Shown in pieces: positions 1-64,000 of a stretch of 64,000 nucleotides of DNA. This stretch comes from Macrostomum lignano (lineage: Eukaryota). A program made the position numbers and the translations under genes. Below the pieces are notes generated by a model that saw only the letters and a list, made by a program, of their open reading frames with translations, made no database searches and was not told where the DNA came from. Location: contig NIVC01002059.1 in the NCBI GenBank assembly GCA_002269645.1, positions 1-64,000 on the forward strand, given 5' to 3'. Position 1 is the stretch's first letter, and each line of letters begins with the position of its first letter.

Positions 1-402
1 CAGTGTTCAGTGTAGCTCTTAGATCGCATGCATGAACTTCTGACTTTTCTTTTAGCCACTCGCTTGCTTGGAAGCTTCCGTTTATGTCGCTTCAGTGTGT
101 GACGCACTATTCCAGTGTGTGATGGAACTGAGCGCAAATAAATGGCAACTGATGGATACATCAAATATTTCCATTTATACAAGTGTCTATGGCAAAAAAA
201 TATTGCCTTAGCACTGGTATAAATGGGGAATATATACCATTTACTTTGGCACATTTATTTTTAGAAAGTATGCTTTAGAAAGTAGAGCAGTACTCGTACG
301 TATTTCTATGAAGTATGTACTGCTCTCTGAATTCCACACAGATAATTTGGAAGGAAAATTCGGTGTGTTTGCTCAGTGCAGCGTTACTAGTAAAATATCA
401 AG

Positions 403-720
403 TTGATGAAATTGGAACACTTGGGACATTGGGACACATCGCATGAGAATGCCGCTGTGTACTACATTTCAGGTGAGCTTAGTCGTAAACTTTTTTGGCA
501 TGACTCGGCCGTTTCCTGTCCCGAGTCCCTGGGTGATGGCAGTAAGCAAGTCCTAAAGAGCTTGCTGTTCAAATTCAATAACCCAATGTCCGATAAATAT
601 AATGGAGGTTAAACATGTGCCCAGCTCTTCCATACACACTCCGAGTGGTTTCGCACTACTATTGATCTGTCAGTGTGCAACAGTATTCGCATCCCATTAT
701 CCAATATGATTCGTTCCTGC
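403..720 (+). mobile_element. Degenerate C-terminal fragment of a P-element/THAP9-like transposase
   Basis: ORF 403-612 reads ENAAVYYISGELSRKLFW..SCPESL, resembling the YYIAGYxxRKL..CxxC segment of P-type transposase C-termini. It is followed by GG-stop/frameshift-KHVPS, like the GGLxxPS motif. Recognised by eye only. Confidence 0.4.
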
Positions 721-1122
721 CTACTTGTCAGTAGGAGCTCTTTAATCATTCCACAGGCAAATTAAAATTGTATTATCTATACGAGCTCGGAGTTGAATAA
801 CAAGATTCTTGAGCTAAAATGTTATTTTACACACAATGAATGATGCGATCACGAAATTGCTTCTTTTACCAAGCCAAATCAAGAGGCTTGTAGCAGCAGT
901 CAAAGACTGATTCTAGTCAGTAGAACGCAATGTAAACATTTGTGCCACTGTGCAATGCAGTGCCAGCTGTTAGCCAAAGGGCACCTAGCCGCAGGCTGCA
1001 ATAAGCAAATTCAGTCATTTCTGCTGTCAAAGTTTCGCTGGCTATTTCCTCTGATGCCGATTGCGTGCCCATTTAATACACGATGAACCTGGACTTTGGC
1101 GCTGAGTTAGTCAGTCAAAGTT

Positions 1123-2933
1123 TTAAGCTTCAGCCTCTGCTACGTCGGCTTCCGCCTCTGCCTCTCCTATATCGCCGTCAGCCGCCTTCGACCACCGCCT
1201 GTGCAGCCGGTCGGAAACGCAGCAGCAGGCGATGTCGATCAGGGCGCCGACCGCCGCCGAGCACCGGGCCGCGAACCTCTCGGTCGGCGCCAGCAGGTGC
1301 AGCTCGTCGGCTCGAATTGCCCCGGCCAGCAGGACGAGACGAAGGTCGGCCAGGCCGGCCGGCGCAGGAGACGAAGAGCCGGCCGAGACCAGTGCGCAGG
1401 CCGTGGCCACTGCAGCGATCGCCAGGAGCCGGTGCACGTCAGCGCCGAGCTTGGCCGCCAGGCTTGCGCTGGCCCAGGAAGATGGCGCAGCCGGCCAGCC
1501 TGGAGGCGCCGGCGCCGGCGCTCAGCGAAGCGGCCAACGGCAGCAGAAAATCCGCGCCGCGATGGCTGACGAGGCGCCGAGGGCGCGACAACAGCGCCGA
1601 CTGGCGCCGATCGCTGCAGCGCCGGACCCCGTGGCGAAGGCGACTCCGGCAGCGGGCAGCGCCTCGGCCAGGCAGCGGACGGGGCTGGGCCGCCCGCCGG
1701 AAGCGGCAAGCAGCGGCGGCAGAGGCAGTGCGAGTCCCAGCAGCAGCAGCCAGGCCGCCAGCAGGCCGAGGCACAGCGCCAGGCCGGGCACGCTGGCTCC
1801 AACGTCGGCCAGCGGCGGCGGCGGCGGCGCCTCCAGCGCGGCCTGGGCGGCCAGGCTGGCAAAGCCAAACGGCGCCAGGTGGCGCAGGCAGTGGTGGGCG
1901 CGCGCGACGGCACTCCGCAGAGCTCTTACCGTTTCGAATAGGTCGCCGTGGACGTCGCGATGCTTCAGCAGGGCTACGGCTGTCCTTGTGACGGCCAGCA
2001 GGCCCAGCAAGTTCGGACCGGGCGGGCGAACACGGCAAAGTCAGCCGGATCGGCGCTGCTGGTTGCATTGCTGGCATTGGCCCAGCGGAGCTGCCAAGCG
2101 TGCAGCCTCAGGGGCCGCTTGCTCATGGCAGCCGCAGCCAAGCTGTCGGGGAACAGCAGACCGCCCAGGACGTCCAGAATAGCGGCCGCGGCGGCCAGGG
2201 TGTCACCTGAGGTGAACTCGCCGCCGCCTCCGCCGCTGCTGTCCTCGACTCTCAGCTGTCCAGGCCGAAGCCACAGCATCAGCGACATAATGCCCCCGGT
2301 GGCCAGAATCCAGGCTGCCATCTGCATAGCAACCGTTGCTAAGACCAGCGCCGCGACGCTGCCAAGACTTAATTCGAGCAGCGCAGCGGCAGCGGCAACC
2401 GTGGCCTGCGGCAGCACAGCGCAGCGGAGGAGGTCCGCCCAGGCCCGGCCGGGCCAGCCGAGCGCCAGGCCAGCAGGCCGCCAGCGGCGACGTCTGCGCA
2501 GAGAATCCGCAGGCTGACGCCCAGCAGGAGGCCGGCCAGGCCGCCAGCCGTGCCAGCCAGCAGCGCCGGCAGCGGCGTCAGCCTCGGGCCGTCGTGCACG
2601 CGTCGCAGTGCGCGACTTTGCTGTCGACCTGGCCGATGACGCCCGGGCGCCGGTTGGAAGCCTCGCCAACGGGCTGAGGCCGATCTCCTCCGTGCTGTCC
2701 GGGCTGTGCATGGCTGTCAGCCGGCTTGTCTGGGGCTCGCTGGCCTCATATAGTCGAGTGTTGCACACAGTCTGGTCAGCAGAATTTGAATTGCAGATTG
2801 CCAAAAGCTGCTCTGTCAGAACAGGAGCGGCACTCACTGTGCGCTGAAGCTTACATTCGAGCTTCTGATTCGTTTCACCTGTTTGCGGCTTGAAAAGTAA
2901 ATGAAGACAGGAGTTGCTGCGTTGGCTAATCAT
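1123..2933 (-). pseudogene. Disrupted (or mis-assembled) multi-pass membrane protein gene
   Basis: GC-rich coding-like block. ORF 1974-2933 has hydrophobic stretches and shifts frame near 2010-2040 into ORF 1522-2010. An in-frame TGA at 1522-1524 is followed by ORF 1123-1437 in the same frame. Several TM-like segments. The motif order is only weakly reminiscent of GPAA1/Gaa1. Confidence 0.4.
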
Positions 2934-3056
2934 GGTTGAATAATTATCTAAAGTAACTAAATACGAGCGAACTTAATGAAGACTGCGTTTCACAGCAGTA
3001 TTGATTGGTTCTTATAGATAATGAAAAAAATAGTGACAGTATTTATGCCCGAACAA

Positions 3057-3774
<718 letters not shown>

Positions 3775-4546
3775 CCATGACACACACACGCAGTACACAT
3801 TAGCAATGAGAACATTAATTATCACCTTTGAAAGGATATGGACTCTGCTTAAAATAGATTTTATGAACTTTTGGATCAGCGCACTTGGTGTTCAATAGTA
3901 TGTAAATATTAAATATCAGAGTTCCTCATAGATAAAATCAAATACGCAGTGGCCTCCGTTCTCTCCATGCTTCGAGCGGACATTTCCGATCATCCTCTCG
4001 CAGTCCATTCACTCTCCCCATCCCTCTGGTTCATTCTATTCGAATTTCCCTATTTCTTATCTTTCTTCTTGCACAAGCAATTTCAAGAAACGCTCGCTCG
4101 CGTGCCAACCGAAAGCAGCTTGGAGCTCGCGTCTCTCCTATCCATTAATATTCATTAGCTTTTACTGGCCTGGCAGTAGCGTCTATAGGCCTCTGTGTAA
4201 GATTGGACTCGATAAAATCTGACACGAAAACTAGAGCGGCTAGCAGGTGGCTACCGTTGGTGTCTGGCGGTAACTTCACTCTGCACTCTGACAGGAGACA
4301 CGAAGTCATAGAGACATGACATGTTTGTCGCAAAAGTAGGCGACCGTGACATCGTGACATTACAGGAGGAGTGCTGGATGCATTGATAGGACACAATCAG
4401 AAGACGCAGTCACAAGTACAATTTGATTAAATTTCTGCCTGCAATACATGCCTGCTTGCTTAGGATGAAGTGTCCGATATGGCTCTCAACTTTAATTTGA
4501 TCGTGAGCATCAGTAACACTCCACTGCCCAAAGTCCTTCAGTGACT

Positions 4547-5325
4547 CTCCGCTACCCAATGTCCTTCAGATAGCTACCCTCCGCTACCCAATGTCCTTCG
4601 GATAGCTACCTTCCGCTACCCAATGTCCTTCAGATAGCTACCCTCCGCTACCCAATGTCCTTCAGATAGCTACCTTCCGCTACCCAATGTCCTTCAGATA
4701 GCTACCCTCCGCTACCCAATGTCCTTCGGATAGCTACCCTCCACTACCCAATGTCCTTCGGATAGCTACCTTCCGCTACCAAATGTCCTCCAGATAGCTA
4801 CCCTCCGCTACCCAATGTCCTTCGGATAGCTACCCTCCGCTACCCAATGTCCTCCAGATAGCTACCCTCCGCTACCCAATGTCCTTCGGATAGCTACCCT
4901 CCGCTACCCAATGTCCTTCGGATAGCTACCCTCCGCTACCCAGTGTCTTTCAGATAGCTACCCTCCGCTACCCAGTGTCCTTCAGATAGCTACCCTCCAC
5001 TACCCAATGTCCTTCGGATAGCTACCCTCCGCTACCCAGTGTCTTTCAGATAGCTACCCTCCACTACCCAATGTCCTTCGGATAGCTACCCTCCGCTACC
5101 CAGTGTCTTTCAGATAGCTACCCTCCACTACCCAATGTCCTTCGGATAGCTACCCTCCGCTACCCAGTGTCTTTCAGATAGCTACCCTCCACTACCCAAT
5201 GTCCTTCGGATAGCTACCCTCCGCTACCCAGTGTCTTTCAGATAGCTACCCTCCGCTACCCAATGTCCTCCAGATAGCTACCCTCCGCTACCCAATGTCC
5301 TCCAGATAGCTACCCTCCGCTACCC
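4547..5325. repeat. 32-bp minisatellite (CTCCGCTACCCAATGTCCTTCAGATAGCTACC), ~24 copies
   Basis: Period 32 (GCTACCCA at 4551, 4583...). Confidence 0.97.
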
Positions 5326-7503
5326 CTCAATCTCAGCAAGCAGAGCACAACCGAACTCTTTCAACAGTCGCAGCAGTCATTGCATCAGGAAACGAGAGCT
5401 TGGCAATGCTGGATAGCATGCATGGTACTCTTATTTTCTTTGCGTAATAAATCAAGCCAGCTCACTAGCTTTGGCATCTGCTCGGCCATTGTTGAGGCCT
5501 GTATTGCTGCTAATAAATATTCCCGCCCACTGAAACTGTCCAACGCCAAGACAGGGACAGAGCAAATAAATTTCCTGCAGCTAACTGGCATAGACAGGCA
5601 GGATAAGGCAAGAATGAGCAATTGCTTGCGTAGAGGAGACCTGAGGAGGCTTGCGCAGCACTTTCTCTTTTGCTATAGCCTTTTCCAATTAACTCTTTAT
5701 CTCTATCATGAATTATTGACTAGATACTGGCTCATTTTCTTTCTGGTATTCTGTGCAACTGGTTAATCTTTTATTACTGACTAATCCATAGTGGGCCATT
5801 TTCGTTGTCACTGGTCATCATCTGATGGGCGGGATTTCTAGGGCTTCTTTGTGCGATAAATTCTGCGGCTTCTTCAAGTCAAAGAGAAATGGAGATTTCT
5901 AAGAAACGATTTGCTTGGAAAGAGAGAAATTTATGGATAAAGACTGCTGAGATAAGAAGATGATTGACTTTACCTGCGTTATCAATTGAGCAATAGCTAT
6001 CTTGATAGTTAGCTACTCATAGTAGTCGATTCAAGGACCACCTGGAAGCTGGACGGGAATACACATGGACAACCGCAGTAAAGGGCCGCTACACTCGACT
6101 GTCTTAGAAATGATCTGATCAATTCTAAACCAAAGCTTTAAACAGTTGTTTTGAAATGCAATGCTTTGCATACCGGTACTTAGCTTAAAGAAACCATGGG
6201 CTTTTGAACATTAAAATATTATAAGGGTTGTTTGAAATTCGGAAGTCTTTTACATTATTGATTTTTACGAGCTATACTTCAAACTGCTTTCATAACAGTA
6301 AGCCCGGCAGGGACCCCTGAGGAAAGTAGATGGACGGGTATTTTGTTTCCTGGAAAATAATTTTTGAAGATTAAAACAAACCTTATAATTATTTTTTTAA
6401 CTTTTACTGGTAAATCATCTAAATGAATGTGAAAATTACATTTTCCCTTTATTACTTTAGCTCAACTTATCTATACACAGACGAATATGTACTTTACTTT
6501 AGCGTATATGCTCATTTTATTTTAAATCAGAACCTGATTTCATTGCCAAAATCCATCGAATTCTCCAATTAGCAGAACAATTTCCCCAACCAGTTTGGCA
6601 TGCATGCAGTTTCTGCCCGCAGGCTGAAGTATACATTATAATGCTAGGCATTTTTCCACACGACTGACCACTAAACCGCTTAACCGCTAAAGGCTTCGTA
6701 AATAAGCAACCGTACTGACAGACATTTGCTAATGTTTATTTATGAAAGGCCACATACGCTCGTAGTAATGCTTAGCCTGCCTGGATTAATTTTTACATGG
6801 CCAGCCTAGCCTATGATGGGTGTGAATCACGCTGTTTTCAAACTTAATAATGATATTAGTAATAATAATATTATTATTAGTTAATTACAACTAGAGAAAG
6901 AGAAGAAGAAAATGAAAATCAATCAAGCAAAGTCGATCCCCAAGGCTCAAGGGAAGCCGGCTAGCGGCTCAGTTGGCATATGCAGTTGCTTGCCATAATG
7001 CGCCAGCATACGTGCGTACGCCATTCGCCATTCGAATGCGCCAGTAGGCAGGGGGGGGGCTCCGTGAGTTATTGGTGGTCACGGCTGGCTGACCCCCGGC
7101 CTATACTGAACCTATATAGAAAGTACTTTCTGGTGCCTGACTTGCTGCTGGCCGGGCCTTTTGCCGCTACGCGAAGTGGCCTCTGAAGTCAAGATGGGAA
7201 AAGAAAGAAACAGAGCGAGAGAGATGAGCTGGCAACAGATTCCCCGCTGTCAGCGAATGACTGATTAGCCTTCCCCTATTCTGTGCGGCGTGTTAGCTGT
7301 CCGCCCTGGCAGCGGCGGCCGTCCGTCACTGGCCTGTCAGGTGGCTTCTGATGCGTCAGCGCCGGCTTCGAGTCAGATGGAAGATTATTTTAGAGGCGGA
7401 AGGTTAGGGGCTTTTCAATTTTACCGACAGGATTAGATTGGATTGGGGCTGGGGAGGCCCGGACTCTCATGGGCTGTCATGGGTAGCTGTTGGATTTTGG
7501 CGC

Positions 7504-8202
7504 AAGACAGGAAGGGACAGACACTAAGACAGGAAGGGACAGACACTAAGACAATAAGGGACAGACACTAAGACAGGAAGGGACAGACACTAAGAAAGGA
7601 AGGGATAGACACTAAGACAGGAAGGGACAGACACTAAGACAGGAAGGGACAGACACTAAGACAGGAAGGGACAGACACTAAGACAGGAAGGGACAGACAC
7701 TAAGACAGGAAGGGACAGACACTAAGACAGGAAGGGACAGACACTAAGACAGGAAGGAACAAACACTAAGACAGGAAGGGACAGACACTAAGACAGGAAG
7801 GGACAGACACTAAGACAGGAAGGGACAGACACTAAGACAGGAAGGGACAGACACTAAGACAGGAAGGGACAGACACTAAGACAGGAAGGGACAGACACTA
7901 AGACAGGAAGGAACAAACACTAAGACAGGAAGGGACAGACACTAAGACAGGAAGGGACAGACACTAAGACGGGAAGGGACAGACACTAAGACAGGAAGGG
8001 ACAGACACTAAGACAGGAAGGGACAGACACTAAGACAGGAAGGGACAGACACTAAGACAGGAAGGGACAGACACTAAGACAGGAAGGGACAGACACTAAG
8101 ACAGGAAGGGACAGACACTAAGACAGGAAGGGACAGACACTAAGACAGGAAGGGACAGACACTAAGACAGGAAGGGACAGACACTAAGACAGGAAGGGAC
8201 AG
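7504..8202. repeat. 22-bp minisatellite (ACACTAAGACAGGAAGGGACAG), ~31 copies
   Basis: Near-perfect tandem copies. Confidence 0.98.
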
Positions 8203-8756
8203 TTGCCAAGGCGGATAGAAATATATAAAAAATTAGCTTGTAGAAGTTGAATCAGCCTAGACAGGAAATTGAGAGAAAAGTTAACACCATAGCATTTTCT
8301 TAGTCTGGATTAAGTTTGGAAAGCAAAATCTCTGAGATTATCTCTGACAGAAGACGAGAGCTGCTAAATACTAAAAATCTCTTTTTTGGCCTAACTTGAA
8401 GTTTTTCTGCCAAAGCAGCTGAGTGCTGACGGTAGTAGCTGCCAACGTTTTGATTCACTCATATCAAAAGTGCAAATTATAAGCAATAAATAAGGCTTAC
8501 ACCAACGAAATCTTGCATGATATTTTTAGTGTTAGATCAGTTAAACAATTAATGGTTTATAAACAGCTTTGGTAGATTTTCCTCAAGCTATAGACATGGA
8601 AATTATAGTACAGTTGACTAGGATAATCTTGTCTGGCAAACTGTGTTATGCAGATAAACTGGCCGGAGTGACCTCGTCTATGTGAACAGGCAGGCCGCCT
8701 AAAGAGGCGGCGGAATGGGTCAAGAATCTGCGGCTGGGCCCCGAGATATGACTCCT

Positions 8757-10148
8757 CTAGACCCAGGACAGCTGCAGTTGCTCGCCCTCCAACTCGATTG
8801 AAGTCTGCGTCGGATGCGGTGGCGGCTGCAGAAGCAGCGGCGGCTTCTCCTCGGATTTCGACAGCACCGATGCTCCGTTCTTCTCAGCATCGACCGCGTC
8901 GTCGCCGGCCTCGGCTTCGGCCGGCGCTGCAGATGAAAAGCCGCGCACCGACCGACGCAGGCGTCGACGCTGCTCCGACGTGCGTCGGGACGGCAGCTGC
9001 ACCGAGGCGATGAAGGCGTCGTCTCTGCCGGCTCGGTCTTGACCGCCGCCGACGCTGGCAGCCGCGGCGACCCCGAGTCGCCGGGTGCACAGCAGCCTGG
9101 CCAGCTCCCTGCGAAACAGGGCGCCGGTGGCCAGGTAGACAAAGAATTTCAGCGCATTGTGACTGACGGCCAGGCTGTTAACTATGTGACTAGCGGCCAG
9201 GTGAGTGAAATAGGTGCGCAGCTGGGGCAGCTGGCCGTCATCGATTTGCTGGCGCACCTGGGCGTCGGTGAGGTTGCAGGTGAGGCCCTCCAAGTCGGTG
9301 CTGACCAGGCTGATGCTGGCAAACAGCAGGGCGGTGACCGGCAGCATGGCGCCGATCTGGTAGAAGGAGACACTCAGCAGCGTCACCGTGGCTGCCGTCG
9401 GTTGTCGCCGCTGCGCCGACGTTGGCATGGGCGCAGACAGCTCGGACACGGTGGCCACCGCTCCGCTAGCCGCTGACCGCCTCACCTGCACCAGCACCAG
9501 CAGGTTGAAGGCCAAAATAGTCAGCGGTGCTGCGGCGAAGAACAGCACTTCCGTGATCTTCGTCCAAACGTTGTAGAACCTGTGCTGCATCGTGCCAGCC
9601 TCCAGAATCCGTTTGTCCTCTGTGCAGATCTGAACGCTAGCGTCGTAGTGATAGAAGCGGAGCTGCATCAGCGCCACCAGAAGGCAGCCGACAGACAGGC
9701 AGGCGGTGGCCGCCAGAGCCCGGCGGACGGTGCAGAGCCGGTGGCTGCTGAACGGATGGCAGATGCCGATGTAGCGCTCAACAGTGAAGCCGAGAATCAG
9801 AGCCGGGGACAGGTACTGCATCCAGATGCTGTAGACAGGGAAGGCCCAGCAGACGGGCCGGTTGTCGAGCACTCTAACGTCATAGTACTCTCGCAGATGC
9901 CAGGGCAGCTGCTGCATCAGCAGGAATGCCGCATCCAGTACAGCCAAGGCGCACAGGTAGATGCTGGAGCTGCTGCGCATCTGGCGACTGCTCCAGACGG
10001 CCAGGCTGAGGAGGCTGCCTGGAACGCCAAGCACCAGCCAAAGCGGCAGCAGAGTGCGGGCGAGGTGCACACTATAGGGCACGAATGCCAGGCTGAGGCT
10101 GAGACTGCTGCTGTGCCGGCTCAGAATGCCAGCGCAACTGTCGTTCAT
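8757..10148 (-). CDS. Intronless rhodopsin-class GPCR, invertebrate peptide-receptor-like (FMRFamide/myosuppressin/sex-peptide receptor type), 463 aa
   Basis: Seven hydrophobic segments. TM2 SSIYLCALAVLD, TM3 FTVERYIGICHPF, IL2 CTVRRA, TM7 SHNALKFFVYLATGALFRREL. Confidence 0.93.
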   Translation of the reverse strand: MNDSCAGILSRHSSSLSLSLAFVPYSVHLARTLLPLWLVLGVPGSLLSLAVWSSRQMRSSSSIYLCALAVLDAAFLLMQQLPWHLREYYDVRVLDNRPVCWAFPVYSIWMQYLSPALILGFTVERYIGICHPFSSHRLCTVRRALAATACLSVGCLLVALMQLRFYHYDASVQICTEDKRILEAGTMQHRFYNVWTKITEVLFFAAAPLTILAFNLLVLVQVRRSAASGAVATVSELSAPMPTSAQRRQPTAATVTLLSVSFYQIGAMLPVTALLFASISLVSTDLEGLTCNLTDAQVRQQIDDGQLPQLRTYFTHLAASHIVNSLAVSHNALKFFVYLATGALFRRELARLLCTRRLGVAAAASVGGGQDRAGRDDAFIASVQLPSRRTSEQRRRLRRSVRGFSSAAPAEAEAGDDAVDAEKNGASVLSKSEEKPPLLLQPPPHPTQTSIELEGEQLQLSWV

Positions 10149-10359
10149 GGCCAGCTAATTGTCAGACTGACTAATTTTATTACCAGCTCGCTGTGTGAAA
10201 TTTTGCGCAGCAGAATGGAGGCGACCTACCAGTAGCTTTTAAAAGATCATTTTCAAATCTTAAGCCCTGTCAGCTGGGCTTTGATTGGTCAGAATTGAAT
10301 CCGGCTACTACCCAATGGAAGCTATAGTAGCAGCGGCTTCAGCAGCAGCAGTAAGACTA

Positions 10360-10718
<359 letters not shown>

Positions 10719-11317
10719 AAACAAATCGCTATTTTTAATTATGTAATTTTACCGTTTGTTAATAAACTAGTTGGCCAGTTTTACTGATAACTAAAAAAGA
10801 AGGAACGCTGCAGTGTGCTACTTCTAGTAGTATGATGTAAATCGAAATAAAAATTCAGATAATAATGACAAAGCAGTCACCTGCATTCTATCTTCTATCT
10901 TAACGATTTGAGGATTTTTTATGAACCTTTGATTCTGGGTGCGGGCAGCCATGCCTAGCAAGAATCCGTTAATGCATCGGAGTTGCAAAAGCGCAAATCC
11001 AGCAACTGCCTGTCCGCTCTGATCCGCCAGACTTATCAATCGCGCGCCAACAGCCAAGCTCTGAGGTAGCAGTGGAAATCGGGGCTTGAGTGCAGGCGCT
11101 GGATTTGCGGGACCCGGCAGGAAATGCGCCAGTTTAACGCACTTGCTTGCATCAGAGGTTCGATAGCAGGGTCGCGATTAGCGGCAGGGTTTGCCAGGGA
11201 TAACTGGGGATAAGGTTGACTGCCTTTGCGACCAGAGATAATCGTTCTAATGGAAGCCATTGACAAGCAGAGGCAACGCCCTACCCTCTGCGGTCAGCTT
11301 TATCTGTGTGTCAGCAT

Positions 11318-12156
11318 GCCTACCTATCTACCTGCCTACCTACCTATCTACCTGCCTACCTATCTACCTGCCTACCTATCTACCTGCCTACCTATCTACC
11401 TGCCTACCTATCTACCTACCTACCTATCTACCAACCTAGCTATCTACCAACCTACCCATCTATCTACCTACCTACCTATCTACCTATCTACCTATCTACC
11501 AACCTACCCATCTATCTACCTACCTACCTATCTACCTACCTACCTATCTACCTATCTACCTATCTACCTGCCTACCTATCTACCTGCCTACCTATCTACC
11601 TATCTACCTATCTACCAACCTACCTATCTACCTACCTACCTATCTATCTACCTATCTACCTATCTACCAACCTAGCTATCTACCAACCTAGCTATCTACC
11701 AACCTAGCTATCTACCAACCTACCTATCTAACTACCTACCTATCTATCTACCTACCTATCTACCTACCTATCTACCTACCTACCTATCTATCTACCTACC
11801 TATCTACCAACCTAGCTATCTACCAACCTACCCATCTATCTACCTACCTATCTACCTATCTACCTATCTACCAACCTACCCATCTATCTACCTACCTACC
11901 TATCTACCTACCTACCTATCTACCTATCTACCTATCTACCTGCCTACCTATCTACCTGCCTACCTATCTACCAACCTACCTATCTACCTGCCTACCTATC
12001 TACCTGCCTACCTATCTACCTATCTACCTATCTACCAACCTAGCTATCTACCAACCTACCTATCTACCTACCTACCTATCTATCTACCTACCTATCTACC
12101 TATCTATCTACCTACCTACCAATCTACCAACCTACCTATCTACCTACCTGTCTACC
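11318..12156. repeat. Compound (CTAC/CTAT)n tetranucleotide microsatellite
   Basis: Direct reading. Confidence 0.97.
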
Positions 12157-12310
12157 ATTTATTTAGTTGCAAATCTGTGTCTGCAATACAAGCTACAGGA
12201 AAATACTAAATTCAGAACTTTCAATACTTGGATGGCAATTGCAATTGGCAAGGTTAATTTTTCACACTGGCAATGTATGCAATGCAGCTGCATGCTGCAA
12301 TGGTAGATAC

Positions 12311-14230
12311 GCGCACGAGTGTCTATGGCCATTATTTCAGCCCCTTACCTACTACGCAACGTCAACGTCTTTCATTTTACATTCTGCCCAAAAAAGGTTA
12401 TAATTGATATTACTATAGACATTACCCGCTGCTAGCGGGGGTGCGGGGGCAGAGCCCCCGCTGGGGGCGTGGGGGCGAACCCCCCACATTTTAACCATAG
12501 ACAAAATCAATCTTGCACGCTGGAGATGGTGAGGGGAGGGGGTAACGAAAGGAGATTACAATTGAAAGCTAGTTGCCACTATAAAAACAAAGCAATGGTT
12601 TCTCTAATCAACCCGTCGATTCTTCCTCCGCTTATGGACATGCGATACGCAACCGTCGACGGTTTGTCATCCGAAGAGGTGGCAATTGCAGCCATTTCTA
12701 GCAAGTGGGAAAGAGAGAACGAATGGCTGCTGCCCATGTTGGATGCAATTGCTGACACCGATTTAGAGAAGCTGCTAGCGACTGACCCGATGTCGAATGC
12801 AAGTCTGGATGAACTGGAGAGCCTTGCTCAGCAAGTTGAACGTGAGAATCAGTGTCAATCAACCATTGCAAAGGAATTGGCTTCCGTCGGTCGTTTCGAG
12901 AAGTTTCTGACTGACAATGGTGTACAACTGGATTTGTGCTATGAGCCATCAACTAACGGCTGCCGTGGAGGTGGCTACTACGGCCGACCCTCAAGTTGTA
13001 CGCAGTGAGGCAAGTGACCCAGTTGACGTGATCAACGATCCTACGTCGGGCTCGGTGCGCTGTGTGCGAGTTATTCCGGAAAATCGGAAGAATTTGAAGA
13101 TTAGAGCCAATGGTGACACCAACGTCGTTGAATTTGTATTTGAGTAGCATCTGATCGCAAGCGAAAAACTAGTAATGATATTAACCAATTTTCACTCGTT
13201 ATTTTCTTGTTGTCTAAAAATAAATTGCAATCCTGCACGTAAGATGCATTAGACCTAAAGGATAATTTGCCATAGACAACATCAATTCTGCACGCTTGGG
13301 CGTGCCAGATCAGCAATCCTGCACGCAGAATCAAATAAGAATGATATATTCCTGCACGGTCACGAGTGCGGGAATGACATCTGCACGAGTGCGCGCTAGC
13401 GCACGAGTGCACGATGTCCTTCACGCACGAGTGAACGTGAAGGAATTCCATTGTCGGATGATTCATCGTGCAGGAATGCACAAAACCGTGCAGGAATGCA
13501 TTTCTGCGCCTAATGCTTTTTCAGTGAGATTTTACCATAGACATCCATTCCTGCACGCAAAAGAGTGCAAGAATGCCATTCTTGCATGGAAAATCAGCCG
13601 ACAATGTCTATAAGACACAGCCTGGCCATTATTTCAGCGTGCCGGAAGCGGTCATTATTTCAGGGTAAGAGTCTGCGTGCGTGCGACTGCGTAAAGAGGG
13701 CGGTGGTTGGGCCATAGACTATAAATAAAAAAGCTGTTGGGCCATAGACTATAAATGAATAAGCTGATGATAGGCTTGAGCTGACGAGAAGTAGAGATAG
13801 TCTAGATCGAGGATTAAAAGAGCTGTCTTTTCTTTTTTCGGCTATGGCGCTTATCAATTGGTCGCATCTTCCCGTGGACAGCCTTAACGGAGTATCTAGA
13901 TATGAGTTAGAACTACTATCCGAGCTAAGTGCAAAGGAGCATCAACAGGATGTAGAATTGAGTTCATTTATCAAGTGGCTCGAAGATCCACTGGCTGATT
14001 CTGGAGACTTGCTCCTCCCGCCGAAGATGGAGTCAACCTTGACGCCGTGGAAATCCAGTCGTTGCCAAGTCGTGGCTAAATAGTTTTGACTATCATTTTT
14101 CTTCTCACTAATATTACTATTGTTATGATTATCATTACTGTGAACATTACTCCCTTATGCCAGTTAATATATGAATACTTTAACTAATCGTCTATGGTTC
14201 AAACGTCTGTTAAAGCTGAAATAATGGCCA
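12311..14230. mobile_element. Cluster of non-autonomous DNA-transposon-like sequence with CCATAGAC/GTCTATGG motifs and a possible Crypton-like ORF remnant
   Basis: CCATAGAC at 12495, 13270, 13535, 13712 and 13742; inverted at 12321 and 14190. Many TGCACG/CGTGCA repeats at 13215-13570. ORF 12469-13008 segment LESLAQQVERENQCQSTIAKELASVGRFEKFL resembles Crypton/DUF3504-family N-termini. No TSD found. Confidence 0.45.
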
Positions 14231-14880
14231 GTTGAGTTTGTCATTACGCCAGGCTGTGTCTTCTGGACAATGGCCGGGCAGAGGTAGAATCGGTCCAGAA
14301 ATTCACCTGGCAGACTATTTAGCCTACGTTTCGGCTCGGTTTGAAACTATAGCATTTGGCTTCTAGAGCAACATATTTTTTCTGCCTTCATCTTTCCAGT
14401 TTTCATTAGTGCGGACCAACCAATCGCTTGTGTTTTGCTTTGCCCGCGGGATGGACAAAGCGCAGAGTGACGGGAAGCGGCATTTCTGGCTCCGCTGCAT
14501 CTGGAGGCGGGTTACAAATTATCCAACGAGACCGCCTGTGCTATTCCGCCTCTCCTATGCTCTCAGCGCATGTGTTAAGTGTGTTTATGCAACACGCACT
14601 TCTGCTGCCACTATACAAGAGCCTCTCAGCTGTGAACAGTTTCTCGCAATAAGTCGAGCGCAGCAAGGGATGGGGACAAAGCTTACACGAAGACAAAAGG
14701 TTTTGGCTAGGGGTGGGGGAGAGAAAAGCTCGCTGTGAGAGCAAAGATGGAGGGGAGCAGAAATTGCTACACAGGCTGATGGAGGTGGAATGGGAGACGG
14801 GAAACCCTAGCCTGCAGCGGGAGCGGAGGCTGGAAGAAACCAGCTGTTTAGACTTCAGAAGATTTTTTTATTAGAGGCAG

Positions 14881-15093
14881 GGGCCTGTGTGCACCGTGGC
14901 GCACTTTAAGCGACATTGTCGCACAACCGGCGACAGGCATTGCTGCCCATTCCACCAACTCCCCTGAGCAGGCACACAAGCGCGCGAATACGTACGCAGT
15001 CATACGCACAGGCACACACTCACACAGGAGTGTACAGCCGCCCTAACTCTATTTATCGTTAGGCATGTACACTTCACTGTGCCTTGGCGTTTG
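14881..15093 (-). mobile_element. 5'-truncated copy of the tRNA-headed SINE at 45619-45958
   Basis: Reverse complement of 45750-45958 (e.g. GTACGCAGTCATACGCACAGGCACACACTCACACAGGAGTGTACAG). Confidence 0.8.
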
Positions 15094-15113
15094 GTTGATT
15101 TGGTTGGATCATT

Positions 15114-17210
15114 CAGATCAGAGCTGATACCCTCTCAGATCAGAGCTGATACCCTCTCAGATCAGAGCTGATACCCTCTCAGATCAGAGCTGATACCCTC
15201 TCAGACCAATTCAGTGAGTGATGATACCCTCTCAGACCAATTCAGTGAGTGATGATACCCTCTCAGACCAATTCAGTGAGTGATGATAACCTCTCAGACC
15301 AATTCAGTGAGTGATGATACCCTCTCAGACCAATTCAGTGAGTGATGATACCCTCTCAGACCAATTCAGTGAGTGATGATACCCTCTCAGACAAATTCAG
15401 TGAGTGATGATACCCTCTCAGACCAATTCAGTGAGTGATGACAACTTCTCAGACCAATTCAGTGAGTGATGATAACCTCTCAGACCAATTCAGTGAGTGA
15501 TGATACCCTCTCAGACCAATTCAGTGAGTGATGATACCCTCTCAGACCAATTCAGTGAGTGATGATAAACTCTCAGACCAATTCAGTGAGTGATGATACC
15601 CTCTCAGACCAATTCAGTGAGTGATGATAACCTCTCAGACCAATTCAGTGAGTGATGATACCCTCTCAGACCAATTCAGTGAGTGATGACAACCTCTCAG
15701 ACAAATTCAGTGAGTGATGATACCCTCTCAGACCAATTCAGTGAGTGATGATACCCTCTCAGACCAATTCAGTGAGTGATGATACCCTCTCAGACAAATT
15801 CAGTGAGTGATGATACCCTCTCAGACCAATTCAGTGAGTGATGATAACCTCTCAGACCAATTCAGTGAGTGATGATACCCTCTCAGACAAATTCAGTGAG
15901 TGATGATACCCTCTCAGACCAATTCAGTGAGTGATGATAACCTCTCAGACCAATTCAGTGAGTGATGATACCCTCTCAGACCAATTCAGTGAGTGATGAT
16001 ACCCTCTCAGACCAATTCAGTGTGTGATGATAACCTCTCAGACCAATTCAGTGAGTGATGATACCCTCTCAGACCAATTCAGTGAGTGATGATACCCTCT
16101 CAGACCAATTCAGTGAGTGATGATAACCTCTCAGACCAATTCAGTGAGTGATGATACCCTCTCAGACCAATTCAGTGAGTGATGACAACCTCTCAGACCA
16201 ATTCAGTGAGTGATGATAACCTCTCAGACCAATTCAGTGAGTGATGATACCCTCTCAGACCAATTCAGTGAGTGATGATACCCTCTCAGACCAATTCAGT
16301 GAGTGATGATAACCTCTCAGACCAATTCAGTGAGTGATGATACCCTCTCAGACCAATTCAGTGAGTGATGATAACCTCTCAGACCAATTCAGTGAGTGAT
16401 GATACCCTCTCAGACCAATTCAGTGAGTGATGACAACCTCTCAGACCAATTCAGTGAGTGATGATACCCTCTCAGACCAATTCAGTGAGTGATGATAACC
16501 TCTCAGACCAATTCAGTGAGTGATGATACCCTCTCAGACAAATTCAGTGAGTGATGATACCCTCTCAGACCAATTCAGTGAGTGATGATAACCTCTCAGA
16601 CCAATTCAGTGAGTGATGATACCCTCTCAGACAAATTCAGTGAGTGATGACACCCTCTCAGACCAATTCAGTGAGTGATGATAACCTCTCAGACCAATTC
16701 AGTGAGTGATGATACCCTCTCAGACCAATTCAGTGAGTGATGATACCCTCTCAGACCAATTCAGTGAGTGATGATACCCTCTCAGACCAATTCAGTGAGT
16801 GATGACAACCTCTCAGACCAATTCAGTGAGTGATGATACCCTCTCAGACCAATTCAGTGAGTGATGATACCCTCTCAGACCAATTCAGTGAGTGATGATA
16901 CCCTCTCAGACAAATTCAGTGAGTGATGATACCCTCTCAGACCAATTCAGTGAGTGATGATAACCTCTCAGACCAATTCAGTGAGTGATGATACCCTCTC
17001 AGACCAATTCAGTGAGTGATGATACCCTCTCAGACCAATTCAGTGAGTGATGAATGATACCCTCTCAGACCAATTCAGTGAGTGATGATAACCTCTCAGA
17101 CCATTCAGTGAGTGATGAATGATACCCTCTCAGATCATTTAGTGAGTGATGATAACCTCTCAGCTAATTCAGTGGGTGATGGATGATACCCTCTCAGATC
17201 ATTCAGTGAG
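15114..17210. repeat. 31-bp satellite (GATACCCTCTCAGACCAATTCAGTGAGTGAT), ~64 copies, preceded by 4 copies of a related 22-bp unit
   Basis: Period 31 (15192, 15223...). The 22-mer CAGATCAGAGCTGATACCCTCT lies at 15114-15202. Confidence 0.98.
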
Positions 17211-17567
17211 AGCAGTTTTGTCCTCTGTTCTACCATGCAGAGATTACACCAGTGATCTCAATTATTCTCACTCCTCAGCTCACCTCTTAACCTATTCCTC
17301 CCTCGGTGTACTTTGATGAATAAACAACAAGACAATTATTGACTGCAATATTTTCTCTTATGTCTTGATAAAGCTAAATTTATTAAAAGTACAATGCCAG
17401 ATGAAAGTCAGCTCAGGAACCAAATATAGCGAGCGTGATGCAGCGGTGCTTGAAGAGGAAAAATCAAAGAAAGAGGAACACAGATAAGGAGTATTTTTGT
17501 TTAATTTGTAAACTAGAAACTAAGAACAGTTTTGAAGTTGTTCGCTTTGAGAGATAAAAACTAATTT

Positions 17568-19340
17568 CTACAGTTCAGACGGTTTCGCAGTGTGGTGTTG
17601 CGAATTCAGAGACTGCCCTGGATGCGTAATTGCTGGAGAAGCGTCTTCGTCTTCCGTCCGAGACGACCGGAGCGGAACTGACTTCTCCTGTCGGATGGCG
17701 GGGGCAGCGGCATTCCCCGCTCCGCCGCCTTTGCCAGTCAGGTAGATGTAGAAAAATTCGATGACCTCGACGGCGCAGGCACAGGTGAGCCCGATGGTGA
17801 GAGAGCAGAGGCCACCGATCTGCGACATGAGCGCGTTTAGCGTCAGCACTTGTTTCTCCTCTTTGAGAATGAGGTTTTCGCTTTTGCGCTTCAGCACAAC
17901 GTAGGCAAAATTCTTGGACTCGACCATGTCGTCCGGCCCCTGGCCATTGGCGATCGCAGTCAGGTTGGCTTTGGTCAGGTATCGCAGGAGCCGCTCCTTC
18001 AGCGCCTCGAAGCGCGGTCGCAGAGCAGCCTCGCCGTGGCCCGTCCCGCCCTCGCGCTCTTTAATGAGGTCGCCGAGCTCCTCAATGTCATTGACGAACT
18101 TTCCTGACCAGTAAACTTGCCAGTCGGTCGCGCCCCAGTAGGTCACCGACAATTTTGTCTCGTACTCCGTCAGGAGGCAACGTGGCAGGCAGGGCCACTG
18201 CGGCAGGTCCCGCGTTATTTCAACGTAGCACTGCAGCTGGCGGACAAAGTCCTCGAAAGTACTGTTGTACTCGCTTGTAAAAGAGGCGCAATAGGGCAGC
18301 TCCTTGCTCGGAGGCTGGGTGCGAGGAACCCCGGGCAAACAGACGATGCAGTTGCAGCGGCGAATCGCCAACTCCTGCAGGTGCTTGTTGGCGCACTCTC
18401 GCTGAGTGTAATCGAACCTGCGCCCAAGATCCATGTATGACTCGCCGCTGGTGATGCACGGATTCACAGGGGTGTTGCTGCGATTCCACAGCGTGGGAGT
18501 GTAGGCCAGCTCAGTCATCTTGCCAGCCTCGATGTTTTTGCCAAAGTGCTCCACGTTCGGGTAGCGGTTGGGTTCGTGGATGACTACCCGCAGGCCCGTG
18601 GCCTGGTCGAAGACGTCGTTGAGAAAGCCCTGCTGGAAATTGGCATAGTCAGGCGGGGGGCCGAGGTCCACTGCGAGGCCGAGGAACTGAGTGTCGAAAG
18701 AGGCCGCTGGAGTATTCGGCTCCACCGTGTAGCAATTCAGGTGCTTCGGATGCGAGAAAAGCTTTATGCTGAAGCCGTGCTCCGTCAGGTTGCACGGGTC
18801 CTTGAAGTGGCTGACGCCGTCAGTTTTTACGATGCACTTTCGTATGACGCTGGGATCGTGGCTTAGTACAGTAATGTCACGCAGCGGGATGTTTTGGTAG
18901 TACACCTCCAGCATGTCGTAGTAGAGGGAGTAGGATATGGGATCGGCGTCTTTTTTCTGGATCCGAAAGAAGTCGCTAGTCTTGTTGATGGCCTCCAGGG
19001 CCCAGCGACGCAGCAGAGCATTGTACTCGCGCGGCGACATCACGGACCTGTTGCTCCACAGCTTGAAGGCCCTCGACGAGAAAGGCTGGTGAAGACAAAC
19101 GGTGATGGCAGGGAAAGGTGAAGCAAAATTGGGGATGTCAGATGTGTGAACGATGACATCGTATTGAAGGTAGGAGCGAACGGACAGAGAAGAGGAGATG
19201 ATGAGCACCAGTGTCATGATCACGACGAAGGCCAGCCACATTTTGCGCAGGAAGTTCGACGAGGAGCGCGCAATTTTGGGCATGCCGCGGATGGAGCTGC
19301 ACTCGCAGAACAGCATCATGCCGCTGCGGGGTGGCGGCAT
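17568..19340 (-). CDS. Intronless DEG/ENaC (amiloride-sensitive / ASIC/FaNaC-like) channel subunit, 590 aa
   Basis: TM1 followed by FPAITVC, a Cys-rich extracellular domain (CANKHLQELAIRRCNCIVC...PCLPRC..YETKLS), and TM2 LMSQIGGLCSLTIGLTCACAVEVIEF. Confidence 0.95.
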   Translation of the reverse strand: MPPPRSGMMLFCECSSIRGMPKIARSSSNFLRKMWLAFVVIMTLVLIISSSLSVRSYLQYDVIVHTSDIPNFASPFPAITVCLHQPFSSRAFKLWSNRSVMSPREYNALLRRWALEAINKTSDFFRIQKKDADPISYSLYYDMLEVYYQNIPLRDITVLSHDPSVIRKCIVKTDGVSHFKDPCNLTEHGFSIKLFSHPKHLNCYTVEPNTPAASFDTQFLGLAVDLGPPPDYANFQQGFLNDVFDQATGLRVVIHEPNRYPNVEHFGKNIEAGKMTELAYTPTLWNRSNTPVNPCITSGESYMDLGRRFDYTQRECANKHLQELAIRRCNCIVCLPGVPRTQPPSKELPYCASFTSEYNSTFEDFVRQLQCYVEITRDLPQWPCLPRCLLTEYETKLSVTYWGATDWQVYWSGKFVNDIEELGDLIKEREGGTGHGEAALRPRFEALKERLLRYLTKANLTAIANGQGPDDMVESKNFAYVVLKRKSENLILKEEKQVLTLNALMSQIGGLCSLTIGLTCACAVEVIEFFYIYLTGKGGGAGNAAAPAIRQEKSVPLRSSRTEDEDASPAITHPGQSLNSQHHTAKPSEL

Positions 19341-20670
19341 CGGCGACTGACGCCTGGCGGCTGAAACGGTTACCGGGGGGAATCAGGCATGCTGTGGTTC
19401 ATTTTCGTACCTTAGTGACTGTCAGTGTCATCATCTATACAGAGCTCTTTGCATTTTAATTCAGCAGGAAGGTAACCTCATATAGTTATTATCTGATTCA
19501 ATGACTGTAGCCCATTGAATGCTTGAAGCATAGCTGAAGCTAAAGACCTCTGCACCGCATCCCCACGGCTCAGTCTCTCAAAACTGCCATGGTAACGGAG
19601 GCCCCAAAACTTTCATTCAAAATAATGCAAAATTGTTCAGCAAACACACGGAATGAAGCATTGACTATAGGCAGTGTTTGCTTTCTATTTAGGCCTGCTA
19701 GCCCTCCTAATGCGCCCTGACCTGTGATGGCTATCTATCAATTTAGTTATTGACAGCTTGTCTTGCGGGCTGTGGTAAATCCTGATGGAGTTAACTCTCC
19801 TAAAAGTAGGAAAAAGGAAGCTTTTTAAGTTAAGTTACTCTTAAGTTACTCATCGAACTCTCGTCCATTCTCCCAGCCTCCCCGGGTTGCGTTGCTTCTA
19901 GCTTGCTAATTAACTTCCCAGTTTTCTGAAAAGAGGTAAACTCTGAAAAGTCTGCTACATTGAAACTCAGTACAGCAGCAGCAGCTGTTAACTTGAAAGT
20001 GTCTCAGCGTTGGTTCTAGCATATTTGCGCTGCTGTTTAGGAGAACCTGTCACAGCTTCAAATTTGCACTTAAAGCCCCATACAAATTCAATAGGAGTTT
20101 CTATTGAGTCAGTTTTTTCTCTGAAAGCCAGCTTGAGTGGCCGAGAAATTTCAATGCAGATAGGGAAAGCTTCCGAAAGCTGGGCACCAAGAGGTTTACA
20201 ACTTCTTAGAGCTTGAGCTGCGTCTCGAAATGTTAATCCCACATTTGCAAGGTGAGCCTTGGTCTGCGGGAGCAGCTGGAAGTACTGGATTCTCCTTCCT
20301 CACTTCGAATAAGTCGCTGAGTCGCTGACGCAGGTTGTCCTGGGGCTGCAGAGTTCTGACATCCGATCTGCTGCACAGTCTGGCTTTTTCTTCCCGAGAA
20401 CGAATCTGAGAATTATTGACAGTTTATTGACGGACCTACTCAACTATGAAGGCAGGATCTGCTTTGGAATTGTGGACTGAGACGGAAAGAGATACACAGC
20501 TAGCAGACATTTAAAGTGTTGCTCCTCTTTAATATTCTGTTGCACGGATTTACCTCGCCAGATAATTCAAATTTTCTGAATCATAATACGTGGGACAGTA
20601 TTTGAACTGGACTCTATGCTTAGCTGTTACAGCTGGTCGATGAGGAACACAAGTCAGTTTTGGCGGTGGT

Positions 20671-21112
20671 TCAGACACAAGCTAGGTCTGGCTCAGACAC
20701 TAGCTAGGACTGGCTCAGACACAAGCTAGGACTGGCTCAGACACAAGCTAGGACTGGCTCAGACACAAGCTAGGACTGGCTCAGACACAAGCTAGGTCTG
20801 GCTCAGACACAAGCTAGGTCTGGCTCAGACACAAGCTAGGTCTGGCTCAGACACTAGCTAGGACTGGCTCAGACACAAGCTAGGTCTGGCTCAGACACAA
20901 GCTAGGTCTGGCTCAGACACTAGCTAGGACTGGCTCAGACACAAGCTAGGTCTGGCTCAGACACTAGCTAGGACTGGCTCAGACACAAGCTAGGACTGGC
21001 TCAGACACAAGCTAGGTCTGGCTCAGACACTAGCTAGGACTGGCTCAGACACAAGCTAGGACTGGCAGGGACTCAGGCACAAGCTAGGACTGGCAGGGAC
21101 TCAGGCACAAGC
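20671..21112. repeat. 22-bp minisatellite (CAGACACAAGCTAGGTCTGGCT), ~20 copies
   Basis: Period 22 (20672, 20694). Confidence 0.96.
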
Positions 21113-22328
21113 TTCCGTGCCCAGGGAGCCCAGGTGCGGGCACGGGAGCAGCGCATTCTGTATTATTCGCAGCCAATTAACGCCAAGTCTGCTTCAACTA
21201 ACCGCGGGAATGCCGCCGTCTCTCCCCGGTCGCCTCTCTGCCAGGTCGAGCATCAGGACTGGCCGGAGCCGTCTCTGCCGCCTCCTGGTCGGCCTCGTCC
21301 AGGAATATTCGTCCGAATTCCTCACCTGAAGAAAAATGAAAAGGACAGAATAGCATTGGATATTTTGATACTTGTCAATGCAAAGTTTATATAGATAGAT
21401 CACATTTGCCATCAAGGCCAATCAGCAAGAGTCGAAAGTCAATTTAGCCAACTCTGAGCTGAAATTGAGAGAGCAGGCCAAGAGTCGCTGGATCGCATCA
21501 ATACATTAGCGACAAGTTTTCTGCTCCTGGGGTGTCCAATTTCAGCGCTCCGTGAGGGCAGATCGAATGAATTGCGAGGCTGGCTATTCGAAAAAGTCTG
21601 GCCACTAAGAAAACTTTCCTCGCTAAAATATACGGATAGACGGCCGTTTTTCTCTCTCTAAATCCTCATCTCAAACAACACGCAGAATTTCTGAACACCA
21701 GAGCAGCAACAGGAATTGTAATGGGGGGTTGGGCTTAAACCTTTCCCCGTGTACCTTTCCTCTATTCATCGTCTGCAATTGCGGGGGAAGCTTTAGGTGC
21801 TAGCTGTGTCCCTGTGCATACACTGATAGATTTGCTCTGCAGCTAACCCGGCCTTCTTAACCTCTCCTTCTCACTCCTTCCAGCGCTTATCCCACAGAGA
21901 GGAGGATGTCGAGCAGTCGTTACCCTGTCTGGGACGGGAATTCGGAGAGCTTGAAGCAATTGATTCCTCCCGGGATGCAATGGGACTAAACTATCCGCAC
22001 ACTTTGGTCCAATACCTCTCTGGTCTGCTTCTGTTGGCAAGTATGAAAGCGTATGGAATTATGGACAGCTGCAGTAGAAGGGGGCGCTACACTTAGTTTT
22101 CTTAGAAATGACCTGGAAGCCGCTAAGGAACGTATAAATCATGATGCAACTCTTATAGTGCCCCCAACTTCAAGCATTAAGTCTAGTTGCGGACTTTAAT
22201 TTTTGCTCTTTTGGTACGTCCCATACTTTATCTGGCCTTGGCACCCTGAAATGATATGAGAGTTGCATCACGCTCTATGAGATAAAGCACGCTATTTTCC
22301 GGGCACTATTAACTTAGGGCTCTCGAGC

Positions 22329-23093
<765 letters not shown>

Positions 23094-24213
23094 TGCTGTC
23101 CATGCACGGAATATGGAGTAGAAACGATAAGCTATTTTCAATATCTACGGAAACTAACAGTCTACAGAATTTTTTACTTACACATTTCGAACTCGGACAC
23201 CCCGGCAGCTCTGTACTGCTGTTGCTGCAGCCGCCTCTCAGTCATTGAGGTCCTGCACTACCAACGACACTTCGTCAGATATTTGTCCGTCTACTTTTCT
23301 TCACAGCGCGGAGTCAGGCAACGGAGCAGAAGGGAAGGCAGCGGAGGAGGCCGGAGCCCGAGCGCCCCAGCCTGCTCGGTGTTTATCTTTCGACGACTGC
23401 GCCCTCTCGCTCCCCGCAGGCCTCAAACTCCTCGGGTTGGCCGGCCGCTTTCTCCGCCCCCTCCTCCCCCCGTTCTTCCCCAAATACAATGGAGAGTTGC
23501 CAGGATCCCCAAACTAAACCCGAGGACTTTTTCGGTAGAGGGGTGAAATGGAGGGCAGCAGGGGGGGGGGAGTCGGGCTCGACCAATTGGATGATTCCTG
23601 GAATATGGAGCTGAGAAGAAAGCCGGCGGGCTTGGGGGTAGATACATCCTCCAGGGGAAAAATAGACCATCAGGAAAAGATGCAGGGGAGAAGATGCTGA
23701 AAGGGAAAGAGGTGTGTTTCTTTCTCTCTTTAATGCTTAAGCGGTCTGTGCAGCAGCGCTTTGAACACGAGAGTTGACGGCTCAACACTGGATGCACTGA
23801 AGAGGCTGCTGCACGCCTCATCCATCTGCTCCGAGCGCGCTAATGGCTTTTACACCCCTCCTCCCAGCTTCTCCTGCTCCCGCTCTCCCGCGTTCTCTTC
23901 AATTCAAATGTTGCAGCAGGGGTCACTTTATCGACTGGCAACCGTGAGCAATTATTTCGCAGCCATCCGGCATGCGGCATGCGGTCAGTTCTGCTGACAA
24001 TCAGCTTGACCATCTGCCGAGCTTATCTCGGGGAATTCTTGCACAGACTCAGCCCCTTAGCAACGGAGCTTTAGGTCGGAGAGTTTGAACAATGCAGATG
24101 ACATTAGTAATTGATTACACCCGCCCTAATTGGGCCAGATGTGCAACCGACAGCTCAAGCCGCAACTATTGCGGCTGTTCAGTCCAAGGACTGGGGGGGG
24201 GGAGTCGCTGGCA

Positions 24214-24320
24214 CCCATTTTACAGCTGGGAGAACTGAAGCAATGCAGAATTAAGTGTCTTGCTTAATGTTCCAATTGGGTCGAGAATCGAACCCCCGAC
24301 CTTTCAGTCGCCACTGGGCT
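24214..24320 (-). mobile_element. CORE-SINE-like (MIR-like) fragment
   Basis: CCCATTTTACAGCTGGGAGAACTGAAGCA..AATTAAGTGTCTTGC resembles the reverse CORE domain. GAGAATCGAACCC at 24283 is a reverse B-box. Confidence 0.6.
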
Positions 24321-24804
24321 ACAACCCCCCTTGAACAATACGCTTCGTTATAAATCAGCAGTTTTTGAACAGGCAATTAAGTGTTGCGAATGCAGCTCAG
24401 ACACTCGCTGTTAGGATAACTTATGTTAGAGCTGGCTGACGGCAGAGATCGATTGTTCTTGCAGACTCGGCACTCCGATAAATCTTATAAAGCATGTTGC
24501 GGCTAGAGCCCCCCGGCGAGGGGCGGGTGCTAGCCAGGGGGTGAGATGAAGTCTCGGACGCTGATTGCGGGCAAGCTGTTGCTGAAGACGTGGCCGGAAT
24601 ATTCGATGCCACCATGCTGCCATGCTGAGCGAGAAAGAGAGAGAGAGAGAGGCTGAGGACTGGATGATGCCGGTCTTGCTTGCACTTTTATCAATAATTA
24701 TTTTACAGACGAATTTCAAAACTGCGAGAAGCAACTCAGCCTGTGAGCTTGTATTGCCGCGATTTTGAGCTCTTGTATACTGTCCCAGTCCTAAAACAGC
24801 GAGT

Positions 24805-25716
24805 GGACTGGGGCGAGTGCACTGCAGCTGGGATGAGTGAACTGGGGTGAGCGGACTGAGGTTAGCGGACTGGGATGAGTGGACTGCAGCTGGGATTAGT
24901 GGACTGGGATTAGTGGACTGCAGCTGGGATGAGTGAACTGGGGTGAGCGGACTGAGGTTAGCGGACTGGGATGAGTGGACTGCAGCTGGGATTAGTGGAC
25001 TGGGGTGAGCGGACTGAGGTTAGCGGACTGGGATGAGTGGACTGCAGCTGGGATTAGTGGACTGGGGTGAGCGGACTGAGGTTAGCGGACTGGGATGAGT
25101 GGACTGCAGCTGGGGTGAGTGGACTGGGGTGAGTGCACTGCAGCTGGGATGAGTGGACTGGGGTGAGTGCACTGCAGCTGGGATGAGTGGACTGGGGTGA
25201 GTGCACTGCAGCTGGGATGAGTGAACTGGGGCGAGTGCACTGCAGCTGGGATGAGTGGACTGGGGTGAGTGCACTGCAGCTGGGATGAGTGGACTGGGGT
25301 GAGTGCACTGCAGCTGGGATGAGTGAACTGGGGCGAGTGCACTGCAGCTGGGATTAGTGGACTGGGGCGAGTGCACTGCAGCTGGGATGAGTGAACTGGG
25401 GTGAGCGGACTGAGGTTAGCGGACTGGGATGAGTGGACTGCAGCTGGGGTGAGTGGACTGGGGTGAGTGCCCTGCAGCTGGGATTAGTGAACTGGGGTGA
25501 GCGGACTGAGGTTAGCGGACTGGGATGAGTGCACTGCAGCTGGGATTAGTGAACTGGGGCGAGTGCACTGCAGCTGGGATTAGTGAACTGGGGTGAGCGG
25601 ACTGAGGTTAGCGGACTGGGATGAGTGGACTGTAGTTGGGATTAGTGGACTGGGATTAGTGGACTGCAGCTAGGATGAGTGGACTAGGATGAGTGGACTG
25701 GGTTTTAGCGGACTGG
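24805..25716. repeat. Compound minisatellite built from GACTGCAGCTGGGATGAGTG / GACTGGGGTGAGTG modules (~34 bp and longer variants)
   Basis: Direct reading. Confidence 0.95.
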
Positions 25717-26875
25717 ACTGTAGTAAGTCCTCCGATATGAGTAATAAACTCAGCGGGCATCGAGAAAGCTATCAAAGAGCAGAGACCCAGCGGTAGGTTC
25801 TCTAGCTCCCAGAGCCGAGTGAAAGTTTTTATTGGCTTTGTAGTTTACCGAGGTCCCGATCAATAGCCGTATAAATTTTTAATGCTCGTGAGCCGCCCAA
25901 GTGGATTGCCTGCGACCTGACTGCTCTGTGGCTCAGCTGTTTAACCGTGCAGGCCACTTTGGTTCGACTGGTCAGGTGATCGTCTAGCATTGAATTGGCA
26001 GCCTGACATGAAACACGAGCTGTTTTGGTCTTTGCTGGCTTCCCACATGGCCTCTTGAGCAATGCAGTCCATAGTTACCCTACGGGAATTTATTTCAAGC
26101 CCAGATTTTGCAGATCTCTAATCAAATCAAATAAGGATTTGCGTAGGATACATAGGAAAAGCTGTAATCTCACCTGGTAGTATTCAAAATCAAAATCGTC
26201 AATCTTACTGGCAGGCAGGTGAAAAATTCATGATTACAAAAATTCCTTGAAATAAACGCTACTTACTACTCAGTGGCCATATCAATAAGTAGAGTAAAAT
26301 GCGTACGATTTGTCCAAATTTTATATTGAAGCGAATCAGTCTCGCTCAGCCTTGGGCGCACAGAATCCCGCATCCTCGCGGGATTTGCAGCCTCTCAGAT
26401 GAAGCTCAATTCTTTCAATATCCCAATTCTCATCATTTGGCCGACGCCTAATGGGAGAAATATAAAAGAAATGAGCTCCCTGTTCCTGAGCCTGAGACGG
26501 CTTGTCAATGGGCCGAATATCTCATTAGCAACTCGCTGGAAGAATCTGGCAAAGAACTGGCTCGACCAGTGCAGCCTGGCGCCCCCAGGGATGCTGGATA
26601 ATCGACATCTTCTGGAAGGCGCGCCGCAGCGCGTCGGCCTCAGGGGAAATGCGTTTTTTGCGCACTGATCAGGCGGAGACGACAGTCTCGTAAAGTATTG
26701 CAGAGTATTTCGAGGAGTAGAGCAGAGAAAGTTAGAATAGAGCATTTCACTGAAGCTAGAGTTGAGTGGGGTAGAGTGGAGGACTAGGGTAGATGGTAGA
26801 GATGGTTAGAGTAGACCGGAAAAATGTAGTAAAGTAGAGTCACTTCTCTACCTGCTACTTGACTGCCAATGATTT

Positions 26876-27494
26876 CGGGTTGAGGTTAGGGTTTAGGGTT
26901 TAGGTTACGGTTTAGGTTACGGTTTAGGTTACGGTTTAGGTTTGGGTTTGAGTTACAGTTTAGGTTGGGGTTTAGGGTTTATGTTAGGGTTTAGGGTTTA
27001 GGTTAGGGTTTAGGGTTTAGGTTACGGTTTAGGGTTTAGGTTACGGTTTAGGTTACGGTTTAGGTTTGGGTTTAGGGTTTATGTTAGGGTTTAGGGTTTA
27101 GGTTAGGGTTTAGGGTTTAGGTTAGGGTTTAGGTTAGGGTTTAGGTTACGGTTTAGGTTACGGTTTAGGTTACGGTTTAGGTTACGGTTTAGGTTACAGT
27201 TTAGGTTACGGTTTAGGTTACGGTTTAGGTTACGGTTTAGGTTTGGGTTTGGGTTGCAGTTTAGGTTGGGGTTTAGGGTTTAGGTTGAGATTTAGGTTTT
27301 AGGTTGGGGTTTAGGGTTTAGGTTGGGGTTTAGGTAGTTCAGGTTGGGTTTTAGGTTAGGGTTTAGGGTTTAGGTTAGGATTTAGGTTAGGGTTTAAGCT
27401 TTGATTTAGGTTTGGGTTTAGGTTACGGTTTAGTTTAGGGTTAAGGGTTTAGGTTCATGTTAAGGTTAGGGTTTAGTTTATGGTTTAAGTTAGA
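26876..27494 (+). repeat. Interstitial telomere-like array (TTAGGG/TTTAGGG/TTTAGG/TTACGG variants)
   Basis: G-rich on the + strand and degenerate toward the right end. Confidence 0.9.
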
Positions 27495-27811
27495 GTCTCG
27501 AAATTAAAAATCGTGGGAATCTATGCAAATGCTCGAATACTTCTTAGCCCCTGATTGGCTCATGCAGGAGGCCAAATGATCGTGTGGGGAGGCTACCATT
27601 AAAGACTCGGATCTCTATCTGTTTGCTTGCCCGAGACGCCCAATGCGACTGCTCTTGGAAAAATATAATAATTGACAGGCAGTCTGCAGATTTTCGAAGC
27701 GACTTTAAAAGGTAGAGGTTTCTTTTTCCTTTAATAACAACAGTAACAATAAGAAAAGTTAATATTTTATTAAACTATCGTTAATGAGGTTTTCTTAATT
27801 GAAATATATTA

Positions 27812-28235
27812 TAGAGTGGAGAGAGTAGAGTAGAGTAGAGTAGAGTAGAGTAGAGTAGAGTAGAGTAGAGTAGAGTAGAGTAGAGTAGAGTAGAGTAGAG
27901 TAGAGTAGAGTAAAGTAGAGTAGAGTAGAGTAGAGTAGAGTAGAGTCGAATGGAGTAGAGTAGAGTAGAGTAGAGTCGAATGGAGTAGAGTAGAGTAGAT
28001 TAGAGTAGAGTCGAATGGAGTAGATTAGAGTAGAGTAGAGTAGAGTAGAGTAGAGTCGAATGGAGTAGATTAGAGTAGAGTAGAGTAAAGTAGAGTAGAG
28101 TAGAGTAGAGTAGAGTAGAGTAGAGTAGAGTAGAGTAGAGTAGAGTAGAGTAGAGTAGAGTAGAGTAGAGTAGAGTAGAGTAGAGTAGAGTAGAGTAGAG
28201 TAAAGTAGAGTAGAGTAGAGTAGAGTAAAGTAGAA
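27812..28235. repeat. (AGAGT)n pentanucleotide microsatellite
   Basis: Direct reading. Confidence 0.97.
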
Positions 28236-28983
28236 TACGTAGGGTCTCGTAGGGTAGAATAGAGCAGGAAAGAGAAGGGTCAATCAGTTGGGTAGAATAT
28301 AGAGTAGAGTTGATTACAGTGCAATCTTTTGAATGGACTTTCAGGAAAAATTCTCAACGAGTTCCCCTTATAAAATAACTTCTTAGTGTACTTTTTTCGA
28401 ACTAGCTCTTAATGCTAACATTATTTAAGCAGAAATCTATAACATCTAAGTTAAGTCTTCGAATGGCAGGTCGGTAGCAAAGAAGAATTAAAGGCTTGAA
28501 ATTTTAAGCACTTCAGCCGTTCAGTGACAGATTAATTGATTGAAATTTCGAGGACTTCTCACGAGAAAGCTCAAATAGCCGTCTACTCAGCCATATAGGT
28601 CTTGCAATTTCATCATGTTTTACAGCGTAAAGTTTGCAGTTAAACTACTGAAAGTAGGCAAAAAGTGTCAAAAAAACTTTTAATGATAGAGGCGCCTTAA
28701 TTATATAGACTTATTTTCTGATGGCCGCGAGGTTCCGCCATGGCGCCATGAGTTATATAGTTCCAGTGCATTTCTGCAGCTTTATTGATCGAAAAGTGAG
28801 AGGGGAACCATCGGAATTAGCGACTTCCGCTGCTCCGGACTGGACCGGACAGGGCGCTCAGCTTTGCTGCTCAAGCCGCCTCGCCTGATTCCTAAACTGC
28901 TCGCCATCTGCACACAAAAATACGAATATAAAAACTCATCCAGCCTGCCCGATTCTGTAGCCGACGGCATCCCCGAAGTCACC

Positions 28984-29047
28984 ATGCCGACCTCTGCCGC
29001 CATGGACCCGCAGATGCGCTGGGGCCAGCTGTTCCGCCGGCCGAAGC

Positions 29048-29098
<51 letters not shown>

Positions 29099-30033
29099 AC
29101 GGCAAGGCTGACGCCAAGAACAGCCGGAAGTCCGCGTTTAGCCTGGGTCGGCTTCTGTCCCGGCGCCGCAGCCACCGAGTCTCAGCCGCCGAGCATGCCA
29201 TTACCGCCGATGACGCTGTCGATTACAGCAGCGGCAGCTCCGATGAAGGCCTGCCAGCTTCGGCTTCGTCGCTGGAGGATCAGCAGCAGCTGGTGACGGC
29301 CTTCTGTCCGCACTGTCAAGGCGTTGTGCTGCCGATTTTTCAACCGCAGCCGTCGCAGCCACCGTCAAAGGTTCGCCGCCTGCGCCGGCAACACCGCTGG
29401 GAGGACGGCGGGCCGGCTCTGGACTGCTCAGCTGCCGAAGACGACAACGACCGACGCCGAGAAATTCATCGGCGACGGAATCCACGCGGTCAGCCGCGGA
29501 GCGTCGGCAGCGACGTCTGGAGCGGCAGCTCCGTCCTGGAGTTCTACGACGAGGGAGACGACGCCGACTCTTTGCGGCTGTTCTCATCGACCTCGTCGGT
29601 TCGCGGCGACAACGGAGGAAGCGGCGGCGATGGTAGTGCGTCCACAGTGTCCAGCAGCCTCCGACTGACGGAGCTGGTCGGGTCCACGGCGACGTCGACT
29701 GCTTCGATTGCCGCCGACAGCGAGGAGGGCACGTCGGCGGAGATTTGCCGCATCGAGCAGTCTCTGGAGGCCCGCATTCGCCAGCTGACTGAGATTGGAG
29801 CGCCGTCGCAAATGATGCAGCAGAAGCCAACGACAGAATCGTATCGGGTCGCAGACGCCGACGAGATGGCCCGCTGCCGCAAGGCGATGATGCTGGCCGC
29901 TCTGTCCGCCGTGCGGCAGCAGCTGGACGAGCAGATGAACCGTTTGGAGCGGAGCTACAGTCAGGTGGTCGACTTGCAGATGCAGCGCAGCCGCCGGCTG
30001 GTTGCCGAGGGCCAGACCATTGTGAACCGCTGA
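28984..30033 (+). CDS. Uncharacterised single-exon protein (~349 aa) with a poly-Ala tract, Ser/acidic low-complexity middle and C-terminal coiled coil
   Basis: Long GC-rich ORF (open from 28864). ATG at 28984 (accATG) and at 29002 (gccgccATGG). (GCC)n at 29047-29095. C-terminus LSAVRQQLDEQMNRLERSY. No family recognised. Confidence 0.7.
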
Positions 30034-30075
30034 TGCACCTCGCGTCAGTGGTGCAGACCTTGATTAAATTTCTGA

Positions 30076-32321
30076 CAACTCCGTGTCCGAATCTGGTCAC
30101 TCTGTGTGAATCTGATTACTCTGTGTCCGAATCTAGTCACTCTGTGTCCGAATCTGATGACCCTGTGTCCGAACTGATCACTTTGTGTCCGAATCTAGTC
30201 ACTTTGTGTGAATCTGATTACTCTGTGTCCGAATCTGATCACTCTGTGTCCGAATCTGATCACTATGTGTCCGAATCTGATCACTATGTGTCCGAATCTG
30301 ATCACTCTGTGTCCGAATCTGCTCACTATGTGTCCGAATCTGATCACTTTGTGTCCGAATCTGGTCACTCTGTATCCGAATCTGATGACCCTGTGTCCGA
30401 ACTGATCACTATGTGTCCGAATCTGGTCACTCTGTGTGAATCTGATTACTCTGTGTCCGAATCTAGTCACTCTGTGTCCGAATCTGATGACCCTGTGTCC
30501 GAACTGATCACTTTGTGTCCGAATCTAGTCACTTTGTGTGAATCTGATTACTCCGTGTCCGAATCTGATCACTCTGTGTCCGAATCTGATCACTCTGTGT
30601 CCGAATCTGATCACTTTGTGTCCGAATCTGGTCACTCTGTGTCCGAATCTGATCACTTTGTGTCCGAATCTAGTCACTCTGTGTCCGAATCTGATCACTC
30701 TGTGTCCGAATCTGATCACTCTGTGTCCGAAGCTGATCACTCTGTGTCCGAATCTGATTACTCTGTGTCCGAATCTGGTCACTCTGTGTGAATCTGATTA
30801 CTCTGTGTCCGAATCTGATCACTATGTGTCTGAATCTGATCACTATGTGTCCGAATCTGATCACTGTGTCCGAATCTGATCACTCTGTGTCCGAATCTGA
30901 TCACTTTGTGTCCGAATCTGGTCACTCTGTGTCCGAATCTGATCACTCTGTGTCCGAATCTGATCACTCTGTGTCCGAAGCTGATCACTCTGTGTCCGAA
31001 TCTGATCACTCTGTGTCCGAATCTGGTCACTCTGTGTGAATCTGATTACTCCGCGTCCGAATCTGGTCACTCTGTGTGAATCTGATTACTCTGTGTCCGA
31101 ATCTGATCACTATGTGTCCGAATCTGATCACTGTGTCCGAATCTGATCACTCTGTGTCCGAATCTGATCACTTTGTGTCCGAATCTGGTCACTCTGTGTC
31201 CGAATCTGATCACTCTGTGTCCGAATCTGATCACTCTGTGTCCGAAGCTGATCACTCTGTGTCCGAATCTGATCACTCTGTGTCCGAATCTGGTCACTCT
31301 GTGTGAATCTGATTACTCCGTGTCCGAATCTGGTCACTCTGTGTGAATCTGATTACTCTGTGTCCGAATCTGATCACTATGTGTCCGAATCTGATCACTC
31401 TGTGTCCGAATCTGATCACTGTGTCCGAATCTGATCACTCTGTGTCCGAATCTGATCACTATGTGTCCGAATCTGATCACTATGTGTCCGAATCTGATCA
31501 CTGTGTCCGAATCTGATCACTCTGTGTCCGAATCTGATCACTCTGTGTACGAATCTGGTCACTCTGTGTCCGAATCTGATTACTCTGTGTCCGAATCTGG
31601 TCACTCTGTGTGAATCTGATTACTCTGTGTCCGAATCTAGTCACTCTGTGTCCGAATCTGATGACCCTGTGTCCGAATCTGATGACCCTGTGTCCGAACT
31701 GATCACTTTGTGTCCGAATCTAGTCACTTTGTGTGAATCTGATTACTCCGTGTCCGAATCTGATCACTCTGTGTCCGAATCTGATCACTATGTGTCCGAA
31801 TCTGATCACTATGTGTCCGAATCTGGTCACTCTGTGTCCGAATCTGCTCACTATGTGTCCGAATCTGATCACTATGTGTCCGAATCTGATCACTATGTGT
31901 CCGAATCTGATCACTGTGTCCGAATCTGATCACTATGTGTCTGAATCTGATCACTATGTGTCCGAATCTGATCACTGTGTCCGAATCTGATCACTCTGTG
32001 TCCGAATCTGATCACTTTGTGTCCGAATCTGGTCACTCTGTGTCCGAATCTGATCACTCTGTGTCCGAATCTGATCACTCTGTGTCCGAAGCTGATCACT
32101 CTGTGTCCGAATCTGATCACTCTGTGTCCGAATCTGGTCACTCTGTGTGAATCTGATTACTCCGTGTCCGAATCTGGTCACTCTGTGTGAATCTGATCAC
32201 TATGTGTCCGAATCTGATCACTATGTGTCCGAATCTGATCACTGTGTCCGAATCTGATCACTCTGTGTCCGAATCTGATCACTATGTGTCCGAATCTGAT
32301 CACTGTGACCGAATCTGATTC
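30076..32321. repeat. 20-22-bp satellite (TGTGTCCGAATCTGATCACTCT-type) with higher-order blocks, ~100 units
   Basis: Direct reading. It explains the ESDHSV/CPNLITL ORFs. Confidence 0.98.
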
Positions 32322-32774
32322 ACTTAAATCGGAATGCACTTAAACAAAAATAAGGAATGCACTTATTTTTGTTTGCACAACACCTACGCATAAATATTAT
32401 TAGTGCTATTTAGATGTAGCATATGTAGTACAGATGTTATGCATGTAGCATCAGAAATTTCATTATTTTTACTCTACCACTAATAACTTATTTAGACATG
32501 GCAACGATTTTTCAAATTTCCGGTTTCGATGCTTTTTAGAATTTTCGTTTTTTCGGAATTTCACGTTGCTTGGACGACTTACCACTTCATTGGTTATTAT
32601 TTGATGCACTTTTCAATGTTTTAGTTAGTCTGTACTTAAAAATATTATTACCAACTTCTTAAATATTTTTGGAAATTTCCATGTCATCACGGCTTTAAAG
32701 TTTCAAAACGATACCAGAGATCTTTTTTCATAATTTGACCCCAGTGTCCAAGCCGGAGCATTGTGCTTTCCTTT

Positions 32775-32840
32775 CCAAGACGGAATCGAACCAGGGGTCG
32801 CTGCGCGAGAGTCAGACGGTTCACCGCCAGCCGCTCTGCT
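32775..32840 (-). other. tRNA(Glu)-like SINE head remnant
   Basis: The minus strand reads GACTCTCGCGCAGCGACCCCTGGTTCGATTCC (B-box GGTTCGATTCC). No intact cloverleaf. Confidence 0.4.
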
Positions 32841-33177
32841 CCCAATTAAAAAAGTAACCCTGCTGGCTACCGGAAACAGATCACTCAGCCCGCATTTTTT
32901 TAGAAACAAAACTGCATCAACGAAATGAACATCGATTTGTATTTATTTTTTAGACAATATTTAATTAACTTGCTATTGCGACAATAGACATACGGTTCAC
33001 AAAACTATTAGTAATAATATAATAGCAATGGATCATTAGGAGTTAAGCATGCGTGACACTGCAATCAGTAAACAGACAAGTAGCAAAACAACCTATTTCT
33101 ACTACTGATTAAAAGTAGTGTCGCAAGGAAGCAAAGATAAATCTATAAAGATATGAAGCTAGAGAGAGGTTTGCATC

Positions 33178-36100
33178 TCAAACAACTGTGCCGCTGGCTG
33201 AGGAGTGGCCGAGAATGGTGAGGTGGTCCCGTCCGCCATGGTCTGATGCTGACATCGCCGCTCTGTCATCAGTGAGACTGCGGTGCACCTGCAGGCGATG
33301 GGAGCAAGGCATTTGATGCCTCTTCGAATCCCAATACCCGAATCCCAATGTCCGAGTCGTAGTGCCCAAATCCCAATACCTCAATCCCAATACCCCAATC
33401 CCAATACCCCAATCCCAATACCCCAATCCCAAAACCCCAATCCCAAAACCCCAATGCCAATACCCCAATCCCAATACCCCAATCCCAATACCTCAATCCC
33501 AATACCCCAATCCCAATACCCGAATTCCAATGTCCGCAGTGCTACCAATCTGAGTTTCTCACCAGTCCAATCGCGGCTGAAGCCAGCAGCACCATGGCGA
33601 AGGCGCTGTACAAGACTTCGAAGCCCAGCCAGCCCAGCAGGAGGCCCGCGTACTGACTGCCGCAGAACATGCCCAGGTTGAAAGCACCGGTGTACAGACC
33701 ATTCACGGCTCCGTACTCGGCTGTGAACAGCCGGTCAGCCAGGTAGTTTAACGAGGGAAAACACGTGCAGGTGAACAGAGCCAGGGCGATGCGGAGTACC
33801 TGACAATGTTTTTGTGAAAAAAATCTACTGAGGGCAGTTGGTAACTACTGAGGGGAGCTGGTAACTACAGAGAAGAGCTGGTAACTACTGAGAAGAGCTG
33901 GTTACTACTGAGGAGAGCTGGTAACTACTGAGGGGAGCTGGTAACTACTGAGGGAGCTGGTAACTACAGAGGAGAGCTGGTAACTACAGATGAGAGCTGG
34001 TAACTACTGAGGAGAGCTAGTAACTACTGAGAAGAGCTGGTAACTACAGAGGAGAGCTGGTTACTACTGAGGGGAGCTGGTTACTACTGAGGGGAGCTGG
34101 TTACTACCATAGATACTATAAACAGTATCTATATTGTTTATAGTATCTGTGGTTACTACTGAGGGGAGCTGGTTACTACCATAGATACTATAAACAGTAT
34201 CTATATTGTTTATAGTATCTGTGGTTACTACTGAGGAGAGCTGGTAGCTACTGAGGAGAGCTGGTAACTACTGAGGAGAGCTGGTAACTACTGAGGAGAG
34301 CTGGTAACTACTGAGGAGAGTTGGAAACTTCTGAGAAGAACTGAAAATCCTCAAGTTTCTCACTGATTCGGGCAGAGCAGCAAACCAGATGCTGCGGGTG
34401 GCGCCAACAACCGGGTACAGCAGCATGCCGATGCCGAATACAACCAGGCTGGGAAACAGGACGCGCCATCTGGCGAGCGGCCTGGCTGCCAGCCAGCCGG
34501 AGCAGGCGTACTGCACCCCGAACTGCAGGCAGGTGGAGGCCAGCGCCACCACGGCCATCTGCCAGAGCGAGCCGGCCAGAGTGTCCTGCATAAAGCTGGG
34601 CGCCGTGGTGAACACCGCGCCAAGTCCGAAGTGGATGAGGAAGTCGGCCATCAGGATGGTGCCGACGTACCTGTTGGTGGCGAGGCGCCACAAGGTGCGA
34701 GCTCCCACCGGAGTGGCTCTGCAATAGGTCAGTTGTTTTCTGAATGACTCTAGCGATTCTTATCGAGTTTCAGAGTCATTGCAGGCAACACAGGTAAAAT
34801 AGGAAACAAATGACTCTGAACAACTCTAAAACGACGAAGTATCACGGTACAAGTCGCCAAAAAATCGCCTAAGAGTCAATTTGAGGCGTTTTTTGTCTGC
34901 GACTATAAAACGACTTCTATAATGACTCTGGGGGCGTACGAGCATAGAATCGTATCTGAGTCGCTGTACAATCACTGAGTTGCGTCTAAAGCGCCTCTGC
35001 GCCACTTTATATGAATTGCGCTCGTAGAACCGCATTTCGTATTATTCTATATATTCTACTTGAGTTAGTAGAAAGTTAAGCGCTAACACGACGACTATTG
35101 GACGACTTTTTATTGACTATTTTACGATTCTACAATTCACGTGACTTTATAGACTTTTTTACAGCTCAAAAAACTGTAAATGCGACGGATTGGCGACTGT
35201 TGAGTCATGAGCGTATCATATGAGTCGCCAACTAGTCAATTGTTTCCAATGACTCTAGCGATTTTTGTCACTTGTCACTAAGTGATCGGCGAGTACTTGG
35301 AAAAAAGGAGATCACTGTTTGAGTCAAGTAGCTGTAGAGCCACTTCTGTTTCAACCGATAAAATCGCTCTAAATTTAAAGTTAAATCAACATTAAACGTC
35401 TTTTGATTTTATAGCAATGGCGATCGGAAAGAAGTGAGCAATCCTTCCAGTGTTTTACGGACAGAAACAGCGTCGAGTTTACCCGATCTCTTTCAAAGAC
35501 GCCGAAGTAGACTCTCTCCGCTTGGCTTTTTTCTCCTCCTCTTCGTTGTCTTTATCCCTGTTGTCTTTGTTGCCGCGGTCCCTCCTGGCATGAGAGGCGG
35601 AGTCCGCAGGCGTTCGGACTGCCAGCCGGAGCGCCATGTCCAGCAGGGAGAGGCCGCCGAGCACCAGGAACGGGCTGGCTCTGCCGAACCACTGCGCCAG
35701 GACGGCGCCAAACGGGAAGCCCATGATGAGGCCGAAGCTGAGGCCGCCAAAAGCTACGGCGGCTGCTTTTGCTCGTTCGACTTCGTCGCCGGCGAAGGTG
35801 GCAGCCAGCAGGGCGAGGCCGGCCACGGTGGACAAGCTAGAGGAGGCGGCCTGCAGCAGGCGGGCGATCAGAAGAATTGGATAGTTGGGACTGAAGCCGA
35901 ACATGCCAGCCGTTACCTGCATGGTGAGACGGGTTGGTCACTTATTTACGATGAGTAATTTACGTTGTTGGCTTCTGATGAAAGTACAATTTATGCCCTA
36001 TGCTGAAATATTCAATACTTGGGTATGGAAAGAGACCGTAAAAATGATTATGATTTATAATAATTGTTTGGAAAATCTTATAACTTGTTTTTTGTTTGAA

Positions 36101-36928
36101 TGTGTCATTACATATTAAAAAGCGTTAAGCAAACGGCTATTGTCACAGAGGCAAAAGAGAGGAGAGGAGAGAAAAGAGAGTAGATTAGAGAGGAGAGCTG
36201 AGAAGAGACATAAACCTTGAGCGGGGCCGTATTGTTATTGTGAAGTTTCAAAAGTCCGAAGGACGGATAGAGAGGCTTGGTGGGCCGCATATGGCTCGCG
36301 GGCCCGAGTTTGCCGACCCCTGCCCTACGCTATCTGGTTAGTTGTTGAACTGCTGAAACCTCGCTTCTTTTAGCCCTTAAAATCTATGCTGACTATAGTA
36401 ATCTTGTAACCTTGAAATCCTTCTTATTTACAGTTGCATGCTGCATAAAATAAGAACAAAGGGCATTACACGCACCAGGTACAGCCCGGAGCCAATCAGA
36501 AGTGGCGCCTTGTGCCCGACTCGATCTACCAGCGGCCCGACTAGCAGGTTACCGATAACCTCAACGCCCGGCTTCAGACCAAGCACGAGACCAATCTGTG
36601 GGGCGTACTTTGCGTACAGCTGGCGCTCGCTGCTGCCGTCGAGCTGGTCACTGGAACTGTTAGAAAAGTAGCCGATGCTGCTGACGCCGCCGCCGCCGCA
36701 GCGGAACAGACTCGATAGCCAGGCCGACCAAGTGATGCCGCCTTGTTGCAGCTGGTCGAGTTCAAATAGCATTGCCGGCAGCAGCGGCTCAAGCACAGTG
36801 ATGAGCATCACGTCTAGCATGAGCAGCAGGGTGACGACGGCCACGACTAGGCCTTTGGATTCGCGCAGCCGCGTCAACCGGCCAACATGCTGTGCGTCGG
36901 CACTGGCGGCGTCAATTTCTTGGTACAT
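33178..36928 (-). CDS. SLC18 (VMAT/VAChT-like) MFS vesicular transporter, 5 exons, 529 aa
   Basis: Exons 36928-36476, 35916-35483, 34718-34364, 33799-33563 and 33288-33178. All GT-AG, phases consistent, total 1590 nt. Motifs LLMLDVMLITVLEPLLP, GLKPGVEVIGNLLVGPLVDRVG, LLIARLLQ, RAKAAAVAFGGLSFG..GFPFG and YGAVNGL..AF.LG align with SLC18A. Confidence 0.9.
33326..33525. repeat. ~13-bp C-rich repeat (CCCAATACCCCAAT) in SLC18-like intron 4
   Basis: Direct reading. Confidence 0.9.
33826..34325. repeat. 20-bp minisatellite (GAGGAGAGCTGGTAACTACT) filling SLC18-like intron 3
   Basis: Direct reading. It is interrupted by two 44-bp inserts. Confidence 0.95.
34108..34223. mobile_element. Two tandem copies (34108-34151, 34180-34223) of a 44-bp P-element end remnant / excision footprint, each flanked by the 8-bp direct repeat GTTACTAC
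   Basis: CATAGATACTATAAACA + GTATCTATAT + TGTTTATAGTATCTGTG. The arms match the terminal 17 nt of the element at 59565-61609. Confidence 0.85.
36150..36322 (+). mobile_element. hAT (Charlie-like) MITE fragment, right end
   Basis: Ends GGGCCGCATATGGCTCGCGGGCCCGAGTTTGCCGACCCCTG, a typical Charlie-type terminus. It shares a GAGAG tract and the AAACCTT.AGCGGG.CCGTA..TGTGAAGTTTCA block with 62290-62489. Confidence 0.6.
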
Positions 36929-39598
36929 TTTTGGTGCACGCGAATGATTTCTCGACGACTGTTTTATTTCGATGCACTAATAAACTGGCTAGCCATGAAT
37001 GAAAGAATAGTCGACTCTGGCAACAATTCATTATATTCTGCGCCGCACCACCCCATACAATTCTATATTGGCCAATCAGCGTGAAGAACGGGATAGAGAA
37101 ATTATCTTAGTATACGTACACTCACTCGCGCAAAAGCTATAGATGTACATGTACCCCTATTTTGGCTAGAAGTCGTTAATACGAGCGTACATGTCAGATT
37201 TTCATCTAGTATTTCGGTTTTCACCCATTTTCTTCGATTTTGGTCAACAAATTAGCACAATGTATATATATATTGATTACCATTAGTATTTTTACCTTTA
37301 TATTATACAGTTGACTTCGTGTATGATCTATAAATTTTGACTGGTATTCTTCAACCCGAGGTTAACTAACAGTAATTTTGCAATTTTGCTAATGGTGAAC
37401 CAATATATATAGATAAACAGTTTTTGGTCAAGCATCGTGTTTACAAGCTTTATTCTATTATATTATTTTATATCTGTGGTAGTATATCGCAGAAGTTCTT
37501 TATGTAAGTAAAAGAGAAATATGGAAAAAACAACTTAATAATTTGCCAGGAGTTCTGTTCTGTTTTAGTCGATTCTATTTTGGTATTGAGTGCAAATTTG
37601 AACGGAATTAGGACGAAAGGTCTAAATTGTCTGTTTTGGTTGTAGGCGAAGGAAAGAAACATTGCAACACCTTTTCATTTGACTATTATGCAGCGAATGT
37701 AGGGCATTCTTGCGCAGTCCGAGCTACCTAGCGCCAGAGGGCGGCGTTGTTGATCCAGGCATGGTCGAGACAGTCCTGCTTAAAATAAAACGCCGAGACT
37801 TGGATACTGACAGGCTGGCGCCCCGGAATGGGTCGGCGGCGCCGACTACGTCCATGTCAGGCCCCTGAGTCGCTCCATGCAGCTGTGACGCTTCTCGACA
37901 GCTCCTCTATTTTAAGCGACAGCGTGAATTTTGTGGTTGTCACTGTTGTTGCTGTTGTATGCAGTTTTTTAGTAACGCTAATTTGAAACAAAATCCAAAA
38001 AACGTTCAAATGAGGCGGTGATATTGAATTACTTTATATTTCGATCCAATAGGCATAAATCATCTTAATTCAACCTCAAGACTAGTAGTAGTAAAGTTTT
38101 TGAATAAAATATAAGCATACACTTCTTAAAGACTTTTGCTGTAACGTAAGTAAGCGATGTTTAAAGCGATGTTTTGAATAATTTTCTTAGAAATAGTATA
38201 TATTATGCTGTATAGTAGTAGGTTGTATGTCTGTAGGCTGTGGCTGGACGTTTAGACGTCTAGACGAAAAAATAGTAATGGATTGACATGACTGAAGACT
38301 GAAGAGCCCAGTTCCATTGAGTGAAGTGGTATTGATAGTGGTATATGTTAAATACTATTTTGTGAATTTTCAATTTGAGGCCTTGAATCTAATCTTGAAT
38401 CTTAAATGTTTATTACAAAGTAGGCCTAATAATATATAGGCCTATTTAATATTTTTATCATAAATAGGATCTTTATATTCTATATTATATACTCAACAAT
38501 ATTTAAGGGTCGCCACCTTTAAGAGTGTGCACACGCAGTATTCTAGCTCAGTATCGTCTTTTGAGTGACAAAACATGCGCCACACAACACAGAGTAGAGT
38601 TGGGCTAGGTGGCAAGAGATTGGGAAGAGTGGAGGGCGAATATTGGATGGATTGAAGCTTCCACCCAGTTTTCATTGTTTTTTCAAGCATTTTTAAATAG
38701 ATCAAAATGCTTGGCCATGTAAGAGACGCTAGTCAAAAGATATTGTTCACTGGGGCAAAGAGTGGTGACTTTTTAATGTTTTGGAGCTAGAGCATATCTT
38801 TAGCCTTTATTATTAGGCCATATGAAAAACTATGGCTTCTTTTGAAATCACAGCTAATCTTTCTAGATAGAGTAAGCTGCAGTAGGCATAGACTAAAGCC
38901 AATGGTACCAAATAGAATTTATGACTTTATGGACAGTTTGATATTTTTTGATAAAAATTTGATAACAAAAGATTATTACTTTGTTTTTAGGTAAGTCACA
39001 AAGATAAAAAGTTATATATTTTAGTCAGAACTAAGTTATGTAACTAGTAGTATGATTCTGTACAACCACAGGTTATATTTGTTTAGTATAAGGCTTAGCT
39101 ATATATATAAGCATATTTGTATATATAGTTTTTCTTATAAGCATATTTGTAGCTATCATTGGTATTTTTACCAGTTGTTATAATAGATTATAGCTATAGT
39201 AATTATTTATAGTAATAATAAAAATGGGTAGGCCTATGCCTATGGCTTGATTTTTAATAATCATGAATATAGTACCAAATATTTTTTCTCTTACATTATT
39301 AGCTTTATACCATTTAAAAAAATTTCAAACTTTCTAGAATGCTTTTGAATGCAATTGTAATGATAAAGGTAGAAGAAGATATTATGTATAGAAATATTTA
39401 TTGGGTGATATATTTTTAGAATAGTAGGCCTAATTTTAAGAACTTTTTCTTAATAAGAATTGTATTGATTAATTTATTTAATAATAATATTTTATATGCA
39501 TTTTTTATTTTAACATAATCTTTAACATATATTTATTTAGGCATTTATTAATTTATAAACCATGCTTACATCTTAATTGTTTATGGATTTTCATGCAG

Positions 39599-42500
39599 AC
39601 AATTGAAAATACAAACAAGCAGCTATCAAGAGTTGGGGCTTAGAATGTTTTCAATTCTGCTCTATCTTCTACTCTATGTGTCATCATTTTTGATTGGCCT
39701 GGCAGTCATTTGGTATCTGACTGAGTGAGTAACTTTGCATTTAAGTATTTCATTGTTTTCAAACATACATTTTGTAAATCTTTGAATTTTTATTTAACTA
39801 TTCAATTTCTAGTAAGACAAACTGGATTCGCTATGAAGAAAATAGCTCAGAATCAAGTGAGTCAGTAAGCAGGTCTGCAGAGCCACATTGCACAGTCTGT
39901 GGAAATTCTAACTGCTATAGGCCAAGGTAAGTAAGCAGCTTTGATGATGAAAACAGCTTTACAATAGAGTTCCACTGTAATAGATGTGGCTATGGGAAGT
40001 TATGAATATAGATGTTTTTTATATGTGGCACATTGTGTAGATGGGTGGTGGGGGGCTGAAGTTAAGATAAATGCAATCCTAGCCATTTTTCTTGTACCAT
40101 TAATAAATTAGATGTTAATGAGTGTTAGGTTAAACTATTGCTGTCACTCTTTACTTCATCACTTTTACTATATTATAGTAAAGAATAAAAGAAGTCTTTC
40201 CATTGGATTGTTTATTATTAATACTTTTGAAAGTTTAAGGGAAATTAATTAGCTACGGACATGGAACTCTACCTCGTACTTTACAATGATGCAGTTTGTA
40301 TTTTATTACTGTAACTATTCGATTGACTTCAGAAGTGCATCGACCAGCTCGTTTCCGCCCTATTTGAACATCAACTTTACTGTTGACAAGCCAGTCAGCG
40401 ACGCTTTGTTCGAGGTGAGTTCAGCCTCTGTTTTACTCAGCTTGCACACCCAATTAAGTATCATAAAGTCTAGCAAATGAAGCTTTATTATTTGTTTATT
40501 ACATCTTTTCATTTACAGTTTTTTGAGCTCGTGATAGACAGATACATTCTCTGTTGGTATAAGTGAGTTAAATATTATTGTATTGAGCCTTCAAACTGAG
40601 TACTAACCACAGATACTAGAATAACTAGATGGGCCACTCAGCACATTTGCATGCTAGCTACTTTCAGTTCAGTAGCAAGTTAAACAGAAGCATTTTAATG
40701 TATTTTTAAAGCCAAGGCTCATTTATTGGCTCTTACCCACAGCTTAAACCCTCCAACCGCGCCTTTCCACACTACCCCCCTCGCCCCGCCCCAATCTTTA
40801 TTGCCTTTCTCGGAATTCCAGCCTAAAGCTGCCATGTACATTTCAGTGGACTGGCCAATGTACATTATTGCTGAGCCAATTAGCAAGCTGTTTACGCCTG
40901 CAAGCTTGGGCTTCTAAAATTATCAAAGTCGTTTCAGCTGGCTTTATTTTCATAAAATAGCTTATGTATTCTTCTTTGCTACTGAACTGAAAGTAGAAAG
41001 CTGTTTTTCTAAGTAAATATGCCCGAGTGGATCATCTAGTTATTTTAGTATCTGTGTACTGACAAGTAAAATATTTAATTAATTGTGTTTAAAATGTTCC
41101 AGAGAGATTAGCTCTCGCGAAGATTTCGTAAATGATGTTCGTTTGCACCTGAAGTACGCCGTCTCTGCACTGCTGCATCGGTTCTCTCGGGTATGTTGAT
41201 TTAATAAACTTATTGCTATACCAATAATAATGTTTCATTTTCAAGTCTTAAATTTCAGAAATTCACTTGATTTTCAGTGCGATATCGGCCAGTTTGTTGA
41301 AGACCAGGTGATACCGGGAGCCGTGGCGCACTACCAGGTGTGCAACGATGTGCTTCGCAGAGGTTTGTCGTCTATTAATAATTCAAAATTCCAAGTACGA
41401 GTCAGTGCCCGAGAGTCTTCATAAAATTTTATGGAAAAACTTCCTGACTCGTCCTGAAAATCACTGGAACCGTTCCCGAAAATCACTGGAACCGTTCCCG
41501 AAAATCACTGGAACCTTTCCCGAAAATCACTGGAACCGTTCCCGAAGATCACTGGAACCGTTCCCAAAAATCACTGGAACCTTTCCCGAAAATCATTGGA
41601 ACCGTTCCCGAAGATCACTGGAACCGTTCCCAAAAATCACTGGAACCTTTCCCGAAAATCATTGGAACAGTTCCCGAAAATCACTGGAACCTTTCCCGAA
41701 AATCATTGGAACCTTTCCCGAAAATCATTGGAACCGTTCCCAAAAATCATTGGAGCCGTTCCCGAAAATCACTGGAACCTTTCCCGAAAATCATTGGAAC
41801 CGTTCCCGAAAATCACTGGAACCGTTCCCGAAAATCACTGGAACCGTTCCCGAAAATCATTGGAACCGTTCCCGAAATCATTGAAACCGTTCCCGAAAAT
41901 CTTTGGAACCGTTCCCGAAAATCACTGGAACCTTTCCCGAAAATCATTGGAACCGTTCCCGAAAATCACTGGAACCGTTCCTGAAAATCACTGGAACCGT
42001 TCCCGAAAATGAGTGGAACCGTTCCCGAAAATCACTGGAACCGTTCCCGAAAATGATTGGAACCGTTCCCGAAATCACTGGAACCGTTCCCGAAAATGAT
42101 TGGAACCGTTCCCGAAATCACTGGAACCGTTCCCGAAAATCACTGAAACCGTTCCCGAAAATCACTGGAACCGTTCCCGAAAATGAGTGGAACAGTTCCC
42201 AAAAATCATTGGAACCGTTCCCGAAAATCACTGGAACCGTTCCCGAAAATCATTGGAACCGTTCCCGAAATCATTGAAACCGTTCCCGAAAATCTTTGGA
42301 ACCGTTCCCGAAAATCACTGGAACCTTTCCCGAAAATCATTGGAACCGTTCCCGAAAATCACTGGAACCGTTCCCGAAAATCACTGAAACCGTTCCCGAA
42401 AATCATTGGAACCGTTCCCAAAAATCACTGGAACCTTTCCCGAAAATGATTGGAACCGTTCCCGAAAATGATTGAAACAGTTCCCGAAAATCATTGGAAC

Positions 42501-45500
42501 CGTTCCCGAAAATCACTGGAACCTTTCCCGAAAATGATTGGAACAGTTCCCGAAAATCATTGGAACCTTTCCCAAAAATCATTGGAACCGTTCCCGAAAT
42601 CACTGGAACCGTTCCCGAAATTCTCCGGAACCGTTCCCGAATTTGAAATTTGACAATTTGGATCTGGCAAGGACTGACACCGCACCCCGCCATCCGCAGG
42701 CAACCTGGGCTCCACATCCAACTTTGAGTCGCTGATGCTGCGCAACATGCGAGGCCACCTGCACGTGGCCATGAAGGATCGGACCGCAGAATATGACTAT
42801 GTGAAAGGCCTTGTGTCCAAGGTACTGCCGCATCTGCTTCACCCCACGGCCAAGGGCTCCAAGTAAGCATTGATTGTTTCACATATCCAGCCCAGTCAGC
42901 AATTTCAATAATAACCCTGTTTTCCCGCTTTCAGCTGAAAATTATGATTTGAGATCCCATTTCCCATATCTCTTCCTATAATCCTAGAGTCATATCCCCG
43001 CTCCTTATAATCCTACAGAATCCCGTATCTCTTCTTCCCATAATCCTACAGAATCCCATATTCCCGTTTCCCAACAGAATCCCATATCCCCGCTTTATAA
43101 CAGAATCCCATAACCCCTTTTCCCATAATCCTAGAATATCCCATATCCCCGCTACCCATAATCCTACAGAATCCCATATCCCCGCTTCCCATAATCCTAC
43201 AGAATCCCATATCCCCGCTTCCCATAATCCTACAGAATCCCATATACCCGCTTCCCATTATCCTACAGAATCCCACATCCCCGCTTCCCATAATCCTACA
43301 GAATCCCATATCCCCGCTTCCCATAATCCTACAGAATCCTACATCCCCGCTTCCCATAATCCTACAAAATCCCACATCCCCGCTTCCCATAATCCTACAA
43401 AATCACATATCCCCTCTTCCCTAAATCGTACAGAATCCCATATCCCTTTTCCCGATAATCCTACAGATTATGCTCGTCACAACAAACCCAATGAACCGTC
43501 CCCAGGAGCCTAGAGATGCTACTAACGGAGATCCTGACCGTCGCCGTGCTGATGCCGGCGCTGGACTCGCTAACGAATCCGCACACCGTCAACCGGTTGA
43601 TCCTGGAGGCGCTGGACGATTTCCCGCTGCCGCAGCCGAGCGGCCAGCCAGTCGCCAGGGTGCCTGTGCTGCACCGGTACACGGAGATGGCTATGGCTGC
43701 CAGCAAAGCCGAATGGCAACAGCAGCAGCAGCAGCCGCAGCAGGGCCTGCAGCCTCCCAGCAATATTGGCAGCGTGTACGAGCATCACGGCCTTCGGCAG
43801 GCTTTCATCGATTTTATGAAATTGTGCGACAGTCTGGAGCTGATGATTTTCTACGGCGATCTGGGTGAGGGGCCGGCTGGCTTGCCTTCTGTACCTCCTT
43901 TTCATTTTTTGTCTGTTAAACTAGTAAATCGCTTTTCAAACTGGAGAATTCTTATACCGCAAAGGAATTGCTTTCACACTGCTTGGGAATCGCCTGTTGC
44001 GCTGCTGGGGAATTAGCTCTGTCTGCGGGAATCCCCTCTTAGTCGGGGGAATCCCCTCTTAGTTGGGAGAATCACCTCTGAGTCGGGGGAATCCCCTCTT
44101 AGTTGGGAGAATCACCTCTTAGTCGGGGGAATCCCCTCTTAGTTGGGAGAATCACCTCTGAGTCGGGGGAATCCCCTCTTAGTTGGGAGAATCACCTCTG
44201 AGTCGGGGGAATCCATCTCAGTCTGGGAATCCCTTATGAGTCTGGGGAATCGCCTCTTACATTGCTAGAGAATTACCTCAGTCTGGAGAATCTTTTCTCA
44301 ATGATTTGGCTTGTAACTTCTCCAATTGAATCGCCATTCTCCGCAGAGATGATCAACAAAGACCTGGTGGCGGCTGAGATTCGCGACAACACCTGTCAGA
44401 GAATCTACTCGGACATTGAGCGAATCTACGAGTCGCTTCTGCATCACAACAAGGACATCATAGCGGCTCTGCAGCTTCCAGATGAGTTTATGAACTGCCT
44501 GCGAAATGGTGAGCCGGTTTTATCTTTTTACCTGCTCTCTTCTTAAATTAGGGGTGTAATAAATTTACCCTGTATTTTATTATCCAGTTGTCAAAGATGG
44601 CGCCAGTTCCGTGCCCAACCTTCGGACTAGCTCGGCTTGGTTCATGTGAGTTTGAAAAGTGATTTTTTTCTTAATTTGAGTTGGAAAAAATTGGCCACTG
44701 TTAAGGTCAGCTATGAGCACAGTTGGTCACTGCTAAGGTCAGCTATGAGCACAGTTGGTCACTGCTAAGGTCAGCTATGAGCACAGCTGGTCACTGCTAA
44801 GGTCAGCTATGAGCACAGTTGGTCACTGCTAAGGTCAGCTATGAGCACAGTTGGTCACTGCTAAGGTCAGCTATGAGCACAGCTGGTCACTGCTAAGGTC
44901 AGCTATGAGCACAGCTGGTCACTGCTAAGGTCAGCTATGAGCACAGCTGGTCACTGCTAAGGTCAGCTATGAGCACAGTTGGTCACTGCTAAGGTCAGCT
45001 ATGAGCACAGCTGGTCACTGCTAAGGTCAGCTATGAGCACAGCTGGTCACTGCTAAGGTCAGCTATGAGCACAGTTGGTCAATTCCCGAGCATTGTGAAG
45101 CAAGAGGCTTGCAACACAATTACGCTCGTATAATATAAATATAAACATCCTTCTTTCCCCGCCATTGCAGAGCTCACGAGCGGGTGTGCAACTTTCTGGA
45201 GACTCACTACCTGCCAGCCTTCGCCAATAGCGACTGCTACATGAAGCTGGTTGTGCTGGAGGAGTCGGGCTCCAGGGACAGCGGTCAAGGTTCGGCTAAA
45301 GCCAAGTAAGCAAGGCGCCGACTTAATGTGATGCAAATGCAATTATTAAAAGCTCGAAATTTCATATTTTATCCACTTGCGCTAAGCTTAGAGATTTTAT
45401 AATATATTTTTTAGTAGTACTGAAGCCCTTGTTTTTTATTATCTAAATGTTGTGAAGCTTTACTATATAGTATATAATGTTAAGGGTCACTGTCGCAGCA

Positions 45501-48500
45501 CTCAACAGAAGGCCGAATTAGCGAGACAGGTAATTTTCAGTTTTAAGCTCTCAATTGAAAATTGATCCAGTTCTGAACTTATTTGAGTGTTTGCTGCTCT
45601 TAATAGCAGGGGGGGGGGGCCGGCCGTAGCCCAGTGGTCTAGCGCGGCGCTCTGATGTGCCAGCGGCCCAGGCTCGATTCCAAGTGCAGTCACATTAATT
45701 TGGAGTTAAATTGGATTCTCGGCTTGGCTCTGCTTGTGCAATTAACGCCATTGAGGGCCAACCCCCATGACACAGTGAAGTGTGCATGCCTAACGATAAA
45801 ATAAAGTTAGGACCGCTGTACACTCCTGTGTGAGTGTGTGCCTGTGCGTATGACTGCGTACGTATCCGCGCGATTGTGTGCCTGCTCAGGGGAGTCGGCG
45901 GAATGGGCAGCAATGCCTCTCAATGTCGCTTAAAGTGCGCCGCGGTGCACACAGCCCGCTGACTAACCTCTAACTCTTGATAGCAGGTGGTCTTTTTAAA
46001 ACACTCCTTATAACTGATTAACCTATTCATTAATATGCTATTAACTATTGATATAAAATAAAAGGCATAGCAACCCCATGGCAACCGCCGCCGCCGCCGC
46101 ATCCACCCTATCCTGGTGGTGGGAGCGGACCAAAGCGGCCGCTGCCGCCACCGCAGAGGCGGCGGCCAAGAGCGCCCTGTCGGATGATGAAGGCTCAGCT
46201 GGGTGAGAGGAGACTGCAGCTTTAGTCTTGAATCAAGTTACTCAGTTTGCATGTACCGTATTTGTCCTGCTGGTAAGGCGGTGTCGTTCTTTTACACCCT
46301 TTGTTGAGGTCTTTTAGTCCAGCATTTTTAATATCTTATCTCAACAATTTTTAAATGGTGTTTTTCTTTAACTGACTGGTGGTCCCTCATTGGACCAATA
46401 ATTTTAATTGGTTCTACCTCGATTCAAATGATTTGTACCTACGTTGAACTGGTTTTTTCGTTTCTTTGTTAGTAAGCTCGTATCCTGTTTAAATTTATGT
46501 TTTTGTGTGCCATCCGAAGTCTGTATTGCTGCACTTCCCTAACCAGTCCCTCAGTAGCCTCCCTACCCCCCTGATCAGTCCCTCAGTAGCCTCCCTACCC
46601 CCTGATCAGTCCCTCAGTAGCCTCCCTACCCCCCTGATCAGTCCCTCAGTAGCCTCCCTACCCCCCTGATCAGTCCCTCAGTAGCCTCCCTACCCCCTGA
46701 TCAGTCCCTCAGTAGCCTCCCTACCCCCCTGATCAGTCCCTCAGTAGCCTCCCTACCCCCTGATCAGTCCCTCAGCAGCCTCCCTACCCCCTGATCAGTC
46801 CCTCAGTAGCCTCCCTACCCCCTGATCAGTCCCTCAGTAGCCTCCCTACCTACCCCCCTGATCGGTCCCTCAGTAGCCTCCCTACCCCCCTGATCGGTCC
46901 CTCAGTAGCCTCCCTACCCCCCTGATCGGTCCCTCAGTAGCCTCCCTACCTACCCCCTGATCAGTCCCTCAGTAGCCTCCCTACCCCCTGATCGGTCCCT
47001 CAGTAGCCTCCCTACCTACCCCCTGATCAGTCCCTCAGTAGCCTCCCTACCCCCTGATCGGTCCCTCAGTAGCCTCCCTACCTACCCTCCTGATCGGTCT
47101 CTCATCAGCAGCCCAACAGTATGTTCAAGCCGCTGAAAGCCATCGTCTATTCTTTCACACTCGCCAGCTCCCTGGCGCCGCCGCAGCGTCAAGGCCGGTC
47201 TCGATTCTTCCGCCAGCAGCAGTCGGCCATAGTTGACGGCCAGGCCGTCCGCACCGCCCAGCACCCTTCGTCGCTGCCTCCTTTGCTGCCAGCTGAGGAG
47301 GCACTGGAGGACTCTACGCTTGGCGGTGCGGCAATGTTGCCTAGCAACGACCCGGCAACCATCGCGTCCGAGTATCCGGAAGCCGCCTCTCTAGCCGACC
47401 AGCTGACCCGCCCGCCATCCTCGGTTCTGTCCGCCAGCTCTCGTCAACGGCAGCAACAACAGCAGCAGCGTCGACAAAGCGACATGGCCAACTGGCGCGT
47501 GACGGTCACCGGCCTCGGCGAGAATTCGGCCGACGACGGCCAGCTGTCCAGCGGAGTGATGAAATACGTCATCCACGTTAGCTGCCCGGCAGAGAACGGC
47601 GGCGACAGCTGGAAGGTGTACAGAAAGTATTCGGAATTCTACGTGCTGGAGGAGAAGCTTCGTGAATTTCACGGCGCCGCTCTCGGCGACCTGCCGCTGC
47701 AGTCGAAGCGGCTGATTGGCAGCTCAAGCAGGGAGTTCCTAGCCGGGAAGCGGGCCGAGCTGGAGAGCTTCCTGCGCGCCCTGCTGGCCAAGCCGCTGCT
47801 GCGCCAGTCTCAGCTGCTCCGCCTATTCCTGTCCGACCAGCTGCAGGAGTTCGAGACCAGCCTGCTGCCCGATCTCAGTCTCAACCGGCTCACGTCTAAG
47901 TTTCAACGGCGCGGCTTCTTTTTGGCTAAGGATTTCCTGCCCGGTCTGTTGGCTTCTACTCAGGCGCCCACGCCCGAGCCGTTGGCGCCGCGCGGCAGTA
48001 CTGGCGGCGGCGGCGGCGGCGGCGGCGTCGAATCGCTCAAGCAGAGTCGGGTTAGTTGCTCAGTTAACTTGTTTGTTTGCAATTTGACCTCAGATTGTTA
48101 TTCTCGTACTACTCGTATGCGATGCCAAAACCCGCCATGAAAACCCGATCGAAACTTTCTCAATAATCCTAATAAAAATCGCTTCCAAACCTATTAAAAA
48201 TCGCCCTAACACCCAGTAAAAATTACCTCCAAACCTCCCTCGAATAAAGTAAACTCCAACACCACAATAAAAATCGCTTCCAACTCCTAATAAAATCGCC
48301 TCCAATCCTCTAAAAAAATCGACCCCTGATCCTCATTAAAAATCGCCTCCAACCCCCCCCCAATAAAAATCCTCCACTTCCCCCACAATAAAAATCGCCT
48401 CCAACCCCATAATAAAAATCGCCTCCAACCACAAAAAAATTGCCTTTAACCCCACAATAAAAATCGCCTCTAACCACAATAAAAATCGCCTCCAACCCCC

Positions 48501-49727
48501 CCAAAAAATAGCCTCCACTTCCTCCCACAATAAAAATTGCCTCCAACCACAATAAAAATCGCCTCCAACCCCACAATAAAAATCGCCTCCAACCCCACAA
48601 TAAAAATTGCCTCCAACCACAATAAAAATCGCCTCCAACCCCACAATAAAAATCGCCTCCAACCACAATAAAAATCGCCTCCAACCACAATAAAAATCGC
48701 CTCCAACCACAATAAAAATCGCCTCCAACCCCACAATAAAAATCGCTCTCTAAACCGCCATCCGGCCGCAGCTGCACAATTACCTATTCTGGAACAACGC
48801 GGCGCTATCACCCGACCAGTCGCCCAGCCTGACCGCCCCCTGCCCGGTGTCCGTGCCCCGCGTGTTCGGCATCTACGACTTGGCCCTGTTCCTGCTGGAG
48901 CGAGTCGTCTTTGCAAGCGTCGGCGGCGGCAGCGAAGACATCCCCTGGTGGAGGCGCTGGCTCTGCCACCTGCTTGTGGGCCTCCGGCCGCTGGCGCGTC
49001 CTCTGATTGACCGACTGATTCGCGATTTCATCAACGCCAAGGTGCTGGAACTCACTCGCGACTACAGGGCTGTGCCCATTGTGCAACTCTTCAGGGGTGA
49101 GCCCGAGCTCGTATTGCTGCTTGACTACTCATACTAGTATTATAGTAGTTTAAAGTAGTAGCTTATCGAATTTCAAACTGCCAATGCGCGCCACCCTAGA
49201 TTTAATCTTCTTCCCGGAGCGTCGCGTCGCTCCCGGCGACGGCGACAAACAGAAACGACGAGCCGACGCTTTGGCAGCCCTGAAAACTGCCTGCTCCAGC
49301 GTGTGTGAGTCTCCTTATTGTGGTTGTCCTCTCAGTCTTTATTTGTTGTGCGCTTGAAAATTGTGGCTCTGAAACTTGAAGCGTTAAGGGTCATAAGATT
49401 GAGTTGGTAATCCTCCGAATGAGGATATTGATGAGCATAATGGGATTTCAATTGGCAGAATGAGGATTTCAATTAACAGAATAGGGGATGTCATAATTCA
49501 AATCGTGACTTTGATGTATCACAACAATTTTATGTAAACTTTTACTACTTGCTTTTTACCCTTACTCAGACGTGTCGCAAGTGCTTGGCGCGGACTCTGC
49601 CGAGGCGACGTTGAGCCGTCTGCACGACCTGCTGCAGTATCCTAGGGTCAACAAGCAGCTGCTGTTTACTCTGGTCGACCCTCTTCTACTCAGACTGTTT
49701 CCCGAGCTGCACCAGGATGCTGCGTAA
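39599..49727 (+). CDS. SNX14: Sorting nexin 14 (TM-PXA-RGS-PX-PXC)
   Basis: Phase-consistent exons: 39599-39724, 39813-39926, 40333-40414, 40519-40562, 41103-41190, 41278-41362, 42700-42862, 43506-43864, 44347-44508, 44588-44645, 45171-45305, 46071-46202 (weak acceptor), 47120-48050, 48772-49096, 49200-49304 and 49570-49727. Motifs: CTVCGNSNC, FFELVIDRYILCWY, PALDSLTNPHTVN, PX WKVYRKYSEFYVLEEKLREFHG, PXC LQYPRVNKQLLF..LFPEL. The 5' end is uncertain (first ATG in these exons at 39645). Confidence 0.92.
40608..41056. mobile_element. 449-bp P-family MITE in an SNX14 intron
   Basis: TIRs CACAGATACTAGAATAACTAGATG / CATCTAGTTATTTTAGTATCTGTG (23/24), plus an inner IR CTACTTTCAGTTCAGTAGCAA. Flanks TACTAAC / TACTGAC (7-bp TSD, one mismatch). 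Confidence 0.85.
41455..42642. repeat. 21-22-bp minisatellite (GGAACCGTTCCCGAAAATCACT) in an SNX14 intron
   Basis: Direct reading. Confidence 0.97.
42995..43466. repeat. 33-bp minisatellite (CCCATATCCCCGCTTCCCATAATCCTACAGAAT) in an SNX14 intron
   Basis: The 11-aa periodicity of the antisense ORF confirms 33 bp. Confidence 0.95.
44025..44262. repeat. 20-bp (40-bp dimer) minisatellite AGTCGGGGGAATCCCCTCTT / AGTTGGGAGAATCACCTCTG
   Basis: Direct reading. Confidence 0.93.
44692..45080. repeat. 32-bp minisatellite (GGTCACTGCTAAGGTCAGCTATGAGCACAGTT), ~12 copies
   Basis: Direct reading. Confidence 0.97.
45619..45958 (+). mobile_element. tRNA-derived SINE, apparently full length, in an SNX14 intron
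   Basis: A-box TAGCCCAGTGG at 45627-45637 and B-box GGCTCGATTCC at 45671-45681. The body is repeated inverted at 14881-15093. Confidence 0.75.
46541..47098. repeat. ~31-bp minisatellite (CAGTCCCTCAGTAGCCTCCCTACCCCCTGAT) abutting an SNX14 acceptor
   Basis: Direct reading. Confidence 0.96.
48150..48748. repeat. Degenerate ~24-30-bp repeat (CCACAATAAAAATCGCCTCCAACC) in an SNX14 intron
   Basis: Direct reading. Confidence 0.93.
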
Positions 49728-50000
49728 ACTCCCCACTCTGGCGGATTTATTTTTATTTAAAATTAGATATGTTGTCCCTAGCCGTCTCCGTCGGCTGTCT
49801 TTTAACTGATCGATCCTTTATCTGTGTTATCAATCAAACTTTACTAGCTAATCAGTTGCGTGTTGTGTACGTATGCGCTCCCGGATGCATGTATTTCGTC
49901 TTTACATAAGTGCGCGATTATTCCAAACGTCTTGGTTGTCAGCGTTTTATTTTGGATATCGAGCAATCATATTTTATTCTTCAATGTAGGCTGTATCCTA

Positions 50001-50285
50001 GAAAATCGATAAACCTCTGGGGGAGGTGGCTGTCGTGTAGTCAGTCAGAAAATCGATAAACCTCTGGGGGAGGTGGCTGTCGTGTAGTCAGTCAGAAAAT
50101 CGATAAACCTCTGGGGGAGGTGGCTGTCGTGTAGTCAGTCAGAAAATCGATAAACCTCTGGGGGAGGTGGCTGTCGTGTAGTCAGTCAGAAAATCGATAA
50201 ACCTCTGGGGAGATGGCTATCCTTTAGCCAGTCAGAAAATCGATAAACCTCTGGGGGAGATGGCTGTCGTGTCAGAAAATCGATA
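50001..50285. repeat. 47-bp minisatellite, ~6 copies
   Basis: GAAAATCGATAAACCTCTGGGGGAGG.. at 50001, 50048... Confidence 0.95.
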
Positions 50286-50965
50286 ACTCAGCCTGGGTCC
50301 CTGTCTGACCCAGGCAGTAATTGAGCTTGAAATCAGCTGCTAGACACAGTCCCCCTTTTCCAGTAAGTGTCTGCATAGAAATGGCTTATTTTACTCGTAG
50401 GACATTCGTGTTAGCATTATTGATTATTGATTATACTACAAACGAGTACCTGAAATTTGCAGTAAACAATTTATCATTGATAATTGAGTAATGAATATTG
50501 TAATTATTGTCTACTTGCTTGCTTATAATGTGAAACTTCCAAATGTTTTGTTATCTATTCCAAAACAAAGCAAATGCACAGTCCAGTTCATATTCCGACT
50601 TCAGTGGCATATTCTTTCTATGATATCGTTAGTATTTTTATTCATTTTCTGCCATTCATTTTCTTTCTGGTCACAAGGCGCGTTGGTGTTATGGTTGCAC
50701 AGCCCTTGCTGCCGATTCATTCATTTACATGTGTATGAAGTCTATTGCACAGGAGATCGTCTCTCCTATTTATCAATCTCTGTTTGTCAATTATTCTCTG
50801 CTTCCTTGTGTCTGTGTTAAAACATAAGCGAGTTTACGAGTTGTGATTATTTCTTTATTACGCTCATATACGAGTGTATTCATATCCGGATGGAAAGTTT
50901 TGTTTGGTTTTGCGGCTAGGTTATTAGTTGCTTGAAATGCCTTGGCTGTTTAATACGGTACTGTA

Positions 50966-51190
50966 AACACGGCCACGCCCAGCCTCGATAACATCAATTC
51001 CTACCCCAATGTACACACGGCCACGCCCAGCCCCGATAACATCAATTTCTACCCCAATGTACACACGGCCACGCCCAGCCCCGATAACATCAACTCCTAC
51101 CCCAATGTACACACGGCCACGCCCAGCCCCGATAACATCAATTCCTACCCCAATGTACACACGGCCACGCCCAGCCCCGATAACACCAAT
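50966..51190. repeat. 48-bp minisatellite, ~5 copies
   Basis: 16-aa periodicity in the overlapping ORFs. Confidence 0.95.
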
Positions 51191-51689
51191 CGCTACCCGT
51201 AGAAGTGAAATCAACTTCCACCCTAGTTCAGTCAAATTAAAGTACGCAAAGTACTGTTATCTTTTTCCTCCGGGTATGCTTTGCTACACATATACACCAA
51301 GTTATATACACTTATCCTATTTTTGTCTTTGCTTTTTTGCTTCTTAACATTTGTTTTGCGACGCACCTTGTTGTGCGGGCTCCACCCTTTGACTCAGTTT
51401 ACTTTTGTGTAGAGAATATCGCGCTAAATAGATTGTTATTTGTCTTGTCGAGTATTGTGTTGTCGCTTGTTTCAATAAAAGTTGGTAATTACTATATTAT
51501 ATAATTGTGCCTAGAACAGATAAAAGTCGTTTTGTTTTGTTTCCCTTTTACCCTACATCAATTGTTGTAGTGGAAATGCGCAATCAGATCAGTTTTGCTC
51601 GCTTATTTTGTTCTTTTCCCACGATAGAACCTTTAATAAAACAGATCATTCACTGAATAATGAAGGGGTATCTAATTAAAAAATAATGT

Positions 51690-52800
51690 TCTAATGAGCC
51701 TCACCGAATAAGGAACCAGTGGCTCACTGAAGAGTGAAGTTCTAATGAGGCTCACTGAAGAATGAAGTTCTAATGAGGCTCACTGAAGAATGAAGTTCTA
51801 ATGAGGCTCACTGAAGAATGAAGCTCTAATGAGGCTCACTGACGAATGAAGTTCTAATGAGGCTCACTGAAGAATGAAGTTCTAATGAGGCTCACTGAAG
51901 AATGAAGTTCTAATGAGGCCCACTAAAGAGTGAAGCTCTAATGAGGCTCACTGAAGAATGAAGCTCTAATGAGGCTCACTAAGTAGTGCAGTTCTAATGA
52001 GGCTCACTGAAGAGTGAAGTTCTAATGAGGCTCACTGAAGAATGAAGTTCTAATGAGGCTCACTGAAGAATGAAGCTCTAATGAGGCTCACTGAAGAATG
52101 AAGTTCTAATGAGGCTCACTGAAGAGTGAAGTTCGAATGAGGCCCACTGAAGAGTGAAGTTCTAATGAGGCCCACTAAAGAGTGAAGCTCTAATGAGGCT
52201 CACTGAAGAATGAAGCTCTAATGAGGCTCACTAAGTAGTGCAGTTCTAATGAGGCTCACTGAAGAGTGAAGTTCTAATGAGGCTCACTGAAGAATGAAGT
52301 TCTAATGAGGCTCACTGAAGAATGAAATTCTAATGAGGCTCACTGAAGAATGAAGCTCTAATGAGGCTCACTGAAGAATGAAGCTCTAATGAGGCTCACT
52401 AAGGAGTGAAGTTCTAATGAGGCTCACTGAAGAATGAAGCTCTAATGAGGCTCACTGAAGAATGAAATTCTAATGAGGCTCACTGAAGAATGAAGTTCTA
52501 ATGAGGCTCACTGAAGAATGAAGTTCTAATGAGGCTCACTGAAGAATGAAGCTCTAATGAGGCTCACTGAAGAATGAAGCTCTAATGAGGCTCACTGAAG
52601 AATGAAGCTCTAATGAGGCTCACTAAGGAGTGAAGTTCTAATGAGGCTCACTGAAGAATGAAGCTCTAATGAGGCTCACTGAAGAATGAAATTCTAATGA
52701 GGCTCACTGAAGAATGAAGTTCTAATGAGGCTCACTGAAGAATGAAGCTCTAATGAGGCTCACTGAAGAATGAAGCTCTAATGAGGCTCACTGAAGAATG
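51690..52800. repeat. 28-bp minisatellite (TCTAATGAGGCTCACTGAAGAATGAAGT), ~39 copies
   Basis: Period 28 (51721, 51749). Confidence 0.97.
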
Positions 52801-53110
52801 TATTGTTTGAGTAATGAATAATTTAGAAGCATTGAATGAAGTAACTGTTGTCAGTGATATGCTGTTTTTGACTAAATTCAAACGCATCAACACCAACACG
52901 TTGTAAGTCACAATTTCGATGAATAGTTGTTTATTAGACAGCAATTGTATTAAACATATTGTGCATTATTTTTTAAAATTCACCTAATAGCACTGATTAA
53001 GTATGCTTGTAAGAAGTCAACGCCGGCTTCAGAATCAAACCAAGTGTCGGTTAAAAAGTCTAAAAGTCTGTTTTGATGGTGATGCAGTTTGTTTAAAATT
53101 TGCGTCTAAC

Positions 53111-54344
53111 TCAGTCGTACTCGGCTCCAATAGTGAGACTGAACACACCCGGCTCGTTGAAGGTAGCGTGATACCACTGGTTCGTGTCCACGTTGACTGG
53201 AATGATTAGTTAGTTTTTATTTAGCTAGCTTGGAAAGGTTAGAAATTATGACGCATAATGCAGCTATGCATGGTTTCACACGTGTTTCACGCATGTTTTA
53301 TCCAAGATTTCACGAACAAAACTTCTATAAAATTCTTATATCATTCATCAATGCTCTCAGGCCTGGCTTACATATGTCCCCGGGCTCCATCTGCACTCGG
53401 AGGGTCTGGCAGACGCTGGAACACTCGCTAGGCGGTTGAATCTCCCAAGTCTTGCGGCCCTTGATCAGGGCCTGCCAACTGGGTCGCAGAATGTGGTCGA
53501 GCTGCGTTTGATTAAATAGAGATATAGTGCATTGGTTGCTGCTTTTAAAAAGTCAACATTTCGTATTTATTGGTTTGAAAATGTTCCGATACAAGTCATA
53601 ACAGTTTTAGAGCTAACTCACATGCACCGGAGCCCCGAACTCGGCCGCCCCAATGAAGAACCAATCGAGCACGGAGCCCTGCACACCTAACGGCAGGTAT
53701 TGCGGCCAGGTGTAGTACTTCATCAACTCGTTGTGCACATTGTTATCCAAATTGCTCCAGCCGAAATAGTACGGCTGCTGCTGTCGCTCCTCGGACATGT
53801 GCAGCGCTTCGTAGAACGTCTGCAGCTCGATTCTGAATGGCAGGTAGCGGGCCCGGCGCTTCTGGGTCCGGTAGGAGTCCGGGTAGCGGTCGTACAGGTC
53901 CCGGAAGAATGTCAGGTTCCAGTGCTGCTTGGCTGGCCAGTCGCTGGCGGCGCCTTTCACCAGCACCGGCCGACCGGTGTAAGCGTAGAGCTCCCGGAAT
54001 CGAGCCCGGCTGATATTGGCTGGCTCCACTGGCACGGCGGTCAGGCCGGCGCAGACCCGGTCGCAGTTGGCTGGGTAGCGAGCGGCGTCAGACAGGAACT
54101 CTCCCGCGAAGATTAGACACGTTCCACCTGGCCGCAGGTGGCCCAAGCCGATGGCGGCCGCGTACAGTGCAACTACGATCACCGTCAGGATCGTCCAGAA
54201 GTTTGCCAGCAATGGACGGCGGCCGCGGCAGCTTCGGCTGTCCAACTCGGACAGGAGACGGGCTCGGTCGGCTGGCTGGAGAGCGAGCGCCTCCGATAGA
54301 AAGGCGGCCTGGGCGGCTTGCCGAGCTTCGGGCTTCATCTGCAT
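53111..54344 (-). CDS. Membrane-anchored JmjC/cupin-like 2OG-Fe(II) oxygenase, 3 exons, 312 aa
   Basis: Exons 54344-53622, 53501-53372 and 53196-53111 (939 nt, phases consistent). One TM (WTILTVIVVALYAAAIGLG), YAYTGRPVLVKGAASDW, DWFFIG..GAPVH|LDH (HxD), PSWQALIKGRKTW and WYHAT (distal His). Confidence 0.9.
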
Positions 54345-55397
54345 GGCTGTCTGATGCGCGCTTGTTCTTGCCCGAGCTGAGTCCTAGCTGGGCCAGCTTT
54401 TATCTTTCTCTCTTCTCACTCAACTATCAATTTGCATGCTACCAGAGTCTCTGTCTGCGCCACTGTCTCTGTTGTACATTTCTGCCATTGTGCTTGCTCG
54501 AGTCGTGTCTATTGTCTTGTACTGAGCAAGACATGCTTCCACTGAGTCAAAGCGCAACACAATGCGCACTCTCGGCGCATGCTCAGCGGATCACGTGCAT
54601 GTGCCCGACCGCCGTGTGCGTGCTCGGTGGTCCCAAGTATCTGGGTAAGGAAGATGAAAGACAGCATTTTGCCGTCGATCTGAGTCTATTTCGAGAGTAA
54701 TTATAGACATGCATTAAGCTAGGCTCATTCATTACATATCGTATCTCTGTAGAGCATCGTAAAGCTATACTAAAATGCCTTGTCCTGCTATCCAAACTCT
54801 TGATCTCACTAGAATGCATGTGTGTGTACGGCTATTGATACTCGTACATGTACGCGCTTTGAGCTTTCTATCCTAAGAGGAAAGATTCGGCATTTCAGAA
54901 TCGACCAAACCAGTCAAATGTTGGTTACGAGACAAGCGTCTAAAACTGTGCGAGAAATATTACTTAAACTTCAAACAGTAGCATATCCAACAAATAAAGT
55001 AATTTTGTAACTACACTCATTAGATTATTGCACGGTCTAAATCAGTGAGTGACTCAAAATACATGAAAGGCTTACAAATTACAATGAGTCAGTTTTGACT
55101 TAATGAGAAGCAAGTGCATAATGATGGCTGCATGTATATGTAACAGTAAGTACGTAAAGAGAAAGTCTGTACTAACAAAGCACAAGACTGTACCTTTCCA
55201 CAAGTTGAAAAAAACAGTAAACTTTTCAATGTACTATATACGATCGAATGCAATAGTGTCTATTTGCATTCGTGTCGGTCAGCCTTGTACCTGTCAGTTT
55301 GTACTTTTTTGTGTTTTTCTTCTAGTGACCGACTTAATGATTGAATTGCATAAACACTAAACAGTATTAAATAGTTGTGCAGGGGTCACAGGGGTAG

Positions 55398-56009
55398 AGA
55401 TGTGCAGTGGGTCTAGACGTGCAGTGGGTCTAGACGTGCAGTGGGTCTAGACGTGCAGTGGGTCTAGACGTGCAGTGGGTCTAGACGTGCAGTGGGTCTA
55501 GACGTGCAGTGGGTCTAGACGTGCAGTGGGTCTAGACGTGCAGTGGGTCTAGACGTGCAGTGGGTCTAGACGTGCAGTGGGTCTAGACGTGCAGTGGGTC
55601 TAGACGTGCAGTGGGTCTAGACGTGCAGTGGGTCTAGACGTGCAGTGGGTCTAGACGTGCAGTGGGTCTAGACGTGCAGTGGGTCTAGACGTGCAGTGGG
55701 TCTAGACGTGCAGTGGGTCTAGACGTGCAGTGGGTCTAGACGTGCAGTGGGTCTAGACGTGCAGTGGGTCTAGACGTGCAGTGGGTCTAGACGTGCAGTG
55801 GGTCTAGACGTGCAGTGGGTCTAGACGTGCAGTGGGTCTAGACGTGCAGTGGGTCTAGACGTGCAGTGGGTCTAGACGTGCAATGGGTCTAGACGTGCAG
55901 TGGGTCTAGACGTGCAGTGGGTCTAGACGTGCAGTGGGTCTAGACGTGCAGTGGGTCTAGACGTGCAGTGGGTCTAGACGTGCAGTGGGTCTAGACGTGC
56001 AGTGGGTCT
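55398..56009. repeat. 17-bp minisatellite (AGACGTGCAGTGGGTCT), ~35 near-identical copies
   Basis: Period 17; only one variant unit seen (CAATGG near 55881). Confidence 0.98.
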
Positions 56010-56814
56010 GCTAATATTTTAATACATGAATACTTTTAGCTAATATTTCGTGGATTATTTTCAACAGTCAATCACGTCACTCTCGCGTGCATACAAGATG
56101 AGTGCGTGAGAAGGTGACTCAGATTTGCAATCTTAAAAATTTCCTACCAACTGGGATCCAAGCTTAGAGTCTTAGACACTCGGGGTTGTTCTTTCTGTGC
56201 TCAAAACGAATTGTGTGAAATAGATTATACTATTATGCCTAGGGCAAGCCAAGGACTCTAGACGGTACAGATTGTATTGTGAGGGGGGAGATCGAGTAAG
56301 TTGAAAAAATCATCCCCGACCAAGATCTTTCATATCTGAGTGAGTCAGACAGCAGGCAGTGGGACTTAGTAGAGGGAGAGAGGGATATTAGCTTGTGAGG
56401 AGAGGGGATCACAAGAGGAAGGAGTGAAGCGGGCCTATGGGCTCGCAAAGTATGCAATGCGCGTTGATCGATTTCTGCGTATTTCTCTCTCTCTTTCTCT
56501 CTGAAAAGATTCGCTTCAAGCTCTCTCCGATACGTATGCGGACTATGCCCACTGCTCACGAGCTCTTGCTCCTAGTCTCGAAACTCAGACAGCAGATGCA
56601 GTCCCGGTTCGTACTCGACAGAGCTAGGGTAGGGGGGTTTGGGGGAGACCTGGAAGTGGTTTTGGTTGTAATTTTTGCTTTCGCTGGGAGGCTTTGGCTA
56701 GCGGTATTCCTGCTATAATCCTGCTCATAGGGTTAATGTAATAAAAAGTTCGACTAAAAATTGCTGGCGTACATTGTGACTGTACACACGTTTACCGATC
56801 GTCTGCCAAGAGAG

Positions 56815-57960
56815 TGGGTCACCGGCTAGACACCGGCTAGACAGGGGGTCACCGGCTAGACACCGGCTAGACAGGGGGTCACCGGCTAGACACCGGCTAG
56901 ACAGGGGGTCACCGGCTAGACACCGGCTAGACAGGGGGTCACCGGCTAGACACCGGCTAGACAGGGGGTCACCGGCTAGACACCGGCTAGACAGGGGGTC
57001 ACCGGCTAGACACCGGCTAGACAGGGGGTCACCGGCTAGACACCGGCTAGACAGGGGGTCAACCGGCTAGACACCGGCTAGACAGGGGGTCAACCGGCTA
57101 GACACCGGCTAGACAGTGGGTCAACCGGCTAGACACCGGCTAGACAGTGGGTCAACCGGCTATAGACACCGGCTAGACAGTGGGTCACCGGGTAGACAGT
57201 GGGTCACCGGGTAGACAGTGGGTCACCGGGTAGACAGTGGGTCACCGGGTAGACAGTGGGTCACCGGGTAGACAGTGGCTCACCGGGTAGACAGTGGGTC
57301 ACCGGGTAGACAGTGGGTCACCGGGTAGACACCGGCTAGACAGGGGGTCACCGGCTAGGCACCGGCTAGACAGTGGGTCACCGGGCACCAGCTAGACAGT
57401 GGGTCACCGGCTAGACAGTGGGTCACCGGGTAGACAGTGGGTCACCGGGTAGACAGTGGGTCACCGGGTAGACAGTGGGTCACCGGGTAGATAGTGGGTC
57501 ACCAGGTAGACAGTGGGTCACCGGGTAGACAGTGGGTCACCAGGTAGACAGTGGGTCACCGGGTAGACAGTGGGTCACCGGGTAGACAGTGGGTCACCGG
57601 GTAGACAGTGGGTCACCGGGTAGACAGTGGGTCACCGGGTAGACAGTGGGTCACCGGGTAGACAGTGGGTCACCGGGTAGACAGTGGGTCACCGGGTAGA
57701 CAGTGGGTCACCGGGTAGACAGTGGGTCACCGGGTAGACAGTGGGTCACCGGGTAGACAGTGGGTCACCAGGTAGACAGTGGGTCACTGGCTAGACAGTG
57801 GGTCACCAGGTAGACAGTGGGTCACTGGCTAGACAGTGGGTCACTGGCTATAGACAGTGGGTCACCGGGTAGACAGTGGGTCACCGGGTAGACAGTGGGT
57901 CACCGGCTAGACAGTGGGTCACCGGGTAGACAGTGGGTCACCGGCTAGACAGTGGGTCAC
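56815..57960. repeat. Compound minisatellite: 30-bp unit (GTCACCGGCTAGACACCGGCTAGACAGGGG) grading into a 19-bp unit (GGGTCACCGGGTAGACAGT)
   Basis: Direct reading. Confidence 0.97.
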
Positions 57961-59564
57961 TTGCTGTCACGGAAAAGCCAGTGTCACAACAAAAAGCCTG
58001 AATGTCGTAGAAAATTGCAGAAAGCATTCGCTGCATTCATTCGATCGGAAACAGCAGCAGCAGCATCTATTGATAGTATTCGAATCTGAATTAGCAACAA
58101 GTATACAACACAGCGGTGGGTTGGATTGGTGGCTGGCTGAAAACGAAAACTGCTACAAGCAAGGGGTGGCATCAGTTCTACATTCTTGCGATCACTGCTG
58201 CTAGTAAGCCTTGCTTACAGTCGGACAATAAGGATTTGGAATTGCTTCTTACGCTTCACTAAGACTGTTTCCTGTAATAATCCTGTCTGTTTCCCTTGCT
58301 TTTCTCTCTCACAGTCACAGTCTCTGGCTACTCTTCATTGCTCAGCCTTATTTGGCATTTCCAGTAAGCTAGCTGTGAACACTTCTGTGTGAACAGACAG
58401 ACACTCTGAGTACAGGCCCAACGGGCCCATGAGCCCGCGTGCACAAGTGTTGCAACTGCACTGTACAATAGCTGTTAAATGGCTTGGCATCAAGGCTGAG
58501 CAGCCAGCCCAGCAAGCACCTCAGAGTAATAAGAATGCATTATTAAAGCCCGTCCTTTTAGCTGCATGTTAGTCAGGTTAGTTCTACAATTCTACACCCT
58601 GAAAAATTACCATTGGGTTTACATGGGCTAAAGGGCTTGGTGAAAGAAAGAGAAAGCCGTGCTAAAAATCTTAGGCAATGCGGGGAGACGCAAGGGGGTG
58701 GCAGTGAGTGAAGGCAGGCAGGCGGGCAGGCAGCGGTTTCTAGATCAACTATGTGCGCAGCGAGACAAACCAACTGGAGGGTGGGGAGGGGCATATATGT
58801 GAGAAAGATTAAAGCGCTCCATGTGCTTGCTAAAACTAAGAGAGACAGGGGGGTTAGGGGGGCTAAGAGGGCGGGCGTGACTGTATCAGCTGATGATCAA
58901 GTCCAGCGCGGCGTGTGCACAAGCCATGTGCGCTACCAGTAGTAGGACCCCGTGTGGGGGGAGAGAGGGCCAGCCCTGACTGTCCAATCCGAGCGCGCCT
59001 GGCGAACAGCTGATTGACCGACTATTTCTCACCCCCACACACGCCACCGACCCCGCGGCACGGCCTGTCTGCCTGCCTTCTACTATAGTATAGGCCGTAT
59101 ATATATATTAGCTCGCCCTTAACAATTTGAGCCAGTTTTCCGGCAAACTATCTTTTTATATATGCCGTGTAATATGGCTTATCAGCATTATACTATAGGA
59201 GTTTGGCCTTGCCTCCCTGTCGGTAAGTTAATCGGTAATTAAAGCGAATGAAAGAGCAGCGCGAATAGCATTCGGCTGTGCAGCTCCGAATTGGGCATTT
59301 CGAAGCGATTTATATTATCGTGTTGCCATGGCAACATGGTTCCTGCTAGACTGGGAACCAGCGAGCTGCCTGATCAAGAGCTGCACGGCTTGTGCCATAG
59401 TCGCCAAAGATAGCCAATTAAAATTAATTCCACATCTTTTCTGATTCCGGTATAGCTAACAGCGTCTGGCAGAAAGCCAAGGACTGAATTAGTTTTTTGA
59501 AAAAATCCAGTACATACTGATAGTAGAGTGTAAAATCTGTCTCCTCTCTCGTATCTATTCCAAC

Positions 59565-61609
59565 CACAGATACTATAAACACTAGATAGGCCACTCAGGC
59601 TAATTTTCTGGGCAAGTTTTTTATTCTACTTTCTGCTTAGTAGCAATGAAAGGAAGCAACAGTATTATTTGCTAAATTAGACAAATCGAGTGACTGTTTT
59701 TAAGACATCGTTTTGCTAACGCCATAAACAACTAACTTGTTTTGTGCAGTAATGGTGTACATTAAGACGCGACAGACAGTGTGCAATGCCGCTATCTTTC
59801 AAAGTGGAGGAAGGGGGGTAGTCTGGAATAGGGTTAATATCAGTTTCGTATAAGGCAGGGTGAGTGGATCGATAATTTAGGCCTACTGGTGGTGGGATAG
59901 AAAATAAAGGACTGCACATAGCTAGCCTGGGTTAGGGGTGGGGTGGGGGTTGAGAGGTTGTGGGTTAGAAAATTTGGGGGTGGCGAATCGTGCTTAAATA
60001 CAAGCTTATATAGATGAACAGGACAAGAGTCAGAGTTAAAGAAAGTTCGAGTGCATACTAGCTTTTCTATCTAATCTTGTACTCGAGAAATGTTTTGATT
60101 CGAACCACTGCTGTGCTCCCACTTGCACGAGCTTTGTACTAGTGCTATTAACATCCGAGAAAGAAAAATCCGTTGCGAATGCATAAATTACCAAAAGATG
60201 ACACTGGCGAAGCGCTGGCAGCAGCTACTACAGGAGCGTGGATATTGATCTTTATAAACAATTAAATCACGGGGCCTCCGTGTGTTCAGCTTGCACTTTA
60301 TGGACGAGGCCTACTGCTGCCTTACAAAGTGCCACGGATGTGCAAGACATCTGTTTTCGCTGGGACGCAATCCCACACCAAGAGTTGATGCTGCCTCGGC
60401 TCGTTCAAATAGACCAGCTACCCTCTGTGCAAAGGACTGATAAACGATGAAGAGGCAGACGACATGTACCCTCCAGTGCTGGGGCCAATTAGCAATCTAT
60501 CTGCAGCCGAGCCTGCGACTTGCCTGCTGCCAGTGCTGTGGCAGAGCAACCTTCGGCTACCAGATTCTGCGCCGAGAACAGCTGTTGCGGCTGAAAGCTC
60601 TCACCTCTGCAGCCGATTCGCGGGTTCCAAGCGCTAGAGGCAAAGATCAAGCGGCTGCAGCAACGATCCCGAAAGTGACAGGCGAATCAAGCGGCTGCAG
60701 CGGCAATCCCGAAAGTGACAGGCGAATCAAGCGGCTGCAGCGGCAATCCCGAAAGCGACAGGCAAATCAAGCGGCTGCAGCGGCAATCCCGAAAGCGACA
60801 GGCAAATCAAGCGGCTGCAGCGGCAATCCCGAAAGCGACAGGCAAATCAAGCGGCTGCAGCGGCAATCCCGAAAGCGACAGGCAAATCAAGCGGCTGCAG
60901 CGGCAACTCTCGATGGTCAAGGCAAGTGCAGCGCAGTCGTGCATCCATGGACTGTGGAGGCGTGGCTAGCGCAGCTTCCAGCGGTCGACTGGGCGGCAGG
61001 GCGCTCGCAGTCAGGGGTGCTCTGGTCAAAGGATGTCATCTCATCAGCAGCTCATTGCAGCTGCACCACAAAAGTCCTGCTGCTTATCGGCTGCCTGTTA
61101 CGAAACCACTGAGGATTGGCTCCATCGGATACATCCCTGGACCTTGAAGTGGCGCATTCGCCAGTTTTTTTCATCTGTTGGGCCGTTCTGAATGCTGCCT
61201 CTGAACAAGGGCGACTGGCGACCCTGTTCTTCGACAGCACGCTGCGAGTTTCACAAACAGATGAGCTGATTAAGATGAGAAATCTTTCTATTTTGCTTCA
61301 CGAATATGGATTATGGAGTATATGATATAGCTCGTATTTGCTAAATATACAATAGTAGACTGCAATAATATAGCCTTCTATGCAATCTAAAGCATTCACA
61401 ATGTTGCTTTGAATTGTGGAAAGTATAATTATAAGTTTCTTTTTGCAAAAAATCAATACAATTGCTGCATTGCATTCATCTGTTTTTTTATTTTAAAAAA
61501 ATATAAATAACGCTAAAATGTTTTTACTACTACTAAGCAGAAAGTAGAGTAAACTGTCGTGTTGTGAAAATTAGCTGGAGTGGCCTATCTAGTGTTTATA
61601 GTATCTGTG
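59565..61609 (+). mobile_element. Non-autonomous P-element-superfamily DNA transposon, 2,045 bp
   Basis: TIRs CACAGATACTATAAACACTAGATAGGCCACTC..GCTAATTTTC, extending imperfectly to ~85 bp. Perfect 8-bp TSD ATTCCAAC (59557-59564, 61610-61617). Frameshifted THAP (CCAPTC, MHKLPKD, AKRW, VCS-LHF, RWDAIP; ~60100-60385) and transposase N-terminus (WSKDVISS-LQLHHKSPAAYRL-LRNH, RLATLFFD; ~61020-61235). Confidence 0.92.
60645..60905. repeat. 40-bp tandem repeat inside the P-element coding remnant, ~6 copies
   Basis: GAAAGCGACAGGCAAATCAAGCGGCTGCAGCGGCAATCCC; the reading frame cycles every unit. Confidence 0.95.
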
Positions 61610-62289
61610 ATTCCAACTTTCCCAGTACTCTGGAATTATATCGGTCCCGACAACGCCCAGAGGCCCCCCTAGGCACCGGTAGCTATTCAGCAAGTATATC
61701 GCAGACTGCTATATTATTGCATTGACAAAATCTGCATTCTGCTTGTATAGCAGGTCAGAGTGTTCTCGATAGTAAATAGCTGCCGGTAACTAGGGTCTCA
61801 GCGGACCGGCAAGCAACTTTGAACTCGATTCTGTTCCACTCTAAAGAGATTTTTTCCTTATCTTGCAGCTCGTGCCGCTTTTGTTTTGCTGCGTTTTCCC
61901 AGCCCCCCCCCCCCCGGTCGTGCGTTTTTTACTTCTGTATTCTGTTTCTATAGCCAGTTTTTATCGCATGTTGAGCTGCTTTTCCCCACGAGTGAAAAAT
62001 ATAATATTAAATAATAAGACTGTTTCGTTTGTTGTCTGTCCGACCAAGATAAACGGAAAATTACCACGCAGTCCGGAATGCATTGCATGCTTTTTGAGAA
62101 TAAGAAGCTATCGATCAAAAAGCGTTCCGAACGATGTCTAAGCGATGCGCAATGACTCTCCTATTTAAGCCGTCTACTGCATTTACAATCACTTATTCAA
62201 GTTTACCACACTCGCTACTACTGCAAGTAGTTTGTGGACAATTTGTGGACAACGATACGGTGTCAATGTTACAATATATCTGTTATGTA

Positions 62290-62489
62290 GAGGGGTCAGC
62301 AAACATTTTTAACATAAGGCCTGATGTAGCATGTGTGCACGACTGCGGCCTGCGAGGTAGAGAGGAGAGGAGAGGAGAGGAGAGGGAGATGAGAGGGGCG
62401 AGAAAGGGGTGGAGAGGTGAGAAAAGGGGAGACTGGAGACAAAATACAAACCTTAAGCGGGCCGTAATGTGAAGTTTCACGGACCCTTG
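62290..62489 (+). mobile_element. hAT-like MITE fragment, left end
   Basis: Begins AGGGGTCAGCAAAC; the internal block is shared with 36150-36322. Confidence 0.55.
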
Positions 62490-62565
62490 ATATAGTCTGT
62501 GATGCAATTTCAATCGAATGGACATTTTTAAATGCATTTACGTATTACAGGTTCAACCAACATCT

Positions 62566-62785
62566 TACTAGCGTCAAACCCTCCTATTAGCGTCAAACCC
62601 TCTTCTTGACGTCAAACCCTCTTATTAGCATCAAACCCTCATTTTAGCGCTTAACCCTCCTATTGGCGCCAAACCCTCCTCTTGGCGTCTAATCCTCTTC
62701 TTGGCACTCAACTTCATCTTGGCGCTCAACCAACCCTCCTCTTGACGCCCAACTTCATCTTGGCGCTCAGCTTCGTCTTGACGCC
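62566..62785. repeat. Degenerate ~20-bp repeat (GCGTCAAACCCTCCTATTA-like)
   Basis: Direct reading. Confidence 0.75.
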
Positions 62786-64000
62786 ATTTTGGTTATTGTA
62801 CAATAACACCCCTAGCTCAGGATAAAAGGAGTCAATCTAATTAAAAGACATTTACGACTCTACCTTAAAACCTGGTCCGTTCTTAAACACAAAAATAACT
62901 TACAATAGTTAGCACTTAAAAGTAAAAATCAACTATTTAGTTATAAGAGTCGCTCCTCAACAAAGCTGTATAATGGCGCGCATATAGATTATGGATAGGA
63001 TATATTGCACCGCTTGAAGGCAAACTTACTATTGCTGTCGCTGTTGCTACTCTTTAAATACGTGAGCAATATCAATAATAATATTAATAAAAATGAGAAG
63101 CGCTTATAAAAACAGTTAATAAAAAACTGGCACACGCACACAAGGAATAGGCGAAATAAATTGGATTTTGAAATCGATCAGGGATTAGTAAAGCAAAACA
63201 AATTAGAATTACAATTGACAATTTGGCTAATCTTGTCCCTCGGGCCAAGGCACCAAAGCAAAGGTAGACAGAGACAGACCCTTGGACGATAGCGTAGTTA
63301 GCAAAAATTGGTCCTTGTTTGATTTATAAAATGTACAAAATATCTGCATTATCAATACAATAATAATTATCATTATATATCATTCTATTCCGATTAAAAT
63401 ATGAAAAATTACTATAAAATAAAGGGAAATTTGCTAGGCTAGCAAATAGAATAATTCAAAAGATGATATGTACACACAAAAAAATACTGAGCCTTTTCAG
63501 CATTTTTTAGGTTCTTGGCGATTAAAATACTCCTAGACTTCACACTTAAAAAAACCAATGTGACTAACAATTTCTTTGTTGATGTACTTGTAGTAGGGAA
63601 TCTAATTTTAATCAGTTTTATCTAAAAAATGATACAAGTTTCCATGACAGAAAATTTCTACTTAAAGTAGAAAGTTGGAAATTTTTTGCTCGTATGTTTT
63701 GAAAAGTTTTTAAAAGGTGCCCAAATTTCTTAGTTTCCGGCGACAACTGGGAAGTGGAACCTACAGATTAAACCTCAGGTCTGAATTAAAAGTGTTGAAA
63801 GCTGGAAATGAAGCAAAAACGCAGAAAAAGTGCAAGCGCATGAATCAGATCAAGGTACAGCGCTATTATATAAATGACTTTTAATTGTTAAAAAATCAAT
63901 TAGCAGAAGATTTAGAAATGGAATATTATAATAAAATATGCGCAATTACCAGCTAGTAAAAGTTAGGAAAAATGATATGAAAGAATTGCTATACACAGAA

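Follow-up and report, generated by a model that had tools for sequence, protein, structure and literature searches.

A tandemly duplicated transposon scar in a minisatellite of Macrostomum lignano is probably the product of a P-type staggered excision

A 20-bp minisatellite of the flatworm Macrostomum lignano includes two aberrant monomers, each of which carries the same 44-bp insert between two copies of an 8-bp sequence. Which event generated this insert, and what can be deduced from it about the enzyme involved? We addressed these questions on a 64-kb stretch of DNA (64,000 nucleotides, referred to as the window), which contains the minisatellite together with two members, E1 and E2, of the transposon family to which the ends of the insert belong. 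The initial annotation of this DNA had described the insert as a P element excision footprint with exactly 17 nt of each terminal inverted repeat (TIR), captured and duplicated by the minisatellite. The layout of the array is as follows (TSD, target-site duplication).

33825..34343, no strand assigned: minisatellite of ~25 units of 20 bp, GGT[A/T]ACTACTGAGGRGAGCT (TRF; monomer-by-monomer split)
34100-34107, no strand assigned: TSD GTTACTAC, left copy of unit 1, 8 bp
34108-34124, plus strand: left arm CATAGATACTATAAACA, 17 nt of element tip, 16/17 to E1, with T at base 3
34125-34134, plus strand: filler GTATCTATAT, 10 nt
34135-34151, minus strand: right arm TGTTTATAGTATCTGTG (minus-strand reading CACAGATACTATAAACA), 17 nt of element tip, 17/17 to E1
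34152-34159, no strand assigned: TSD GTTACTAC, right copy of unit 1, 8 bp
34172-34231, no strand assigned: copy 2 of TSD-17-10-17-TSD (TSD 34172-34179, 44-mer 34180-34223, TSD 34224-34231)

Between 34100 and 34231 the arrangement GTTACTAC, CATAGATACTATAAACA (17 nt), GTATCTATAT (10 nt), TGTTTATAGTATCTGTG (17 nt), GTTACTAC is present in two identical copies, and the 44-mers at 34108-34151 and 34180-34223 do not differ at any position. Comparison of the arms to the tips of E1 (59565-61609) showed 17 matches out of 17 on the right and 16 out of 17 on the left (C3>T), while base 18 is mismatched on both arms, which have G and A where E1 has C. The annotation had claimed that an 8-bp TSD encloses 17-nt arms derived from the tips of the element at 59565 and that the homology to its TIR stops at base 17 on both sides; every one of these sequence statements was verified, with exact coordinates. 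Each of the two aberrant monomers is 52 bp longer than the 20-bp units, and since 52 is the sum of 44 and 8, the extra GTTACTAC is a true target-site duplication. The match of the arms together with this extra GTTACTAC identifies the 44-mer as a truncated tip pair of the 59565 family, as had been proposed. Formally, the duplication could be read as 9 bp (GGTTACTAC) by including the last G of the right arm; however, the 8-bp reading is favoured because the full element E1 has a perfect 8-bp TSD. When the whole window was scanned for an 8-bp direct repeat followed by a palindrome (arms of at least 12, with at most one mismatch) and by the same 8-bp repeat, the structure in the minisatellite was the sole return. 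The 17-mer tip, with up to 3 mismatches allowed, has 8 matches in the window, compared to 0.12 expected.

The elements to which the arms of the scar are related have the following features.

59565..61609, no strand assigned: E1, non-autonomous element of 2,045 bp, TIRs of 44-47 nt (94%)
59557-59564 and 61610-61617, no strand assigned: TSD of E1, ATTCCAAC, perfect 8 bp
59620-59651 and 61522-61553: subterminal inverted repeat of E1, 32 nt, about 56-87 nt from each end
60646-60906: internal 40-bp minisatellite of E1
40608..41056, no strand assigned: E2, diverged member of 449 bp, with a 32-nt TIR and the same subterminal block as E1

None of the six frames of E1 contains a Pfam domain. E2 is flanked by GTACTAAC and (G)TACTGAC, which represent a decayed TSD. 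The tips of the family begin with CACAGATACTA... and read CACAG in E1, in E2 and in the right arm of the scar, and CATAG in the left arm, base 3 being a pyrimidine in each. The conservation of the TIR was deduced from an alignment of four ends, which belong to two diverged subfamilies (those of E1 and E2). Bases 1-11 are invariant in this alignment, bases 12, 15 and 16 differ between the subfamilies, and bases 17-23 (ACTAGAT) and 27-32 (CCACTC) are again invariant; in addition, a block CTACTTTC.G.T.AGTAG is conserved ~60-80 nt in from all four ends. Both arms of the scar break at base 17/18, within the invariant block of bases 17-23, which implies that they were truncated and did not merely diverge.

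Within the 64-kb window no member of the family was found beyond E1, E2 and the scar, and none was found in ~64 kb around the M. lignano homologs of an ASC channel (3 loci). The ASC channel itself is encoded in the window by an ORF of 590 aa, 75% identical to an M. lignano protein, the next best matches being schistosome proteins. A 35-bp minisatellite of M. lignano near the ASC homologs contains CACAGACACTATA, which was judged to be a chance resemblance. The TIR pattern had no match in the JGI metagenomes or in IMG/VR, and the one match to the tip-pair pattern in public collections, an AT-rich hairpin that has no CACAG tips, is irrelevant.

The filler between the two arms originates from the left arm. 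Its first 8 nt (GTATCTAT) are the exact reverse complement of left-arm bases 2-9 and include the T3 variant that is specific to the left arm (CATAG, compared to CACAG in the right arm). The annotation's view of the filler as a templated insertion is borne out for 8 of its 10 bases, an 8-nt match to a template having a chance of about 0.002-0.005; no template accounts for the last two (AT). A second alignment is possible for the TATCTA within the filler: with a 2-nt indel, it coincides with TIR bases 19-24 where they naturally lie. This alternative alignment would result in a right arm of about 24 nt, which fits partial repair synthesis and not 'exactly 17', so that a right arm of exactly 17 nt is the most parsimonious reading and not the sole one. 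A derivation of the filler from the interior of the element by incomplete synthesis-dependent repair was considered and rejected: the interior of neither E1 nor E2 contains any word of 9 nt or more taken from the filler itself, and the only interior E1/E2 match that touches the filler is a 10-mer lying mostly in the right arm.

The scar was subsequently duplicated within the array. TRF detected a period of 72 bp (2.3 copies, 98% match), and with the 44-mers being identical this confirms that the 72-bp period arose from repeat expansion. The two 72-bp units differ by 1 base, within the monomer part; the difference is explained by unequal exchange (a GGGG-type monomer upstream and a GGAG-type monomer downstream) and requires no mutation after the duplication. 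Filler and TSD are identical in both copies, from which the order of events follows as insertion, loss of the element body and tandem duplication, in agreement with the order given in the annotation. The scar-bearing array is one excision event, duplicated once, and the duplication looks young because its two copies are identical.

We propose that the scar was generated by a P-type excision with a 17-nt staggered cut and by end joining with templated insertion, and was then duplicated through unequal exchange, a course of events that we consider probable. The 5' strand is cut by the Drosophila P transposase 17 nt inside the TIR, leaving 17-nt 3' overhangs on the donor (PMC7776569). In M. lignano, an E1-family DNA transposon would have inserted in one minisatellite unit and duplicated the 8-bp target GTTACTAC. 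At its excision, as in Drosophila, the transposase would have cleaved the two strands at different places, the 3' strand at the tip of the element and the 5' strand within the inverted repeat, 17 nt from the tip, and each donor flank would have retained a 17-nt 3' overhang of element sequence. Such overhangs cannot pair with each other because they have the same sequence, and they would have been joined through alternative end joining of the polymerase-theta type. The left overhang may have folded back at its 3' end (...AAACA), with A17 on T10, its bases 9 to 2 serving as the template for 8 new nt; after the addition of two further bases (AT), this end would have been joined to the intact right overhang. 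No stable self-fold was found for the isolated 17-nt overhang, which means that the snap-back would begin from a single base pair. Finally, the 44-bp scar, both TSDs and one monomer would have been duplicated once, by unequal exchange or slippage, resulting in the 72-bp period.

The same structure could in principle derive from a deletion of the element body in situ, by slippage, by random breakage followed by end joining or by abortive gap repair, where no transposase cleavage is involved and the 17/17 arms are a coincidence. Cut-and-paste families commonly give rise to internally deleted derivatives, both E1 and E2 are derivatives of the non-autonomous kind, and the arms would differ in length if TATCTA were matched to TIR bases 19-24. 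We nevertheless regard a deletion of this kind as unlikely. Both breakpoints fall at 17/18, in the most conserved block of the TIR, for which the probability is about 5e-4 if breakpoints are uniform within the 44-nt TIRs. Moreover, the junction has no microhomology that could account for slippage, and a reverse-complement filler from the adjacent tip is characteristic of free ends that were joined. Some selection bias is possible in the P-type reading of the scar, as the number 17 was known beforehand to the reader who made the annotation.

The junctions sequenced after alternative end-joining excision of the Drosophila P{wa} element have the layout TSD-17-insert-16/17-TSD, for instance acccagac-CATGATGAAATAACATA-TATACCG-TATGTTATTTCATCATG-acccagac, with inserts described as copied from the neighbouring sequence, either directly or as its reverse complement (Chan, Yu & McVey 2010, PMC2895639). 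The scar shares this layout: an 8-bp TSD, a tip of 16-17 nt, a templated insert (6-15 nt in the fly), a second tip of 16-17 nt and the TSD. While the fly junctions were induced, that of the flatworm is natural, fixed and the outcome of a single event. The TIRs are of different length (about 44 nt in the flatworm and 31 bp in Drosophila P) and are unrelated in sequence except for the CAT/AT-rich tips. The single flatworm event may thus be taken as an indirect hint of the same 17-nt staggered cut as that of the fly P element. The annotation went further in concluding that this non-insect P family uses the same cleavage; the correspondence of the layout with the P{wa} junctions speaks for it, on the basis of one event in a putative P family.

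Alternatively, the scar may be a true excision footprint left in a non-P family by another transposase with a long stagger, e.g. that of an uncharacterised 8-bp-TSD lineage. We find this distinctly unlikely, even if neither the window nor the probe search (see below) linked a transposase to E1-type TIRs. hAT and P elements have in common the 8-bp TSD and a target of the T2/A7 type; non-autonomous derivatives are frequent among hAT elements, the tips of which read 5'-YARNG. To our knowledge, the cleavage chemistry has never been mapped for several transposon superfamilies. The scar and E1 do share with hAT elements (Ac, hobo, Hermes) the 8-bp TSD and a target whose second base is T and whose seventh is A. 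Their CACAG and CATAG tips, on the other hand, are unlike YARNG and resemble P elements at base 3, a pyrimidine in the flatworm tips, in Drosophila P (CATGA) and in zebrafish Pdre2 (CATAC) alike. Cleavage by the hAT, MULE and Transib enzymes that have been characterised generates hairpins on the flanking DNA, and the element is released with its ends complete (PMC5499845). No TIR bases should therefore remain at the donor site in these systems, and hAT scars contain altered flank bases, in contrast to the flatworm scar, which kept 17 nt of the TIR per tip together with intact TSDs. In Tc1/mariner footprints, each end contributes only 2-3 nt and the duplication is TA. The flatworm scar is similar to them insofar as a staggered cut leaves transposon bases between the TSD copies, and differs in the 17 nt that remain of each end and in a duplication of 8 bp. 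In the literature consulted, a 17-nt stagger is described for the P transposase of Drosophila only (PMC7776569); as far as the accessible parts of the THAP9 and Pdre2 reports extend, they do not give the site of the 5'-strand cut. Among flatworms, THAP9/P-type RNase H-like homologs were reported exclusively from Macrostomida (bioRxiv 10.64898/2026.09.03.748810), which makes a P-type enzyme plausible in Macrostomum and argues against a non-P enzyme.

A third process would be the transposition into the minisatellite of a mobile 44-bp micro-MITE that formed elsewhere and made the TSD by itself. Its tips are intact and the 8-bp TSD is perfect, and extreme miniaturisation of DNA transposons via microhomology-mediated repair has reportedly been observed in one study, which counts in favour of such an element. 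The 44-mer, however, has neither TIR bases 18-44 nor the subterminal block, both of which are conserved in the four ends, and it thereby has not kept the cis sequences of the family. Drosophila P requires internal transposase-binding sites beyond the TIR (PMC7776569). In the 64-kb window we found two tandem copies with the same TSD in place of the dispersed copies with different TSDs that characterise a MITE, and a mobile 44-mer is consequently very unlikely. A chance palindrome or an assembly artefact is hardly credible, for although the region is highly repetitive (tandem repeats cover about 29% of the window), the 17-mer tip is found far more often than expected (8 matches against 0.12) and the structure is unique in the window with an extra length of exactly 44 + 8 bp.

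If the scar is a P-type excision product, as we consider probable, the question arises of whether the E1 family itself is a P element. The annotation had presented it as such, as mobile in recent times and as a candidate new active transposase system, and here we do not follow it. The P superfamily is defined by a transposase with a THAP domain, an RNase H-like domain and a GTP-binding insertion (PF05485, PF21787, PF21788, PF21789). A probe for the Drosophila P transposase, which had been validated against PDB 6p5a, had no tblastn match in the window, and a Pfam search of 10 further ORFs of the window detected neither a transposase nor any other mobile-element domain. The same probe had 121 matches among 5.8 billion proteins, with nearly all of the named ones from arthropods and none from Macrostomum, in a search that required shared 5-residue words and therefore misses distant flatworm homologs. 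With no transposase in the window, three features connect the family to the P superfamily, namely its 8-bp TSD, its CAY tips and the single scar. The TSD of E1 and of the scar has the 8 bp of the superfamily (7-9 bp), that of E2 being decayed; E1 also has both terminal and subterminal inverted repeats, a feature that is not specific to P elements; and neither arm of the scar exceeds the 17 nt that a P-type cut would leave, an indirect indication that comes from one event and admits one alternative alignment. Nothing in the window dates the excision, and the window shows no autonomous copy. It is doubtful at best that Macrostomum has in the E1 family a P-superfamily transposon that is active today and whose transposase makes the Drosophila-type 17-nt cut.

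Outside insects, the closest comparison is Pdre2 of the zebrafish (zfTHAP9), a P element that, according to the accessible part of its report, has an 8-bp TSD, 13-bp TIRs and an encoded transposase, and for which deletions of flanking donor DNA are reported while the 5'-strand cut site is not described there (PMC10983969). On the same partial basis, the flatworm family resembles Pdre2 in its 8-bp TSD, in the terminal and subterminal inverted repeats and in tips of the CAT... type. In contrast to Pdre2, E1 has no transposase, but its family left a donor scar that suggests the position of the cut.

No feature of the P transposase is as peculiar as its 17-nt staggered cut, and a 17 + 17 scar in a flatworm would extend both this cut geometry and the fly-type templated repair across very distant animals. 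Were the E1 family indeed an active P family, the 17-nt cleavage geometry would be ancestral to the bilaterian P/THAP9 enzymes, and the family might supply the native transposon tool that this flatworm model lacks, where transgenesis relies mainly on random integration (PMC5730564). With a single event and an enzyme that we infer, this is a lead rather than a result, and the E1 family is worth tracing to an autonomous copy.

The scar also shows that a minisatellite is able to preserve and amplify a repair junction. Similarly to other higher-order minisatellite units made by insertion, the aberrant unit was spread by unequal exchange and gave rise to a longer period (72 bp in a 20-bp array); compared to those units there is nothing unusual here, with one duplication only. 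Tandem repeats account for about 29% of the window as a whole. The array fills most of a putative intron of 564 bp (about 33800-34363, minus strand) in a gene whose flanking exons are listed below.

34364..34759, minus strand: upstream exon of the host gene, a VMAT/SLC18-like MFS transporter (Pfam MFS_1)
33545..33799, minus strand: downstream exon of the host gene (Pfam MFS_1, E 1e-8)

The splice site of the upstream exon (GAATCA/GTGAGA) and the acceptor (...TTGTCAG/GTACTC) are predicted from the nucleotide sequence. Further 5' exons of the gene match solved VMAT2/VAChT structures (E 5e-36).

The three insertion sites of the transposon family in the window, those of the 44-bp scar, of the diverged 449-bp member E2 and of the 2,045-bp non-autonomous element E1, all fit nTnnnAAC (3/3; the scar on the other strand):

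34152-34159, read on the minus strand, scar TSD, GTAGTAAC
40600-40607, E2 insertion site, GTACTAAC
59557-59564, E1 insertion site, ATTCCAAC

Two of the three are identical at 7/8 positions and are seen as inverted pairs in the window. Because the three sites look alike, the sequences suggest either a strong target preference of the family or an insertion of E2 into the relic of a similar repeat unit.

Minisatellites with units of 12-62 bp occupy approximately 29% of the window (for example 30071-32324, 15191-17210, 41452-42641 and 51721-52800), and the unit sequence is private and unrelated in nearly every array. Many of them lie between coding segments, as if filling introns. Since E1 itself carries an internal 40-bp minisatellite (60646-60906; 6.5 copies, 97%), the expansion of tandem repeats takes place within the transposon too.

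A 671-bp segment (13602-14272) bounded by 25-nt inverted repeats (CAATGTCTATAAGACACAGCCTGGC, 88%) may be another miniature element; a clear target duplication is not visible at this segment.

Two likenesses to the family tip were found outside the window. A 35-bp minisatellite of M. lignano (GCA_002269645.1), present in two sequences around ASC homologs (L003, 2560-3340; L004, 1215-1985), has a unit start, CACAGACACTATA, identical to the tip at 12/13 positions. It has neither a TIR partner nor a TSD, about 0.08 chance matches of this type are expected by a hand estimate, and the likeness was judged to be a chance resemblance. The perfect AT-rich hairpin AGATACTATAAACA...TGTTTATAGTATCT of a metagenome contig (L002, OAVR01000007.1, 4278-4319), the surrounding AT-rich sequence of which is taken to be bacterial, has 14 nt in common with the tip but lacks the CACAG end, and is unrelated.

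The window also contains about 600 bp of interstitial degenerate telomere-like repeats (TTAGGG/TTTAGGG variants, 26873-27493) and three long, uninterrupted ORFs, in contrast to which the adjoining VMAT-like transporter gene is intron-rich:

8757-10148, minus strand, rhodopsin-type GPCR, 463 aa
17568-19340, minus strand, ASC/DEG-ENaC channel, 590 aa
47121-48140, plus strand, PX-domain protein
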